64,000 bases of DNA from Acidimicrobiia bacterium. Its GTDB lineage: Bacteria; Actinomycetota; Acidimicrobiia; Acidimicrobiales; JANYDT01. Below the pieces are notes generated by a model. It had not been told where the DNA came from. It did not search any database and saw only the letters and a program-made list of their open reading frames with translations. Location: assembly GCA_043720395.1 (NCBI GenBank), contig JAYSSR010000040.1, positions 45,639 through 109,638 of the forward strand. Direction: 5' to 3'. The translations under genes and the position numbers were made by a program. Below are positions 1-64,000 of the stretch, piece after piece (position 1 is the stretch's first letter; every line of letters begins with the position of its first letter).

Positions 1-668
1 TTGCAGGGCGAACCCTTCACCGAGCCCGCGTACACCCCGATCACCGCGCGTCCGGACTGCGTTCCTGTCGTCACGATCGAGACCGCCCGTATCGCCGAAC
101 TACCAGTGCGAACGTCGAGACGTACGGTCTCGCCTGGCTTGTGGCTGGAGATCACCGTCCGCAGATCGCCGAGGAGGCAGAGGGACTGTCCGTCGGCGCG
201 CACCACCACGTCGTCTTTTTTCAAGATCCCGAACGCAGGAGCTTTTGGCTCAACGTGCGTAACGAGGACGCCGCCGCCCGCCGACTCGTATCCGAGTTTG
301 CGCGCCGCGACCACCCGTGCGACCTGCTTCGAGTCGTCCATCTCCTCGACGCTCTGACGTCGGTTCTCCTCGGGCGACGAGTCGCCGAGGATCTGGCGTT
401 CCGGCTCGATGTCGACGTCGTCTCGAAGCCACCCGTCGATCATGTCGAGCAGTCGCGGTTCCGGTACCAGTGCGACCGTGGCCCAGAGCACCTTGCCCGA
501 CGCCGGATACTCCTCGACGCCACTTACGGCGAGTCGCGAGCCGACCGAGTCGGCGGAACCCGGTCGGATGACGACATTCGGAAAGGTGTAGAAGGCGGCG
601 AAAGCGGAGACAGCCACCACGGTGAGTGCGATTGCCAGCCCGATCCAACGCGACACAAAACCCCACAC
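1..668 (-). CDS. PDZ domain-containing membrane protease, YlbL/Lon-C-like family (N-terminal part; gene runs off the window start)
   Basis: Absent from the ORF track because it is open at the window edge. Manual minus-strand translation from GTG at 666-668 gives VWGFVSRWIGLAIALTVVAVSAFAAFYTFPNVVIRPGSADSV (TM anchor), then a PDZ-like stretch VLVTHVEPKAPAFGILKKDDVVVRADGQSL...GETVRLDVR. No stop occurs down to position 1. Confidence 0.55.
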   Translation of the reverse strand, partial: MWGFVSRWIGLAIALTVVAVSAFAAFYTFPNVVIRPGSADSVGSRLAVSGVEEYPASGKVLWATVALVPEPRLLDMIDGWLRDDVDIEPERQILGDSSPEENRRQSVEEMDDSKQVARVVAARKLGYESAGGGVLVTHVEPKAPAFGILKKDDVVVRADGQSLCLLGDLRTVISSHKPGETVRLDVRTGSSAIRAVSIVTTGTQSGRAVIGVYAGSVKGSPC

Positions 669-760
669 GCGTCGACCTCTCGAAGCAGTGGGTTCGGCGG
701 GCGTCGGCGGAACCTGGGGGTTCGCGGGAAGGTTCGTGGATCTGATCAGACGAGCCTGCC

Positions 761-1438
761 ATGCCAACCCCGCCTACCGTGGGACACATGGCGCTCGAAC
801 CTCCGACGAACCCGAAAGACGAACGCCTGAACGTGATCCGGGCCGGCCACTTCGGTGACGTCGACACGGCCAGGCGGGGCTGCTCGTCCGACGACGCATC
901 GGTTCGAGAAGCTGCGTATGCGGCCCTTGCCCGCCTCGGCCAGCTCGACGATGAAACCCTTGTTGCGGCGCTTCGTGACCCATCGGTTCGTGTCTGTCGA
1001 CGAGCGACCGAACTAGCCGCGAACGCTCAGCCCGCCACTGCGGTGGACCAGGCGCTCCTGGCGATGGTCGGCGGCGTCGATCACACCCTCGCCGAATCAG
1101 CGGCTTGGGCGCTCGGTGAACGACACCAAACGTCAGAAGGCCAGAACGACGGACGCGACTCCGATCCGGCCATCTTCAGCGCGCTCGCCGAGGCCGCCAC
1201 CAAGCACGCCGATGCGCTCGTTCGCGAAGCCGCCACCGCTTCGCTCGGCTGTATCGGAGAGCCCTCGACCTTGTGGGCTGTGGTCGCCGCTTGCAAGGAC
1301 AAGGCGACCGTGCGGCGTCGGGCGGTGATTGCGCTCGCGGCGTTCGAGGGGCCCGAGGTCGATGCCGCATTGCGCCTCGCGCGGGAAGATCGCGACTGGC
1401 AGGTCCGCCAGGCCGCCGAGGATCTTCTTGCGCCGTGA
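761..1438 (+). CDS. HEAT-repeat (PBS-lyase-like) protein
   Basis: 225-aa ORF with repeated units of the form D..VR.AA..ALG (DASVREAAYAALARLG, DPSVRVCRRATELAA, DALVREAATASLGCIG, ATVRRRAVIALAA, DWQVRQAAEDLL). The start could instead be the ATG at 788. Confidence 0.6.
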   Translation: MPTPPTVGHMALEPPTNPKDERLNVIRAGHFGDVDTARRGCSSDDASVREAAYAALARLGQLDDETLVAALRDPSVRVCRRATELAANAQPATAVDQALLAMVGGVDHTLAESAAWALGERHQTSEGQNDGRDSDPAIFSALAEAATKHADALVREAATASLGCIGEPSTLWAVVAACKDKATVRRRAVIALAAFEGPEVDAALRLAREDRDWQVRQAAEDLLAP

Positions 1439-1493
1439 GCGGCTCGTCTCGTCGGCGTACCGCCGAGCGTGGATTCTCCGTACAGTTGGCACC

Positions 1494-3161
1494 ATGAAGA
1501 GCACGATGCAGCACCATCCACTGCTGATCTCGATGATCCTGCGCCGCGGGTCGACCGTCCACGGTGGGTCCAAGGTCACGACCGTCGATGCGTACGACGC
1601 TGCGACCGGCGAGACCACCACTCGAACCGTCACGTTCGCGGAGATCGGCGAGAACGCGGCACGCCTCGCGAACGTGCTGCGCCGCCTCGGCATCGATGCC
1701 GACCAGCGTGTTGGCACGTTTTGCTGGAATCACCAGGAACACCTTGAGTGCTACCTCGGGATTCCCTCGATGGGAGCGGTGCTCCATACGCTCAATATCC
1801 GGCTCTTCCCTGAGCAGCTCACGTATGTCGCGAACCATGCCGACGACCGCGTGATTGTCATCGACGACTCGCTCATCCCGCTGATCTGCAGGGTCGCGGG
1901 GACGCTCCCCAACGTCACGCACTTTCTCGTGATCGGTGCCAACGAACACGCGACGCTCGCCTCGGCATTCCCCGACGCGACGGTGCTCGACTACCGAGCC
2001 GAACTCGCGAAGGAATCCGCCGAGTTCGCCTGGCCCGAAGACCTCGACGAGACCTGCGCCGCGGCCATGTGCTACACGTCGGGAACCACCGGGAACCCAA
2101 AGGGTGTGGCCTACTCGCATCGGTCCACATGGCTCCACTCGCTGGCTTCGCTCGGCGGTCCGATGCTCGGCCTCGATGAGCCCGACCGCCTCCTCGTGAT
2201 CGTGCCGATGTTTCACGCGAATGCCTGGGGTGCGCCCTACAGCGCGTTCTTCTGCGGGGCCGATTTCGTGTTTCCGAAGCAGTTCCTTCAGGCCGCTCCG
2301 CTGGCTGCGATGATGGCCGAGTTCCGGCCGACCGTCACGATGGCCGTGCCAACGATCTGGAACGACCTCTGGAACTACGGCGAGTCTCATTCGCTTGACC
2401 TCTCCTCGCTGCGCAGCGTCACGGCCGGCGGTTCAGCGGTCCCTCGGGTCCTCATGCAGCGGTTCAATGACAAGTACGGGCTCCAGATCATGCAGGGCTG
2501 GGGAATGACCGAGACCTCACCGCTCGGTTCGCTGGCACGTCCACCGAAGGACGCTCCGGCCGAACAGGCAATGGACTACCACGACCTCGCTGGACGCGTG
2601 CTCCCGGGCGTCGAAATGCGGATCGTATCGAATGAATTCACCGGTGAGGTGGCACCGCGCGACGCGAGGACAATAGGGGAAATCGAGGTCCGCGGCCCGT
2701 GGGTGACCGGATCGTATTACCTCGACCCGACTCCCGAAAAGTTCCGAGACGGCTGGCTCCGCACGGGCGACATGGGAACGATGGACGGGCAGGGGTTCCT
2801 CCGCATCACCGACCGCACGAAGGACGTCATCAAATCAGGCGGTGAGTGGGTGTCGAGCATCGATCTGGAGAACGTGATCATGGCCCACCCGGCGGTGTTG
2901 GAAGCGGCCGTGATCGGCATTCCCGACGCGAAGTGGGACGAGCGTCCAATGGCGTGCATTGTCGTGCGAGAGGGCGTTGCGGCCGACGAGTCCACGGTGG
3001 TGAGCGTCAAGGAGTTCCTCGGCGAGCGGGTCGCGAAGTGGTGGATTCCGGAGCGCTGGACCTTCGTGGCAGCGGTCCCGAAGACCAGCGTCGGCAAGTT
3101 CGACAAGAAGGTGCTCCGGGCACAGCACGCGGACGGCGCACTCGACGTAATTAGCAGATAA
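1494..3161 (+). CDS. AMP-dependent acyl-CoA synthetase (fatty-acid--CoA ligase family)
   Basis: AMP-binding motif YTSGTTGNPKG, then GWGMTET and GDMGTMDGQGFLRITDRTKDVIKSGGEW. The start is placed at the internal ATG (MKSTMQHHP) of the 610-aa ORF. Confidence 0.85.
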   Translation: MKSTMQHHPLLISMILRRGSTVHGGSKVTTVDAYDAATGETTTRTVTFAEIGENAARLANVLRRLGIDADQRVGTFCWNHQEHLECYLGIPSMGAVLHTLNIRLFPEQLTYVANHADDRVIVIDDSLIPLICRVAGTLPNVTHFLVIGANEHATLASAFPDATVLDYRAELAKESAEFAWPEDLDETCAAAMCYTSGTTGNPKGVAYSHRSTWLHSLASLGGPMLGLDEPDRLLVIVPMFHANAWGAPYSAFFCGADFVFPKQFLQAAPLAAMMAEFRPTVTMAVPTIWNDLWNYGESHSLDLSSLRSVTAGGSAVPRVLMQRFNDKYGLQIMQGWGMTETSPLGSLARPPKDAPAEQAMDYHDLAGRVLPGVEMRIVSNEFTGEVAPRDARTIGEIEVRGPWVTGSYYLDPTPEKFRDGWLRTGDMGTMDGQGFLRITDRTKDVIKSGGEWVSSIDLENVIMAHPAVLEAAVIGIPDAKWDERPMACIVVREGVAADESTVVSVKEFLGERVAKWWIPERWTFVAAVPKTSVGKFDKKVLRAQHADGALDVISR

Positions 3162-4317
3162 CGGCTGGTTCGTTTCCTGCTGTTTTACCGAGATACCCGG
3201 CCCGTTTCGCCAGGGCCGCGCCGCTTACCACGAGAGCACTCATGACGACGCCACACGTCACGTAGGCAAACGTCCTCGACGTCGCGCCGTAGATCGACCC
3301 AGCGCCAAGCGCGGCAAGGCCGCCCATGAGTGTTTGACAGCCACCGAGCAAACCTTGCGCGGCCGCCTGACGATGCGGCGGAGCGACCATGCCGATCGCA
3401 ATGCCTGTGCCGGTCACGGTGAGACCGTCGCTCACACCGTGCGTCACACCGACCGCCAACATCGAGATCGGAGTCGGAAGGAGGCCGTAGGAGGTCATGT
3501 AGGCGGCACCGAGCAAAAGCCCGACGCCGCTCGTGCGGAACGGTCCGAGACGCTGCGCGAGACGCCCACCGATCGGTCCGAGGAAGATGAGCGGGAGGGC
3601 GAAAATGCTGATTCCTGCCTTGGCGATCCACGTCTGCGCGTTCATGTCCTTCATGACGAGCGTCCAGAGGGCGTCGAAGGTGCCGATCATCACGAACACG
3701 GCCAGTCCCATCAGGACGGCTGCGGCGACTCCGGGATTGCGGAGCAGGTCGAGCGCGAATCGTTCGTGCGCATCGGTCGAAGATCCTTCGTCGACTTTCA
3801 TACGGAGGAGGTCGGGCAGGCACGCGGCAAGCGCGACCGACATGATGAGGTAGGGCGCTGCGAGACCGAAGCTTCCAACTGTAAGTGCGCTTATGACGGG
3901 TCCGAGGGCGAAACCGCCGACGTCGATGGAGAGGAGCTTGCCGAGACTGTCCCCGAGCGAGTCCGGGTCGCGCAGAATGAGTATGCGCCGCACCGCCGGA
4001 ACGGCCATGCCGACGCCGAGGCCCATCACGATGCGTGAGGCGAGCAGAACGGCGATGTTCGTGCCGTACGCCATGCCGAGCGTTCCGCAGATCTCGACCA
4101 GTGCACCGACCACCACGAGTCGCTTCGCATGGCCACGGTCCGCGAGCGGTGCGAGACCGATCTGCGCAATGAAGCTCGTGAAGAAGCCCGCGGCCACGAT
4201 CGCGCCGATACCACTTTCCGATATGGCGTAGCGGTCGCGGTACTCGGCCAGCACGGTGAACATCACGCCGTAACCCGCCGCCATCAGCCCCGTGGTGGCG
4301 AAAAGGATGTACGTCAT
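3151..4317 (-). CDS. MFS transporter
   Basis: About 12 hydrophobic segments and an MFS-like loop LADRGHAKRLVVVG. The start is placed at MTYILFATTG inside the 420-aa ORF. Confidence 0.75.
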   Translation of the reverse strand: MTYILFATTGLMAAGYGVMFTVLAEYRDRYAISESGIGAIVAAGFFTSFIAQIGLAPLADRGHAKRLVVVGALVEICGTLGMAYGTNIAVLLASRIVMGLGVGMAVPAVRRILILRDPDSLGDSLGKLLSIDVGGFALGPVISALTVGSFGLAAPYLIMSVALAACLPDLLRMKVDEGSSTDAHERFALDLLRNPGVAAAVLMGLAVFVMIGTFDALWTLVMKDMNAQTWIAKAGISIFALPLIFLGPIGGRLAQRLGPFRTSGVGLLLGAAYMTSYGLLPTPISMLAVGVTHGVSDGLTVTGTGIAIGMVAPPHRQAAAQGLLGGCQTLMGGLAALGAGSIYGATSRTFAYVTCGVVMSALVVSGAALAKRAGYLGKTAGNEPAVIC

Positions 4318-4345
4318 TCGCCGATTCGACATAAATCGGTGCGTG

Positions 4346-5158
4346 CTAGAGGGTTGGCAAGCCGAAGCGGGCCGGGTTCTGCTGGCCCCAGCGCAGCAGG
4401 TCGACGTGCTCATTGCGCGGTGTCGGCACCCAGGGTCGGAGTTCCTGATCGAGGTCGGGATTCACGAAGTATGCGACGCTGAGCCGCGTCGGAACATCGG
4501 CGAGTGCCCGCACACGATGAGGCGTTGGCCGCACGAGGTCGCCCGTGAGAAGTGCGCCGCACTCGCCCGCGAACACGATTGGATGTTCCGGCGAGGGCGT
4601 CACCGCGGTCCATCCGTCGCCGGTCCGATGTACGTCGAGGCCAGGCGCGTCGGCCATGAGGAACGTTACGAGATGGCCGTCCTCGTGGGCGTCCTGAATG
4701 AACTCGCGCGTGGCGGTCGAGGGTCGCGAGAAGTTGAGCTGGAGCCACGATTCCTGCGACGTGCGGATCGCGGCTACGAGGCCGCCGACGCCCGCTTGTT
4801 CGGCGAGCGTCTCCAGAACTGCCGCCGCGGCGTCGTCGAGGCCCCGTTGCACGGCACGTGCCGCTTCGAGCAGCGGGTGTTCGGCGAGCGTGCCGTCGTC
4901 GTCGTGACGCCTGTAGCAGAACGTCTCGTTGAGGTCGGGCCGGTCGGGCGACTGGCTGTACTCGATACCGACCCGGCGCCAGCCCGTCAGTTTTGGTCCG
5001 GCTGCATACCGCTCGCTGTATTCGGCTGGGCCTTCAAAGAACCGGTGGGCCTCAGCGAACAATGCATGAATGGCCGCGGCGGTTGCCGCGTCGGTCTCGA
5101 CGGTGCAGGTGCCGGCCTCGGGCATGGTCGCCGCAGGCACGGTCAGGGCAGAAGTCAC
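4346..5158 (-). CDS. 2-oxoglutarate/Fe(II)-dependent oxygenase (isopenicillin N synthase-like family)
   Basis: H-x-D facial triad AHEDGHLVTFL, distal His in RPTPHRV, and RLSVAYF. The start is uncertain: GTG 5158, ATG 5125 or ATG 5230. Confidence 0.65.
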   Translation of the reverse strand: MTSALTVPAATMPEAGTCTVETDAATAAAIHALFAEAHRFFEGPAEYSERYAAGPKLTGWRRVGIEYSQSPDRPDLNETFCYRRHDDDGTLAEHPLLEAARAVQRGLDDAAAAVLETLAEQAGVGGLVAAIRTSQESWLQLNFSRPSTATREFIQDAHEDGHLVTFLMADAPGLDVHRTGDGWTAVTPSPEHPIVFAGECGALLTGDLVRPTPHRVRALADVPTRLSVAYFVNPDLDQELRPWVPTPRNEHVDLLRWGQQNPARFGLPTL

Positions 5159-5204
5159 GACGCAGTCTCCCACCGACCACGTGAGAGGCCGGTGATGAGC
5201 TTCG

Positions 5205-5582
5205 CTACTTGATGTCCACCAGATCGACAACGAAGATCAGCGTCTCATTGGGTTTGATGACGCCACCTGCCCCGTTCGCTCCGTAGCCAAGGTGCGGCGG
5301 GATCGTGATCTTGCGGCGTCCGCCGACCTTCATGCCTTGAACGCCCTGGTCCCAACCGGCGATCACATGCCCGGCACCGAGTGGGAATTGAAACAATTCG
5401 GCGCGGTTCCAGGAGGCGTCGAACTCGCGGCCGGTCGACCACGACACGCCGACGTAATGCACATCGACGAACTTGCCCTTGGTGGCTTCGTGGCCGTCGC
5501 CCACGGTCAGGTCCTCGATCACCAACTCTGTTGGCGGCGTCCCGCCTGGGGACGTGACGGCTGGCTTGCTCAATTCGCTCAT
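5205..5582 (-). CDS. FKBP-type peptidyl-prolyl cis-trans isomerase
   Basis: C-terminal 125 aa of the 334-aa ORF: VHYVGVSWSTGREFDASW...FPLGAGHVIAGWDQGVQGMKVGGRRKITIPPHLGYG. ATG at 5580-5582. Confidence 0.9.
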   Translation of the reverse strand: MSELSKPAVTSPGGTPPTELVIEDLTVGDGHEATKGKFVDVHYVGVSWSTGREFDASWNRAELFQFPLGAGHVIAGWDQGVQGMKVGGRRKITIPPHLGYGANGAGGVIKPNETLIFVVDLVDIK

Positions 5583-5639
5583 GTGGGACAACGGTAGCCG
5601 CCGTCGAAACTGCCATACCCTCGTCGTAGGGTCTTCGCT

Positions 5640-8600
5640 GTGGCTGCGACGAAGCGTGTTGACGTTCCCGAGGATCCGCTCGCACCGTTTTCGGCGGTTA
5701 CCCGCGCTTGGTTCGAGCGCACCTTCGATGCCCCGACGCCGGCGCAATCGCTCGGCTGGGCCGCGATCTCGCGCGGCGAGAGCACGCTCGTGCTCGCGCC
5801 GACGGGTTCCGGCAAGACGCTCGCCGCATTCCTGTGGGCGCTTGACCGGCTCCACACGCACCATCGTCCCGCGGGGGCGAAACCCGGCGTTCGGGTGCTC
5901 TACGTGTCGCCGCTGAAGGCGCTGATCTACGACGTTGAGCGGAACCTCCGCGCACCGCTCATCGGCATCGCCCGGGAGGCTGCTCGGCAAGGTGTCGCGG
6001 TGCCTGACGTGTCCGTGGCCACCCGTACCGGTGACACCACGGCGGCAGAGCGAAACGCTATTGCGAAGCGTCCGCCCGACATCCTCGTGACGACGCCCGA
6101 GTCGCTCTACCTGCTGCTCACCTCGCAGGCGCGCTCGATCCTGACCGGTGTCGAAGCGGTGATCATCGATGAGATCCACGCACTCGCCGGTACCAAGCGA
6201 GGGGCGCACATGGCGCTCTCGTTGGAACGCCTCGAGATGCTGCTCGCGAAGGCGGGAAACCCGCCCCCGCAGCGCGTTGGCCTTTCCGCGACCCAGCGTC
6301 CGTTGGAGGAGGTCGCACGATTCCTCGGCGGGCAGGTCCTCGACGCCTCGGTCGACCCGGCGAAGTGGCGCGCCCGACCCGTGGCGATCGTCGACACGGG
6401 CATTCGCAAGACGCTCGATCTTGAGATCATCGTGCCCGTCGAGGACATGGCCGAGCTGGGCAAGCCGGTGCTCGGTGCCGACGGTGAGCCCGTCATGAAC
6501 GGCGCGGCGAGCGGTGACCCGGAGGACCGCAAGTCGATCTGGCCGTCAATCTACCCACGCCTTTTGGAATTGATACGCGCGCATACTTCCACGCTGGTGT
6601 TCGTGAACTCGCGGCGTCTTGCGGAACGTCTCGCCGCGAAGCTCAACGAGCTGGCAGGCGAAGAGCTCGTGCGTGCGCACCACGGTTCGATTGCTCGTGA
6701 GCAGCGGGTCGACATCGAGGAGGCATTGAAGGCGGGACGCCTGCCTGCACTTGTCGCCACCAGCAGCCTTGAGCTCGGCATCGACATGGGCGCGATCGAT
6801 CTGGTCGTACAGGTGGAAGCGCCGTCGAGCGTCGCCAGTGGGCTGCAACGCGTCGGACGCGCTGGCCACCAGGTGGGTGAGGCGTCGAAGGGTCGGATCT
6901 TCCCCAAGTTTCGGGGCGACCTGGTGAACGCGGCTGTGGTGGCCCGGCGGATGGAGGAGGGTCTCGTGGAGGAGACCCGCGTGCCACGCAACCCGATCGA
7001 CGTGCTGTGCCAGCAGATCGTTGCGCTCGTCGCGGCCGACGACGGCATCGCGACCGTCGACGACGTGACACTCATGGCACGCGGTGCGTACCCGTTCGTG
7101 GACATCACCGAAGACGTGATCACCGGCCTGCTCGATCTCCTCAGCGGCCGGTATCCGAGCGACGAGTTCGCCGAGCTGCGTCCTCGGGTCACGTGGGACC
7201 GGCTCACCGGGACGCTGCGCGCCAGGCCCGGTTCGCGCATGCTGGCGGTCACGAGCGGCGGAACCATTCCCGACCGCGGGCTGTACACGGTTGTAACTCC
7301 CGAGGGCACGAAGGTCGGCGAGCTGGACGAGGAGATGGTCTTCGAGAGTCGGGTTGGCGAGACCTTCCTGCTCGGCGCGTCGACCTGGCGGATCGAGGAC
7401 ATCACGCCCGACCGTGTGGTGGTCACGCCCGCGCCGGGCATTCCCGGGAAGATGCCGTTCTGGCACGGTGACAAGCTCGGCCGGCCGTTCGAGTTGGGCC
7501 GCGCGATCGGCGAGTTCGTCCGGTTGGCCGAGACCTTCGATGACGCCACGATGAAGGATCGCTACTTCCTCGACGCGCTGGCTGCAAAAAATCTTCGCGC
7601 TTACATTGACGAGGAGCGCGAAGCCACGGGCAACGTGTTGCCGACGGATCGTCAGCTCGTGGTGCAGCGCTTCCGCGACGAGCTCGGCGACTGGCAGCTG
7701 TGCCTGCTCTCGCCCTTCGGCGCGCAGGTCCACGCGCCGTGGGCGATGGCAATAGAAGCGCGCATTCGAGATCGTCTCGGCATGGAGGCCCGCGCCATCT
7801 GGAGCGACGACGGGATCATCGTGCGGCTTCCCGAGGCCGACGACGCGCCATCGATGGACTACGTGCTCCTCGACCCCGACGAACTCGATGATCTCCTCAT
7901 GGCGGAGCTGCCGAACTCCGCGCTCTTCGCTAGCCGGTTCCGCGAGAACGCGGCACGGGCACTGCTACTGCCGAAGCGCAAACCCGGCTCGCGCACTCCC
8001 CTGTGGCGACAGCGTCAGCGAAGTGCCGACCTGCTGAAGGTGGCGAGTCGCTACGGCAGCTTCCCGATTCTGCTGGAGACGTACCGCGAGTGCCTACGCG
8101 ACTCCTTCGACGTGCCCGCGCTCACGTCGCTGCTGCAGGACATCAGGGCGCGCAAGATTCGCGTCGTGAGCCTCGACATGGCGAGCCCGTCACCGTTCGC
8201 GTCGACGCTCGCATTCGGGTACATCGCCAATTTCATGTACGACGGCGACGCGCCCCTCGCCGAGCGTCGTGCGGCGGCGCTTGCGCTCGATCGGGACCTG
8301 CTGGCGTCGTTGCTCGGCACGGAGGAACTACGCGAACTTATCGATCCGCGCGCGCTCGCCGCCGTCGAGTCTGAGCTGCAGTGTCTCGATCCTCGCCGAC
8401 ACGCGCGCACGACCGATCACGTGCATGACCTGCTGCGTCGGATCGGTGATCTCTCGGCGGACGAACTCGCACTGCGATGCGAGGGTGGTGCTTCGTTCAT
8501 GGACGCTGCCTGCGCAGCCTTGATCCGCGAGCGTCGTGTCGCTGTGGTGCGGGTGGCTGGACAGGACCGCTACATCGCGGCAGAGGATGCTGGTCGCTAC

Positions 8601-10241
8601 GGCGAGGCAATCGGCGCGCATGTGCCGCCGGGACTTCCAGCCGCATTCCTGAGCTGGACCGGTGGCGACCCTGCCGATCCGGCCGACGTCGAAGGCGCGC
8701 TCGGATCGCTGATCGGACGCTATGCACGCACGCACGGGCCGTTCACAACGTCCGATATTGCCGAGCGTTTTGCGGTAGCGATCGCCGTCGCCGAGCAGTG
8801 CCTCGTTCGGCGCGGCGACGGCGGCACGTTGCTGAGCGGCGAGTTCCGCCCCGACGGAGCGTCGCAGGAGTGGTGCGACGCCGATGTGCTGCGTCAGCTC
8901 AGGCAGCGCTCGTTGGCCGTGCTGCGCAAGGAGATCGAGCCGACCACGGTCGACGCGCTCGCCCGGTTCCTGCCTGACTGGCACGGCGTCGGAGCGGCTG
9001 CTGTTGGCAGCGGTGTCGATCGTCTGTACGAGGTCATCGGCCAGCTGCAGGGTGTTGCGCTACCGGCGAGCACACTGGAGCGCGACATCTTCCCGGCGCG
9101 TCTTCCGCGGTACTCGCCGCGTCTGCTCGACGAGTTGATGATGGCGGGCGAGGTCGTGTGGGTCGGCGTGAGTCCGCTCGGCAACGACGATGGACGGCTC
9201 GCGTTCTACCTCCGGGATCGGGCCCACCTCCTCGTGAATCCACCTGCCGGTTCGCAGCCCGACGGGGTCGAGCATTCGCGTCTTCGCGAGGTTCTCGGTG
9301 CCCGTGGTGCGTGCTTCTTCCGCGAGCTCCAAGGCACCGATGACTTCGCGACGGTGGAGAGTCTGTGGGATCTGGTCTGGTCGGGTGAGGTCACGAACGA
9401 CTCGTTCAACGCCGTTCGGGCGATGCTCGGGGGTCGCAAGGGCGCACGGGCCGGGGTGGCCGCAACCTCGGCGACGCGGCGAGCGGGGCGTCCGCGACTC
9501 GCCAGCCTCATGGCGCTCGGCCCACCGAAGGCACAGGGACGCTGGTCGTTGGTCGCTCGGGAGATCGGTGCTACTGCGGTGTTGGCCGACGACGGTGCGC
9601 CCGAGTCAAAACGGGCGCGCCTCGCATCCGAGCGCGCGATTTCGACGGAGCGGACGCACGCCCGCGCGGTCAGCCTGCTGGAGCGTCACGGTGTCCTGAC
9701 TCGCGAGGCGATCCGCGGCGAGGGGATCAGCGGCGGGTTCGCGGCGATGTACCCGGTACTGAAGACGTTGGAGGAGAGCGGGCGTGTGCGGCGCGGCTAT
9801 TTCGTTGCGGGACTCGGCGGCGCGCAATTCGCCGTGCCAGGTGCAGTCGACCGGTTGCGTGCTTTTCGGGAGCTTCCGAATGAACCGCAGGTGATTGCTC
9901 TGGCGGCGGTCGATCCGGCGAATGCGTATGGGTGGTCGCTGCCTTGGCCGGTGAAGGGTCCGCAGAGGGCGGCCGGTGCCTACGTGCTGCTGGTCGACGG
10001 CTTGCCTTCGTTGTACCTGGAGAAGGGCGGCCGCGGCGCCGTCGCGCTCCGAGCGTTCGACGGCAGCTGGGAGCGCGCAACGATACGCGCGCTTACGGAC
10101 ATGATCGGCACGGAGGAATCGGCGGGACGCCCGGTTCGGTTCCGGCGACTCGTGCTGGAGAGCGTCCCCGACGAGTTGGTGCCGCTGCTGAAGGAGCACG
10201 GCTTCGTGCCGACGCCGAAGGGCCTCGCCAAATACGCGTGA
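5640..10241 (+). CDS. lhr: Lhr-family ATP-dependent DNA helicase (large helicase-related)
   Basis: 1533 aa. Walker A LAPTGSGKTL, DEIH box (IIDEIHAL), HHGSIAREQR, and the long Lhr-type C-terminal extension. Confidence 0.9.
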   Translation: MAATKRVDVPEDPLAPFSAVTRAWFERTFDAPTPAQSLGWAAISRGESTLVLAPTGSGKTLAAFLWALDRLHTHHRPAGAKPGVRVLYVSPLKALIYDVERNLRAPLIGIAREAARQGVAVPDVSVATRTGDTTAAERNAIAKRPPDILVTTPESLYLLLTSQARSILTGVEAVIIDEIHALAGTKRGAHMALSLERLEMLLAKAGNPPPQRVGLSATQRPLEEVARFLGGQVLDASVDPAKWRARPVAIVDTGIRKTLDLEIIVPVEDMAELGKPVLGADGEPVMNGAASGDPEDRKSIWPSIYPRLLELIRAHTSTLVFVNSRRLAERLAAKLNELAGEELVRAHHGSIAREQRVDIEEALKAGRLPALVATSSLELGIDMGAIDLVVQVEAPSSVASGLQRVGRAGHQVGEASKGRIFPKFRGDLVNAAVVARRMEEGLVEETRVPRNPIDVLCQQIVALVAADDGIATVDDVTLMARGAYPFVDITEDVITGLLDLLSGRYPSDEFAELRPRVTWDRLTGTLRARPGSRMLAVTSGGTIPDRGLYTVVTPEGTKVGELDEEMVFESRVGETFLLGASTWRIEDITPDRVVVTPAPGIPGKMPFWHGDKLGRPFELGRAIGEFVRLAETFDDATMKDRYFLDALAAKNLRAYIDEEREATGNVLPTDRQLVVQRFRDELGDWQLCLLSPFGAQVHAPWAMAIEARIRDRLGMEARAIWSDDGIIVRLPEADDAPSMDYVLLDPDELDDLLMAELPNSALFASRFRENAARALLLPKRKPGSRTPLWRQRQRSADLLKVASRYGSFPILLETYRECLRDSFDVPALTSLLQDIRARKIRVVSLDMASPSPFASTLAFGYIANFMYDGDAPLAERRAAALALDRDLLASLLGTEELRELIDPRALAAVESELQCLDPRRHARTTDHVHDLLRRIGDLSADELALRCEGGASFMDAACAALIRERRVAVVRVAGQDRYIAAEDAGRYGEAIGAHVPPGLPAAFLSWTGGDPADPADVEGALGSLIGRYARTHGPFTTSDIAERFAVAIAVAEQCLVRRGDGGTLLSGEFRPDGASQEWCDADVLRQLRQRSLAVLRKEIEPTTVDALARFLPDWHGVGAAAVGSGVDRLYEVIGQLQGVALPASTLERDIFPARLPRYSPRLLDELMMAGEVVWVGVSPLGNDDGRLAFYLRDRAHLLVNPPAGSQPDGVEHSRLREVLGARGACFFRELQGTDDFATVESLWDLVWSGEVTNDSFNAVRAMLGGRKGARAGVAATSATRRAGRPRLASLMALGPPKAQGRWSLVAREIGATAVLADDGAPESKRARLASERAISTERTHARAVSLLERHGVLTREAIRGEGISGGFAAMYPVLKTLEESGRVRRGYFVAGLGGAQFAVPGAVDRLRAFRELPNEPQVIALAAVDPANAYGWSLPWPVKGPQRAAGAYVLLVDGLPSLYLEKGGRGAVALRAFDGSWERATIRALTDMIGTEESAGRPVRFRRLVLESVPDELVPLLKEHGFVPTPKGLAKYA

Positions 10242-10305
10242 GGCGTCCGGGCTCGTAGTGCGTTGAGCGCAACACAGCGCACAGTGAAACCGTGCGTGTC
10301 GGTCC

Positions 10306-11145
10306 TCAGCCTGCGGGAGTGAGCGTCTCGATGGCCGCTCGCACGCCGGCGTCGTCGTAGCCCACGGCGGGGTCGTGGCGGAACCTGGTCAGCCAGGAGA
10401 GCGCGACGTACCCGGCCTCGACGGAGCCACCGTCCTCCTCGGGTGGCAGCTCGACCCGTTCTCCGTACTCCATCCGTACGAAGAAGGACCCGTCGTGTCC
10501 GGGCCTGGGCTCAAGCGCCGCAGAACGCATGGACCGCGGCACGGTCATGCCGACCTCGGCGTAACGCCACCCCTTCAGCTCGGCGACCGGCAGGTTCGGC
10601 ACGTTGACGTTCAGGCACACGGCCTTTTCCGGCAGGGCGGCGGCGAACGCACCGACGATCCGTTCCGCGACGGATCCGGCCGACTCCCACAGCTGGCCCG
10701 CAAGGACGTCGTCCCAGCCCTGACCTTCGATCCCATAGCCGGTGACCTCCTGGCTGAACGCGATGCCGGAGATGTTGCCGTTGCGGGCAGTCAGCGCGGC
10801 ACCGACCGTGCCCGAGTGGTACACCGCCCGTCCGACGTTTGCCCCTGGATTGATGCCAGCCACCACCAGGTCCGGGAGCGTTCCGAACACGCCCATCCGA
10901 GCGAACATCACACACAGCGCCGGAGGTCCGCTGACTGTGTACGCCTCGGACGCGCCGTCCATCGTTGTGCGCCGAACTTCGGGCTTGATGAGGTGCAGCG
11001 CGCCGACCGACGCTCCCGCTCCGGAGTATTCGCTGTCGGGAGCGACCACGATCACCTCACCGTGGGCGCTTACCGCCTGGGTGAGCACCTGCAATCCTCG
11101 GGAGTCGATGCCGTCGTCGTTGGTCACCAGAATGCGCATGGTCAC
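10306..11145 (-). CDS. surE: 5'/3'-nucleotidase SurE
   Basis: N-terminus MRILVTNDDGIDSRGL and GINPGANVG. The true start is probably the ATG at 11139. Confidence 0.9.
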   Translation of the reverse strand: MTMRILVTNDDGIDSRGLQVLTQAVSAHGEVIVVAPDSEYSGAGASVGALHLIKPEVRRTTMDGASEAYTVSGPPALCVMFARMGVFGTLPDLVVAGINPGANVGRAVYHSGTVGAALTARNGNISGIAFSQEVTGYGIEGQGWDDVLAGQLWESAGSVAERIVGAFAAALPEKAVCLNVNVPNLPVAELKGWRYAEVGMTVPRSMRSAALEPRPGHDGSFFVRMEYGERVELPPEEDGGSVEAGYVALSWLTRFRHDPAVGYDDAGVRAAIETLTPAG

Positions 11146-11174
11146 GACCGTACCGCCGACTCACCGTGGACAGA

Positions 11175-11236
11175 AACCACCCGATCGAACCACCCGAAAG
11201 GCGAATCGGGCGATTGGGTGGTTCGATCGGGTGGTT
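11175..11236. repeat. Perfect 21-bp inverted repeat (stem-loop) between the HAD hydrolase stop and the surE start
   Basis: AACCACCCGATCGAACCACCC (11175-11195) is the exact reverse complement of GGGTGGTTCGATCGGGTGGTT (11216-11236), with a 20-nt loop. Each arm contains two copies of the octamer AACCACCC around a CGATCG core. Confidence 0.8.
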
Positions 11237-11238
11237 CT

Positions 11239-12036
11239 TCAGTGCGTGGCGATTGCGAGGTCGAGCGCTTCCGCGACGCCGTCCTCCTCGACGCCCGCGA
11301 CCTGGATCCGCGACACGGCGATCGCGTCGGGGTGGGCGTTGCCCATAGCCACAGGCAGTCCGACCACCGAGAGGGCGGACACATCGTTCTGGCCGTCGCC
11401 GACCATCATCACCTCGTCGGCCGTGAGGCCGAGAAGCGCAGTCAATGCCAGTATCGACGAGGCCTTCGAAACCGTGTCAGCGGTGATCGAAACAAAGTGG
11501 AGTCCGGGCATGAGCGGCGACGTCGCGGCGGACGCTGTGCATCCCAGTGGTGCTGCGGCCACGGCTGCCCCGACGTCGCTAACGCCGACGATGAACTGTG
11601 TCCGCACCGCCTCGCCGCGCAGCGTCGATAGGGCACGCCGCTCGAACGCAACACCGAGCAACACAGCGTGATCGACCGCCGCCGGGGTTGCGTCGTCGAC
11701 GGCGTAATCGAAGTCGGAGTAAACCTCCATGGTCCACCCCCGCTCGGCGGCGGAAGTGGCACATGCGGCGATAGCGCCGTCGGGCAGCGTCGTAGAACGG
11801 GTCCGCCGGTCGGCCGTATGCACGATCGACGCGCCGGTCTGGAACAGGTGCCAGCCTTCGTGGTCGAGCCGGGTCGCCCACGACCACGCCCCACCGATCG
11901 CAATGCGAGCCGTACACAACGCGAGGTGGATGCCAGCTGCCCGAGCCCGGTCGGCCGCCGCCCAGACGCCCTCGGTCGGCTGACCCGATGCTCCGATTAG
12001 CGTCCCGTCGACGTCGAGGCACACAAGGCGGATCAT
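11239..12036 (-). CDS. HAD-superfamily hydrolase (Cof-like phosphatase)
   Basis: Motif I LDVDGTL and motif IV GDGQNDVSAL. The start is placed at MIRLVCLDVDGTL, giving a 4-nt overlap with the upstream gene. Confidence 0.7.
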   Translation of the reverse strand: MIRLVCLDVDGTLIGASGQPTEGVWAAADRARAAGIHLALCTARIAIGGAWSWATRLDHEGWHLFQTGASIVHTADRRTRSTTLPDGAIAACATSAAERGWTMEVYSDFDYAVDDATPAAVDHAVLLGVAFERRALSTLRGEAVRTQFIVGVSDVGAAVAAAPLGCTASAATSPLMPGLHFVSITADTVSKASSILALTALLGLTADEVMMVGDGQNDVSALSVVGLPVAMGNAHPDAIAVSRIQVAGVEEDGVAEALDLAIATH

Positions 12037-12908
12037 CCGACGGACCCGTCGAGGCTCATCAGCGGCCGGTAGAGGTCCGGGCGTCGATCGCGGAATAGCC
12101 CCCATGACGCGCGTTGTTGTCGGAGCAGCGTCCGGTCGAAGGTTGCGGTGATGATCGCCTCATCGGCTCGCTCGGCGTCGGCGACGATCGCTCCCGTGGA
12201 GTCGGCAATGAACGACGTGCCGTAGAACCGAATCGACGTTGACGAGCCGACCTCCCGACCAGTGCGGTTGGCCGCGATGACCGGGGCAAGGTTGGCCCCC
12301 GCGTGGCCGCACATCACCCGACGCCAATGCCCGCTCGAGTCCCAGGTGGGGTCCGGCGGCTCGGAACCGATCGCTGTGGGGTACAGCAGCATTTCCGCGC
12401 CCAGCAGCGACATCGCCCGTGCGCACTCAGGGAACCACTGGTCCCAGCAGATGCCCACACCGATCGTGCCGAACCGAGTGGCCCAGACGCGGAACCCCGT
12501 GTCGCCCGGTGAGAAGTAGTACTTCTCGGTGTAGCCAGGTCCGTCGGGTATGTGGCTCTTGCGGTATCGGCCGAGGACGCTTCCGTCGGCGTCGGCTACG
12601 ACAACGGTGTTGAACCTCGCCTGTCCCGCTAACTCGTACACCGAGATCGGCAGCACGACGCCGAGTTCGCCCGCGAGGGCGGCGAACCGGGCGACCGTTG
12701 GACTCGTGTCAATCGGTTCGGCGAACAGGAGCTGCTCGGGGAGCTGGTCCTTGCAGAAGTACGGACGCTCGAACAGCTCAGGCAGGAGCACAATGTGTGC
12801 GCCCTGTGACGCAGCGGCGCGCACCAGGCGCTCCGCCGTATCGACGTTCGCTCCCACCTCGCGCCCCATCCGCATCTGCACCGCGGCGACCGTCACGAGC
12901 TCAGACAT
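12033..12908 (-). CDS. aguB: N-carbamoylputrescine amidase-like carbon-nitrogen hydrolase
   Basis: Nitrilase-superfamily E-K-C triad context (LPELF..., YRKSHIP, ICWDQWFPE). The ICWDQWFPE signature is typical of N-carbamoylputrescine amidases. Start at MSELVTVAAVQ. Confidence 0.75.
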   Translation of the reverse strand: MSELVTVAAVQMRMGREVGANVDTAERLVRAAASQGAHIVLLPELFERPYFCKDQLPEQLLFAEPIDTSPTVARFAALAGELGVVLPISVYELAGQARFNTVVVADADGSVLGRYRKSHIPDGPGYTEKYYFSPGDTGFRVWATRFGTIGVGICWDQWFPECARAMSLLGAEMLLYPTAIGSEPPDPTWDSSGHWRRVMCGHAGANLAPVIAANRTGREVGSSTSIRFYGTSFIADSTGAIVADAERADEAIITATFDRTLLRQQRASWGLFRDRRPDLYRPLMSLDGSVG

Positions 12909-12986
12909 GGGCAAGCAGCGTACGCGGCCACGCGCCTTCGTGGGCCGGTCCTGGCCGTCACGTGTTGTCGGGATCGAGGCTGGACC

Positions 12987-13064
12987 CTTCGCGGTACGTT
13001 CGGTCGGTCGCGGTACGTTCTGCGTACTCGCAACGTACCGCGAGCGCGTCAACGTACCGCGAAG
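12987..13064. repeat. Nested direct/inverted repeat element (four copies of a 12-mer) in a divergent promoter region
   Basis: TCGCGGTACGTT occurs at 12989-13000 and 13008-13019. Its complement AACGTACCGCGA occurs at 13032-13043 and 13051-13062. The outer arms extend to 14 bp (12987-13000 pairing with 13051-13064). Confidence 0.8.
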
Positions 13065-13128
13065 CACCTGACGCGCCCGGCGTCAAGCGTGCAGTTGCGG
13101 CGGCGCACGCAGGGCAGACTCGTCGGCG

Positions 13129-13935
13129 ATGCCAGAGGGCGACACCATTCATCGCAGCGCCGCGAACTTGTCGGCATGGCTGGCAGGACGCGTCGTGACT
13201 GAGGCCTACTCGACGTTTCCCGGCATCGATCTGTCGCGGGTCGTTGGACGCCGACTCATCACCATTGTGGCTCAGGGCAAGCATCTCGTGATGACCTTTG
13301 CCGACGACACATCGGTCAAGCCAGCGCTCGCCCTCCACACCCACATGCGGATGACGGGTTCCTGGCACGTGTACGAGCGTGATGCCCGTTGGCACAAGTC
13401 GAAGCGCCAGGCCCGTTTCGTCATCACGGCTGGCGACCGGGTGGCCGTGTGCTTCAACGTCCCCATTGCGACGCTGGACACCGAGCGCGCGGTCCTCGGC
13501 GATCGTTCCCTCACCGAGCTGGGCCCCGACGTGCTCGCGGAGACACTGGACCTGAGCGACGTCCCCCGTCGCATCGCCGCACGCCAACCCACCACCGTTG
13601 GCGAACTGCTGCTCGACCAGCGAGTCGTTGCTGGGATCGGCAACGTGTACCGATGCGAAGGACTGTTCCTCGCAGGACTGGACCCCTGGGCATCGCCGTC
13701 GTCGCTGTCCGATTCACTGCTCGTCGCGTTGGTCCGACGCTGCGCCGAGTTGATGCGCACGAACATGGCGCGGCCCTTCGCCCGCGACACGGGAGGTGGG
13801 GCGAGTCGCCCCTGGGTGTACGGGCGCACCGGACGTCCGTGTCGGCGATGCAGCACCACGGTGAAGAGTGCGCTCTTGGGTTCTCCAGTTCGACGGGTCT
13901 ACTGGTGTCCGAACTGCCAACCAGCGCAGTCCTGA
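13129..13935 (+). CDS. nei: Fpg/Nei-family DNA glycosylase (endonuclease VIII-like)
   Basis: N-terminal MPEGDT (catalytic Pro2/Glu3), H2TH-like GIGNVYRCEGLF, and a C-terminal zinc finger CRRC...CPNC. Confidence 0.8.
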   Translation: MPEGDTIHRSAANLSAWLAGRVVTEAYSTFPGIDLSRVVGRRLITIVAQGKHLVMTFADDTSVKPALALHTHMRMTGSWHVYERDARWHKSKRQARFVITAGDRVAVCFNVPIATLDTERAVLGDRSLTELGPDVLAETLDLSDVPRRIAARQPTTVGELLLDQRVVAGIGNVYRCEGLFLAGLDPWASPSSLSDSLLVALVRRCAELMRTNMARPFARDTGGGASRPWVYGRTGRPCRRCSTTVKSALLGSPVRRVYWCPNCQPAQS

Positions 13936-13939
13936 CCGA

Positions 13940-14275
13940 GTGGCCAGCGACTCGCCAGTAACGTCGTCGCCCGTGGATGACCAGTTCGACTTGACCGACG
14001 ATGCAGGCAGGCCGCCGCCCGACCCGACGTTCACGATGCTCACCCTTGAGACGTTCGAGCGGGAGATCGCCGGTGTTGCACGAGCGATCGAGATGCTCGA
14101 CAACGGCACCTACGGGTCCTGTGACCATTGCGGGACAACGATCAACGCGGAACGTCTTCGTGCCGATCCCCTCCTCGTCCGCTGCGACGCCCACCCCGTG
14201 TTGGAGCGTCCGGAACTTTTTGTCGCCCCGCCCGTCCTTCACGATGTGCTCTCAGCGCAACAGATCGCACAGTGA
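13940..14275 (+). CDS. TraR/DksA-family C4-type zinc-finger protein
   Basis: MLDNGTYGSCDHCGTTINAERLRADPLLVRCDAH. The start is placed at GTG 13940, just after the nei stop; the ORF is open from 13868. Confidence 0.55.
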   Translation: MASDSPVTSSPVDDQFDLTDDAGRPPPDPTFTMLTLETFEREIAGVARAIEMLDNGTYGSCDHCGTTINAERLRADPLLVRCDAHPVLERPELFVAPPVLHDVLSAQQIAQ

Positions 14276-14376
14276 ATTGGTTCGACAGGACTGTTTTGCC
14301 GTGGCGCGTCTCATGTCGAGCCTTCGAGCGGCTTGAGCGGCTGCGGATGCCTCGGCAGGGCGGTACGGTCGGGGTG

Positions 14377-14613
14377 ATGGCCACTCTTCTCTTGTTCGCC
14401 CAAGCACGCGAGGTGGCGGGTACCAAGCGCGCGACAGTCGAGGGCTCGACCGTCGGTGAGGTTCTCGCGGCAGCCGTCGCCACGTTCGGCACCGAGTTCG
14501 GCCGACTTCTCCCGCACTGCCGGGTGTGGCGCAACGGCGAACCAGCTGTCGACGCTGACCCGGTGACGGGCAACGACGAAGTAGCGGTGCTGCCTCCCGT
14601 TTCCGGCGGGTAG
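14377..14613 (+). CDS. MoaD/ThiS-family small sulfur-carrier-like protein
   Basis: 78 aa beginning MATLLLFAQAREVAGTKRATVEG and ending with a C-terminal diglycine (...VAVLPPVSGG-stop). Confidence 0.6.
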   Translation: MATLLLFAQAREVAGTKRATVEGSTVGEVLAAAVATFGTEFGRLLPHCRVWRNGEPAVDADPVTGNDEVAVLPPVSGG

Positions 14614-14625
14614 CCCGGTCAGGCC

Positions 14626-15159
14626 TCAGTCCGGGGCGTCTTCGTCGTCGCTTGCGCCCTCCCCGATCCCCTTCGCCATCAGGTACCCGCGGGCACGTTC
14701 GGTGCGGGGGTAGCGGTTGACCATCGTCCAGAACGCCCGTCCGTGGTCGGCATGGCGGAGGTGGCTCATCTCATGGACGAGCACGTAGTCGAGCACCCAG
14801 GTAGGCATGTCGGCGAGACGGTCCGAGATACGGATCGAACCGTCGGCGGGTGTGCACGAACCCCACCTCGACTGTTGGTTCGTCACCCAGCGGACCGTGT
14901 TCGGCTTCGGCAGGTCGAACCGTCTGGCGAGGTCGGAGGATCGGGCCACGAGATCGGTCTGGTCGGACGCCGCCTTGCGGGCGAAGCGTCCCTGCATCTC
15001 GGTGACCCATTTGGCCTCGTCGGCCTTGCCCATCCACGACGGGATGCGCAGTTCCATGACGCCCTTGACCATCCGTGCCGACACGCCCCGTTTGCGCTTC
15101 GTGCTGCGGATGACCCGCACGGCCGTATGCCCGGTGGGCTCGTCGGACGGCGCTGTCAC
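14626..15159 (-). CDS. YgjP/DUF45-type (M48-like) zinc metallopeptidase
   Basis: RWGSCTPADGSIRISDRL followed by the HExxH motif (LVHEMSHLRHADHG). Confidence 0.8.
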   Translation of the reverse strand: MTAPSDEPTGHTAVRVIRSTKRKRGVSARMVKGVMELRIPSWMGKADEAKWVTEMQGRFARKAASDQTDLVARSSDLARRFDLPKPNTVRWVTNQQSRWGSCTPADGSIRISDRLADMPTWVLDYVLVHEMSHLRHADHGRAFWTMVNRYPRTERARGYLMAKGIGEGASDDEDAPD

Positions 15160-15812
15160 AGCGCCGTCCCGAGTTGCAACGTCGCAATGTTCGACCCGTC
15201 AAGGAGGTCGAGCTCACCCGCATGCTCGGTGGATCTTCCGTCCCAACGGAACCAGGTAGCCCCGAGGTTCGGCACCGGACGCGGGTCGACGTGATGGTTC
15301 CGGGTCAGCGTCCGCATCACACCCCCGTGGGTGACGGCAACGATGACGGTGTCTTCGTTCGCTGCCTCGATGCAGAGACGCCCCAAGGCACGGCCGATCC
15401 GGACGTTCAGGTCCGCCTCACTCTCGCCCCCGGGGATCATCGGCAGATCACCACGACGCCACGCGTCGAGCTGTCCCGGCCACGCCGCCTCGATCTCGGG
15501 CGTCGTCTTCCCCGACCAGTTTCCGACGTTGCGCTCGCGCAGATCGGTGAGGACCTCGCTCACTGTCGTGCCGAATACAGCGGCGAACACCTCGGCGGTA
15601 TGACTCGCCCTCAGTAGGTCCGAGGTGACGATCCGCGGTGTTCCGTCGAGGTCGCTGGCCAAACGATGCGCCGCAGCCTGGGCCTGCGCGACGCCGAGAT
15701 CGTCAAGATCGACGTCGGCCCACCCCTGCCAGCGATGCGCCGCGTTCCACAATGTCTGCCCATGTCGCACCACGAGCACCCCCGCCCCATGTCGTTCGAT
15801 CTCAGGTTCCAC
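15156..15812 (-). CDS. Histidine phosphatase family protein (phosphoglycerate mutase-like)
   Basis: RHG motif (VVRHGQTLWN), SDLLRASHTAE and VTHGGVMR. Only the C-terminal 218 codons of the 431-aa ORF look coding. GTG at 15810-15812. Confidence 0.8.
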   Translation of the reverse strand: MEPEIERHGAGVLVVRHGQTLWNAAHRWQGWADVDLDDLGVAQAQAAAHRLASDLDGTPRIVTSDLLRASHTAEVFAAVFGTTVSEVLTDLRERNVGNWSGKTTPEIEAAWPGQLDAWRRGDLPMIPGGESEADLNVRIGRALGRLCIEAANEDTVIVAVTHGGVMRTLTRNHHVDPRPVPNLGATWFRWDGRSTEHAGELDLLDGSNIATLQLGTAL

Positions 15813-15881
15813 GCCCGACAGTGAACCAGAACCGCTCGCCCGCCGAAACCAGAGCCGGGACCCTCGTCTAACCTCACAGAC

Positions 15882-16421
15882 ATGGCCAACCGCAACCTCG
15901 ACCGCGTTCTTGCACCGGCGTTCCTCGACGGCATCGACACGTGGCCGATCGAGGCCATCCGCGACCGGCGGACCGACTGCCAGCGTCTTGAAGACGCTGC
16001 GTCCTACCTTCGCCGTCTGCTGCAGACCCGTATCGACATCCTCGGCCTCGAAACCCGGGCCCGCGCCAAGGGCGAGAACTCCGATGTCGTGTCGCTCGTC
16101 GAACGCCTCGCCGACGTGCTGGTCGATGAGCGTTACGAACACTCCCCCAACGGACGCCTTCTCACCAGCGACCCCGGCGACGATCAGGAGGAGTGGGCGC
16201 AACGGCGCATCATGGACGCGTCCGGCGGCATCGACATCGAGGGCTCCCCCGATCTCGCCGATGGCGAGCTTGCCGAGCTGGCCGAGCGCTTCATCGAGCT
16301 TGAGCGGGTCGTATCCCGCGAGCGTCGAGCTCTCCACGATGTGTACGACCGCCTCCAGGCCGAACTGATCGAGCGGTACCGCTCCGGCCGTGCCACGGTC
16401 GACGGCCTGCTGCGCAACTAA
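15882..16421 (+). CDS. RsiG-like coiled-coil protein (candidate c-di-GMP-binding anti-sigma factor)
   Basis: 179 aa with two copies of the E-x3-S-x2-R-x3-(Q/H)-x3-D pattern: EDAASYLRRLLQTRID (res 37-52) and ERVVSRERRALHDVYD (res 141-156). Confidence 0.6.
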   Translation: MANRNLDRVLAPAFLDGIDTWPIEAIRDRRTDCQRLEDAASYLRRLLQTRIDILGLETRARAKGENSDVVSLVERLADVLVDERYEHSPNGRLLTSDPGDDQEEWAQRRIMDASGGIDIEGSPDLADGELAELAERFIELERVVSRERRALHDVYDRLQAELIERYRSGRATVDGLLRN

Positions 16422-16456
16422 TCCTGATTCAGCAACAGACCCAAGATCCACGCCTA

Positions 16457-16861
16457 GTGAAGCGACGCCACGACCCTGACGCTCCCGACGACGGCTTCGC
16501 GGATCGCGCCCAGCAGCTCGGCGATTTCATCCGCGACCAGCGTCGGGTGGCCCGTCTGTCGCTGCGCAAGCTGAGCGACATGGCGCAGATCTCGAACCCG
16601 TACCTCAGCCAGATTGAACGCGGCCTCCGCAAGCCGTCCGCCGAGATTCTCCAACAGCTCGCCAAGGCGCTGCGCATCTCCGCCGAGACGCTCTACGTCC
16701 AGGCCGGCATCCTCGATGAACGCTCCGACGCCATCGACCTTGCTACAGCCATCCGGTCCGACGCCACCCTCAACGACTCGCAGAAGCGTGCACTCGTGCA
16801 GGTGCTCCGTTCTTTCCAGGCCGAGAACCGTGTTCCGGTCGTCGCGGAACAAAGCGCCTAG
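16457..16861 (+). CDS. XRE-family helix-turn-helix transcriptional regulator
   Basis: LRKLSDMAQISNPYLSQIERGLRKPSAEILQQLAKAL. Confidence 0.8.
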   Translation: MKRRHDPDAPDDGFADRAQQLGDFIRDQRRVARLSLRKLSDMAQISNPYLSQIERGLRKPSAEILQQLAKALRISAETLYVQAGILDERSDAIDLATAIRSDATLNDSQKRALVQVLRSFQAENRVPVVAEQSA

Positions 16862-16884
16862 GCGCGCGGTTGGATGCCTTGCTC

Positions 16885-18105
16885 ATGACGATCTCCGTTG
16901 CGGTCCTGTCCATGCATACCTCCCCGCTTACCCAGCCGGGCACGGGCGATGGCGGGGGCATGAACGTCTACGTGCGTGAGCTGTCCACTGCGCTCGCTCG
17001 TGCGGGCGTGGCGTGTGAGGTGTTCACCCGTGCAGACGGCACGGACACGCGGCCCAGCGTCAGCGTCGAACCCGGATTCCGTGTGCACCATGTGCCTGCC
17101 GGTCCGATTGGGGAAATCCCGAAGGAACATCTCCCGGATCTCACCGACGCGTTTGCCGACGCGGTCGGTCATCGCCTCGACCTGCTCGGTCTTCGGCCCG
17201 ACGTGATCCATGCCAACTACTGGCTCTCCGCCGTCGCCGGTCACCGCCTCAAGCACCAGCTGGACCTCCCGCTCGTCACCACGTTCCACACGCTCGCGAT
17301 GGTGAAGATCGAGGCGGGCGATATCGAACCGGAATCTCGGGTTCGAGCGGAAACGTCGGTGATCGGCTGCAGCGACATCGTCCTCGCCAATACGCGCATC
17401 GAATCGGAGCAATTGCAACGCCTTTACGGTGCCGATCCCCACAGGATCGAAGAGGTCCCACTCGGCGTCGATCACGCGTTCTTCTCGCCCGGCAACCGCA
17501 GCGGGGCCAAGGCGGCGCTCGGTCTTGCGAACCTGCCGACCGTGCTCTACGTCGGCCGCATCCAGCCCCTGAAGGGGACCGAGCTTGCCATCCGCGCTTT
17601 CGCCGCGATGAAGCGTCAAGACGGACAACTCGTCGTTGTCGGCGGACCGAGCGGGTCCGACGGCGCAGCAGAGGTGGCCCGCATCCACACGCTTGCCCGC
17701 GACCTCGGCGTCGCCGATCGCATTCGGTGGGTCGTTCCCCAGCCCCACCACCTGCTCTCGACCTACTACCGCGCCGCCGAGGTGTGCATCGTGCCGAGCC
17801 GGTCGGAATCGTTCGGTCTCGTCGCCCTCGAAGCAGGCTCGTGCGGCACGCCGGTCATCGCCGCCAACGTCGGGGGCTTGCAGACCATCGTCGACCCGGG
17901 CTCGACCGGATTCCTCATCGACGGCCGTGATCCTGCTGTTTGGGCAGCGTCGCTCGACTCGATGTTGAACGACCCCCAGATGGCAGCGGCTATGGGCTTC
18001 AATGCTGCCGGACGCTCCCTCCGCTACGCATGGAGCTACAGCGCCGCTCGCCTGCGTCGCCTCTACGGAGACCTCCGAGTCGGTGCCCTCGTCAGCTGCG
18101 CCTGA
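16885..18105 (+). CDS. mshA: D-inositol-3-phosphate glycosyltransferase MshA (mycothiol biosynthesis)
   Basis: LSMHTSPLTQPGTGDGGGMNVYVRELS, and a GT4 C-terminal domain with PSRSESFGLVALEAGSCGTPVIA. The ORF is open from TTG 16870. Confidence 0.9.
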   Translation: MTISVAVLSMHTSPLTQPGTGDGGGMNVYVRELSTALARAGVACEVFTRADGTDTRPSVSVEPGFRVHHVPAGPIGEIPKEHLPDLTDAFADAVGHRLDLLGLRPDVIHANYWLSAVAGHRLKHQLDLPLVTTFHTLAMVKIEAGDIEPESRVRAETSVIGCSDIVLANTRIESEQLQRLYGADPHRIEEVPLGVDHAFFSPGNRSGAKAALGLANLPTVLYVGRIQPLKGTELAIRAFAAMKRQDGQLVVVGGPSGSDGAAEVARIHTLARDLGVADRIRWVVPQPHHLLSTYYRAAEVCIVPSRSESFGLVALEAGSCGTPVIAANVGGLQTIVDPGSTGFLIDGRDPAVWAASLDSMLNDPQMAAAMGFNAAGRSLRYAWSYSAARLRRLYGDLRVGALVSCA

Positions 18106-18108
18106 GCG

Positions 18109-18594
18109 ATGACGCTGCGCTACGAGGACCGCGGTCGCTTCGTGACCCTCGTGGAGGCCTGGGTCACGCAGCTCGTCGCCGAGAATCCGATCGTGAGCAG
18201 CGTCGAACGTGACGCCGAGGTGGACCGCTGGTATGTGCGCGTCCGGGGCGATGAGAAGGCAGTGACCACCGTATGGTTCACCGTGGGCGAACAGGTCGTA
18301 CACGCCGAGTCGTACTTCATGCCCTGGCCCGAGGACAACCGAGCGGAGACGTTCGAGTACCTGCTCCGGTCCAGCCAGCGCTTTTACGGTCTGAGGTTCT
18401 GTATCGGCCCTGAGGACGCGGTGTACTTGCGCGGCGAACTGCCCCTTGCCGCTTTGTTGGCGGGCGATCCGAACGATGAACTGGATCGGCTGCTCGGCGC
18501 AACGTACGCGTACACCGAGGATTGCTTTCGCACCGCGATGACCCTGACCTTCGGCGACCGGTTCCGACCGAAAGGCAGCACAGCGCCAGTTTGA
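18109..18594 (+). CDS. YbjN-domain protein (the conserved partner found downstream of mshA in actinobacteria)
   Basis: 161 aa starting 4 nt after the mshA stop. The sequence (DRWYVRVRGDEKAVTTVWFTVGEQVVHAESYFMPWPEDN) has the shape of the YbjN-like family. Confidence 0.65.
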   Translation: MTLRYEDRGRFVTLVEAWVTQLVAENPIVSSVERDAEVDRWYVRVRGDEKAVTTVWFTVGEQVVHAESYFMPWPEDNRAETFEYLLRSSQRFYGLRFCIGPEDAVYLRGELPLAALLAGDPNDELDRLLGATYAYTEDCFRTAMTLTFGDRFRPKGSTAPV

Positions 18595-18916
18595 CCGCAC
18601 AGAGTCACGCTGGGGCTTCAACGTGGCGCTGTGGCCGCAATCGTCGGGTGGCTTCGGTGAGCGCTTCGACCTGAGCCCTAGCGCATTTCTCGACGCGACG
18701 CGCGGATCTCCTCTTGCGCAGTTAGCTGAGCGCCGGTAACGTTCCCATCACCAAGGAGCCCGGTGGCGTCTGCTGGTCGATTCGTTCGGGGAAGTGCGAA
18801 TCGGCTGGTGCAGCCTCCGGGCTTCTGGACGTTCAGACCCGAGTCGAACCTGCGGCAGTAGCGTGCCGCCCGTGAGTGACAACGAATTCCCCTCCCGCCC
18901 ACCCGGTGAAATCCGG

Positions 18917-19708
18917 GTGCGACTCGCGCTGATCGGCGGAGGAAAGATGGGCGAGGCGCTTCTCGGCGGACTGCTCCGGCGTGGGTGGTGCAGCGTCGGC
19001 GAGGTCGTGGTGGTCGAACCCGACGAGAGCCGCCGGGTCGTCCTCGGCCAGCAGTTCGCCGGAATCGCCATCTGCCCCGACGCCACCGGTGTAAGCGCCG
19101 ACGGCGTACTGATCGCCGTCAAGCCACAGTATGTCGCCGAGGTGTGTGCGGCGTTGAAGGGCAATGCCGCACGCGTGCTGTCGATCGCCGCCGGCGTCAC
19201 GACGGCCAACATCGAGAAATGGCTCGACGACCCAGAAATCGCCGTCGTCCGTTCGATGCCGAACACGCCCGCGCTCGTTGGCTTCGGCGCGTCGGCCATC
19301 GCTGCGGGCGCGTCCGCCGGCCCAAACGATCTCGACTGGGCCGAGGAGGTCCTCTCATCGGTCGGCGTCGTCGAGCGTGTGACGGAGTCTCAGCTCGACG
19401 CGGTCACCGGCCTCTCGGGTTCGGGCCCCGCGTACCTCTTCCTCGTGGCGGAGGCGATGATCGAAGCCGGCGTCCTCTCGGGGCTCAGCCGAGCGACGGC
19501 AACGACGCTCGCGGTCCAGACCATCCGGGGCGCTGGCGAGATGCTTGCCGAGTCAGGCAAAGACGCGGCGACGCTGCGCGGCGACGTCACGTCGCCAGGC
19601 GGGACAACCGCTGCGGGCTTGCGGGCGCTGGAGAGCCGCGCGGTCCGGGCCGCCTTCAACGATGCCGTGGTCGCAGCGACCGAGCGCAGCCGCGAGCTCG
19701 GACGCTGA
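18917..19708 (+). CDS. proC: Pyrroline-5-carboxylate reductase
   Basis: LALIGGGKMGEALLGGLL Rossmann motif, RSMPNTPALVG and SPGGTTAAGL. The start is uncertain: GTG at 18917, 18872 or 18794. Confidence 0.85.
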   Translation: MRLALIGGGKMGEALLGGLLRRGWCSVGEVVVVEPDESRRVVLGQQFAGIAICPDATGVSADGVLIAVKPQYVAEVCAALKGNAARVLSIAAGVTTANIEKWLDDPEIAVVRSMPNTPALVGFGASAIAAGASAGPNDLDWAEEVLSSVGVVERVTESQLDAVTGLSGSGPAYLFLVAEAMIEAGVLSGLSRATATTLAVQTIRGAGEMLAESGKDAATLRGDVTSPGGTTAAGLRALESRAVRAAFNDAVVAATERSRELGR

Positions 19709-19714
19709 ACGACG

Positions 19715-20506
19715 GTGGACAACATCTCCTTTCTCAGCGACTACGGCCTCGCCGACGAGTTCGTGGGCGTCTGCAAGGGGGTCATCCGGCAGCTCGCTCC
19801 GCATGCGCACGTGCTCGACGTGACCCACGACATCGCTGTATTCGACATTCGTGGCGGGTCGCTCGCTCTCGTGCGGGCGATCCAGTACCTGCCGGACGGT
19901 GTCGTCATGGCCATCGTCGACCCGGGCGTCGGCACCTCACGCAAGGCAGTGGCGGTCGAGGCGGGCGACAGCGTCTTGGTCGGGCCCGACAACGGATTGC
20001 TTGCGCCTGCTGTTGCCATGCTCGGCGGTGCAAAGCGGGCGGTCGTGCTCACCAACGACGAGTACCACCTCTCAGCTGCCGGCCCGACCTTTGCGGGGCG
20101 CGACATCTTTGCCCCGGTCGCGGCCCGACTCTGTTGCGACGTTCCCCTTGAGGCGTTCGGCGACGAAATCGATCCCGTCACGCTGCTCCCCGGAATCCTC
20201 CCGCTGACCCGGGCGGAGGAGGACGGCCTACACAGTGAGGCGCTGTGGGTCGACCGGTTCGGCAACGTCCAGCTCAACGTCGACCCCTCCGAAATCGATC
20301 AGCTCGGTGACACGGTTGCCCTCTCGTGGGGCGGACGCACCCGCACGGCGCATCGCGCAGAGACCTACAGGCGGATCAAGTCGGGTGAGATCGGTCTCGT
20401 GGTCGACTCCTACGGGCTTGTGTCGGTGTGCCTCGACCAGCGCAACGCATCGGTCGAGTTGGGGCTCGGCAGCGGCTCCGCCGTCCGCATCCACCCCGCT
20501 GAGTAA
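19715..20506 (+). CDS. SAM hydrolase / SAM-dependent halogenase family protein (DUF62, SAM hydroxide adenosyltransferase-like)
   Basis: ISFLSDYGLADEFVGVCKGVI, VDPGVGTSRKAVAV, VGPDNGLL, FAGRDIFAPVAA. Confidence 0.8.
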   Translation: MDNISFLSDYGLADEFVGVCKGVIRQLAPHAHVLDVTHDIAVFDIRGGSLALVRAIQYLPDGVVMAIVDPGVGTSRKAVAVEAGDSVLVGPDNGLLAPAVAMLGGAKRAVVLTNDEYHLSAAGPTFAGRDIFAPVAARLCCDVPLEAFGDEIDPVTLLPGILPLTRAEEDGLHSEALWVDRFGNVQLNVDPSEIDQLGDTVALSWGGRTRTAHRAETYRRIKSGEIGLVVDSYGLVSVCLDQRNASVELGLGSGSAVRIHPAE

Positions 20507-20549
20507 CGCTCATTGATTCCGGCCGCGAGTGACTCGCCCGACAAGGCTT

Positions 20550-20633
20550 GGGGTTGGGGGTTGGGGGTTGCGCGCAGCCGTTGGGGGCTCAGGACATGCT
20601 GCGCGCAACCCCCAATGCTGCGCGCAACCCCCA
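20550..20633. repeat. G-run tract plus alternative-hairpin element (one left arm, tandemly duplicated right arm)
   Basis: G-runs at 20550-53, 20556-60, 20563-67 and 20583-87, with the first three in a TTGGGG-like tract. GGGGGTTGCGCGCAGC (20563-20578) is the reverse complement of GCTGCGCGCAACCCCC, which occurs twice inside a perfect 19-bp tandem repeat ATGCTGCGCGCAACCCCCA (20596-20614 and 20615-20633). Confidence 0.8.
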
Positions 20634-20706
20634 AGGATGCGTACGCCATGGAAACCGGCCGATCGACACGTCCCGAGCAGGCGCGAGAAGCGGCGAGAAT
20701 GGGCAG

Positions 20707-20850
20707 ATGCGTCCAGCCACGACGATCGTGCTCGCCCTCCTTCTCGTCGCCCTCTTCAGCGCGGCGATCTATCAGCTGTTCTTCCTGAAGACGTCGCCCG
20801 TGACCGGCGGGTCGACGACGGGAGTCGTTCGGACGCTGCTCGTTCACTGA
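20707..20850 (+). CDS. Possible small single-pass membrane protein (47 aa)
   Basis: MRPATTIVLALLLVALFSAAIYQLFFLKTSPV... is a hydrophobic helix inside a 375-nt gap that is otherwise unassigned. The ribosome-binding site is weak and no family was recognised. Confidence 0.25.
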   Translation: MRPATTIVLALLLVALFSAAIYQLFFLKTSPVTGGSTTGVVRTLLVH

Positions 20851-20881
20851 GCTGACAAGCCATGGACTGAACAGACCAGCC

Positions 20882-22438
20882 GTGGGACAGGCCATGGCGT
20901 ACCGTGCACAGGCCATGTCTGCAACCGCACCGCAACTTGTGAACCGCAATCTCGCTTCAATCATCGACACTCACCCCGACGCCGCACCCGCGGTCATCAG
21001 CGCCGGTGAGATCACGACCTACGGCGCACTCCGCCAACAGGTCGCGGCGGTCCGAGGTGGGCTGATCGAGTTGGGCGTGCGACCGGGTGACCGCGTCGCG
21101 ATCGTGATGGCGTCGAACTGGTATTTCGCGCTCACGTACCTTGCCGCGCTTGGCGCGGGTGGCGTGGTCGTTCCGATGAACCCGCAAAGCCCCACGGCCG
21201 AACTGCAGCGTGAACTGCGAGTCGTGCGTCCGAAGGTGGTTGTGGTCGGGCCCACGGCGCAGAACGCGTTCGCCGACATCGACCGGGCCGACGCTGGTAT
21301 CGAGTACGTACTCGTGCCCGAGGGCGTCGACCTTTCCGACACACGGCCGATCGAAGACCTTCTCGTCGCCGACGCCTCCCCGCTGGTCGAGCGCGAAGAC
21401 GATGATCTCGCCGTGCTGATGTTCACCAGCGGAACTGCTGGTTCCCCGAAAGCCGCAAAGCTCACCCACGGGAACCTGCTCGCCAATCTCGAACAGGTAG
21501 CGGCCAACACCGACACTGCGATGACGTCGGACGACGTTGTGCTCGGGGTCCTGCCGTTGTTCCACATCTACGGGCTCAACGGCGCGCTCGGCCAGGCGTT
21601 GTTCTCCGGCGCGTCGATCGTGCTGATTCAACGCTTCGACCCGTTGTCGTCGCTGCAGACAATTCGGGAACGCAACCTCACCATCGTCGTCGGCGTCCCG
21701 CCCATGTACGAGTCCTGGGCTTCACTGCCCACGGCCGAGGCCACGCGACGTGACTTCGAGAGCGTCCGACGCGCTGTTTCTGGCGCGTCCAAGCTTGACC
21801 CCACGGTTGCCGCACATTTCGAAGACCGCTTCGGCGTGGCAATCGGTGAGGGTTACGGACTTACCGAGGCGTCGCCGGTTGTCACCGCCGCGTCGCTGGA
21901 CGCGCGGCGCGGCACGATTGGCCTACCCGTCAGCGGTGTTGAACTGCGACTTGTCGACCACGACGGACACGATGCGCTCGTCGGCGACCCCGGCGAGATC
22001 TGGGTCAAGGGACCCAACGTGTTCCACGGCTACCTCGACGATCAGGAGGCGACGGCGCGGGCGCTCACGAGCGACGGGTGGCTACGCACCGGCGACATCG
22101 CCGTTGCCGACCACGATGGCTACCTCACGATCGTCGACCGCGAAAAAGACCTCATCATCGTGTCGGGTTTCAACGTGTTCCCGAACGAGGTCGAGGAAGT
22201 CCTTGCCGACCATCCCGGAGTAGCCGACGTTGCCGTGATCGGAGCGCCACACCCCCACACCGGCGAGACGGTCAAGGCATATGTGGTTGCCAGATCGGAC
22301 CGGATGCTCGAGGAGGACGACCTCATTGCCTTTTGCGGCAAGGAACTTGCCCGTTACAAGTGCCCAACGAAGATCACCTTCGTGCCCGAGATTCCCCGCG
22401 GCCTCAGCGGGAAGACGCTGCGCCGAGAACTGTCGTAG
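20882..22438 (+). CDS. AMP-dependent acyl-CoA synthetase (FadD-like)
   Basis: FTSGTAGSPKA, GYGLTEASP, TGDIAVADHDGYLTIVDREKDLIIVSGFNVFP, SGKTLRREL. Confidence 0.85.
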   Translation: MGQAMAYRAQAMSATAPQLVNRNLASIIDTHPDAAPAVISAGEITTYGALRQQVAAVRGGLIELGVRPGDRVAIVMASNWYFALTYLAALGAGGVVVPMNPQSPTAELQRELRVVRPKVVVVGPTAQNAFADIDRADAGIEYVLVPEGVDLSDTRPIEDLLVADASPLVEREDDDLAVLMFTSGTAGSPKAAKLTHGNLLANLEQVAANTDTAMTSDDVVLGVLPLFHIYGLNGALGQALFSGASIVLIQRFDPLSSLQTIRERNLTIVVGVPPMYESWASLPTAEATRRDFESVRRAVSGASKLDPTVAAHFEDRFGVAIGEGYGLTEASPVVTAASLDARRGTIGLPVSGVELRLVDHDGHDALVGDPGEIWVKGPNVFHGYLDDQEATARALTSDGWLRTGDIAVADHDGYLTIVDREKDLIIVSGFNVFPNEVEEVLADHPGVADVAVIGAPHPHTGETVKAYVVARSDRMLEEDDLIAFCGKELARYKCPTKITFVPEIPRGLSGKTLRRELS

Positions 22439-23117
22439 TGCTGCCACCGGCGGTCGACAGAACGAACCCCGCGAACAGGATTACGACGCCGACCATCAGC
22501 GTGACCGAGAAGGCCGCCATCGCGTTGAGCACACTATTGAACAAGCCACTCATCCCCAGCACGACGGTGCCGAGCGCGAGGAACACGAGTCCGGCCATTT
22601 GCTGACGGGCTGCGGGCGCTCGGTCGGCTCGGGCAATGCGAACGATGCCAAGAACGGTGCCGACGATCAGGACCGTCGCACCCACGCCGGACCCGACCGC
22701 CGCGAACACGCGTGGCCAAACGTGGAACACCTCATCGCCCTGCGGGAGACGGTCCGTCGGTACCGAATTGGTGAGCGGGTCCGCCATGACCACCCCGACA
22801 GCGAACGCAGTCAGCAAGCCGAGGACTCGGGCAATACGGTCAGCAGCACGCCGATCCACGAGCAGGTACAGCTGTCCGAGGGCCAACACCGGGACGTTGG
22901 CCACGGCACCGGCGGCGTAAAAGACGCGGAAGGCAAGTGGCGACCACCCGACCGCCGATCCCCAAGCCAGCGCCCCGGCCCCGACGACGAACACCGTCAA
23001 AGCGATCGTCCATATGAGGTGCTGCGGCGAACGTCGCAGCAGCCAACGCTCGTACGTGGAAAAGGCGAACGCCAATGCGACCAGGGCAGACGCAACGGCG
23101 AGCGCAGTGGTCATCAT
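22404..23117 (-). CDS. Integral membrane protein, function unknown
   Basis: About 7 hydrophobic segments. The start is placed at MMTTALAVAS. The 3' end overlaps the convergent acyl-CoA synthetase by about 35 nt. Confidence 0.5.
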   Translation of the reverse strand: MMTTALAVASALVALAFAFSTYERWLLRRSPQHLIWTIALTVFVVGAGALAWGSAVGWSPLAFRVFYAAGAVANVPVLALGQLYLLVDRRAADRIARVLGLLTAFAVGVVMADPLTNSVPTDRLPQGDEVFHVWPRVFAAVGSGVGATVLIVGTVLGIVRIARADRAPAARQQMAGLVFLALGTVVLGMSGLFNSVLNAMAAFSVTLMVGVVILFAGFVLSTAGGSTTTVLGAASSR

Positions 23118-23160
23118 CGCCGTCCAGTCTGGCGCGGCCTCGTCCCGACGAGTCGAAACC

Positions 23161-23178
23161 TTGTGAACGCGTGCACAA
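23161..23178. promoter_or_regulatory. Rex operator (ROP-like) upstream of rex
   Basis: TTGTGAACGCGTGCACAA compared with the published Rex operator TTGTGAA-N4-TTCACAA: 13 of 14 specified positions match. The site ends 18 nt before the rex GTG. Confidence 0.75.
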
Positions 23179-23196
23179 GCGGCGTAGGGTGGCCCC

Positions 23197-23868
23197 GTGT
23201 CCCGCTCCCCCCGGCGCATCCCGGACGCGACTGTCGCCCGCCTCCCGATCTACCACCGCGGCCTCCAAGCGCTGCTTCGTGCCCGACACCACACCGTGTC
23301 GTCCGAGGAGTTGGCCGACCTCGTCGGCGTCAACGCTGCGAAAGTCCGCAAGGACCTCAGCTACCTCGGTTCTTATGGAACTAGGGGCGTCGGGTACGAC
23401 GTGAAGAATCTTGTGGTCGAGATCGGTCGTGAACTCGGCCTGAGCGAGAACTGGGCGGTGGTCATCGTTGGGATCGGAAACCTCGGGCGCGCGCTCGCCT
23501 CCTACAGCGGCTTTTCCGACCGCGGGTTTCGGATCGTCGCGCTGCTCGATGCCGATCCTGCGAAAGCAGGCTCGATGGTCGGGCCGCTCCCAATTCGCGC
23601 CACGAGTGAACTCCGAGAAATTGTGGCCCGCGAAGACGTTGCGATCGGCATCATCGCCACACCGGGTTCAGCCGCCCAGGCGGTTGCCGACCAGATGGTC
23701 GGGGCGGGCATACGATCGATTCTCAACTTCTCACCGGGGACCCTGACCGTGGCCGACGATGTTGCGGTGCGCGGTGTGGACCTGGCTGTGGAGCTCCAGG
23801 TGCTCAGCTACTACCAGCATCACCGAGACGATTCCGAGCCCGGCGTGCACAACACGGCAAGGACGTGA
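23197..23868 (+). CDS. rex: Redox-sensing transcriptional repressor Rex
   Basis: IPDATVARLPIYHRGLQAL, KDLSYLGSYGTRGVGYDV, and the Rossmann motif IVGIGNLGRALA. The rex-hemACD gene order is the one known from Streptomyces. Confidence 0.9.
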   Translation: MSRSPRRIPDATVARLPIYHRGLQALLRARHHTVSSEELADLVGVNAAKVRKDLSYLGSYGTRGVGYDVKNLVVEIGRELGLSENWAVVIVGIGNLGRALASYSGFSDRGFRIVALLDADPAKAGSMVGPLPIRATSELREIVAREDVAIGIIATPGSAAQAVADQMVGAGIRSILNFSPGTLTVADDVAVRGVDLAVELQVLSYYQHHRDDSEPGVHNTART

Positions 23869-23971
23869 CGAGGGTCATGGTCCGAAATTGCGATCGCTGT
23901 TTGGCTAGGTCTCCCGCAGCGGCAAGAATAGGACCGATGTCCGCCTGCGCGCTGATCGCTCCGAGGACCTG

Positions 23972-25312
23972 ATGTCGGTCGTCGTCGTCGGGCTCAACCA
24001 CCGCAGTGCTCCTCTCGACGTCCTTGAGCGGATGACGGTGGCACCAACCGCACTGCAGAAGGCGCTCGATCACCTCCGGCGCGGGGATCACCTCGCCGAG
24101 GTCGTCGTCCTATCGACCTGCAATCGCACCGAGGTGTATGCGGTTTGCGAGACGTTCCATGGTGCCCTCAGCGAAATCCACGATTTCCTCTGCGGTGTGT
24201 CGGGGCTGCCTCGGGACCGTTTCGCCGAGCACCTCTTCACCAACTACGACGAGGCGGCCGTCAAACACCTCTTCGGCGTCGCGTCGGGTCTCGACAGCGC
24301 CGTCGTCGGCGAGACGGAAATACTGGGACAGGTCCGACGTGCCTGGGAGTCCGCACGCCTCGGCGAGTCCAGCGGTCCGAACTTGGGTGGATTGTTCCGC
24401 CATGCTTTGGAGGTCGGCAAGCGGGCGCGTACCGAGACCGCAATCGCCCGAGGCACAGCGAGCATTTCACACGCCGCAGTGCAGCTCGCCGCAGCACGAC
24501 TCGGCGGCAGTCTCGTCGGACGTTCGGTACTCGTCCTCGGCGCTGGTGAGATCGGCGTCAGCATGGTCACGGCGCTCCAGCACGCCGGTGTGAGCGATGT
24601 TGTTGTCGCGAACCGTACGCGCCAACGAGCGGTCGAACTAGCCAGTCGCCTCGGTGCCGTGGCGGTTCCGCTGCACGAACTGCCTTCCGCGCTTGAACGC
24701 GTCGACCTGCTTCTCACGGCGACGAGCTCGGACGTGACCGTGCTGGAGCGCGACGACGTTGCCCAGGTCATGTCCGCTCGCAATGGCATGCCGCTGCTCA
24801 TCGTTGATGCCGCGCTACCCCGCGATGTCGACCCGTCCGCAGCCGCAATTCCAGGAGTGACGCTTCTCGATCTCGACTCGATCCGCGCATTCGTGGAGGT
24901 GGGTATCGACGAGCGCCGACGAGAGATCGACCGCGTCCGAGAAATCGTCGATGAAGAGGCAGAGCGTTATGCAGCGAGCGCTGCCGCCCGCCAGATTGCG
25001 CCGGTCATCCGAGCGCTGCGCGACCACGCCGAGGCGATCCGACGAGCAGAGATTGAGCGCATCGGCTCGCGGCTCACCGAGCAGGAGCGTGAACTGCTGG
25101 ACCAGGCGAGTCGGCAGATGTTCGCCAAGCTGCTGCACGAGCCCACTATGGCCCTGCGCTCCGGTGCAGGCACGACGAAAGGCCAGCGGATGGTCGATGC
25201 CACCCGCTCCATGTTCGGCCTTGAGGGTCACGATTTCGGGTTCGATCTCCCGGGCTTGGATCACGTGGACGACGGGCCCGCTGCCGGGTCTCTCGGCCAC
25301 GGCCACCCGTGA
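23972..25312 (+). CDS. hemA: Glutamyl-tRNA reductase
   Basis: VGLNHRSAPLDVLE, LSTCNRTEVY, GETEILGQV, LGAGEIG. Confidence 0.9.
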   Translation: MSVVVVGLNHRSAPLDVLERMTVAPTALQKALDHLRRGDHLAEVVVLSTCNRTEVYAVCETFHGALSEIHDFLCGVSGLPRDRFAEHLFTNYDEAAVKHLFGVASGLDSAVVGETEILGQVRRAWESARLGESSGPNLGGLFRHALEVGKRARTETAIARGTASISHAAVQLAAARLGGSLVGRSVLVLGAGEIGVSMVTALQHAGVSDVVVANRTRQRAVELASRLGAVAVPLHELPSALERVDLLLTATSSDVTVLERDDVAQVMSARNGMPLLIVDAALPRDVDPSAAAIPGVTLLDLDSIRAFVEVGIDERRREIDRVREIVDEEAERYAASAAARQIAPVIRALRDHAEAIRRAEIERIGSRLTEQERELLDQASRQMFAKLLHEPTMALRSGAGTTKGQRMVDATRSMFGLEGHDFGFDLPGLDHVDDGPAAGSLGHGHP

Positions 25313-26292
25313 CCCACACATCCCCCCTTCGCGCTGCCACCCGATCGAGTCCGCTTGCTCGTTGGCAGACCGCAACCGTCACAGCGTTGCTCGGAGCGGC
25401 GCACACTGGGCTGAAGGTCGATCCGATCTTCGTCGATACCCTAGGCGATCGAACGCAGGCGATCGGAACGCCGCTGCACGAACTCGGCGGGCAGGGTGTG
25501 TTCGTGAAGGAGGTACAGGCAGCCGTGCTTCGCGGTGACGCGGACATTGCTGTCCACAGCGCGAAGGACCTGCCCTCGACACCGACGCCGGGACTCGTGA
25601 TCGCTGCGATTCCCCTCCGCGGCGATGTCCGGGACCTACTCGTCGGGGCCACACTCGAAACCCTTCGAATCGGGGCGCGCGTCGGCACCTCGTCGGTTCG
25701 TCGGATTGCGCAACTCCGGGCGCAGCGTCCAGATCTTGAGTTCGTGCAGATTCGAGGAAATGTCGGAACGCGGGTAGCCCGTGTCGGCGAGCTCACCGGG
25801 CGGGTGGGTGGGGAGCTCACCGGGCGGGTGGGTGGGGAGCTCGATGCGGTGATCGTTGCCGCAGCCGGTGCGGAGCGTCTCGGGCTGATCGCGGAGCTCG
25901 CCGAGCGTCACGTCCTGGAGTGGCTCCCGGTCGAGAGCATGCTGCCGATGGTCGCGCAAGGTGCGCTTGCGGTGGAGTGTCGCTCTGACGACGGGCGCAC
26001 GCGCTTGCTCGTGGAGGCGATTTCCGATCCTGTTGCCGCCGTGTGCGTACTCGCCGAACGAGCGTTTCTGGCGCGGCTCGGCGGGGGTTGCGACCTGCCG
26101 GTCGGGGCGTTGGCCGTCTTGAGCGGGCAAGGTGACACGATCGAGATCGACGCCCTTGTTGCTGAGCTCGCTAGCGGTCGGGTCGTTCGCACCCAGATGA
26201 CCGGGCCTAGCAACGACCCGGAGGGGCTCGGCCGCGCGATTGCCGAGACGCTCCTGTCCACCGGCGGACAGGATCTTCTCGATGCCCGCTGA
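25309..26292 (+). CDS. hemC: Hydroxymethylbilane synthase (porphobilinogen deaminase)
   Basis: RSSPLARWQT, HSAKDLPS, IRGNVGTR, GGCDLPVGA. Contains an in-frame tandem 24-bp duplication. Confidence 0.9.
   Translation: MTHTSPLRAATRSSPLARWQTATVTALLGAAHTGLKVDPIFVDTLGDRTQAIGTPLHELGGQGVFVKEVQAAVLRGDADIAVHSAKDLPSTPTPGLVIAAIPLRGDVRDLLVGATLETLRIGARVGTSSVRRIAQLRAQRPDLEFVQIRGNVGTRVARVGELTGRVGGELTGRVGGELDAVIVAAAGAERLGLIAELAERHVLEWLPVESMLPMVAQGALAVECRSDDGRTRLLVEAISDPVAAVCVLAERAFLARLGGGCDLPVGALAVLSGQGDTIEIDALVAELASGRVVRTQMTGPSNDPEGLGRAIAETLLSTGGQDLLDAR
25789..25842 (+). repeat. In-frame 24-bp tandem repeat inside hemC (2.25 copies)
   Basis: GAGCTCACCGGGCGGGTGGGTGGG at 25789-25812 and again at 25813-25836, followed by GAGCTC. 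It encodes ELTGRVGG-ELTGRVGG-EL. Confidence 0.9.
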
Positions 26293-27088
26293 CTCGATCC
26301 GTTTCGACGTGGCGTCGATCGATCCGCTCCCGCTCCAAGGCGCAACGGTGGCGGTGACCCGAGCCGCTGAGCAGGCCGGGCCATTGGTCGACCGGCTCGT
26401 TGCCCTTGGTGCCGACGTGGTCGAGATACCAATCATCGCCATCGTGGACCCGGCCGATGGCGGGGCGGCTCTGTCAACGGCGATCACCCATCTCGCCACC
26501 TATGACTGGGTTGTATTGACCTCACCGAACGCAGCGCGGCGTTTCGTTGAAGCCGTGGACGCCGCCGGCGTGCGGGCTTACGTTTCGAAGGTTGCGGCCG
26601 TCGGGCCCGGTACCGCGTCCGTCCTTGCTGCGGCGGGTCACAGCGTCGAGCTCGTGCCCCGTCGAGCCATCGGCGAAGGGCTTGTGGAAGCCTTCGCCAA
26701 CGGTCCGGGACGCGTGCTGCTCCCGCGTGCGGCCGTGGCGCGCGACGTCGTGCCGGATGGCCTTCGTGCCAAAGGCTGGGAGGTTGAAGTCCTGGAGGCG
26801 TACCGGACCGTGCCGGTCGCGCCTGACGACGCCGATCTCTCACGGCTCGGCGCAGCCGACCTTGTCTGCTTCACCTCGTCCTCGACGGTCGATGCCTTGG
26901 TGAAGGCCGCGGGCCTCGTACGTCTCCCCGGGATCGTCGTGAGCATGGGCGTCGCAACAACGGCCACCGCGATGTCGCACGGAGTCGCGGTCAACGCCAC
27001 TGCGGAGCCGAGCACGCTCGACGGCCTCCTCGACGCGATCATTCGCGCCTGGAGAACCGCTGGCACCAATTACCCTCTTCGGCCGTGA
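26282..27088 (+). CDS. hemD: Uroporphyrinogen-III synthase
   Basis: [56 protein letters not shown]. Overlaps the hemC stop by 11 nt. Confidence 0.8.
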
Positions 27089-28215
27089 CGACCGAAATCG
27101 CAAGCGCAGCGGAGTTCAAACAGCACATCGACACCGTTCAGGCCCGGGACGGCTACGCCAACGCGTTCGCGTTCGGCGTCGGCACCGCAGTCATGGCACC
27201 GAGCGGCAAGATCCTCGACACGAGCTACCCGGTCGTGAACCGTGAGGAGAACTACGGGTCAGCGGCCGTACTTGCGGATGTCGTCGGGCACCTTTCCGGT
27301 ACTGCCACCTATGTTCTCGACGCCGCGGGCCTTGACGGGGCAATCGCGTGCTTCGGCTGGACCGAGGGCGACGGAAAAGCGCACCACAACGTCGAGGCCT
27401 TGAAGACTGCACGCGCCGCGCTCGACGCGCCCGCTCCACTCGGTGGCGTCCGTCGAATCGTGGTCTCGTTCATCGGTTCACCCGACGATGCCCCGGTGAA
27501 CGCGTACGACGTGTACCTCCGACTCCACCTGCTCTCCCACAGGTCCACGAAGCCACACGAGGTGTCACTGGATGGTGCGTTCGGCTTGCTGAACAACGTC
27601 GTGTGGACGAGCGTCGGCCCGTTCGACCCAGATGGGTTCGATCTCGTCCGTGCCCGCCTGAGTGCCTCGGGCCACAACGTCTTGGTGCACGGCGTCGACA
27701 AGTTTCCGAAGATGGTCGACTACGTGATTCCCGGTGGCGTCCGGATTGCCGACGCAAGCCGCGTCCGACTCGGCGCGCACCTCGCCGACGGAACAACGGT
27801 CATGCACGAGGGCTTCTGCAACTTCAACGCCGGCACGCTCGGTGCATCAATGGTGGAGGGACGCATCAGCGCTGGCGTCGTCGTTGGCCACGGGTCCGAC
27901 ATTGGCGGCGGGGCATCGGTCATGGGCACGCTGTCCGGAGGCGGGAAGCAGGTCGTGAGCATCGGCGAAGGCTGTCTGCTCGGTGCGAACGCGGGCATCG
28001 GCATTTCCCTTGGCGACAACTGCATCGTCGAGGCTGGCCTCTACGTGACTGCGGGAACTCGTGTGAAGCTGCCAGACGGCACGATCGTGAAGGCCCGCGA
28101 ACTGTCCAAGGAGAGCAACCTTCTGTTCCGCCGCAACAGCCAGTCCGGGGCTGTCGAAGTGGTCGCCAACGGTGCCGTGTGGACGGGACTAAACGCGGAG
28201 CTTCATAAGAACTGA
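27085..28215 (+). CDS. dapD: 2,3,4,5-tetrahydropyridine-2,6-dicarboxylate N-succinyltransferase (actinobacterial type)
   Basis: Long collinear similarity, by recall, to mycobacterial DapD: [94 protein letters not shown]. Confidence 0.85.
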
Positions 28216-28287
28216 GCCAAGCGGTCCGCCTCCGCTCCGATGAATCGAGGCGTCGGACTCAAGCGTGACGTGATCGGAGGAACAACG

Positions 28288-29409
28288 ATGGACGACGTGT
28301 CAACGACCAGCCGCTGTGATGTCGCCGTCATCGGTGGAGGCGCAATCGGTCTGGCGACCGCGCACGTGCTCCTCGAACGTCGACCGGACCTTTCGGTGAC
28401 GCTCGTGGAACGTCGCAGCGAAATCCGAGTCAACGGCGGACGCGGCGACCGCGAGCTTGCTGGCGACACCCTGACGTCGATTGCGCCGACTTCCGGAACC
28501 GGTCGACGGGAGTTGCAGGACTTCCTTCGTAGTTTCGACGTTGCCCTCACTCCGACGGCTCATCTGATCGTGGCGACCGGACCCGACCAGCGCGCACGTC
28601 TCCGCGAGCTCTTCGACCGAGCCGCTACCGAGCTCTCGCCGGAGTGGCTTGACGGCGAGGAGTTGTCGACCCTCGAACCTGCGCTGGTTGGGTCTGCCGC
28701 TGTTCGTATTCCGGGCACGTTGCTTGCCGACGCGCGTACCGTCTCGCTCGCCCTGAGCGCTTCAGTGCTTCCGCGCGTCGATGTGCGCCTCGGGACCGAA
28801 GTGGACGGCATTGCATTCCGCCGCTCGGAAGCCGAGGTTGCAACCTCGAGCGGAACGATCGTCGCCGGTCGGGTAATCAACTGCGCGGGTCGCAACGCGC
28901 ATGCCGTGCTCAAAGCGACCGCGGGCTGCCCGCAGCTCAACGTCGCTTCGTTCCAGGAAGACATCGTCGAGCGTCGGTCCCTCGGACCGGTCGGGTCGCT
29001 GCCGTTCCACATCGTATCCACGATGCCGATCTCGCAGACGGACCGGACTGGCGGCTTCATGATGGCCCGACCTGACGGTCTGCTCTCGGTGAGGTCACAG
29101 CAAGTCCGCGTTCGCGCCGCTGGGCTGGCCCGATATGGCCGCACGGACCGTCGTACTGACGGTGACCTGCTGCTGCGGCCGGTGTTTCGTGACCTCGCCC
29201 GCATCGATCTGCGAGAGGTCAACCGCGAACGGCGAATTCGCACCGTGCTGCACAGCGTCGGGGACGCAGGCCCCTCGACCCTTCGCCACCGCTGCTCGAC
29301 GCACATCCTCGATCTCGGGGAGCGCAGCCTGTCCGCAGCGTTCCGTGCGGCCGTCGAGGCGGTCGAGGCGCTCGACGGCGACACCGTCGGCCAGCGCCTC
29401 GTCGGCTGA
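28288..29409 (+). CDS. FAD-dependent oxidoreductase (DAO-like)
   Basis: N-terminal dinucleotide fold [16 protein letters not shown]...LVER, with GGAGGA 6 nt upstream of the ATG. The rest of the protein is divergent and the substrate is unknown. Confidence 0.55.
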
Positions 29410-29464
29410 CTTACGGGTCGATTTGTCGTACCCTCGATGCGTGTCGATTTTTTCCCGCAAGCCA

Positions 29465-30091
29465 ATGGACCTGCCGAATGTGGACTCGGCACTGCCCGGC
29501 CGCGCCGACCCGATGCCGGTCGCGTCCCTCCATCATGTGCTTGGCACGTCGATCCTCCCGCCGTTCCCCGACGGTGCCCATCAACTGATCGTCGGAATGG
29601 GCTGCTTCTGGGGTGCCGAGCGGAAGTTTTGGGAAGCGCCGGGCGTGATCACGACCGCCGTCGGCTACGCAGGTGGGATCACACCGAACCCCACCTACGA
29701 GGAAGTTTGTAGCGGCCGCACGGGGCACAACGAAGTTGTCCTGGCCGTGTTCGACCCGGCCGTCACGTCGTTCGACGCGCTGATCCGAGTCTTCTGGGAA
29801 AGCCACAACCCAACGCAGGGTATGCGTCAGGGCAACGATGTCGGCACTCAATACCGCAGCGGCATCTACGTGTCCGACGCCGCGCAAAGCACATCGGCGC
29901 ACGCCTCGCGCGAGTTGTTCCAGAAGGAACTCAGCGCCGCTGGATACGGTGGAATCACGACGGAGATCGTCGATTCTCCGGTCTTTTACTACGCCGAGAC
30001 CTATCACCAGCAGTACCTCTCCAAGAACCCGAACGGGTACTGCGGCCTCGGAGGCACCGGGATCAGCTGCCCCGTCGGCCTCGCCCGCTGA
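29465..30091 (+). CDS. msrA: Peptide-methionine (S)-S-oxide reductase
   Basis: [49 protein letters not shown]. An alternative GTG start lies at 29441. Confidence 0.9.
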
Positions 30092-30156
30092 AGATCGGGT
30101 TCGGCGACCGGCGTCACGCTGACGCCTTCCGGCGAGTTCCCTGGCACGATGGGGGG

Positions 30157-31128
30157 ATGATCCACCGTCCCCGTCGTCTGCGCGTCAACGCCGCGATGCG
30201 CCGCCTTGTGGCCGAGAGCCGATTGGGCGTCGATGACGTCATCGCGCCGCTCTTCGTGCGCGAAGGCATCCACGAACCGAACCCAATTTCGTCCCTGCCG
30301 GGAGTGATGCAACACACACGCCAGTCGTTGCGCCAGGAGGTCCGCGAGCTGGCCGATCTTGGGGTGCCGGGCGTCATCGTTTTCGGCGTGCCGATGCACA
30401 AGGACGCTGAGGGCAGCGAATCGTGGAACCCGTACGGTATCGTGCAGCTCGCGTTGCAGGACCTACGCGACGACTTGGGCGACGACCTCGTGCTGATGGC
30501 CGACCTCTGTATCGATGAGTACACGAGCCACGGCCACTGCGGGGTCCTCGACGCGAAAGGTGGCGTCGACAACGACAAGACGCTTGATATCTATGCGCGC
30601 ATAGCAGTTGCACAAGCGCGCGCGGGCGCGCAGGTTGTTGCGCCGAGCGGCATGATGGACGGTCAGGTCGGAACTATCCGAGCGGCACTCGACGCGAGCG
30701 GGTTCTTCGACGTTGCAATCCTCGCGTACTCCGCGAAATACGCGACGGCGCTTTACGGCCCGTTCCGCGAAGCCGTCGATGTTCGCATTGCCGACGGGGG
30801 AGATCGCAAGGGATACCAGCAGGACTGGCACAACGCCCGTGAAGCCCTGACAGAGGTTCGCCTCGACATCGAACAGGGTGCCGACATGGTGATGGTCAAA
30901 CCCGCGATGACCTACCTGGACATCATTGCCAAGGTACGGGCCGCCGTCGAGGTGCCCCTCGCCGCCTATCACGTGAGTGGGGAGTACGCGATGATCAAGG
31001 CCGCCGCCGAACGAGGATGGGTTGACGGTCCCGCCATCGCCGTGGAACAGCTCACGGCCATAAAACGCGCTGGGGCCGACTTCATCCTCACCTATTTCGC
31101 CCGCGATTTCGCCGAGGCATCCCAATGA
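30157..31128 (+). CDS. hemB: Porphobilinogen synthase (delta-aminolevulinate dehydratase)
   Basis: MIHRPRRLR, DLCIDEYTSHGHCG, APSGMMDGQV, VKPAMTYLDI, YHVSGEYAM. Confidence 0.9.
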   Translation: MIHRPRRLRVNAAMRRLVAESRLGVDDVIAPLFVREGIHEPNPISSLPGVMQHTRQSLRQEVRELADLGVPGVIVFGVPMHKDAEGSESWNPYGIVQLALQDLRDDLGDDLVLMADLCIDEYTSHGHCGVLDAKGGVDNDKTLDIYARIAVAQARAGAQVVAPSGMMDGQVGTIRAALDASGFFDVAILAYSAKYATALYGPFREAVDVRIADGGDRKGYQQDWHNAREALTEVRLDIEQGADMVMVKPAMTYLDIIAKVRAAVEVPLAAYHVSGEYAMIKAAAERGWVDGPAIAVEQLTAIKRAGADFILTYFARDFAEASQ

Positions 31129-32420
31129 GCCACATCGCAATGCGCAAGGGTGAGATGACGAACGCGGCCCTGTTCGAGCGGGCGCAAAAGGTGCTCGTCG
31201 GCGGCGTGAACTCGCCGGTCCGTGCCTTCCGAAGCGTCGGCGGCACCCCCTACTTCGTCGAGCGAGGCGAAGGGGCGTATGTGTGGGACGTCGAGGGCAC
31301 GAAGTACATCGACCTCGTACAGTCCTACGGAGCCTCACTGGTAGGACATGCCCACCCGAAGGTCGTGGAGGCGTTGCAGGCCGCGGCCGCCCAGGGCACC
31401 ACATTCGGTGCCCCTACGCTGCGCGAGATTCGGCTCGCCGAAACGATGTGCGCTCGCGTGCCGGGCCTGGAGATGGTGCGGATGACGTCGAGCGGCACGG
31501 AAGCCACGATGAGCGCCGTTCGCCTCGCCCGCGGAATCACGGGCCGCTCGAAAGTCATCAAGTTTGCTGGCTGCTACCACGGGGCGACCGATTCGCTCCT
31601 TGCTGAGGGCGGGAGCGGTGTTGCCAATCAGGGCCTGCCGGGCTGCGATGGCGTGCCGCTCAGCGCCGTGGCAGACACGATCGTTGCGCCGTTCAACGTC
31701 GTCCCCGAGATCGGTTCCGACGTTGCGCTCGTCGCCGTCGAACCTGTCGCCGCCAACATGGGCCTCGTCGCCCCCGACGAGGGGTTTCTCCGGGGCCTTC
31801 GCGACGCCTGTGACCGTTCGGGTGCGCTTCTTCTCTTCGACGAAGTCATCACCGGCTTCCGTCTGGGCAACGGGGGAGCGACCGCATGGAGCGGCGTCCG
31901 GCCCGACCTCTGGTGCTTCGGCAAGGTCATCGGTGGCGGCGCACCAGTCGGTGCCTTCGGTGGGACCCGTGCGGCGATGCTCACTCTCGCCCCGATCGGG
32001 CCCGTGTACCAGGGGGGGACGTTATCCGGAAATCCACTCGCCACCGCTGCGGGTCTTGCCGTCCTTGACCTCGCCACCGACGATGCCTTTGCCGAGCTCA
32101 CTCGGCGCGTCGCTGACTTCGGCCGAGCGCTCGAAGGTGCCATCCGGTCCGGTGGACTTCCGGCCCAGGTCCCGGTGGTGGGAACGCTTGTAGGAGTCCA
32201 TCTCGGCCCCGGCCCGGTGCGCAACTACGACGACGCCAAACGGACCAACTCCGCCGGGCTCTACGGACCGTTCTTCCACGAGATGCTTAACCGTGGCATC
32301 GCAATGGCCCCTGGTGCCTATGAGGCACTCTTCCCGAGCTTCGCCCACTCCGACGTTGACCTTGCACGGGTTGTCGAAGCGGCGGCCGAATCGGCCGCCG
32401 CTGTCGCACGTACGCTGTGA
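31125..32420 (+). CDS. hemL: Glutamate-1-semialdehyde 2,1-aminomutase
   Basis: GGVNSPVRAF, MTSSGTEATM, LLFDEVITGFR, and the PLP-lysine context FGKVIGGG. Confidence 0.9.
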   Translation: MSHIAMRKGEMTNAALFERAQKVLVGGVNSPVRAFRSVGGTPYFVERGEGAYVWDVEGTKYIDLVQSYGASLVGHAHPKVVEALQAAAAQGTTFGAPTLREIRLAETMCARVPGLEMVRMTSSGTEATMSAVRLARGITGRSKVIKFAGCYHGATDSLLAEGGSGVANQGLPGCDGVPLSAVADTIVAPFNVVPEIGSDVALVAVEPVAANMGLVAPDEGFLRGLRDACDRSGALLLFDEVITGFRLGNGGATAWSGVRPDLWCFGKVIGGGAPVGAFGGTRAAMLTLAPIGPVYQGGTLSGNPLATAAGLAVLDLATDDAFAELTRRVADFGRALEGAIRSGGLPAQVPVVGTLVGVHLGPGPVRNYDDAKRTNSAGLYGPFFHEMLNRGIAMAPGAYEALFPSFAHSDVDLARVVEAAAESAAAVARTL

Positions 32421-32426
32421 GCCAGA

Positions 32427-33104
32427 TTATCGGGTGAGACCCCGTAGATGGGTGCCGATGAGGTGATCGGTGAGCTTGTGGTTCGCCGGCCAATCGACGT
32501 GGGGCTTGGCGATTTGGAGCGACACTAGGCCGTGTACGACGGACCAAACGCCATAGGCCATCAGCTTCGGATCCTCGCTCGTCACGACACCGGCCTTGAT
32601 GCATCGGCGACAGCGGTCGACGAGCGGATCGAGTCCGTTCACCCCATGGCGTCGGAGTTCGTCGAGCTGATCGGGTGTGAGGATCGACTTGCCCATGAAC
32701 AGAATCCGGTAGTGCTCGGGATGATCAAGACCGAAACGGACGTATGCCCGCATCCCTGCCTCAAGGCGTCCGAGCGGGTCGGAGTCTGGGACCGCCGCCA
32801 CCGCAAGATCGACGGCTTGGTTGAGTTGGCGAAACCGGCGCGCGCACACGTCGAACAGCAGTTCTTGCTTGTCGAAGAAGTGGAGGTAGATGGCAGGCGG
32901 GGTGCAGCCCACCCGCTCCGCAACCGCTCTGATCGAGACGGCGTCGGGGGTGGCGTTCGCCATGAGTATCGCGTCGACAGCGTCGAGGATCTCGTCGCGA
33001 AGGCGGTCCCCTTCTCCTCGTTTGGACCGCTGTCGTCGTAAAGGCGCGTCGGACGGGTCAAGAACGTCGAGCGTCGCAGGCGACGGACGGAGCATTGTGG
33101 ACAT
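32427..33104 (-). CDS. TetR-family transcriptional regulator
   Basis: N-terminal HTH SIRAVAERVGCTPPAIYLHFFDKQELL. Confidence 0.85.
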   Translation of the reverse strand: MSTMLRPSPATLDVLDPSDAPLRRQRSKRGEGDRLRDEILDAVDAILMANATPDAVSIRAVAERVGCTPPAIYLHFFDKQELLFDVCARRFRQLNQAVDLAVAAVPDSDPLGRLEAGMRAYVRFGLDHPEHYRILFMGKSILTPDQLDELRRHGVNGLDPLVDRCRRCIKAGVVTSEDPKLMAYGVWSVVHGLVSLQIAKPHVDWPANHKLTDHLIGTHLRGLTR

Positions 33105-33123
33105 GGCGGAACCTCCTGGGCCG

Positions 33124-33144
33124 AAATCGATCTGGTTTCGATTT
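33124..33144. promoter_or_regulatory. 7-bp inverted repeat just upstream of the tetR start (candidate operator)
   Basis: AAATCGA-N7-TCGATTT (33124-33130 and 33138-33144), 20 nt upstream of the TetR start codon on the minus strand. Confidence 0.35.
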
Positions 33145-33253
33145 GGTTACCAGGAGTCAACGCACGCCCCATGAGGGATTGATGACCCTGCGGTGAGCGC
33201 CCCGCAATTCGGTGCCTTCGTCACCGCAGCCGCAGCCGGGACGCAAGACGCAG

Positions 33254-34024
33254 CTATGGGCAGACTTGGAGTGTTTCGGGAATCTGGAACGTAGCGGCGT
33301 CGAAGGGTTCCTCCGCCGCGATGGTCGGATCCTCCCCAACCTTTGCAAGGACGTTCACGGGGAAATCTTTCGGCGTCGACTGCAAACGATTCCGCTCATA
33401 GTTGACGAGGTAGATCAGTTGTGCGTCGCTCAGTGTGGGGAAGCCCGGCATGCCGGTTTTCGCCGCGTGTTGCCCGCCCTCGCGGTTGGGGTCGCCATAA
33501 GGCTGTCCCGCACCGCAACTGCCGTGCTTCACGAATGCTGCCTGCTCGATGGGGTCGGGGAAGGTCTTCTCGGCTTCGCCGTTGTACAGCGGACGTCCGA
33601 CAAGTCCTTTGTCCGAACCCGCTCCATCGCCGCCATGACAGCTGGCACAGTTGGCGTTGTACAGGCTCTGGCCGATCGACTGTGGGGTGTCGGCACGCGC
33701 CTGCGGGGTTGACCATGTGTTGAACATGAATATCGCCCAGACCGGGAGCCCGGCCAGGAGAAAGACGGACGAGATTTTTGCGAATGCAGCACCCCGAACC
33801 TTCTCCACCCTGGGTGCTGCGGTTCGGCCGCCTGCTTTCGGCACCTTGGGGGCAGCGGCACCGGCGGCGTCCGCGGCGCTTGGATCGACCGGTGCGGCCG
33901 GCACAGATGCAACCGGGGAGGTGGTGTCGGTCGGAGTCGGGCTCGGGGCCTCGACGCCTTCACCCGATAGGGCGGCGCGACGCGCTTTGGCCCGATCAAG
34001 CAGGTGCGGGGGTACTTCAGCCAC
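33254..34024 (-). CDS. Membrane-anchored monohaem c-type cytochrome
   Basis: Single CASCH haem motif with a distal TGMPGF Met. About 80 aa of cytoplasmic Ala/Pro-rich N-terminus, then the TM helix ISSVFLLAGLPVWAIFMF. Confidence 0.75.
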   Translation of the reverse strand: MAEVPPHLLDRAKARRAALSGEGVEAPSPTPTDTTSPVASVPAAPVDPSAADAAGAAAPKVPKAGGRTAAPRVEKVRGAAFAKISSVFLLAGLPVWAIFMFNTWSTPQARADTPQSIGQSLYNANCASCHGGDGAGSDKGLVGRPLYNGEAEKTFPDPIEQAAFVKHGSCGAGQPYGDPNREGGQHAAKTGMPGFPTLSDAQLIYLVNYERNRLQSTPKDFPVNVLAKVGEDPTIAAEEPFDAATFQIPETLQVCP

Positions 34025-34237
34025 GTGGTCCTCCGGAGACAGCGCCCGACTTCCGGGCGCGCTATTCAGCGTTGATGTAACCCGCGCACGGGCTCATGCC
34101 CTGTTGAATCTAGGCGCGTTTGGAGGTCACGCCCAATCATCGATCGAAGTGCGATTCGGCGACCCCGGGTTCGGTCGTGGTAGAACGGCTCCCGAGAAAC
34201 GGCGTTCGTACGCACGACGAGCGGCGACCGAAGTACA

Positions 34238-34255
34238 ATGTGATTTGATTCACAA
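34238..34255. promoter_or_regulatory. Perfect TGTGA-N6-TCACA palindrome (Rex- and/or CRP-type operator) overlapping a TACAAT -10-like hexamer
   Basis: ATGTGATTTGATTCACAA. The right half TTCACAA is a perfect Rex half-site and the left half matches 5 of 7. TACAAT lies at 34234-34239, and the site is 65 nt upstream of the first gene of the + strand respiratory array. Confidence 0.65.
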
Positions 34256-34319
34256 GGTGGCTGTCGCCGCCGAGCGCGAGAGTGTCAAGCAGGAAAGACC
34301 CGAGAAGGAAGAGACTTGA

Positions 34320-34829
34320 GTGGTTGCGTTCTTCGCCTCGTTGCTGGCACTCATCGTGTTCATTGCTCTCCCCGCCGCGTACGGCAAGCGTCGCCCTGTC
34401 GGCACGCCCGTCACGTGGGGCGAGGCCATGGCAGGCAGCCTCTATTTGTTCTTTGTGATGTTCTGGGCATACGGAGTGGTACCTCACCAGTTCCTCTCGT
34501 GGGCCGACGGTCCGCTGAAGTGGCGTGCCGATGCCTACGGCATCCCGGCGGGCAAACTTCGCGAGCTGATCGGCGAGAAGGAAAACCACTTCTACAGCTA
34601 CAAGAGCAACGCGTTCTGGCCGAGTGGGGTCACCTTTGGCGGGCGCGGTCGAGTCTTGGTCAGCAAGGAACACGTGCGGGACTTCGTCGCCGCAAACATT
34701 TACATCGTCTTTCTCGGTGTTCACATCGCGCTCTGGGGTGCCTGGCAGAAGCGTGGCAAGAAGGCCTCTGCGAAGGCCGCCCTGGCACCGACATCGACCT
34801 ATGGGCGTCCGCTCGTGAAGAAGGCCTGA
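34320..34829 (+). CDS. Membrane protein of unknown function, first gene of the bc-type cluster
   Basis: 169 aa with 3-4 hydrophobic segments (FFASLLALIVFIALPAA, SLYLFFVMFWAYGVV, ANIYIVFLGVHIALWGAW). It ends 7 nt before the ferredoxin gene. Confidence 0.5.
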   Translation: MVAFFASLLALIVFIALPAAYGKRRPVGTPVTWGEAMAGSLYLFFVMFWAYGVVPHQFLSWADGPLKWRADAYGIPAGKLRELIGEKENHFYSYKSNAFWPSGVTFGGRGRVLVSKEHVRDFVAANIYIVFLGVHIALWGAWQKRGKKASAKAALAPTSTYGRPLVKKA

Positions 34830-34836
34830 GGTCGCA

Positions 34837-35250
34837 ATGGCCAAGACCGATGCCAACCCACCGATGCCCTATTTCCCGGGCGGCTATACGCTCGCGGAAA
34901 TCACCGTGGATGACCTCAACAAGAGCGTCAAGCCCAAGCAGTTCCTGCATATCGATCAGTCCGAATGCATTATGTGCGAGGGCTGCGTGGACATCTGCCC
35001 GTGGAAGTGCATCCATATGCTCTCCGCTGGCACCGTCGAGGACTCGGTCAACGTCGTTGCGCCGGGAACTGATCCCGACGATCACGTCGTCTTCGTCGTG
35101 GACGAGGACGTCTGCACGCGTTGCGGTCTCTGTGTGGACCGGTGTCCGACCGGCGTCATCATCATGGGCAAGGCGGGCGTGGCCCCTCGCGATGGCGACC
35201 AGCACATGCGCGACAACAAGCACGGCTATTCCTACGGGATGCGGTTCTAG
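34837..35250 (+). CDS. 2x[4Fe-4S] ferredoxin-domain protein
   Basis: CIMCEGCVDICP and CTRCGLCVDRCP cluster motifs; 137 aa. Confidence 0.8.
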   Translation: MAKTDANPPMPYFPGGYTLAEITVDDLNKSVKPKQFLHIDQSECIMCEGCVDICPWKCIHMLSAGTVEDSVNVVAPGTDPDDHVVFVVDEDVCTRCGLCVDRCPTGVIIMGKAGVAPRDGDQHMRDNKHGYSYGMRF

Positions 35251-35416
35251 TGCGTTCCCAGCCTTCCGCTACCGGTCGCGATATCCAACCCTGTAGGGAG
35301 GAGGGCGAAGCACGACGTACGCCGTCCAACCGGCGGCGGAGCTGCTTCGGTTCGACGGAACTGTCTCAGCGCGCCCGAAGGGCGCACAATCCGGTGATGA
35401 CTCCGAAGGAGCGCGA

Positions 35417-36190
35417 ATGGCAACACCGATGAAGCCAGGCATCGGCGACAAGGTCGCTGAACGGGTGGACAAGGTCCAGGGCAGTCAAGCCTGGAACTCG
35501 ATCTTCCGACCAGGATCGATCTTTCGCAAGGGTTACAGCGACTCGCCGCGTAACCGCAGCTACGTCATCATGAACTCGCTGCTCTATCACCTTCACCCCG
35601 TGAAAGTGAAGCGCCACGCGGTCAAGGTCAGCTATACACTGTGCCTTGGCGGGCTCTCGTTCTTCCTGTTCATCGTGCTGACCGTCACGGGCATCTTCTT
35701 AATGTTCTTCTACCGGCCCACCGAGGCGGCAGCGTGGACCGATATCAAAACGCTGCACACCGCCGTGACATTCGGGCTCCTCGTGCGAAACATGCATCGG
35801 TGGGGTGCGCACCTCATGGTGCTCTCCGTTTTCTTGCACATGGCCCGCGTCTTCTACCACGGTGCCTACAAGGCACCGCGCGAGTTCAACTGGGTTATTG
35901 GCGTCATCCTCCTCATGCTGACGCTGCTGCTTTCGTTCACCGGCTACCTCCTCCCCTGGGATCAGTTGGCACTCTGGGCGGTAACGGTCGGAACGAACAT
36001 GATCGGCTACACCCCCGTGTTCGGCCCGCAGTCGCGATTCGTCTTGCTGTCAGGTGTTGAGATCGGCACGGACACGCTCTTGCGATGGTATGTGTTGCAT
36101 GTGTTGCTGTTTCCCTTCGTCATTGTCATCTTCATGGCGATTCACTTCTGGCGTGTCCGCAAGGACGGCGGTATCTCCGGTCCTCTGTGA
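35417..36190 (+). CDS. Cytochrome b, N-terminal (b6-type) subunit of a split cytochrome b
   Basis: Four haem-ligand His (NMHRWGAHLMVLSVFLHMARVF and LRWYVLHVLLFPFVIVIFMAIHF), a CLGG motif at res 76-79, and AAGGAG 8 nt upstream of the ATG. Confidence 0.85.
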   Translation: MATPMKPGIGDKVAERVDKVQGSQAWNSIFRPGSIFRKGYSDSPRNRSYVIMNSLLYHLHPVKVKRHAVKVSYTLCLGGLSFFLFIVLTVTGIFLMFFYRPTEAAAWTDIKTLHTAVTFGLLVRNMHRWGAHLMVLSVFLHMARVFYHGAYKAPREFNWVIGVILLMLTLLLSFTGYLLPWDQLALWAVTVGTNMIGYTPVFGPQSRFVLLSGVEIGTDTLLRWYVLHVLLFPFVIVIFMAIHFWRVRKDGGISGPL

Positions 36191-36225
36191 CCTGAGAGCC
36201 GCCTCGAATCGAACAAGGAGTCCAC

Positions 36226-37065
36226 GTGGCAGACGTCCCAGAGCACCTGTTGAAACGGGCCGAAGAGGCCAAGGCTCGCGCCGCTGCGAAGAAGGCGGCT
36301 GCGGCTGGAGAGGCCGTGCCCATGCCAGTTGTCGCGGCGCCCGACTCCGGTGATGCGGCTAGCTATGCGGAGGCGGAACAAACCGGCAAGATTCCTGCGC
36401 ACCTGCTCGCCCGGAGCGCGGCTGCGAAGGCGGCCAAGGCCTCGGGCGGGGGCGAGGCCCCATCGGCGGGTGGTGGCGGGGTCGCGGTACTCGACAAACC
36501 GACGGGTGGGGCAACCGCCGCTGCCGCAGCGATGGCGACCCCAGCGTCGGCTGGTCTTGTGGGGCCGGCTGGCCACAACCAGCGGCTGCTTACCGTCGTC
36601 AAAGCCGGTTCGATTCAGGACGTGAAGGCAACGCCCACCGACAAGGTGAGCACGTGGCCCCACCTCCTCGTCGGTGAGTTCGTCGCTTCGCTCGCCTGCT
36701 TGACCGTCTTGATGATCATGTCGGTGTTCATCAACGCCCCATTGCTCAAATTGGCGAACTACAACCAGACGCCGAACCCTTCGAAAGCGCCGTGGTACTT
36801 CCTGGGTCTCCAGGAATTGCTCACGATGTTTCACCCCATGGTGGCCGGTGTCACCATTCCCGGCATGGGTCTGTTCATCCTGATTCTCGCGCCTTACGTC
36901 GACAAGAATCCGTCCAACAAGCCAGAAGACCGCAAGGTGGCGATCTCGCTGTTCTCGATCTTCATGATGTTTTGGGCGGTCCTCGTCATCATCGGATCAT
37001 TCTTCCGAGGACCTGGCTTTATTTTCATCTTTCCCTGGCAAAAGGGCATCTTCTTCGAGCTCTGA
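36226..37065 (+). CDS. Cytochrome b C-terminal (subunit IV-like) protein with a long Ala-rich N-terminal extension
   Basis: TM core with a Qo-loop-like NPSKAPWYFLGLQELL, preceded by about 140 aa of low-complexity Ala/Gly/Pro sequence. Confidence 0.8.
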   Translation: MADVPEHLLKRAEEAKARAAAKKAAAAGEAVPMPVVAAPDSGDAASYAEAEQTGKIPAHLLARSAAAKAAKASGGGEAPSAGGGGVAVLDKPTGGATAAAAAMATPASAGLVGPAGHNQRLLTVVKAGSIQDVKATPTDKVSTWPHLLVGEFVASLACLTVLMIMSVFINAPLLKLANYNQTPNPSKAPWYFLGLQELLTMFHPMVAGVTIPGMGLFILILAPYVDKNPSNKPEDRKVAISLFSIFMMFWAVLVIIGSFFRGPGFIFIFPWQKGIFFEL

Positions 37066-37115
37066 GCTCCAAGAAGACACCTCCGCACCGAGATCCCAAG
37101 CGCACCGAAATAGAT

Positions 37116-37988
37116 ATGAGCACTGGCACCACACTCCTCATCGCCATCATCGTTGTCGTCGTCCTGGCAGTGCTGTTCTTGGCCGTCACGGCTCGGAGCA
37201 GCGACCGTAACGCCGCGACCGGACTCCTTGCGCGGGAGACAGAACGGCGCGACCGTCAGCGCCGTCATCGCGCCGCGGTCGGCGACAACGAGGCACCTGC
37301 GGCATCAGGTCGCACGCTGGAGCGTTCCGTGGCGTTGGCGCAACGTGGTGGGAGTGCGGTCGCTGTCGTCGAAGCGGCGAGCGTGCCCGACATTCTCCGT
37401 CCACCAATGGATGCCGACCAACTAGGCGTTGTCAGGCGTCAGTTCATGAACCGCAGCATTATCGTCCTGTTCTTGGTGAGCCTCGGCGGCTTCGGTGCGT
37501 CTCTCTTGGCGTTTCTCTGGCCAAGCCAGACGGGTGGTTTCGGCGCGACCGTCAAAGTCGGCAAGCTCGATGACATCCTCGCCGACATCAAGACGAAGGA
37601 GGAGCCGTTCTACGTCGCAGAGGCCCGCACCTACCTCGTCCCGTATCCGAAGGAAGCGCTCGCGAAGGGCAAAGCCAGCTACGGCGAGACGGTGTACAAG
37701 GGCATGGAGCAGGGCGTGGTTGCCCTCTACCAGAAGTGTGTGCACCTGGGTTGCAAGGTGCCGTGGTGCAAGAGTTCGCAATGGTTCGAGTGCCCGTGTC
37801 ACGGTTCGCAGTACAACCGCGTCGGTGAGAAGAAGGCCGGCCCGGCACCGCGCGGACTTGATCGATTTGCCGTCAGCGTGGATGGCGGAATCGTGAGCGT
37901 CAACTCGGGTGCCCGTACCAACGGTCCCGCAATTGGCGTCAACACCACCGGGCAAGAGGCCGAAGGCCCCCACTGCGTCTCCGAATGA
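37116..37988 (+). CDS. Rieske [2Fe-2S] iron-sulfur subunit
   Basis: CVHLGC...CPCHGSQY Rieske boxes and two TM helices. The start is placed at MSTGTTLLIAIIVVVV inside the 398-aa ORF. Confidence 0.85.
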   Translation: MSTGTTLLIAIIVVVVLAVLFLAVTARSSDRNAATGLLARETERRDRQRRHRAAVGDNEAPAASGRTLERSVALAQRGGSAVAVVEAASVPDILRPPMDADQLGVVRRQFMNRSIIVLFLVSLGGFGASLLAFLWPSQTGGFGATVKVGKLDDILADIKTKEEPFYVAEARTYLVPYPKEALAKGKASYGETVYKGMEQGVVALYQKCVHLGCKVPWCKSSQWFECPCHGSQYNRVGEKKAGPAPRGLDRFAVSVDGGIVSVNSGARTNGPAIGVNTTGQEAEGPHCVSE

Positions 37989-39310
37989 TGGCTGCTGAGG
38001 AGAACATGAACGTCATTGACACTGTGAACGTGCTCGCGGCGACGCCGCAGAAGGCCGTCGGACTGACCATCCTGGTGGTCGCTCTGCTGGCCTGGGTGCT
38101 GTACCTCATTACCGAGAATCGGCGTACGCCGAAGTCGAACATCGAGAGCTTTCTCGGAGCGCCCAACCGGAAAGTGCCGCCGGAAGACGACGAGTTCGAA
38201 GGGCCCCGCCTCGATCGATTCCTCGGCTGGGCCCTCATCGGCATCGCAATCATGGCCGTGTCACTGCCCGCCTATTTCTTGGCTGAACCGGGGCGTGAAG
38301 TGGGCGCGATTCGGGGCTTCGACAAGCGAAGCGTCCATCGCGGCGAGGAGTCGTTCGGCGCCGAGCACAACGGATTCAACTGTGCGAAGTGTCACGGCGC
38401 AGACGGCGGCGGCGGCGTCACGTCCTGGTCCGTTGCGCAGTACAACGCCGATGGAACTCCCAAGATCGACCCTTCAACGAAGAAGCAGGAACTGAAGCAG
38501 GTCACTTGGTTAGCACCGAGAGTCAACGACGTTGCCCTTCGCTATCGGAGGGAACAGATCCGCAACGTCCTGATCTATGGGCGCGGCACCAACAAGCCAA
38601 TGCCCGCGTGGGGGATCAAGGGAGGCGGACCGGCCAACGAACAGCAGATCGATGACCTCGTGAATTACCTCCGCTTTGCTGCATTGGAACAGGACGAAGA
38701 AGCGGTAAAGGTGTACAACGCTGAATGGAACAGCAACGGTCATAGCGCGGACAAGGCGTTCGACAAGGCGTTCGAGGCAGCCGCCGAGAGAGCCCAGAAG
38801 GAATCAACCGACGCTCTCGCGAAGATCAAGACGGACTCCGCAAAAGCGGTGCAGGCAGCGTCCAACCCAACGGGACCGCTCCTGACCGCCACGAAGGGTC
38901 TCGCCGATGCCAAGACTGCGAACGATCCAGGTTTGATCGCAGCCGCCGAAGCCAAACTTGCTGAGGCAACCCGAAACCTCGACAACGCGAAAAAGGTGCT
39001 CGCCGCGTCGGATGGTGAGCTCCTGTTCAACTCGAACTGCGCTCGCTGTCACACGAATGGCTACAGCTACGGAGAGCCCAACGGATCCGGCGGCGGCTTC
39101 TACGGTCCGCGGCTCTCCGAGTCCAGCCTGACCCAGCAGTTCCCCGAGAAAGTCACTCAGATCGAATACATCAAGAACGGTGTGGAGGACTCGAAAGCCT
39201 ACGGTACCGGTGGCGTCAACCATTGGTCCGGCGGCGGAATGCCCTACTTCGGGACCATCCTCACGGATGAACAGATCGAAAAGATCGTCGACTACGAGCG
39301 GAGGCTGTGA
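37985..39310 (+). CDS. Dihaem c-type cytochrome, N-terminally anchored
   Basis: CAKCH and CARCH motifs, and an N-terminal TM helix LTILVVALLAWVLYLI. Its start overlaps the Rieske stop. Confidence 0.8.
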   Translation: MMAAEENMNVIDTVNVLAATPQKAVGLTILVVALLAWVLYLITENRRTPKSNIESFLGAPNRKVPPEDDEFEGPRLDRFLGWALIGIAIMAVSLPAYFLAEPGREVGAIRGFDKRSVHRGEESFGAEHNGFNCAKCHGADGGGGVTSWSVAQYNADGTPKIDPSTKKQELKQVTWLAPRVNDVALRYRREQIRNVLIYGRGTNKPMPAWGIKGGGPANEQQIDDLVNYLRFAALEQDEEAVKVYNAEWNSNGHSADKAFDKAFEAAAERAQKESTDALAKIKTDSAKAVQAASNPTGPLLTATKGLADAKTANDPGLIAAAEAKLAEATRNLDNAKKVLAASDGELLFNSNCARCHTNGYSYGEPNGSGGGFYGPRLSESSLTQQFPEKVTQIEYIKNGVEDSKAYGTGGVNHWSGGGMPYFGTILTDEQIEKIVDYERRL

Positions 39311-40182
39311 TGTCGGCCGTGCTGTCCACGCTCGTCAACGACGGTGGGGTCGTGGCGAACCTCCGATGGAATCCGACGTTTCGAGGCATTCTCTTTCCCA
39401 CCATCCAGTTCTTGGTGCTCTGTGGGAGTTGCTACCTCATTCTTGCTACGAATATTGGCAACCGTCTCGGTTTTCTGGTGGCGTCGGCCGCGTTTTGGGG
39501 ATGGATGGTCCTGATGACCCTGGTCTGGATGATTTACGGCATCGGACTGCTCGGCTTCGCTCCGAAATGGGTTGTGCAGGAGGCAATCACCGACAGCAAG
39601 ACTGCGCAGGTCGAGGTTGTCACGCGAATACCGAACGAGGCGACCACCATTGTGCCGAAGGGCTGGAAGGCCGTCGCCGACGGTGCGCCCGCGCGTGGCG
39701 AGGCTCAATCAGCGATCGATGCACGGCTCGTACCCGAGGGTCAGACGGCCACCTACGTGCCGATTTCCGGGTACGAGATCGGTGGCGAGCAGCGTCTGAA
39801 GGTGTGGCCGAAGATCGAGCCTGGTGGCAAGTGGTACAACCCGGCGGACTATGCGTTCCGCGGCCTCCTGCACTCGAAGCACTACTACGTCGGTCAGGTC
39901 CAACCAATGTTGTTGGAAGACGTCACCGTGAATGGTGTCGTGCAGTACGACGACAAAGGCAAAGCCAAGCAGACGGCGGTCAAGAAAGACGGGAAGGAAG
40001 TGCCCGATACTGCAAAACCCGTCACGACCGTTGTCTTGATTCGCGATCTCGGCTCGCGTCGTCAGCCGCCTTTCGTTATCTTTCTCTGTTCGCTCGTCCT
40101 GCTCAGCCTGTCGCTTTTCAACCTTCATCGACGCGACAAGCAAGTCATGGCTGCCATGTCACAGTTCGCGAAAGCAGCCTGA
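39307..40182 (+). CDS. Membrane protein of unknown function, last gene of the bc-type cluster
   Basis: 291 aa: three N-terminal TM helices, a soluble middle domain of about 150 aa, and a C-terminal TM helix (PFVIFLCSLVLLSLSLF). GTGA overlap with the cytochrome c stop, and it ends 6 nt before nuoA. Confidence 0.5.
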   Translation: MMSAVLSTLVNDGGVVANLRWNPTFRGILFPTIQFLVLCGSCYLILATNIGNRLGFLVASAAFWGWMVLMTLVWMIYGIGLLGFAPKWVVQEAITDSKTAQVEVVTRIPNEATTIVPKGWKAVADGAPARGEAQSAIDARLVPEGQTATYVPISGYEIGGEQRLKVWPKIEPGGKWYNPADYAFRGLLHSKHYYVGQVQPMLLEDVTVNGVVQYDDKGKAKQTAVKKDGKEVPDTAKPVTTVVLIRDLGSRRQPPFVIFLCSLVLLSLSLFNLHRRDKQVMAAMSQFAKAA

Positions 40183-40188
40183 CGGCTC

Positions 40189-40668
40189 ATGGCCGATTAC
40201 CTCCCGATCGTTCTGCTACTGATCGTTTCGACGCTCTTCGTTTTCGGTTCTTTCGTCGCAAGCGCCGTGCTTGGGCCGACGCGTCAGGAAACGGCAGCCA
40301 AGATCGGGCCGTACGAATGCGGGATCGTTCCAGACAAAGAGACGGCGGAGCGGTTCCCCGTCCGCTTCTATCTCGTCGCGATGATCTTCATCATCTTCGA
40401 TATCGAGATCATTTTCCTGTACCCGTGGGCTGTCCTGTTCGGGAGGCTCGGCACGTTCGGTCTGGTTGAGATGGTCATCTTCTCGATTGCCGTTCTGGTG
40501 TCGTTCGTGTATCTCATTTCCAACGGCGCGCTCGACTGGGGCCCGATTGCGCGACTTCGTGAACTCGAAGGGTCCGTAGCACTCCGGGTCCCCGATGAAC
40601 TTCGGACGTCGGCATCGTCGATTCGGCGAATCCCGAAGCCTCCACGTGAACCACAGGAAGCGGCCTGA
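40189..40668 (+). CDS. nuoA: NADH-quinone oxidoreductase subunit A (copy 1, with a C-terminal extension)
   Basis: PYECGIVP...[27 protein letters not shown]. Confidence 0.9.
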
Positions 40669-40669
40669 C

Positions 40670-41218
40670 ATGGGCCTCGAGGATCTCAACCACAACTTCG
40701 TCACGGGCACAGTCGAATCGCTTGTGAAGTGGAGTCGCCAAAACAGTGTGTGGCCGGCGTCGTTCGGACTTGCCTGCTGCGCCATCGAGATGATGGCGAC
40801 CGGTGCTTCGCGGTTCGATCTCGCCCGTTTCGGCATGGAAGTCTTCCGCGCCTCTCCGCGCCAAGCCGATCTCATGATCGTTGCCGGACGCGTCTCCCAG
40901 AAGATGGCACCGGTACTTCGTCAGGTCTACGACCAGATGATGGAACCGAAATGGGTGATCTCGATGGGTGTTTGCGCGTCTTCCGGCGGGATGTTCAACA
41001 ACTACGCCATCGTTCAGGGAGTGGACCAGATTGTTCCGGTCGACGTGTACGCGCCAGGTTGCCCACCTGGACCGGAGACGCTGATCTACTCAATCCTCAC
41101 GCTGCACGAGAAGATCAAGACCGGCGAGATCACGAAGAGGCGTCAAGACAGCGGTGCCGGTGCCGGGATCATGCTGGACGCACCTCCGCCCACCATCGCG
41201 ATTGGTCGGCCCAAGTGA
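40670..41218 (+). CDS. nuoB: NADH-quinone oxidoreductase subunit B (copy 1, actinobacterial type)
   Basis: [60 protein letters not shown]. Confidence 0.9.
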
Positions 41219-41255
41219 TATTGCACCAACTCCAAACCGCCGGCTGGTAGCGAAC

Positions 41256-41786
41256 ATGAGCGACCAGACCACTGCCGGAAGCACCGACGAAACGTCTGCG
41301 GCGCCCGATCCCGAGACTCTTCACGGCGCGCCCATCACGTACAGCCGCGGCCAGAAGACAGCGCACGCTTCCACCTCCGGGTACATCAAGCTCGTCACGG
41401 AACTCAAGGAGACCGGGTTCAACATGTGTGTCGATCTCACTGCGGTCGACTACCTGATGACTACCGATCGGGACCTCCCGGCAGGCACGGTCGGTGAACG
41501 ATTCGAGATCGTTGCCAACCTTCTGTCTCACTCGAATCGCCAGCGGATTCGCGTCCGCGCGCAGGTTCCAGAGTCTTCGGCGTCAATTTCATCGCTCTAC
41601 GATCTCTACCCGGGAACCGAGGCAATGGAGCGCGAGGTCTACGACCTGCTCGGTGTGACCTTCGACGGCCATCCAGACCTGACCCGAATTCTTCTGCCCG
41701 ACGAATGGGAGGGTCATCCCCTCCGCAAGGATGACCCGATGGGTCGCATTCCCGTGCAGTTCAAGTCCGCACCCCAGGCGAGATGA
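41256..41786 (+). CDS. nuoC: NADH-quinone oxidoreductase subunit C
   Basis: ERFEIVANLLS, YPGTEAMEREVYDLLGVTFDGHPDLTRILLPDEWEGHPLRKD. Confidence 0.9.
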   Translation: MSDQTTAGSTDETSAAPDPETLHGAPITYSRGQKTAHASTSGYIKLVTELKETGFNMCVDLTAVDYLMTTDRDLPAGTVGERFEIVANLLSHSNRQRIRVRAQVPESSASISSLYDLYPGTEAMEREVYDLLGVTFDGHPDLTRILLPDEWEGHPLRKDDPMGRIPVQFKSAPQAR

Positions 41787-43105
41787 GTCGGTTCGACATG
41801 AACACCAGCCAGGAAATGCAGGACCGGACCGACACGTCAGCCAAGGAAATCGAACGCGAGGAGGGCGCAGTATTGCGCGGTGTGTCGGACTCCGACGCCG
41901 CTGTCTACAGCGCCGAGGATTACAACATCGAACTCGGCGACGACGAGACGATGATCATCAATATGGGCCCTCAGCACCCAAGCACGCACGGCGTCCTGCG
42001 CGTGATGATGGAACTCCGCGGCGAACAGGTACTCCGCACCAAGCCAGTGATCGGCTATCTCCATACCGGCATGGAAAAGACGGCTGAGAATCTCACCTTC
42101 CTGCAGGGTGGCACCAACGTCACCCGAATGGACTATCTGAGTCCGCTGTTCAATGAGTTGGCGTTCTCGATGGCGACCGAGCAATTGCTGGATATCGAGA
42201 TTCCGGACCGTGCAACGTGGATCCGCATGCTCATGTGCGAGCTCAACCGGATGGCAAGTCACCTTCTGTTCATGGCCACCAACGGCATGGACCTCGGCGC
42301 CGTCGGCATGATGATCTACGGATGGCGCGAACGCGAACTCGTGCTCAGCTTCTTCGAGCGCACGACCGGTCTTCGGATGAATCACAACTACATCCGCCCC
42401 GGCGGGGTTGCAGCGGATCTTCCACCCGGCTGGCAGGCGGAAGTGCTCTCGCTCTGCGCAGAGATCGAGCCCCGCCTTGATGAGTACGACACGCTGCTGA
42501 CCGGGCAGCCGATCTTCCTCAATCGAACTCAGGGCGTCGGCGTCATCTCGGCCGATGAAGCGATTGCGCTCGCCGCTACCGGTCCAATCCTTCGTTCGAC
42601 CGGCGTCGAGTGGGATCTCCGGCGGCACATGCCGTACCTCGCCTATGACAAGGTCGACTTCGACGTGATCGTGGGCACACATGGTGACGCGTTCGACCGT
42701 TACGCGATCCGCCTGCATGAGATCCGTGAATCGATCCGCATCGTCCGCCAGGTCGTTGACATGATGCCCATGGGTGACTACCGGACGCAGAACAAGAAGG
42801 TAACCCCGCCGCCGCGCGGCCGCATCGATGAGTCGATGGAAGCGCTCATCCACCATTTCAAACTCTTCACCGACGGCTTCAAGGTTCCCGCTGGGGAGGT
42901 CTACGCGCCCGTAGAGTCGCCCCGCGGCGAACTCGGCTGCTACATGGTCAGCGATGGTGGGACCAAGCCGTACCGGATGCACATGCGTGGTCCGAGCTTC
43001 GTGAACCTGCAATCGATGCCCACCATGATGAAGGGTGCGATGGTCGCCGACGCAATCGCGATCATCTCCTCGATCGACCCCGTCCTCGGTGAGGTCGACC
43101 GGTAG
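41783..43105 (+). CDS. nuoD: NADH-quinone oxidoreductase subunit D
   Basis: NMGPQHPSTHGVLR, GYLHTGMEK, ESPRGELG, and a C-terminal DPVLGEVDR. Confidence 0.9.
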   Translation: MSRFDMNTSQEMQDRTDTSAKEIEREEGAVLRGVSDSDAAVYSAEDYNIELGDDETMIINMGPQHPSTHGVLRVMMELRGEQVLRTKPVIGYLHTGMEKTAENLTFLQGGTNVTRMDYLSPLFNELAFSMATEQLLDIEIPDRATWIRMLMCELNRMASHLLFMATNGMDLGAVGMMIYGWRERELVLSFFERTTGLRMNHNYIRPGGVAADLPPGWQAEVLSLCAEIEPRLDEYDTLLTGQPIFLNRTQGVGVISADEAIALAATGPILRSTGVEWDLRRHMPYLAYDKVDFDVIVGTHGDAFDRYAIRLHEIRESIRIVRQVVDMMPMGDYRTQNKKVTPPPRGRIDESMEALIHHFKLFTDGFKVPAGEVYAPVESPRGELGCYMVSDGGTKPYRMHMRGPSFVNLQSMPTMMKGAMVADAIAIISSIDPVLGEVDR

Positions 43106-43133
43106 GTCGAACAGTAAAGAGATACGTACGCAT

Positions 43134-43697
43134 ATGGCCCGCTTCACTCCCGCAAATCTCGAACGCGCCCGCGAGCTCGTGGGTCATTACCCGCGTCCGA
43201 AAAGCGCCACGATCCCGCTCTGCCATCTCGCGCAGGAGCAGGACGGTTACCTCAGCGATGCCGCAATGGAGCAGATCGCCGAGCTCGCAGGGTGCACGCC
43301 CGCCGAGGTCTACGGCACGGCGAGCTTTTACGAGATGTTCAAGTTTCACGAGGTAGGCAAATACCTGATCGGCGTCTGCACGAACATCTCCTGCATGCTG
43401 CTCGGAGGCGAGGAATTGCTTGATCACGCAGCCGACTCGCTCGGCGTCCGACCTGGCGCAACAACGTCCGACGGGCTGTTCACGCTTGAGGAGATGGAGT
43501 GCCTCGCTGCGTGCACCGAGGCACCCTGCCTGCAGGTCAACTACCGCTACCACCACAAGGTCACCAGCGCAGACTTTGACGGCCTCGTCGCTGACCTGCG
43601 ACTCGGTAAGCGTTCCGAGATCCCGCTGCATGGGACGCTCTCCAAAGTCCGACAGTCCATCCCGGCCGACCGCCGCGCCAGCCACGACAGCATCTGA
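43134..43697 (+). CDS. nuoE: NADH-quinone oxidoreductase subunit E
   Basis: [2Fe-2S] Cys pattern CTNISCML...ECLAACTEAP. Confidence 0.9.
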   Translation: MARFTPANLERARELVGHYPRPKSATIPLCHLAQEQDGYLSDAAMEQIAELAGCTPAEVYGTASFYEMFKFHEVGKYLIGVCTNISCMLLGGEELLDHAADSLGVRPGATTSDGLFTLEEMECLAACTEAPCLQVNYRYHHKVTSADFDGLVADLRLGKRSEIPLHGTLSKVRQSIPADRRASHDSI

Positions 43698-43708
43698 GGA
43701 ACTAGCTC

Positions 43709-45016
43709 ATGCCGGCACCTCTCAAGATGATCACGACCCGCTGGGATCAACCCGATGGTCACACTCTCGACGGCTACCTCCGTACCGGCGGCTACGACGC
43801 TCTCCGCAAAGCGCTTGCGACCGATCCGGGGGCAGTGATCGAGGAGGTCAAGACGGCCAACCTTGCCGGTCGCGGCGGCGCGGGCTTCCCGTGCGGCACG
43901 AAATGGTCCTTTCTCCCGAAAGACGTGTTCCCCCGCTATCTCGTCGTCAACGGCGATGAGTCCGAGCCCGGCACCTATAAGGACCGCATCCTGCTGGAAC
44001 GCGATCCGCATCAGTTGATCGAGGGCGTCCTCATCACGAGCTGGGCAATTCAGGCGAAGCAGGCGTTCATCTACATCCGAGGCGAAATGCCGCACGCGCA
44101 CGAGCGCATGGCGCAGGCGCTGAACGACGCGTACGCCGCTGGCTTCATCGGCAAGAACATCTGCGGCACCGACTTCTCGATCGACGTCATGCTGCACTGG
44201 GGTGCCGGGGCGTACATCGTCGGCGAGGAAACTGCGCTCATCGAGTCACTCGAAGGCAATCGCGGTATGCCGCGATTGAAGCCGCCGTTCTTCCCGGCTT
44301 CCAAGGGCCTGTATATGCAGCCCACGGTGGTCAACAACGTTGAAACTCTTTCGAATTTGCCATGGATCATCAACAACGGGGCCAAGGCATTCACGGCGAT
44401 CGGCAACGAGAAGAACTCTGGCACCCGATTGTTCGCAGTTTCGGGCCACGTGAAGAAACCCGGTGTGTTCGAAGTCGAGTTCGGCACCACGACGTTCCGG
44501 GAACTGTTCTACGACCCACAATTCTGCGGCGGGATCCGTGCTGACCGCACGGTGAAGGCATTCATCCCCGGCGGCGGGTCGGCACCGTGGTTCTTCGCTG
44601 AAGACCTTGATACGCCCCTCGACGCAGGCATCGTAGCCAGCAAGGGATCGATGCTCGGGTCCGGTGCGATTATCGTGATGGACGACACGACCGACATGGT
44701 GAAAGCCGCGTGGCGACTCGTGAAGTTCTTCGCGAAAGAGAGCTGTGGGAAATGCTCGCCGTGCCGGGAGGGCACGAACTGGCTTGAGAAGATTTACCGT
44801 CGGATACTTGAGGGCCACGGCCGTCCCGAGGATATCGACCTCCTCCTCGACGTTGCCGACAACATCAGCCCCGGGCTCACCTGGCCCCCGAAGCAGACGA
44901 CCATCTGTCCACTCGGCCCGTCTGCGGCGGGTGGTGCCCTCGTGAGTTCCATCCGTCATTTCCGTAGCGAATACGACGCCTACGTCTCCCATACCTCGGT
45001 TGCGGCCGCGCACTGA
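43709..45016 (+). CDS. nuoF: NADH-quinone oxidoreductase subunit F
   Basis: GRGGAGFPCGTKWSF, NGDESEPGT, ESCGKCSPCREG. Confidence 0.9.
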   Translation: MPAPLKMITTRWDQPDGHTLDGYLRTGGYDALRKALATDPGAVIEEVKTANLAGRGGAGFPCGTKWSFLPKDVFPRYLVVNGDESEPGTYKDRILLERDPHQLIEGVLITSWAIQAKQAFIYIRGEMPHAHERMAQALNDAYAAGFIGKNICGTDFSIDVMLHWGAGAYIVGEETALIESLEGNRGMPRLKPPFFPASKGLYMQPTVVNNVETLSNLPWIINNGAKAFTAIGNEKNSGTRLFAVSGHVKKPGVFEVEFGTTTFRELFYDPQFCGGIRADRTVKAFIPGGGSAPWFFAEDLDTPLDAGIVASKGSMLGSGAIIVMDDTTDMVKAAWRLVKFFAKESCGKCSPCREGTNWLEKIYRRILEGHGRPEDIDLLLDVADNISPGLTWPPKQTTICPLGPSAAGGALVSSIRHFRSEYDAYVSHTSVAAAH

Positions 45017-45042
45017 TCCCGCCTGACTTCTCCGGAACCACC

Positions 45043-47667
45043 ATGAGCGACACGACCAAAACCACATCCGAGGCACCTACACCCGAGGCGCCGAAGAAGA
45101 CCACGCTGACCGTCACGATCGACGGCACGGCGATGGAGGCAAACCCCGGCGAGCTGCTCATCGCGGCCGCGGAGCGCACGGGCACCTACATCCCCCGCTT
45201 CTGCTGGCACCCTCGCATGCGCGAGGTCGGCATGTGCCGGATGTGCCTCGTCGAGGTCAGCGGCCCGCGCGGCATGTCATTGCAGCCCGCCTGCATGCAG
45301 CCGTGTGGCGAGGGAATGGTCGTCGACACGAAGTCGGACACAGTGAAAAAAGCGCAGGACGGCGTCCTGGAATTTCTTCTCATCAACCACCCGCTCGATT
45401 GCCCAGTCTGCGACAAGGGTGGCGAGTGTCCGCTCCAAGATCAGACGCTCACCTTCGGACCGGGCGAGTCGCGCTTCGTTGAAGAGAAGCGTCACTACGA
45501 GAAGCCTATTGCCATCAGCGATCTCGTGCTGCTCGACCGCGAGCGCTGCATTCTCTGTGACCGTTGTACTCGCTTTTCGAAGGAAGTGGCCGGCGACCCG
45601 CTCATCCATTTCGTCAACCGTGGCAACATGACTGAGGTCAACACGTTCCCCGACGACCCGTTTGCCAGCTACTTCAGCGGAAACGTCGTCCAGATCTGCC
45701 CCGTGGGAGCGCTTACCGCGAAGCCATATCGCTTTGCCGCCCGGCCGTGGGATCTGGACCAGGTCGAGTCCACGTGCACAACCTGCTCTGTCGGTTGCAA
45801 GACCGTGATCCAGTCGAGCGGCGATCGCATCACCCGGTATCAGGGTGTGGACTCCGACCCGGTGAACTGGGGATGGCTTTGCGACAAGGGACGTTTCGGC
45901 TTTGAGGCGGTCTCGTCGCCTGAACGCTTCACGAACCCGCTGATGCGCTCCTCGGCGGTCGCCGCGCTCGAACGGACCACCTGGGCCGAGGCGCTCGGTG
46001 TTTCGGCGGATCGTCTGCGCGCGTATCAACCGTCGGAGATCGGCGTCATCGGCGGCGCACGGCTTACGAACGAGGATCAGTACGCGTGGGCGAAGCTGGC
46101 CAAATCGGTTCTGCGTACGGACAACGTCGACGCTCAGCTCGGCGATGGACTTCCCGCCGAAGCGGTCCTTGGCCTGCCGGGTGCCACGATTGACGATGCG
46201 ATGAAGGCAACGGCCGTCGTGCTGCTGAGCGCCGATGTGAAAGAAGAACTGCCGGTCCTGTTCCTCCGGCTGCGCGATGCGGCCGCGAACCGTCACGTGC
46301 CGATGGTCGAACTGTCGCCGATTGCCACGGGGATCACCAAATATGCGGGGGTCTCGGTACGTTACCGACCGGGCGAAGTGGTCGGCGCAACCCACGCGTT
46401 GCTCGCTGCGTTCGGGGGCTCACCGGCAGAGCGTCAGATCGCTGGCGTTGAAGGCGAATCGCTGAATGCTGCGGCCGCGTTGCTGAGCAAGGCGATCGAG
46501 TCGGGCAAAGGAAACGGCAAAGTCGTCGTCGTGCTCGGGCCGACGGCCGATTCTGCGAGCGCCGTACTTGAGGCAGCCGCTGCCCTTCACGCGGCCGTGC
46601 CGAACGTTTCGTTCCTACCAACGCTTCGCCGCTCGAACGTGCGCGGCGCGCTCGACCTCGGCCTCACACCGGGGATGCTGCCCGGCCGAGTCACCCTGAC
46701 GGATGGCGCAGCCTGGTTCGCGTCGCATTGGTCGGCCATTCCGAGCGGTCGAGGGCTTGAGACGGTGGCAATGCTGGAGGCCGCAGCCGCCGGGACGCTG
46801 AAGGCGCTCGTTTTGCTCGGTGCCGATCTCGCCGACTGTCCGGATCATGGACTCGTGGAGCGAGCCCTCGCCAACGTGGAGTTCCTCCTCTGCGTCGACA
46901 CGCTTCCGAACACCACGAACCGACGCGCCGACGTTGTGCTCCCGGCCGCCGGTTATGCCGAAAAGGACGGCACGACCACGAACCTCGAAGGACGCGTCAC
47001 GCGGGTCGCGTCGAAGGTAAGTGCGCCAGGTGTGGCCCGCGCTGACTGGACGATCGCGGCCCTGCTTGCCATGGAGCTCGGTGCGGACCTTGGATTCGAG
47101 AGTGTCGCCGACGTGACCGCAGAGGTCGCCCGAGTCGCGCCCTCGCATGTCGGGCTCGTGGCAGCAGTACTCGATGCTCGGGCCAACACCGACGGCGTGT
47201 TGCTGCCGCTGGCGAGCGTTGCTCCGTCGGTGCCTGAGACCTCGGACTCCGAGGGGCCGGCTGGACCGGCCCTGCCCGCGCTGGTCACGTTCCGCGCCGC
47301 GTCGACGACTGCCGTAGTTCCGACGCCGGACTCCTATTCGATGCGCCTCGTCACGGTGCGTTCGCTGTACGACCAGGGCACGCTTGTTCAGGCGTGTGAG
47401 TCGCTTTCGCACCTCGCTCCAACGCCTGGCGTGCACCTGAACCCCGGTGAAATCGAGCGCCATGGGCTCCGAGCAGGGGGCTCGGTGAAAGTTCTTTCGC
47501 AGTCGGCAGATCTGACCGCAACCGTCATCTCCGACGATCGCGTCCCGCGCGGTGTCGCCGTACTGCCGCTCAACCTTGGTGGCGGGGCGGCAGGCGCGCT
47601 CGTCGATCTCTCGACGACTGCCAAAGAGGGCATCACCAAAGTTCGCCTGGAAACGGCGGGGAGCTGA
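45043..47667 (+). CDS. nuoG: NADH-quinone oxidoreductase subunit G (long form)
   Basis: CWHPRMREVGMCRMCLVEV, HPLDCPVCDKGGECPLQ, CILCDRCTRF; 874 aa. Confidence 0.9.
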   Translation: MSDTTKTTSEAPTPEAPKKTTLTVTIDGTAMEANPGELLIAAAERTGTYIPRFCWHPRMREVGMCRMCLVEVSGPRGMSLQPACMQPCGEGMVVDTKSDTVKKAQDGVLEFLLINHPLDCPVCDKGGECPLQDQTLTFGPGESRFVEEKRHYEKPIAISDLVLLDRERCILCDRCTRFSKEVAGDPLIHFVNRGNMTEVNTFPDDPFASYFSGNVVQICPVGALTAKPYRFAARPWDLDQVESTCTTCSVGCKTVIQSSGDRITRYQGVDSDPVNWGWLCDKGRFGFEAVSSPERFTNPLMRSSAVAALERTTWAEALGVSADRLRAYQPSEIGVIGGARLTNEDQYAWAKLAKSVLRTDNVDAQLGDGLPAEAVLGLPGATIDDAMKATAVVLLSADVKEELPVLFLRLRDAAANRHVPMVELSPIATGITKYAGVSVRYRPGEVVGATHALLAAFGGSPAERQIAGVEGESLNAAAALLSKAIESGKGNGKVVVVLGPTADSASAVLEAAAALHAAVPNVSFLPTLRRSNVRGALDLGLTPGMLPGRVTLTDGAAWFASHWSAIPSGRGLETVAMLEAAAAGTLKALVLLGADLADCPDHGLVERALANVEFLLCVDTLPNTTNRRADVVLPAAGYAEKDGTTTNLEGRVTRVASKVSAPGVARADWTIAALLAMELGADLGFESVADVTAEVARVAPSHVGLVAAVLDARANTDGVLLPLASVAPSVPETSDSEGPAGPALPALVTFRAASTTAVVPTPDSYSMRLVTVRSLYDQGTLVQACESLSHLAPTPGVHLNPGEIERHGLRAGGSVKVLSQSADLTATVISDDRVPRGVAVLPLNLGGGAAGALVDLSTTAKEGITKVRLETAGS

Positions 47668-48914
47668 TGGGTATGAACGCGCTGCTTTCGGTCGTTCGCC
47701 TTCAGGAGCAGGGAGACCCGCTTCTCACACCGGGAAACAGGCTGTGGATCGCGCCCTTTCTCATCGTGCTCGTCAAAGTGCTCGTTGCTTTCGTGATCTT
47801 GCTCGTCGGCGTGATGCTGATGGTCTGGTTCGAACGCAAGAAGATCTCGGACATGCAGAACCGAATCGGTCCGAACCGGGCAGGACCGTGGGGACTCCTG
47901 CAGACGCTTGCCGACGGAACGAAGCTCTTCTTCAAGGAAGACCTCTTTCCTGACCGGGCCGACAAGGTTGTGTTCCGGATCGCCCCCTATCTGAGCGCGG
48001 TTCCGGCCTTCCTCACGTTCTGTGTCATCCCGCTGGGTGGTCTTATCCACCCGTTCGGAGAGGCCAAATGGGCCACGTATCTCCAGGTCGCCAGCCCGCC
48101 AATGGGTGTGCTCTTCAGCCTTGCGATTTCGTCGATTGCCGTGTACGGAGTGATGCTCGCCGGTTGGTCTAGTGGTTCTAAATATCCGCTGCTCGGTTCC
48201 ATCCGAGCAAGCGCCCAGATGGTCTCGTACGAGGCCGCGATGGGACTCTCGCTGGCCGCAGTAGTGCTCGCCACGGGGACACTTTCCACCCAGGGGATTG
48301 TGAATGCGCAAGCCGGGTTCAGGTGGAACATCTTCTCGACCGGACTCATCCCTTTTGTGGTCTTCGCGATCGCTGGCACCGCTGAATTGAACCGTCCACC
48401 GTTTGACCTTGTCGAGGCGGAATCCGAACTGGTCGGTGGGTTCCATACCGAGTACTCCTCGGCGCGATTCGCATTCTTCTTCCTCGCCGAATTCATGAAC
48501 ACGATCACGATGTCGGCCTTGATCGTCACGCTCTTCCTCGGTGGCCCACGCATCCCGTGGGACATTCCGTTCTTCTCCGCCGTGTCGCCCGTGTGGTTCG
48601 CCATCAAGCTCTACCTCCTTCTCTACGGCTACGTGCTCCTTCGGGCGACGTTGCCGCGATATCGCTACGACCAGCTCATGGACCTCGGCTGGAAACGTCT
48701 CATACCCGTTTCCCTGCTCTGGCTGCTCGTCATTGCGGCTTTCCGTGCTGGCGAGGGCGCAGAGCGCGTGCGCAACGGTGCGCTCACGCTCGCCGGGGCC
48801 GGGTTGGCGGCGGGTCTACTGTTTGCGGCCATGCGCGTCGGCCGTCAAAGTTCGGAGATCGAACGGGCCAACGCACCCAAACCGACCGGACGCGGCGCGG
48901 AAGGTCGGTTCTAA
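47667..48914 (+). CDS. nuoH: NADH-quinone oxidoreductase subunit H
   Basis: ERKKISDMQNRIGPNRAGPWGLLQTLADG, NRPPFDLVEAESELVGGFHTEYS. Confidence 0.9.
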   Translation: MGMNALLSVVRLQEQGDPLLTPGNRLWIAPFLIVLVKVLVAFVILLVGVMLMVWFERKKISDMQNRIGPNRAGPWGLLQTLADGTKLFFKEDLFPDRADKVVFRIAPYLSAVPAFLTFCVIPLGGLIHPFGEAKWATYLQVASPPMGVLFSLAISSIAVYGVMLAGWSSGSKYPLLGSIRASAQMVSYEAAMGLSLAAVVLATGTLSTQGIVNAQAGFRWNIFSTGLIPFVVFAIAGTAELNRPPFDLVEAESELVGGFHTEYSSARFAFFFLAEFMNTITMSALIVTLFLGGPRIPWDIPFFSAVSPVWFAIKLYLLLYGYVLLRATLPRYRYDQLMDLGWKRLIPVSLLWLLVIAAFRAGEGAERVRNGALTLAGAGLAAGLLFAAMRVGRQSSEIERANAPKPTGRGAEGRF

Positions 48915-48968
48915 GATGATCATTTCGAGTCGAGTGCAGCGAGTCCGTTGCCCCCAGCGGGAGCTGTG

Positions 48969-49655
48969 ATGGGGTATCTCGACGGCTTCCGAATCCCGCT
49001 GCAGGAGGCGTTCCGCAAGGACGTCCGGACCGAGGCATACCCCGACACGATCCGCCCGAAGCCGGAGCGCTTCCACGGACGTCACGTGCTGAATCGCTAC
49101 GAAGACGGCATGGAGAAATGCATCGGCTGCGAGCTCTGCGCGGGGGTCTGTCCAGCGAAGTGCATCTACGTTCGCGGTGCGGACAACGATCCGGAAAACC
49201 CGACGTCACCGGGCGAGCGATTCGGTTTCGTGTACGAGATCAACTATCTCCGCTGTATCCACTGCGACCTCTGTGTCGAGGCGTGCCCGACCGAGGCAAT
49301 CACCGAGTCGAAGATCTTCGAGTTCGCGTTCACCAACCGTCGTGACGCGATCTATACGAAGGCCGAGCTTGTCGTCGGTGATGACGGCCTCCCACAGGTG
49401 CAGCCGTGGGAAGACGACCGCGGTGCGACGATGGGATTGAGCGGTTGGATGCGCGCAACCGCACCCGGCGGCGACGCCGACTTCCGTGGTGAAGAGCTGT
49501 GGTCGGGTGATCTGGTCGCCGGTGTCCGTGCCGCTGAAGCAGGCCCACAGGTCGAGGCCGACGAGCGCGCCGCCCGCCTTCACGTAGCCGAGTCAACCGA
49601 CGCTTCTGGGCACGATGGCCAGAGCAATGGTCACGGTCACGGAGGTCATCACTGA
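48969..49655 (+). CDS. nuoI: NADH-quinone oxidoreductase subunit I (with a His/Gly-rich C-terminal tail)
   Basis: CIGCELCAGVCP and CIHCDLCVEACP. The tail ends ...GHDGQSNGHGHGGHH. Confidence 0.9.
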   Translation: MGYLDGFRIPLQEAFRKDVRTEAYPDTIRPKPERFHGRHVLNRYEDGMEKCIGCELCAGVCPAKCIYVRGADNDPENPTSPGERFGFVYEINYLRCIHCDLCVEACPTEAITESKIFEFAFTNRRDAIYTKAELVVGDDGLPQVQPWEDDRGATMGLSGWMRATAPGGDADFRGEELWSGDLVAGVRAAEAGPQVEADERAARLHVAESTDASGHDGQSNGHGHGGHH

Positions 49656-50209
49656 TGGTCGTCGACACCATCGTCTTCGCCGCGGGCGCGGTGCTCGCAA
49701 TTGCCGGGGCGCTCGGGGTCATTGCCGTTCGCAATCCGGTCCATTCCGCGCTCCTGCTCGTGCTCACCCTCTTCGGCGTCGCAATCCTGTTCGTCGCCCA
49801 GCAGGCCCACTTCCTCGCGGCCGTGCAGGTCATCGTGTACGCAGGCGCGATCGTCGTGCTGTTCCTCTTCGTCATCATGCTCCTGGGCGTCGACCGAACA
49901 ACCGATGATGCTCGCAAGGAGACGTTGCGCGGGCAGCGTCCCGCAGCATTCGCCTTGGGCGCGATTGCGCTGGCCGAGCTCATCCTGCTGACCCGGGTGC
50001 ACACGATCGTTGGCCGACCCTCGCTCTCCGGTGCCGCGAACGGACCCGGCACCAACGTCGAAAAGGTCGGCAAGGCCTTGTTTACTCAGTACCTATTTGC
50101 CTTCGAGATCACGTCGGTTTTGTTGGTGATCGCCGTGGTCGGCGCAGTGCTGCTGTCCAGGAAGCCGGAACCGCTCCCCGTTGAATCGGCAACGGGAGGT
50201 CGGCAGTGA
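49655..50209 (+). CDS. nuoJ: NADH-quinone oxidoreductase subunit J
   Basis: Position in the operon, and a hydrophobic 184-aa product with [22 protein letters not shown]. Confidence 0.85.
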
Positions 50210-50535
50210 TTACCGCGGTTGCGGAACCGGGAGTAGCAGGCGGTGCCTATCTCGCAGTGGCTGCAGTGCTCTTCACGATTGGTGCTGTGGGGCTGTTGAT
50301 CCGCCGCAACGTCCTTGTCATGTTCATGTGTGTGGAGCTGATGCTCAACGCGGTGAACCTCACGTTCGTCACGTTCAGCCGCATGCTGAACGACATCGGC
50401 GGCCAGGTAGCCGTGTTCTTCTCGATGGTGGTCGCAGCGGCCGAAGTAGTCGTCGGCCTCGGCATCATCGTGTCCATCTTCCGGCGCAAGAAGGTCGGCG
50501 CCACCGCCGACAGCGCGAACCTCCTGCGCGGGTGA
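50206..50535 (+). CDS. nuoK: NADH-quinone oxidoreductase subunit K
   Basis: 109 aa with [14 protein letters not shown] and [13 protein letters not shown]. Confidence 0.85.
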
Positions 50536-50540
50536 CCTGA

Positions 50541-52502
50541 ATGCTTCAGTACGTCTGGCTCATCCCCGCGCTTCCGCTCGCTGGATTCGTTCTCCTCTTG
50601 TTCGGCGGCAAGCGGATCGGCGAACCGTACGCCGGGTACATCGCCGCCTCCGCGGTCGGCGCGTCCTTCCTCGTGGCGCTCGGCGTGTTCCTCGACCTGG
50701 TCTCGAAGAGTGAGTCCGAGCGGGCATACACAAAGGTGCTGTGGTCGTGGATGCCGTCGCTCGGCGTCAATGCCGCGCTGCTCGTGAATCCACTTTCGAT
50801 CACGATGGTTCTCTTCGTCACGGGCATCGCAACGCTGATTCATGTGTTTGCGATCGGCTACATGCACGGCGACCCCCTGTTTCCGCGGTTCTTCACCTAC
50901 CTGAACCTCTTTGTGTTCTCGATGCTGATGCTCGTGCTGGGCGACAACTTCGTGGTGATGTTTCTCGGCTGGGAGGGCGTTGGCGCTTGCTCGTACCTGC
51001 TCATCTCGTTCTGGTTCGAGCAGGATTCGGCGGCGTCGGCCGGCAAGAAGGCATTTGTCACGAACCGCATCGGCGACTTCGGTCTCATGGGTGCGATGTT
51101 CCTGATCTTCCAGCACACAGGCTCGCTGGAGTATCACGCCGTGTTCCGTCATATCGAGGAGCAAGGCATCTCGCAGGGCACGGCTACCTGGATCTGCCTT
51201 GCGTTGTTCCTCGGGGCTTGTGGCAAGTCGGCCCAGTTGCCGCTGTATGTGTGGCTTCCCGACGCCATGGAAGGTCCGACCCCTGTGTCGGCCCTGATCC
51301 ACGCGGCGACCATGGTGACTGCGGGCGTGTACCTGATGGTGCGCGTCCATCCGTTCCTCGAAGCGGCCGACCCGAACGTCTCGACGCTGATCGCGTGGGT
51401 CGGTGTGCTGACTGCGTTGTTCGCGGCGACGATTGCCACCGCGCAGGACGACATCAAACGTGTGCTCGCCTATTCCACGATCAGCCAGCTCGGCTATATG
51501 TTCCTAGCTGTCGGTGTCGGCGCGAACGTTGCCGCGATCTTTCACATGGTCACGCACGCGTTCTTCAAGGCGCTGATGTTCCTTGGTGCAGGCTCGGTCA
51601 TCCACGGCATGCATCACGAGCAGGACATGAAGCGGATGGGCAACCTTCGCAAATGGATGCCGGTCACCGCGGGGACGTTCCTGATCGGCTGGCTCGCCAT
51701 TGCCGGCGTGCCCCCGTTCGCTGGTTTCTGGTCGAAGGATGACATCCTTCTCGGTGCCTACAACGAGAACAAGGTGCTCTGGTTCCTGGGGCTCGTGACC
51801 GCACTCCTCACGGCGTACTACATGACCAGGCAGATCCGGCTCGTGTTCTTCGGGAACGAGCGGTTCGTTCACTCCACCAACGCGGGATTCGCACCGGCTC
51901 ATGATGAGCACGACGACCACGCGCACGGTCCAATTACCCCACGCGAGTCGCCGGTGTTCATGGTGCTGCCACTCGTGGTGCTGGCCGCACTCTCACTCGG
52001 TGGCGGGCTCATCAACCTGCCGTTCTCCAAGTCCACCGAGTTCCTGGCGAAATGGCTCGAATCCGCTCACATTCCGGGCACCGAAGTCGCTGCCTTTGTC
52101 GGCCACCAGACCCACGTTTCGGGTGGCACGAAGCTCATCCTCGCGGCCATTGCCGTTGCCTGTGGTCTCGTAGGAATCGCGTTCGGCTGGACGAAGTGGG
52201 GGAACGCCGACCCCGCCCGGAGCGCGTCTCTGGAACTACCAGTGCTCAAGCGTGCCTACGGGGTCGACGCGATCTACTCGAAGTTGATCGTGGCGCCAGG
52301 TCAGGCGCTGTCGAACCTTCTCGCCTTCACGGTCGACAGGAAAGGCATCGACGGCGTGGTGAACGGCGTTGGAACCGGCGTTCGCGGCATCGGCGGTCAA
52401 CTTCGGAAGCTTCAAACGGGCTACGTGCGCAACTACGCGCTCGGGTTGCTTGGTGGCCTTGTCGCTTTGCTTGCGTGGGCCTTCTACCGGGGCGGGATGT
52501 GA
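50541..52502 (+). CDS. nuoL: NADH-quinone oxidoreductase subunit L
   Basis: 653 aa, antiporter-like: GWEGVGACSYLLISFW, GKSAQLPLYVWLPDAMEGPTPVSALIHAATMVTAGVY. Confidence 0.9.
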   Translation: MLQYVWLIPALPLAGFVLLLFGGKRIGEPYAGYIAASAVGASFLVALGVFLDLVSKSESERAYTKVLWSWMPSLGVNAALLVNPLSITMVLFVTGIATLIHVFAIGYMHGDPLFPRFFTYLNLFVFSMLMLVLGDNFVVMFLGWEGVGACSYLLISFWFEQDSAASAGKKAFVTNRIGDFGLMGAMFLIFQHTGSLEYHAVFRHIEEQGISQGTATWICLALFLGACGKSAQLPLYVWLPDAMEGPTPVSALIHAATMVTAGVYLMVRVHPFLEAADPNVSTLIAWVGVLTALFAATIATAQDDIKRVLAYSTISQLGYMFLAVGVGANVAAIFHMVTHAFFKALMFLGAGSVIHGMHHEQDMKRMGNLRKWMPVTAGTFLIGWLAIAGVPPFAGFWSKDDILLGAYNENKVLWFLGLVTALLTAYYMTRQIRLVFFGNERFVHSTNAGFAPAHDEHDDHAHGPITPRESPVFMVLPLVVLAALSLGGGLINLPFSKSTEFLAKWLESAHIPGTEVAAFVGHQTHVSGGTKLILAAIAVACGLVGIAFGWTKWGNADPARSASLELPVLKRAYGVDAIYSKLIVAPGQALSNLLAFTVDRKGIDGVVNGVGTGVRGIGGQLRKLQTGYVRNYALGLLGGLVALLAWAFYRGGM

Positions 52503-54145
52503 CCGTGCAGTCGTTGTTGTTCGCCGCGGAAACTCATTCCGCGCACGTGTCGTTCCCATTGCTAAGCGCGCTGATCATTGTGCCGCTCGTCGGCGCGCTG
52601 CTCACCTCGCTCATCCCGAAGACGCGGAGCGAACTCGTTCCGATCGTCGCCATCGGATCTTCGGCGATCACGCTCGCCCTCTCGGTCTGGCTGATGACCA
52701 ACTTCGACAAGTCCGACGCTGGCTACCAGTTCGCGTCGAAGCACGAATGGATCCGCCAGTTCGGCATGTCGTGGAACCTCGGTGTGGACGGCATCTCGCT
52801 TTGGCTCGTTGTGCTTACGGGTTTGCTGTTCCCTATCGCCATGATCGGACCTGACGAGCGAAAGAACGTCAAGTCATACATGGCCTGGCTATTGCTCCTC
52901 GAAGCCGGGGTCATGGGCGTATTTCTCAGCCTCGACTTGCTGCTGTTCTTTGTGTTCTTCGAGGTTGTGCTCGTGCCGATGTACCTCTTGATCGGCGGCT
53001 GGGGCCACGGCAACAAGACCTACGCAGCCACGAAGTTCTTCATCTACACGATGTTCGGTTCCGCGTTGCTGCTCGTCGCCACGATCACGTTGGCCTTCCT
53101 CGCGAAGGGCAAACTCGGTGTTCTGACCTTCGACGTACGTGAACTCGCCAACGCTGGGCTCGGTATCAACACCTCACGCTGGTTGTTCCTTGCGTTCGCC
53201 CTCGCGTTCGCGATCAAGGTACCGCTGTTCCCGCTTCATACCTGGCTGCCCGACGCGCACACCGAGGCGCCGACCGCTGGCTCCGTCATCCTTGCGGGCG
53301 TCATGTTGAAGATGGGCACCTACGGGCTCATCAGGTTCGGGCTGTTCCTGTTCCCGGAGGCGAGCGATTGGTTCGGTCCTGTGATGCTCACACTCGGCGT
53401 GATCGGGATCATCTACGGTGCCCTCACAGCCGTTGTGCAGAAGGACCTCAAACGTCTCGTCGCGTATTCGTCGGTAGCGCACCTTGGCTTCATCGTGATC
53501 GGTACGTACTCGCTGACCAATCAGGGCATCAGCGGCAGCGTCCTCCAGATGATCAACCACGGCCTTTCGACCGGAGCGTTGTTCCTACTCGTCGGCTGGA
53601 TCTACGAGCGGTGCCACACCCGGGAGATCTCTCAGCTGAAGGGTCTCCAGAAGCTCGCTCCGGTGCTCGCCGGCGCGTTCACGATCGTCATGCTCTCCTC
53701 GATCGGTGTGCCGGGGCTCAACGGTTTCGTGGGTGAGTTCATGATCCTGGTCGGCACGTTCCTCACGGCACGCTGGTGGGCGGTCGTTGCAGCTACGGGG
53801 GTCATCCTCGCCGCGTTGTACCTACTGTGGGCGTATCAACGGACGTTTCATGGCGAGCCGGATGAGGAGAACCGGGCGCATATGCACGATCTCAACCTCC
53901 GCGAACGCCTCGCGATTGCACCGCTCCTCGTGTTGATCGTGTTCATTGGCGTGTATCCGAAACCATTCCTCGATCGTATTGATCCGTCGGTGAAGGCTCT
54001 GATCGCTCACATCGAGGAGAAAACCGGTAAACGCGAGCCTGGTGTTGCGAAGAATCAGGGTGCCGTTGCGGCGTCAAATGAGTCACCAAGTGAGCCAGCA
54101 GACGAGTCATCCGATGATTCATCTCATGGGGAGGAGGCGAAGTGA
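52499..54145 (+). CDS. nuoM: NADH-quinone oxidoreductase subunit M
   Basis: KVPLFPLHTWLPDAHTEAPTAGSVILAGVMLKMGTYG. The GTG start overlaps the nuoL stop. Acidic Ser-rich C-terminal tail. Confidence 0.9.
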   Translation: MTVQSLLFAAETHSAHVSFPLLSALIIVPLVGALLTSLIPKTRSELVPIVAIGSSAITLALSVWLMTNFDKSDAGYQFASKHEWIRQFGMSWNLGVDGISLWLVVLTGLLFPIAMIGPDERKNVKSYMAWLLLLEAGVMGVFLSLDLLLFFVFFEVVLVPMYLLIGGWGHGNKTYAATKFFIYTMFGSALLLVATITLAFLAKGKLGVLTFDVRELANAGLGINTSRWLFLAFALAFAIKVPLFPLHTWLPDAHTEAPTAGSVILAGVMLKMGTYGLIRFGLFLFPEASDWFGPVMLTLGVIGIIYGALTAVVQKDLKRLVAYSSVAHLGFIVIGTYSLTNQGISGSVLQMINHGLSTGALFLLVGWIYERCHTREISQLKGLQKLAPVLAGAFTIVMLSSIGVPGLNGFVGEFMILVGTFLTARWWAVVAATGVILAALYLLWAYQRTFHGEPDEENRAHMHDLNLRERLAIAPLLVLIVFIGVYPKPFLDRIDPSVKALIAHIEEKTGKREPGVAKNQGAVAASNESPSEPADESSDDSSHGEEAK

Positions 54146-55710
54146 GTCTGCTGGCCCGAGTTCTTGGGCAGACCACCGATACGGTCGCCGACGTCGCCGC
54201 CGATGCGGCCGACGGCATCGGCACGATCGTCATGCCGGCCATCCAATGGCGTGCGCTCGCCCCGATCAACGTGATGATCGGCGGCGCGCTTGTGTTGCTC
54301 GTCCTGGCGTCACTCGCACGTCACACGAAGTGGATCGGCCATGTGTATGTGTGGGCCACGTGTGCGATCGCCGGGGCGGCTGGCATCTTCGCTCTCGACT
54401 ACGGATCAACGGCCCGCGACGTCACGAAGCCTGCAAGCGCGGTCTCCGATGCCCTGCGAATCGATGGTTTCGCAACCTTTGTCACCGTTCTCATCTGCGT
54501 GTCCGTCATCCTTGCCACGCTGATCGCGGATGGGTTTCTGAAGCGGGAGGGTCTTCATGGCCCGGAAGTCTTCGTACTGACGCTGCTTTCCGCGTCGGGT
54601 GGCATCGTGATGGCGTCGGCCAACGACCTCATCGTGATGTTCCTGGGGCTCGAAATTCTTTCAATCGCCCTGTATGTACTGGCAGGATCGCACCTCCGGC
54701 GTCAGGAATCACAGGAAGCGGCGCTGAAATACTTCGTGCTGGGTGGCTTCTCCTCGGCGGTCTTCCTGTACGGAAGCGCCCTCATCTACGGAGCGACCGG
54801 GTCCACGAACTTCACCGCTATTGCCACCTACCTCGGCGAGAACGTCTTCTTCCAAAACGGATTGCTGGTTACGGGCATCGTGCTGCTGCTCGTCGGTCTG
54901 GGCTTCAAGATCGCCGCGGTGCCGTTCCACATGTGGACACCCGACGTCTACCAAGGATCGCCGTCGCCGGTCACCGGCTTCATGGCGGCGGCGGCCAAGG
55001 CAGCTGGCTTCGCCGGACTGTTGCGAGTGCTGTTCACCGCGCTCGATTCCCGTCGGCTTGATTGGCAGCCGGTCGTCTGGGTACTCGCGATCATCACGAT
55101 GATCGTCGGCGCGATCCTGGCGGCTACCCAGACCGACGTGAAACGGATCATGGCGTACAGCTCGATCAGCCACGCGGGCTTCATCCTCATCGGGCTGCAG
55201 GCGGCCAACGCTGCGGGCCGCTCCGGCGCGCTGTTCTACCTGTTCGCGTACACCTTCATCGTGCTGGGCAGCTTCGCCGTGATCTCGGTCGTTGGCGGCC
55301 GCGGTGACCGGGCACATTCTCTGGACGACTACAAGGGCCTCGGCAAGCGTGCACCCGTGCTCGCGGTGTTGTTCACGCTGTTCCTGCTCGCACAGGCCGG
55401 CATCCCGACCACGAGCGGTTTCATTGCAAAGTTCGGAGTGATCCGTGCTGCGGCTGATGCGCATTCGTACGCGATTGCGATCATCGCGATGTTCGTCTCG
55501 GTCATCGGCGCGTTCGCGTACCTGCGGGTGGTCGTGGCGATGTTCATGTCGGACTCGGATACCGACTCGGACACGGCCTCTGATGCCGGTGCACTTACGG
55601 TCCCGATCGGCACAAAGGTCGCGCTTGCCGTCGCCGTTGCCGCGACGCTGTTCTTCGGCATCGCTCCGCAGCTCCTCGTGAACTTCGCCGACAAGGCCCT
55701 CCTCCGGTAG
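54142..55710 (+). CDS. nuoN: NADH-quinone oxidoreductase subunit N
   Basis: GFKIAAVPFHMWTPDVYQGSPSPVTGFMAAAAK. Confidence 0.9.
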   Translation: MSLLARVLGQTTDTVADVAADAADGIGTIVMPAIQWRALAPINVMIGGALVLLVLASLARHTKWIGHVYVWATCAIAGAAGIFALDYGSTARDVTKPASAVSDALRIDGFATFVTVLICVSVILATLIADGFLKREGLHGPEVFVLTLLSASGGIVMASANDLIVMFLGLEILSIALYVLAGSHLRRQESQEAALKYFVLGGFSSAVFLYGSALIYGATGSTNFTAIATYLGENVFFQNGLLVTGIVLLLVGLGFKIAAVPFHMWTPDVYQGSPSPVTGFMAAAAKAAGFAGLLRVLFTALDSRRLDWQPVVWVLAIITMIVGAILAATQTDVKRIMAYSSISHAGFILIGLQAANAAGRSGALFYLFAYTFIVLGSFAVISVVGGRGDRAHSLDDYKGLGKRAPVLAVLFTLFLLAQAGIPTTSGFIAKFGVIRAAADAHSYAIAIIAMFVSVIGAFAYLRVVVAMFMSDSDTDSDTASDAGALTVPIGTKVALAVAVAATLFFGIAPQLLVNFADKALLR

Positions 55711-55712
55711 GT

Positions 55713-56087
55713 TTGATCTCCGTGTCGCAGTTCCTCCGCTCCTATCTGACCATCGCCTTCCTGGCCGGGGCCGCGTTTCTTCTGGTCGGCGGCACGCTCG
55801 CACTCTCGCGACTGGTACGCCCGAAGCGTCCGAGCGCTGAGAAATTGGTGGCGTACGAGTCCGGCGTCGATCCGGTCGGCACCGGGTGGTCGCAGTCTCA
55901 GATTCGCTATTACATCTTTGCCCTCCTGTTCGTGATGTTCGACGTGGAAGCGGTCTTCCTCTTCCCGTGGGCGCTGCGACTCGAGTACTTCGGTGTGTTC
56001 GGTCTCGTGGAGATGGGTGCCTTCGTTGGCATCCTCCTGCTCGGTCTGCTCTACGCGTGGCGCAAGGGCGTGCTGCGCTGGGTCTGA
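55713..56087 (+). CDS. nuoA: NADH-quinone oxidoreductase subunit A, second divergent copy (nuoA2)
   Basis: [10 protein letters not shown]...[25 protein letters not shown]; 124 aa, starting 2 nt after the nuoN stop. Confidence 0.85.
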
Positions 56088-56133
56088 CCCCGACGCATCA
56101 CACGAAATATCGCCGGAATCTGAGGAACCAGTC

Positions 56134-56649
56134 ATGGGCATTGTCGAAAAGGGTTTGCTGGGAAAGAAGGGCGCAAAACCGCTCACCTGGCTGTTGAACT
56201 ACAGCCGCAAGTACTCCCTCTGGTGTTACCAGTGGGGTCTCGCGTGCTGCGCGATCGAAATGGGGGCTGCGTTCGCATCGCCTCGCTACGACGTGATGCG
56301 CCTCGGGGTCATCCCGTTCCCGGCATCGCCGCGCCAAGCCGACCTCATCGTTGTGTCCGGCACCGTGACCGACAAGATGGCACCGGCGATCAAGCGCCTC
56401 TACGAACAGATGCCCGAACCGAAGTACGTGATCTCCATGGGGAGCTGTGCGAACTGTGGCGGTCCCTACTGGGATTCGTATTCGGTCATGAAGGGTGTCG
56501 ACCAGATCGTGCCCGTCGATGTGTACGTGCCGGGCTGTCCTCCGCGTCCGGAAGCCCTTCTCGAAGGGATCGTGCTCCTCCAAGAGCGCATCCAGAATGA
56601 GGACATGGCCACGAAGTGGCGTGGCGATCCCATTGTTGTCGGGGAGTAA
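56134..56649 (+). CDS. nuoB: NADH-quinone oxidoreductase subunit B, second divergent copy (nuoB2)
   Basis: [68 protein letters not shown]. All four N2-cluster Cys positions are retained. Confidence 0.85.
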
Positions 56650-56777
56650 CCCGGAATAGTCCCGAGTAGCCCGGTTCGGGGACCGATGCGGGTAGCCGGT
56701 CGGTAAGGGCGCGTCGCCCTCGCCCGCGATGCGTCCTGAGCGAATGGCGGGATGACTGTTCGGTACGGTCGGCGGCC

Positions 56778-59700
56778 GTGGAGAAGTCGAAAGCGCCGAG
56801 CGATGCCGACGACGGTATCCATGTAGCGGTCGACGTCGGCAGCTTGCGGCGAACGGCGGTAGTTCGTCCGGGTCGCGATGTGACCTGGGCCGACGTACTT
56901 TCCGCGCTTCGACCGGGTGCGGTGGACGACCTGTCGGTGGACGGCGTCCCCGTCCGTTGCGGCTGGCCGGTGGTCGCGCTGCAGCGTGGCTCGTTGCTCA
57001 CCCTGGGCGTGGCGAAGACACGACTGCTACCCAAGTGCCCGGATTCGGTGCCGCTCGTGGTGCGCGTGCTCACGGGTCCGCTCGCTGGATCGACCATCGG
57101 CCTCCCCGCGGGCACGACCGTATTCGGACGGGAACAGTTGGGCGATCCGACCGTGTCCGTTCGCCACGCCGCATTCCACGTCATCTTCGCACCGGACGGT
57201 GAACCCGTGGTGCACGTCGCCGATCTCGCTTCTACGAATGGCACGACCGTCGAAGGTCTCCCAATCGGACAGGGATGGCATCCGATCGAAGACAACGCCT
57301 CGATGGTGGTCGCATTCGGCCGATGTCTCCTACGTGCGGAAGCCGCGACCGAGGTAACCGCCGCACCACGTCTCCTCGGTCGCGACGGCCGGATACCGGT
57401 GCAGCGATCGCCACGTCTCAACATTGTTGAACGTGCCCAACCGATCGGCGTACCCGCGGCGCAAAAAGCACCCGGGTTGTCGCGCCTGCGCCTCTCGACC
57501 ATGTTCCTCCCGCTGATTCTGGCCGCGGTGATGGTGAAGGTCACTCATCAGCTGACGTTCGCCCTGTTCGCGTTGCTGTCGCCGCTCACCATGTTGGGCA
57601 ACCACCTTGAGGATCGTGGCAAGCGTCGGAGCGTTGGCCGACGCGGTGCGGCGCAGAGCCGTGCAGAGCTGGCGGCCTTCGAGGCCGAAACACGAGACAG
57701 TCGAGCCGTCGAACGGCGTCGCCGCTTCGATCAGTTCCCTGACCTCGCGCGAATCGCCGAGACGTGCGCTATCGCGGACGCTGCATTGTGGGCACGACAA
57801 CCTGACCACTCCGACTCACGAGCCGTCGTGCTCGGCTATGCATCGCAGCGTTGGCAGCCGCCGCTTCGACCGGAACCGACGGGGTCCGAGCCGGATCACA
57901 TCATCGAGGCCATCGAACGGACGAAAGACCTGGGCGAAGTGCCGCTCGTAACCGAGATCGTCGCGGGTCGTTGCATCGGGATCCACGGCGAACGTGAAGC
58001 GGTTCGAGCGATGGCCAGATCGCTCCTGATCCAGGCGGCGGCGCACCGGAGCCCCGCCGATCTCGCCATCTCGGTTGCACCAACCGCGGCGCGAGAGAGG
58101 TGGGCGTGGACGCATTGGCTTCCACACCGCGGAGTTGGCGACGGCGAGCCTGCGGGGGACGACAGAAGCGAGACGACCGATGTACGGGATCAGCTTTTCC
58201 TGCTTGACCTTCTTGACGAACCCAGGCCGGTTCCTCACAGGTTCGATGCCGCCAGATCTCGCTCGGTGATTGCCCTCGCGCTCACGCCCGAACGGCTTCC
58301 GGCGGGTTGTGGGGTAGTCATCCACACCAACGGACAGCTGGCGGAGGTCATCGATCTCACGCATGGGGTGCGGTTCTCCGAGACGGTCGCGTTGGCCGCA
58401 TCGGCTGAGTTCGCCGATGCGGTAGCGAGGTCGCTCGCCCCCTATGCAGATGTCGATCTCGTGGACGACGCCGCGATGATTCCGATTGCGGTGCCGCTCG
58501 TCGGAATGCTCGGTGTTGAAGGCGTTACTCGCGACAACTCGTCGTCCGCTGCAATGCCCGTCCAAGGGCGATGGGAAGCTGCGCGCGGCCAGACCGGACT
58601 CGCTGTCCCCGTCGGTCGTGATGAGAACGGGCTCGTCGTTGTCGATCTGGTCGCCGACGGACCGCACGCCCTCGTGGCCGGAACAACGGGATCCGGGAAG
58701 AGTGAGCTTCTACGCAGCTGGCTGGTCGCTCTGGCCGCAACCTATTCACCGGATGAACTCAACTTCGTGCTGATCGATTACAAGGGAGGAAGTGCGTTCG
58801 CCGCATGCGCAAGCCTTCCCCACACGGCCGGGCTGGTGACGGATCTCGATGGTCACCTCGCGGCGCGGGCGTTGCGGTGTCTCGATGCGGAGATCGTGCG
58901 CCGTGAGCGGATTCTCCGCGATGCCGAAGTGATGGATCTCCCGGCCCTGGTCGTTGCCGGTGGGCACCTCCCCCGGTTGGTCGTCGTGATCGACGAATTC
59001 GCGACGCTTGCCGCCGAGGTCCCGGGATTCGTTGATGCTCTCGTCGGCGTCGCGCAGCGGGGCCGGAGCCTCGGGTTGCACCTCGTGCTGGCGACGCAGC
59101 GTCCATCGGGGGCGGTCAGCGAGAACATTCGCGCGAACACCAACATGCGGATCTCGTTGCGTGTCCAGTCAAGCGCCGATTCGGTGGACGTGATCGGCGA
59201 CCCGGCTGCAGCGCGTCTTCCTCGTCGAGTGCCCGGCCGCGCCCTGATCCGACTCGGGCCGGGAGAGCTGACGACGTTTCAAGCCGCGTACTGCGGCGGT
59301 TCGGCAACCGCAGCGGTGGCGCTTCCGGCGGCGTCCTGGACGGACGAAGATCATCTGTGCACCGATAATCAGCGTGCTGATGATATGCGTGCTGATGATA
59401 TGCGTGCTGATGATATGCGCGCTGAGTTCACCAATGGCGCGACTGCCGCGATGCCGAGAGACGACGACCTCACCAGTCTGGTAAGCGCGATCTGCGCCGC
59501 CGCCATCGACGCGGGGACAACCCCGCCGCATCGACCATGGCCGGACCCGTTGCCTCCCGCGATCGCGCTCCCGCCGACACGGTCCGAGCCTGCGGAGACT
59601 TTGGGCCTTTCGGTCGAGATCGGTGTTGCGGATCTTCCCGACCAGCAGCGATGGGAATCGCTCATCTGGCAACTCGATCGGGGACCGCTTCTCGTGACGG

Positions 59701-61067
59701 GACCTGTCGGCAGTGGCGTCACCTCGACCCTGACGGCGGCGGCGTGTTCAGCAGCGCGAGACCACTCGCCCGATCACCTCCAGCTCCACGTGATCGACTT
59801 CGGTGTCGGAGCGTTGCTGCCCTTACGCGGCCTTCCCCATGCCGGCGACATTCTCGGCCTGGCTGATCGGGAACGACTTCGACGCTGCGCTCGCTGGCTC
59901 GACGGCGAGCTTTCGGTTCGTCGTGCGGCACTGGTCACGGCTGAGCTGTCACGTTGGTCCGACCTTGTCGGGCCGGACACACCGCCGCGAGTCCTGATCG
60001 TGATCGATCAGTATCAAGCACTGCGCTCGGAACTCGACTCACCCGACGGGCATGCGACCTTGGAGACGTTGCACCGCGTCATCGCAGACGGAACCGCGGT
60101 GGGCTTGCACGTCGCCGTGGGCGTTGATCGTCTCCAGGCCGTACCCGCAGCGGTCCTCGGCGCGTTCGTGCAGCGCCTCGTGCTTGGTGCGCGGGAACGC
60201 TTCGAGGTGGCCATGGCCGGCGCGAAGGTCGATGAACTCCCGCCGCCAATTCCGGGACGTGGGATCGACATCCCCGAGGCTCGGGAGGTTCAGATATTCC
60301 AGGTCGAAGGGTTGGTCGAAGTGGTCGCTCACCTGCATGAGACGTGGGGGGCACCGTCCGTCGCTGCCCATCGATCACCCGTGCTTCCCACTGCGGTGGC
60401 CCGTGCCGACCTGGGCATGAGCGGTGTGGCTTTGCCCGTGGGTCTCGGAGATCGCGACGTGGGCACTGTCGGCTTCGATCTCGTGAGTGGCGAAGGTCTG
60501 ATGGTGGTCGGCCCGGGACGTTCCGGCCGCAGTTCGACGCTCGCGCTCCTGGCCAGACAGGTTCGGTCGGCGGACCCAGAACGGGCTCTGATGTTCGTCA
60601 CACCACGGACTTCGACGCCGATGGAGCGGGCGCGAGAAATGCTCGGCGATGCTGTGGCAGTGGTGGCGTCGGATGCAGCCGCCGTTGCAGATGCAGCGCG
60701 TGCGGTTCTCGATCTCGGTCACCGCGTCGCGCTCTTCATCGACGACGCCGAGCACCTGGACGACCCGACGCGGGCTTTGGAGCGACTCCTCCTCGCACGT
60801 CCTCCGGGCCTGTGGGTCTGCGCTGCCGGTCGAGTCGATGCGCTGCGCAGCGCCTACGGACATTGGACCATGCCGATCAGACGGACTCGAACGGGTATTG
60901 CGTTACGCCCGAATCTCGACACGGACGGAGACGTGTTTGCCACCCCGCTCCCACGTCGCGGCGGGCCGTTCCCACCCGGCCGCGGGTGCCTCATCCGCGA
61001 TGGCGACGTCGAGGTTGTGCAGCTCGCACTGTGGAACGAGGTCGCACGAGAGTTAGGGTCGCTCTGA
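56778..61067 (+). CDS. FHA-domain / triple FtsK-SpoIIIE ATPase membrane protein (EssC/EccC-like architecture)
   Basis: 1429 aa. FHA-like GTTVFGRE...VSVRHAAFHV...LASTNGTTVEG, two TM helices around res 245-285, and a canonical P-loop GTTGSGKSE (58680-58703) with VVIDEF and LVLATQRPSG. Two further P-loop-like sites are degenerate: GPVGSGVTS (59700-59726) and GPGRSGRSS (60510-60536). Confidence 0.8.
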   Translation: MEKSKAPSDADDGIHVAVDVGSLRRTAVVRPGRDVTWADVLSALRPGAVDDLSVDGVPVRCGWPVVALQRGSLLTLGVAKTRLLPKCPDSVPLVVRVLTGPLAGSTIGLPAGTTVFGREQLGDPTVSVRHAAFHVIFAPDGEPVVHVADLASTNGTTVEGLPIGQGWHPIEDNASMVVAFGRCLLRAEAATEVTAAPRLLGRDGRIPVQRSPRLNIVERAQPIGVPAAQKAPGLSRLRLSTMFLPLILAAVMVKVTHQLTFALFALLSPLTMLGNHLEDRGKRRSVGRRGAAQSRAELAAFEAETRDSRAVERRRRFDQFPDLARIAETCAIADAALWARQPDHSDSRAVVLGYASQRWQPPLRPEPTGSEPDHIIEAIERTKDLGEVPLVTEIVAGRCIGIHGEREAVRAMARSLLIQAAAHRSPADLAISVAPTAARERWAWTHWLPHRGVGDGEPAGDDRSETTDVRDQLFLLDLLDEPRPVPHRFDAARSRSVIALALTPERLPAGCGVVIHTNGQLAEVIDLTHGVRFSETVALAASAEFADAVARSLAPYADVDLVDDAAMIPIAVPLVGMLGVEGVTRDNSSSAAMPVQGRWEAARGQTGLAVPVGRDENGLVVVDLVADGPHALVAGTTGSGKSELLRSWLVALAATYSPDELNFVLIDYKGGSAFAACASLPHTAGLVTDLDGHLAARALRCLDAEIVRRERILRDAEVMDLPALVVAGGHLPRLVVVIDEFATLAAEVPGFVDALVGVAQRGRSLGLHLVLATQRPSGAVSENIRANTNMRISLRVQSSADSVDVIGDPAAARLPRRVPGRALIRLGPGELTTFQAAYCGGSATAAVALPAASWTDEDHLCTDNQRADDMRADDMRADDMRAEFTNGATAAMPRDDDLTSLVSAICAAAIDAGTTPPHRPWPDPLPPAIALPPTRSEPAETLGLSVEIGVADLPDQQRWESLIWQLDRGPLLVTGPVGSGVTSTLTAAACSAARDHSPDHLQLHVIDFGVGALLPLRGLPHAGDILGLADRERLRRCARWLDGELSVRRAALVTAELSRWSDLVGPDTPPRVLIVIDQYQALRSELDSPDGHATLETLHRVIADGTAVGLHVAVGVDRLQAVPAAVLGAFVQRLVLGARERFEVAMAGAKVDELPPPIPGRGIDIPEAREVQIFQVEGLVEVVAHLHETWGAPSVAAHRSPVLPTAVARADLGMSGVALPVGLGDRDVGTVGFDLVSGEGLMVVGPGRSGRSSTLALLARQVRSADPERALMFVTPRTSTPMERAREMLGDAVAVVASDAAAVADAARAVLDLGHRVALFIDDAEHLDDPTRALERLLLARPPGLWVCAAGRVDALRSAYGHWTMPIRRTRTGIALRPNLDTDGDVFATPLPRRGGPFPPGRGCLIRDGDVEVVQLALWNEVARELGSL
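59373..59426 (+). repeat. In-frame 15-bp tandem repeat (about 3.5 copies) inside the FtsK-like gene
   Basis: CGTGCTGATGATATG x3 (59373-59417), then the degenerate CGCGCTGAG. It encodes RADDM-RADDM-RADDM-RAE. Confidence 0.9.
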
Positions 61068-61084
61068 AACGAGGAAGGGACGAC

Positions 61085-61972
61085 ATGGGCAGGTTGGATG
61101 GACGAGTAGCGATCGTGACCGGCGCGAGCCGAGGGCTGGGCCGAGCGATGGCACTGGGTCTCGCGGCCGAAGGAGCGTCCGTTGCCGTGGTCGCACGGAC
61201 GGAACAGGTGTGGGACGAGCGACTGCCCGGAACGATTGGTCAGACCGTCACCGATATCGAGGCGGCGGGCGGTCGAGCGGTTGCGATTCGCGCCGATCTC
61301 CTCCAGCCGGAAGATCACGTCCGATTGGTCAACGAGGCGCGAGCCGCCCTCGGCCCGATCACGATCCTTGTCAACAACGCGGCGTTCACGGCACCAGGGC
61401 GTCCGCCGAAACCCGGAGCGACTCCAGTAGCGGCGCGCAAAAAGGTCGCCGCCGAAACCGGTCCGGCAACCGCGAAGGCAGAGTGGCCGAACTTCGCCAC
61501 GACGCCGCTCGGAGCGTTTCGTCGCCACTTCGAGATCGGCGTCTTTGCGGTTTACGAGCTGATGCAGCTCGTGGTTCCGGACATGGCAGCGGCGGGTGGT
61601 GGAGCGATCGTGAACGTGACCTCGGGAGCGTCGAGGATGCCAGGCGACGGTCCGTATCCTGACCGGTCCAGCGGGATGCTTCCGGGCTACGGCGGATCGA
61701 AGGCGGCGCTCGAACACCTCACCCAGTGTGCCGCGTTCGACCTCGCGGGGATGAACATTGCCGTGAACTCCCTGTCTCCGTCCAAGGCGATCCTGACGCC
61801 AGGCGTTGCCTTCTACGCACGGGAGTTCGATGATCTCGGTTCGGAGACCGATTTCGCCGAGGCCGCCGTGCGCCTGTGTCTGGTCGACCCGACCACTGTC
61901 ACCGGCCGCACGATCGGGCACCTCGACGTCCTCGACGGAACCTACCGCGCGTACGGTCATAACCCCAGGTGA
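61085..61972 (+). CDS. Short-chain dehydrogenase/reductase (SDR) with a low-complexity insertion
   Basis: TGASRGLG, NNAA and YGGSKAA (YxxxK). An insertion of about 35 aa, GRPPKPGATPVAARKKVAAETGPATAKAEWPNFATT, follows NNAA. The ATG at 61085 is internal to the 542-aa ORF. Confidence 0.8.
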   Translation: MGRLDGRVAIVTGASRGLGRAMALGLAAEGASVAVVARTEQVWDERLPGTIGQTVTDIEAAGGRAVAIRADLLQPEDHVRLVNEARAALGPITILVNNAAFTAPGRPPKPGATPVAARKKVAAETGPATAKAEWPNFATTPLGAFRRHFEIGVFAVYELMQLVVPDMAAAGGGAIVNVTSGASRMPGDGPYPDRSSGMLPGYGGSKAALEHLTQCAAFDLAGMNIAVNSLSPSKAILTPGVAFYAREFDDLGSETDFAEAAVRLCLVDPTTVTGRTIGHLDVLDGTYRAYGHNPR

Positions 61973-61992
61973 GGTACCCGTAGCTTGGTGCG

Positions 61993-63066
61993 ATGGTCGT
62001 GCGCCCCAACACCCCGCTGGTTCAGGCGCTCAAGATGGTCGCCCCCGGTTCGACGCTGCGCGACGGTCTCGACCGCATCCTCCAGGCCAAGATGGGTGCG
62101 CTCATCGTGGTCGGCGATGGACCGGACGTCTTGGCGGTCTGCTCGGGCGGGTTTCTTCTCGACGCCGAATACTCGCCGCAGCGTTTGAGCGAGCTGGCCA
62201 AGATGGACGGCGCGATCATCCTCGCGTCCGACGCAAGCCGAATCGCTCGGGCGAACGTGCACCTGCTGCCCGATCCGGGCGTACCGACCACGGAGACCGG
62301 GACGCGTCATCGCACCGCAGAACGCGTCGCACGTTCGATCGACGTGCCGGTGATCTCGGTGTCGGAAGAGATGTCGATCATCGCCGTTTACCGGCAGGCC
62401 GACAAGGTCCAGCTCCAAGGCATCGGCGAGGCGCTCGATCGTGCCGGTCAGGCGATTCAGACGCTGGAGCGGTATCGGTCGCGACTCGACCAGGTCCTCG
62501 CACTGCTCTCGCTCCACGAGATCGACGGCACCGTGACCGTACGTGACGTCGCCGTTGCTTACCAGCGCTTGGAAATGGTGCACCGGGTGAGCGAGGAACT
62601 CGGCGGCCAGCTGGTGTCACTGGGTGACGAAGGCCGTCACGTCGAACTGCAACTCGACGAATTGCTCGCCGGGCTCGACCGCGAACGGACCCTCCTCTGT
62701 CGCGACTATGCGATCGACCCGGACGTTTCTGCTCGGTCGCTCGCGAAGCTCGACTCCCACGAGTTGCTCGATCTTGGCCAGGTCGGTCGTGTGCTCGGTC
62801 TCGCCGACCCATCCGGCACTGGCTCGGGCGCAGCGGGTTCGAGGTTGGTGCCGAAGGGCTACCGCTTGCTCTCGCGAGTCCCACGCCTCTCCGATCCGGT
62901 GATCGCCCACGTTGCGACGCACTTCGCCGGGATACCCGATCTGCTGATGGCTACCGTCGCGGCGCTGACTCGCGTGGACGGCGTCGGCGAGGTTCGAGCC
63001 AGGGCAATCCGCGACGGTCTCAGCAGGGCGTCGGAAACGATCCTCAGCGAGGCTCGCGGCCGCTAA
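61993..63066 (+). CDS. disA: DNA integrity scanning protein DisA (diadenylate cyclase)
   Basis: DAC-domain GALIVVG, MDGAIIL and TGTRHRTAERV, with a C-terminal HhH-like region (VDGVGEVRARAIRDGL). Confidence 0.9.
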   Translation: MVVRPNTPLVQALKMVAPGSTLRDGLDRILQAKMGALIVVGDGPDVLAVCSGGFLLDAEYSPQRLSELAKMDGAIILASDASRIARANVHLLPDPGVPTTETGTRHRTAERVARSIDVPVISVSEEMSIIAVYRQADKVQLQGIGEALDRAGQAIQTLERYRSRLDQVLALLSLHEIDGTVTVRDVAVAYQRLEMVHRVSEELGGQLVSLGDEGRHVELQLDELLAGLDRERTLLCRDYAIDPDVSARSLAKLDSHELLDLGQVGRVLGLADPSGTGSGAAGSRLVPKGYRLLSRVPRLSDPVIAHVATHFAGIPDLLMATVAALTRVDGVGEVRARAIRDGLSRASETILSEARGR

Positions 63067-63072
63067 AACGTG

Positions 63073-63732
63073 TCAGGTCGAGCGGTTGGCGAGACGCTTG
63101 CGGTCAACGATGCGGTAGGTACGATCGCGCTGCTCAAGCCAGCCGAGGCGGATGAACGCAGCGATCGCCTTGTTGACGCGCTCACGAGAGGCACCGATCA
63201 TCGAGGCCAATTCTTCCTGGGTGATCGGAAGGCTGAACTCGTCGGAGGTGCCCGCGATCTCCAGGAGACGTTTCGCGGTGCGTCCGGTCACGTCGAGGAA
63301 GACCGAGTCGGCGATCGCTTCGTTGGCGGAACGGAGGCGATCCATGAGCAGCGTGATGACGCTCCACAGGGCCTTCGCGTGCGTCTCGAAATGCGCGCGA
63401 ACGGGTTCGAACGGAACCCGGACGACCTCGCTCGACTCCAGCGCGCGGGCTCCAGCGGAGCGTCCCTTGCCGTCAAACATCGCCATCTCGCCGAACAGAT
63501 CGCCCGGGTCCATGAGGTCGAGCACGGACTCGCGGCCGTCGACCGAGCGGTTCCCGATTGCAATGCGCCCGGACACCGTGATGTACAGCGCGTCGGCCGG
63601 ATCCGTCTCGGCGAACACCATGTCGCCACGCTGGTACGACTGACGCGTCGCTCTAGAGGCGACCTCCACGAGCGCTTCGTCGGTAAAGCCGGAGAAGAAT
63701 GGGATGCTTCGAAGGAACTCCGCGGTGACCAC
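63073..63732 (-). CDS. crp: Crp/Fnr-family cyclic-nucleotide-binding transcriptional regulator
   Basis: cNMP domain DLFGEMAMFDGKGRSAGARALE and HTH TQEELASMIGASRERVNKAIAAF. The GTG start at 63732 is inferred. Confidence 0.85.
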   Translation of the reverse strand: MVTAEFLRSIPFFSGFTDEALVEVASRATRQSYQRGDMVFAETDPADALYITVSGRIAIGNRSVDGRESVLDLMDPGDLFGEMAMFDGKGRSAGARALESSEVVRVPFEPVRAHFETHAKALWSVITLLMDRLRSANEAIADSVFLDVTGRTAKRLLEIAGTSDEFSLPITQEELASMIGASRERVNKAIAAFIRLGWLEQRDRTYRIVDRKRLANRST

Positions 63733-63903
63733 GGCGGTGAGCCTATGCGCCTGTGACGTCCGTCGCTCGTCAGGGTCTCGGGCTGCCCTGGAACGGTTGC
63801 AAACAAAAGAAACCCGACGAAAACCGAGCCCGGCCAGGCGTTTGCTACAATCGTAGGTCGCAATTTCCGATTCAGTTTGGGTCGGTCGCTTCTGAGGAGC
63901 CTC

Positions 63904-64000
63904 ATGCCGTTCGACGTCGGTGACAAGGTCGTGTACCCCCATCATGGGGCCGCGATCATCGAGAAGCGTGAGATGAAGAAGTTCAACGACGAGGAGAAGG
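63904..64000 (+). CDS. carD: CarD-family RNA polymerase-binding transcriptional regulator (5' end only; runs off the window)
   Basis: Manual translation MPFDVGDKVVYPHHGAAIIEKREMKKFNDEEK matches the CarD N-terminal signature (VGD.VVYPHHGAA). GAGGAG lies 5 nt upstream and TACAAT lies at 63846-63851. Confidence 0.8.
   Translation, partial: MPFDVGDKVVYPHHGAAIIEKREMKKFNDEEK

Follow-up and report, generated by a model that had tools for sequence, protein, structure and literature searches.

Introduction

The WXG100 protein is the one universal partner of type VII secretion systems (T7SS). Among the ATPases of the T7SSb branch, the activity of the D1 module alone is essential in YukBA, while in EssC an Asn follows the Walker B Asp of D2, and the staphylococcal D3 lacks ATP motifs (PMC4925161). 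The free ubiquitin-like (Ubl) protein YukD is clasped between the FHA domain and the DUF of YukB, and the Ubl of EccD binds the same DUF surface (PMC12637312). Candidate T7SS substrates can be encoded outside the Esx cluster (PMC13622651). Two further kinds of system bear on the present locus: TsdC of the T7SSd of Olsenella and Bifidobacterium (Garrett, Higginson and Palmer 2024, PMC11217815), and the solo pairs of a WXG protein and a YueA-like ATPase, which have been described as mobile T7SS versions from several phyla, Proteobacteria and Planctomycetes among them (Zhang et al. 2012, PMC3482391, Table 1 footnote). As references we used EssC/YukB (TIGR03928; PDB 9QKS, 5FV0, and 1WV3) for T7SSb and EccC (TIGR03924/03925; PDB 4NH0, 7B9F, and 7NP7) for T7SSa/ESX.

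Results

The gene described here lies at 56778..61067 of a 64-kb window (the whole stretch of DNA analysed; all features given below are on its + strand). It is complete, starts with GTG, and encodes a membrane-anchored, T7SS-type ATPase of 1429 aa; its ORF is the longest of the region and has a coding-type profile, with a GC content of 0.75/0.52/0.71 at codon positions 1/2/3. The order of the domains is Ubl (beta-grasp), a single FHA, two transmembrane (TM) helices, DUF, D1, D2, and D3. Pfam detected FHA (residues 117-171), FtsK_SpoIIIE (residues 599-777 and a further stretch), and AAA_22 (residues 1241-1338), while the NCBIfam profiles EssC (448 bits, residues 496-1275), EccCa (318 bits), and EccCb (268 bits) together covered residues 496-1300, each scoring under its curated cut-off. 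The top PDB match in phmmer was EccC of T. curvata (4NH0, E 1e-70), and the closest solved relatives were EccC, EccC5, and YukB. The NCBIfam and PDB matches thus support the assignment to the EssC/EccC family made in an earlier note on this DNA, and Pfam, hydropathy, and NCBIfam between them recovered the FHA domain, the pair of TM helices, and the three FtsK-like modules listed there. The Bacillota EssC layout proposed in the same note had to be abandoned, since the protein has a Ubl domain and a single FHA instead of two FHA domains.

What had been described as an N-terminal region, with the suggestion that residues 1-85 might form a ubiquitin-like fold, can now be identified as a predicted beta-grasp domain at residues 14-77 (56817..57008), as indicated by AF2, Foldseek, and profile searches. 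The AF2 model, built from shallow input alignments of 18 sequences, has a beta-beta-alpha-beta-beta-beta topology with block pLDDT values of 79-91; its best Foldseek matches were, with few exceptions, folds of the ubiquitin-like or another beta-grasp type, among them a chain of the ESX-3 translocon. The domain profile matched ubiquitin variants, SAMP2, and the Ubl of EccD1, and among 1.84 billion representatives it retrieved repeat proteins of the polyubiquitin type as well as N-termini of proteins with roughly 1400 aa. YukD, ubiquitin, or SAMP2 was detected by Pfam in 7 of 18 homologue N-termini (assuming that none matched two families); YukD itself matched in four of the 18, the present protein not among them, with a best E-value of 0.0025, and hhalign comparison with four Firmicute EsaB sequences was not significant. 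The case for specific homology to YukD/EsaB, as judged from these sequences, is weak. A Ubl HMM matched most members of the actinobacterial clade and gave zero matches among the Bacillota-type EssC, Eggerthellaceae, and EccC sequences tested.

The single FHA domain (residues 93-189, 57054..57344; Pfam E 2.5e-5, AF2 pLDDT >90) has, as read from the alignment, an intact phosphothreonine-binding motif (G117-R118, S127-x-x-H130, and N154-G155), and its model matched the FHA domains of GarA, OdhI, and MDC1 in Foldseek at E about 1e-6. It is followed by a predicted two-helix TM hairpin at about residues 240-278 (57495..57611; STMFLPLILAAVMVKVTHQLTFALFALLSPLTMLG), where the Kyte-Doolittle score in a 19-residue window exceeds 1.6 at positions 237-249, forming one hydrophobic stretch long enough for a hairpin. 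The next region, taken previously for a linker of about 330 aa, contains a stalk and a domain that resembles a degenerate ATPase and is homologous to the DUF of EccC (57645..58547, boundaries approximate): phmmer aligned residues 402-451 with residues 48-98 of 4NH0, and residues 328-471 with residues 139-292 of EccC5 (7B9F). Residues W442, W444, W447, L448, P449, and H450 in the DUF are invariant in the clade.

D1 (58572..59303; Pfam FtsK_SpoIIIE E 1e-45) has a complete Walker set, with the Walker A motif GTTGSGKSE at residues 635-643 (58680-58706) and the Walker B motif VVVIDEFA, and its K641, D739, and E740 are invariant across 28 homologues. A perfect, in-frame tandem repeat of three 15-nt units (ADDMR x3, 59376..59420) can be read from the sequence of the linker to D2. 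The ATPase-like D2 (59604..60287), which aligns with D2 of EccC5, has a Walker A motif without Lys (GPVGSGVTS, residues 975-983, 59700-59726) and a Walker B motif (IDQ) without the catalytic Glu; in D3 (60405..61037), the Lys is replaced by Arg (GPGRSGRSS, residues 1245-1253, 60510-60536) and Walker B reads FIDDAE. The three P-loops are exactly as they had been read before, with Lys lost in the second and third; their interpretation as degenerate and as a sign of repurposing fails, because the same states are the clade consensus. The alignment of 28 sequences gave GxPGSGTT and IDN/IDG for D2 and GPARSGRS and IDDAE for D3, the nearest-clade P-loops read GxxGSG[T/V]T in D2 and GPxRSGRS in D3, and GxxRSGR[ST] is common in both modules throughout the wider actinobacterial clade. 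The P-loop and Walker B states in the motif tables for 84 fetched loci and the window agree with the alignment. In canonical EccC, the Lys is kept in D2 and D3, as seen in the alignments with PDB matches. On this alignment evidence, the states of D2 and D3 are what the clade normally conserves, and therefore give no indication of repurposing or decay; decay was also rejected as their cause on account of the 96% of conserved residues retained, a figure within the range of other members.

The flanking genes are nuoB2 and an SDR oxidoreductase, as had been proposed and as PF01058 and PF00106 confirm. The upstream neighbor nuoB2 (55993..56649, PF01058 E 1.3e-30), 55% identical to nuoB1, ends 128 bp before the ATPase gene, so that a WXG100 gene would not fit between them. 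Downstream, the SDR gene (61085..61972, PF00106 E 4.4e-35) starts 17 bp past the ATPase stop codon, and the two are probably co-transcribed; disA (61993..63066, Pfam DAC and DisA-linker) follows after a 20-bp gap. The SDR reading frame was masked in the ORF list by a longer ORF, 60344-61972. Nearly all other called genes of the window were scanned with Pfam, nuoD being assigned by homologue names and nuoK and nuoL by operon position only. No WXG100, EccB/D/E, EssA/B, EsaA, mycosin, Ser/Thr kinase, or PP2C gene was found among nearly all genes of the 64-kb window, nor any LXG-type or phosphatase gene in the 56 kb upstream or 3 kb downstream. When all six frames of the window were translated and searched with an HMM built from 63 WXG100 neighbors of homologues, no match appeared even at a threshold of E<=10, and tblastn with three WXG100 proteins gave none either. 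The Pfam scans, HMM, and tblastn thus bear out the earlier statement that no other T7SS gene lies in the window.

The neighborhoods of the homologues, with gene calls made heuristically in the fetched loci, are different in this respect. In the nearest clade, a WXG100 gene is nearby in 9/9 homologues with readable flanks and directly adjacent in six: it lies 5-66 bp upstream in five (L002, L003, L004, L088, and L089) and 1 bp downstream in another (L007); in L005 it is 673 bp away and in both Actinoplanes loci 5-6 kb away. Among the 42 full-flank loci of the wider clade, it is found within 10 kb in 29 and within 500 bp in 21, and is undetectable within 10 kb in 13. A typical clade member thus has a WXG100 gene beside it, and often little more. 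Other neighbors are mostly housekeeping genes, with Ser/Thr kinases and RHS toxins carrying WXG100/T7SS_signal N-termini recurring at some loci; EccB, EccD, EccE, MycP, or an EsxA/B pair did not occur among the recurrent neighbors of the clade. The regulation by phospho-Thr binding proposed in the earlier note thus appears plausible, given that the FHA motif is kept and Ser/Thr kinases recur next to homologues.

Three homologous disA loci (L085-L087) have the order radA-disA-(crp)-carD-ispDF, with a small glyoxalase-family gene between radA and disA in one, whereas the window has nuoB2-ATPase gene-SDR-disA-crp. Since disA directly follows radA in those loci, the block upstream of disA in the window marks a synteny break. 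The gene-neighborhood comparison, which had been proposed together with the possibility that orthologues lie beside secretion genes and the present context is a local rearrangement, thus came out largely on the side of that possibility.

Discussion

We favor, with a probability of roughly 70%, the reading that the gene codes for an intact membrane-anchored type VII secretion ATPase of a distinct actinobacterial lineage, whose WXG100 gene has been separated from it by rearrangement. The lineage is a large branch, apparently without a name so far, in a neighbor-joining tree from a single MAFFT alignment. The only unusual thing about this ATPase gene is that the gene for its small secreted partner is not adjacent. 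The analogy to EccC and YukB suggests that the protein oligomerises in the membrane and that ATP hydrolysis by D1 drives export, with D2 and D3 acting as non-hydrolysing regulatory modules that may bind nucleotide or substrate. The fused Ubl would dock between FHA and DUF, much like free YukD in Bacillus and the EccD Ubl on the DUF of mycobacterial EccC, and the FHA domain might couple assembly or activity to Ser/Thr-kinase signalling. The gene for the WXG100 substrate or cofactor would be located elsewhere in the genome. Against the favored reading count the absence of a partner gene from the window, the NCBIfam scores under their cut-offs, the long branch formed by the protein, the low GC3 of the gene (see below), and the weak case for homology of the Ubl to YukD/EsaB. 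Of the reading as a repurposed or decaying orphan, the absence of a partner gene from the window stands; the remainder is not supported, as the P-loops are clade-wide, 166 of the 173 clade-conserved residues are kept, and the homologues are usually WXG100-linked.

A true orphan with a new job, that is, a stand-alone translocase or phospho-Thr-regulated membrane scaffold for a non-WXG100 cargo or role in a genome without a WXG100 partner, seems to us unlikely. It would accord with the partnerless window, the 13 full-flank loci in the same situation, the intact FHA motif, and the tight packing with SDR and disA, which suggests co-transcription with non-secretion genes, but every evaluable member of the nearest clade has a WXG100 gene nearby, and the sequence features cited for repurposing are not particular to this copy. 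Moreover, T7SS substrates are often encoded apart from the ATPase gene, with candidates outside the Esx cluster (PMC13622651), and the gene context has the look of a rearrangement and not of a new operon that has been conserved. Still less probable is a stranded relic, severed from its partner by rearrangement or acquired horizontally without it, useless and not yet decayed. The GC3 of the gene, 0.707, is the second lowest among 50 genes (mean 0.771, standard deviation 0.034), which may reflect weak expression, relaxed selection, or a foreign origin, and the protein forms a long branch, with no more than 39% identity to any of 5.8 billion protein clusters and no close orthologue in databases that do contain fragments of NuoD and DisA, 98% identical, from the same species; the position at a synteny break and the perfect linker repeat fit this explanation as well. 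However, the 4.3-kb ORF is free of stop codons and frameshifts, the codon usage ranks 14th of 50 genes in closeness to the window pool, and the 96% of conserved residues retained (other members, 85% to 100%) include all D1 catalytic residues and the FHA motif. We regard as very improbable both a DNA translocase of the FtsK/TraB kind, serving to segregate chromosomes or to transfer DNA in conjugation, and an anti-phage component of the FtsK/HerA type, because the weak matches to FtsK (75 bits, cut-off 1566), TraB (28 bits), and HerA span just the generic P-loop core of D1, to which the PADLOC matches (mad8 and SspH, generic FtsK-domain matches only) are also confined, and the Pfam scan of the ATPase found no FtsK gamma domain. 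The T7SS branch is marked by the three tandem modules, the EccC-type DUF, and the far stronger EssC/EccC matches. The clade also shows linkage to WXG100 genes and to WXG-RHS toxins, and the proximity of disA, a DNA-integrity scanning gene counted here as adjacent, is not shared by the homologous loci that were examined.

Like EssC/YukB, the favored secretion ATPase has a cytoplasmic FHA in its N-terminal part, a pair of TM helices, a DUF, and three modules of the FtsK kind. D1 is the canonical motor in both, the Walker B Asp of D2 is followed by a non-acidic residue (Gln in the present protein and Asn in Geobacillus EssC; PMC4925161), and D3 is degenerate in some species of T7SSb as well. A further likeness, as we count it, is that EssC/YukB has a WXG100 protein as its partner and depends on a ubiquitin-like component (PMC12637312). 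In T7SSb, however, that component (YukD/EsaB) is a separate protein and the two tandem FHA domains lack the phosphothreonine-binding residues, whereas the present ATPase has one FHA with an intact motif, preceded by a fused Ubl. EssC D2 retains the Walker A Lys lost here, the neighbors EssA, EssB, EsaA, and EsaB are absent around the gene, the score of 448 bits falls below the 778-bit EssC equivalog cut-off, and the ATPase sits in a branch separate from EssC in the neighbor-joining tree.

EccC, the best solved sequence match, belongs to the same phylum, and its DUF, D1, D2, and D3 are homologous to those described here. In the assembled EccC machine, a Ubl supplied by EccD contacts the DUF, whereas here the Ubl is fused; EccC has neither an FHA nor an N-terminal Ubl, and has Lys in all three Walker A motifs, not in D1 only. 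EccC is encoded with EccB, EccD, EccE, MycP, and an EsxA/B pair, none of them in the window, and the ATPase falls below both EccC cut-offs (EccCa and EccCb).

TsdC, too, is a T7SS ATPase from actinobacteria and carries at its N-terminus an FHA with a conserved phosphothreonine motif, and we count as a further likeness to the clade that it often has a Ser/Thr kinase nearby and few core components. T7SSd is, however, reported to lack any ubiquitin-like component (PMC11217815), and its partners TsdD, TsdH, and TsdI are absent from the window. Two Eggerthellaceae loci of T7SSd-like appearance (L075 and L076) had no match to the Ubl HMM and grouped with Bacillota-type EssC, outside the clade, in the neighbor-joining tree. 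The solo WXG and YueA-like pairs occur in other phyla, a Ubl-FHA N-terminus is not reported for them (PMC3482391), and their active domain is the middle one, while here it is predicted to be the first. They nevertheless resemble the clade in being two-gene modules of a WXG100 protein and a triple FtsK/HerA ATPase with activity confined to a single one of its three domains.

The ATPase gene: reading frame, family and domain order

The reading frame at 56778-61067 on the plus strand, proposed in the earlier note, proved to be real: it has a GTG start, encodes 1429 aa and shows a coding-type GC profile (0.75/0.52/0.71 at codon positions 1/2/3). A downstream alternative start codon was ruled out, since a beta-grasp fold already starts at residue 14 of the product, and the GTG at 56778 must therefore be the start used. 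Pfam recognized an FHA domain (residues 117-171), FtsK_SpoIIIE (599-777 and a second stretch), and AAA_22 (1241-1338). The NCBIfam EssC profile gave 447.7 bits over residues 496-1275, short of the EssC equivalog cut-off (TIGR03928, 778.4 bits), while the EccCa and EccCb profiles gave 318.5 and 267.9 bits, respectively, with cut-offs of 509 (TIGR03924) and 346 bits (TIGR03925) that were not reached.

Pfam, NCBIfam, phmmer, and hydropathy together revealed the layout of a type VII secretion system (T7SS) coupling ATPase, with two transmembrane helices, a degenerate ATPase-like domain (DUF), and three tandem P-loop modules (D1, D2, and D3). The hydropathy profile contains a single hydrophobic stretch at residues ~240-278, long enough for a two-helix hairpin, and the phmmer alignments to EccC, EccC5, and YukB include the DUF. 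What had been taken for a 330-aa linker thus holds an EccC-type DUF (residues 402-451 against 4NH0 and 328-471 against EccC5). The protein does not fit the FtsK/SpoIIIE DNA translocases, as it scored 75 bits versus a cut-off of 1566 bits, had no Ftsk_gamma match, and carries three modules instead of one; an anti-phage system was likewise rejected, the PADLOC matches being confined to the generic FtsK core of D1.

The N-terminal ubiquitin-like and FHA domains

Residues 1-232 were modeled by AlphaFold2 with a mean pLDDT of 82, giving a beta-beta-alpha-beta-beta-beta unit at residues 14-77 and an FHA sandwich at residues 93-189 (pLDDT >90). When residues 1-88 were modeled alone (pLDDT 80) and submitted to Foldseek, nearly all matches were ubiquitin-like or other beta-grasp folds, among them a plant ubiquitin-like domain (Ubl), MoaD, ubiquitin, SUMO, ISG15, and an ESX-3 translocon chain. 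A Ubl sequence profile searched against PDB sequences retrieved ubiquitin variants (E 5.5e-4), SAMP2, and the EccD1 Ubl (E 0.024), and against 1.84 billion representative proteins it retrieved polyubiquitin-like repeat proteins, the N-termini of ~1400-aa proteins, and a stand-alone protein of 75 aa (P0340). The N-terminus itself had no Pfam match to YukD, ubiquitin, or SAMP2. Among the homologues, 7 of 18 N-termini matched one of these three families, provided no member matched two of them, and four of the 18 matched YukD (PF08817), with a best E of 0.0025. Comparison of the profile with four Firmicute EsaB sequences by hhalign was not significant (E 0.029, probability 1.7%). The ubiquitin-like fold that the earlier note had raised as a question for residues 1-85 is thus predicted at residues 14-77 by structural models and sequence profile alike, and its resemblance to the YukD family by sequence is weak.

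Foldseek placed the FHA domain beside GarA, OdhI, and MDC1 (E ~1e-6), and the phosphothreonine-binding residues are kept (G117-R118, S127-x-x-H130, and N154-G155). An intact phosphothreonine pocket predicts kinase control, and the FHA domain would couple the machine to a Ser/Thr kinase. In the Poriferisocius-type subclade (L002, L003, L088, and proteins P0004-P0017), the phosphothreonine motif is without its Ser and Asn, the FHA domain reading GLRPQH and GDNE where others read VSxRH and STNG, and Pfam no longer picks it up; the protein studied here and the Actinoplanes-type members retain the motif.

In the cryo-EM structure of the Bacillus subtilis core complex (PDB 9QKS), free YukD is packed between the FHA domain and the DUF, and in the mycobacterial-type counterpart the EccD Ubl packs on the EccC DUF (PMC12637312). 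By analogy with both, the fused Ubl would pack between the FHA domain and the DUF. Joined covalently in one chain, Ubl and FHA are a counterpart of the YukD-FHA-DUF clamp that is held together non-covalently in the Bacillus structure.

ATP sites of the three modules

The P-loops read GTTGSGKSE in D1, GPVGSGVTS in D2, and GPGRSGRSS in D3, exactly as previously noted, and the corresponding Walker B motifs read VVVIDEFA, IDQ, and IDDAE. Only D1 carries the full Walker A and B set, in which K641, D739, and E740 do not vary across the clade, and by motif it appears catalytically competent. In an alignment of 28 homologues, K641 was invariant, while the consensus was GxPGSGTT in D2 and GPARSGRS in D3; in the larger set of 84 fetched loci, both D2 and D3 read GxxRSGR[ST] in the majority of actinobacterial homologues. 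In canonical EccC the Lys is present in all three modules. The protein retains 166 of the 173 positions whose conservation among the other members is 90% or more, while those members themselves retain 85-100%, and this argues against decay and against copy-specific change. The degenerate P-loops had been taken as a sign of repurposing, a view that does not fit the same D2 and D3 states being common to the clade; judged from the alignments, the unusual features belong to the clade as a whole.

In YukBA, D1 is the sole essential activity; in D2 of Geobacillus EssC an Asn follows the Walker B Asp and ATP is bound tightly, and the staphylococcal D3 is devoid of ATP-binding motifs (PMC4925161). The protein would assemble into an oligomer in the membrane, with export powered by D1 and with D2 and D3 sensing nucleotide or substrate. 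Since the Lys-less D2 and the Arg-type D3 are conserved, two of the three "ATPase" modules are arguably dedicated sensors rather than motors. The linker between D1 and D2 contains a perfect in-frame tandem repeat of 15 nt in three copies (GCTGATGATATGCGT, encoding ADDMR three times) at 59376-59420, which is AT-rich for this genome; the identity of the copies suggests a recent expansion.

Gene content of the window

The flanking genes are those named earlier: nuoB2 ends 128 bp upstream, and an SDR gene, nested inside a longer called ORF, starts on the plus strand 17 bp past the stop codon. It is followed after 20 bp by disA and then by a crp-like gene on the minus strand. A minus-strand gene called at 60854-61960 was rejected, being an Arg-rich antisense translation with no Pfam match; the real gene there is the plus-strand SDR. 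Scanning 55500-64000 returned one promoter-like site (0.8 expected) and six terminator-like sites (4.2 expected), with none of either kind between nuoB2, the ATPase gene, SDR, and disA.

Apart from the ATPase gene, the window has a housekeeping content (Lhr helicase, a heme-biosynthesis cluster, proC, cytochrome bc-type genes, a full nuoA-N operon, and an extra nuoA2/nuoB2 pair). The Pfam scan took in nearly all other called genes; nuoD was named from homologues, and nuoK and nuoL by position only. The second nuoA/nuoB pair (55713-56649) directly follows nuoN of the complete operon (40189-55710) and consists of divergent paralogues, 35% and 55% identical to nuoA1 and nuoB1, respectively. GC content is 0.60-0.62 over the cytochrome and nuo region (34000-46000 and 48000-56000) versus 0.65-0.68 elsewhere, and nuoH-N has a strongly negative AT skew (about -0.2), which is usual for genes of membrane proteins.

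Pfam scans of the called genes found no WXG100, EccB/D/E, EssA/B, EsaA, mycosin, Ser/Thr kinase, or PP2C, nor any of the set EsxA, EsaA, EssA, EsaB, and EssB. A WXG100 HMM built from 63 homologue neighbors had no match in the six-frame translation of the window even at E<=10, tblastn with three neighbor WXG100 proteins gave chance matches only (E of at least 0.18), and a W-x-G regex scan of small ORFs with a coding-like GC profile yielded no helical-hairpin candidate. The report of no further T7SS gene in the window therefore stands, and the ATPase gene has no WXG100 linkage anywhere in these 64 kb. Three ORFs of WXG100 size (~90-101 aa; 20548-20850, 5292-5597, and 37153-37425) have neither a Pfam match nor a helical-hairpin W-x-G signature, and that at 20548-20850 has a hydrophobic helix at its C-terminus.

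Gene neighborhoods of the homologues

The nearest homologues, only 35-39% identical, come from Actinoplanes, Candidatus Poriferisocius and other Acidimicrobiia, and Solirubrobacteraceae. A WXG100 gene was nearby in all nine of the nearest-clade loci with readable flanks: 5-66 bp upstream of the ATPase gene in the five Acidimicrobiia-type loci (L002, L003, L004, L088, and L089), where all other nearby genes are housekeeping ones (thrC, hom, lysA, argS), 1 bp downstream in L007, 673 bp away in L005, and 5-6 kb away in two Actinoplanes loci. In the wider actinobacterial clade, 29 of 42 full-flank loci had a WXG100 match within 10 kb and 21 of the 42 within 500 bp. Homologues are thus usually linked to such a partner. 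Clustering of the neighbor genes brought out no EccB/D/E or EssA/B family, and the WXG100 gene is the only constant neighbor.

Recurrent neighbors in the wider clade are Ser/Thr kinases, Tad pilus genes, transglutaminase, MoxR, and RHS toxins, some of the latter with WXG100/T7SS_signal N-termini. In Kineosporia (L016, 15400-20337), a 1645-aa RHS/YD-repeat toxin with an N-terminal WXG100/T7SS_signal domain and DUF6531 adjoins the ATPase gene; similar toxins occur in L006, L050, and L001, and proteins of this type are candidate substrates of the clade. Tad pilus genes (T2SSE ATPase and T2SSF proteins) recur upstream, no more than a few kb from the ATPase gene, in L015, L021, L023, L029, L044, L052, L059, and L073, from Streptomyces, Nonomuraea, Thermomonospora, and other genera, and recall the linkage to Tad genes reported for T7SSg and T7SSh in Bacillota. 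Upstream of the ATPase gene in L008, L009, L013, L020, L022, L024, L030, L031, L072, and L077, genes for MoxR ATPases, transglutaminase-like membrane proteins, Ser/Thr kinases, and ~1500-aa proteins recur in varying combinations; the loci include Microbacterium, Cellulosimicrobium, Pseudarthrobacter, and uncultured lineages. These loci look like the MoxR-vWA-kinase-FHA "Esr" threat-sensing modules linked to Esx (PMC13622651).

Local synteny and the lone context

The named DisA homologues are from Acidimicrobiales (58-60% identity), and JGI metagenomes contain NuoD and DisA fragments that are 98% identical. Three homologous disA loci (L085-L087) have the order radA-disA-(crp)-carD-ispDF. At 61993-63945 of the window, disA and crp stand in the usual actinobacterial order, radA is absent, and nuoB2-ATPase-SDR occupies its place; the ATPase gene therefore sits at a synteny break. 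With a GC3 of 0.707 it ranks second from the bottom among 50 genes (mean 0.771, SD 0.034), and its codon usage is unremarkable in the same comparison. A reading of the gene as a repurposed or decaying orphan is borne out only in part: no partner lies in the window, but the unusual features are clade-wide, and a local rearrangement best explains the lone context, the WXG100 partner being presumably encoded elsewhere in the genome.

What the clade may be

Members of the Ubl-FHA-ATPase clade occur in Acidimicrobiia, Actinoplanes, Streptomyces, Geodermatophilus, and others. We consider it possible, with a probability of about one in three, that they represent a widespread actinobacterial T7SS subtype without a name, in which one polypeptide unites a ubiquitin-like assembly factor, an FHA domain that reads phosphothreonine, and the motor, and in which this fused chain plus a single adjacent WXG100 gene make up the whole conserved core, a two-gene "minimal" system with one hydrolytic ATP site. 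If so, the gene studied here would be a case of the ATPase persisting with no WXG100 gene linked to it. The novelty lies at the level of the clade, as an apparently unnamed T7SS variant whose ubiquitin-like domain is part of the ATPase chain and whose core would consist of two genes.

Debate continues on what the minimal working core of type VII secretion is, and the reason why almost all subtypes require a ubiquitin-like protein is also unclear; with Ubl, FHA, and ATPase in one chain, the clade is a natural experiment on both points. For genome annotation, "degenerate" P-loops and an absent neighborhood should not be taken for pseudogenization in this family.

Comparison with known systems

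The protein would work like EssC/EccC, yet it stays below the equivalog cut-offs of either family and has the defining architecture of neither. In T7SSb, EssC carries two FHA domains that lack the phosphothreonine motif (PMC4925161), and YukD is a separate protein, whereas here AlphaFold2 and Foldseek point to one FHA domain with a GR / SxxH / NG motif, preceded by a beta-grasp; the Bacillota EssC layout assumed in the earlier note is therefore not the one found. EssC is also encoded with EsxA, EsaA, EssA, EsaB, and EssB, unlike the present gene in its window. T7SSa EccC has no FHA domain, receives its Ubl from EccD, and is encoded with EccB, EccD, EccE, and MycP, while our protein has an FHA domain and its own Ubl, and the window contains no Ecc or MycP genes.

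In a neighbor-joining tree, the clade was separate from the Bacillota-type EssC, Eggerthellaceae (T7SSd-like), and EccC groups, and the protein formed a long branch, sister to a clade with the D2 P-loop GSGTT. The Ubl HMM matched the N-terminus of most clade members and none of the tested Bacillota-type EssC, Eggerthellaceae (T7SSd-like), or EccC sequences. No account of a Ubl-FHA-ATPase fusion turned up in the searchable literature, whose coverage is incomplete. Pairs in which a solo WXG gene accompanies the gene for a YueA-like ATPase, only one module of which is active, have been noted in other phyla (PMC3482391).

The nearest described idea is T7SSd, known from Olsenella and Bifidobacterium, which combines a motif-bearing FHA domain with a kinase and was reported without any ubiquitin-like component (PMC11217815). 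Its ATPase, TsdC, shares with our protein the FHA domain with a conserved phosphothreonine motif and the actinobacterial host, but it clusters with TsdA, the TsdD kinase, TsdH, and TsdI (PMC11217815), none of which is near the present gene in the window, and here the Ubl is fused to the ATPase. The two putative T7SSd loci that stood for this subtype in the tree (L075 and L076) were set apart from our protein.
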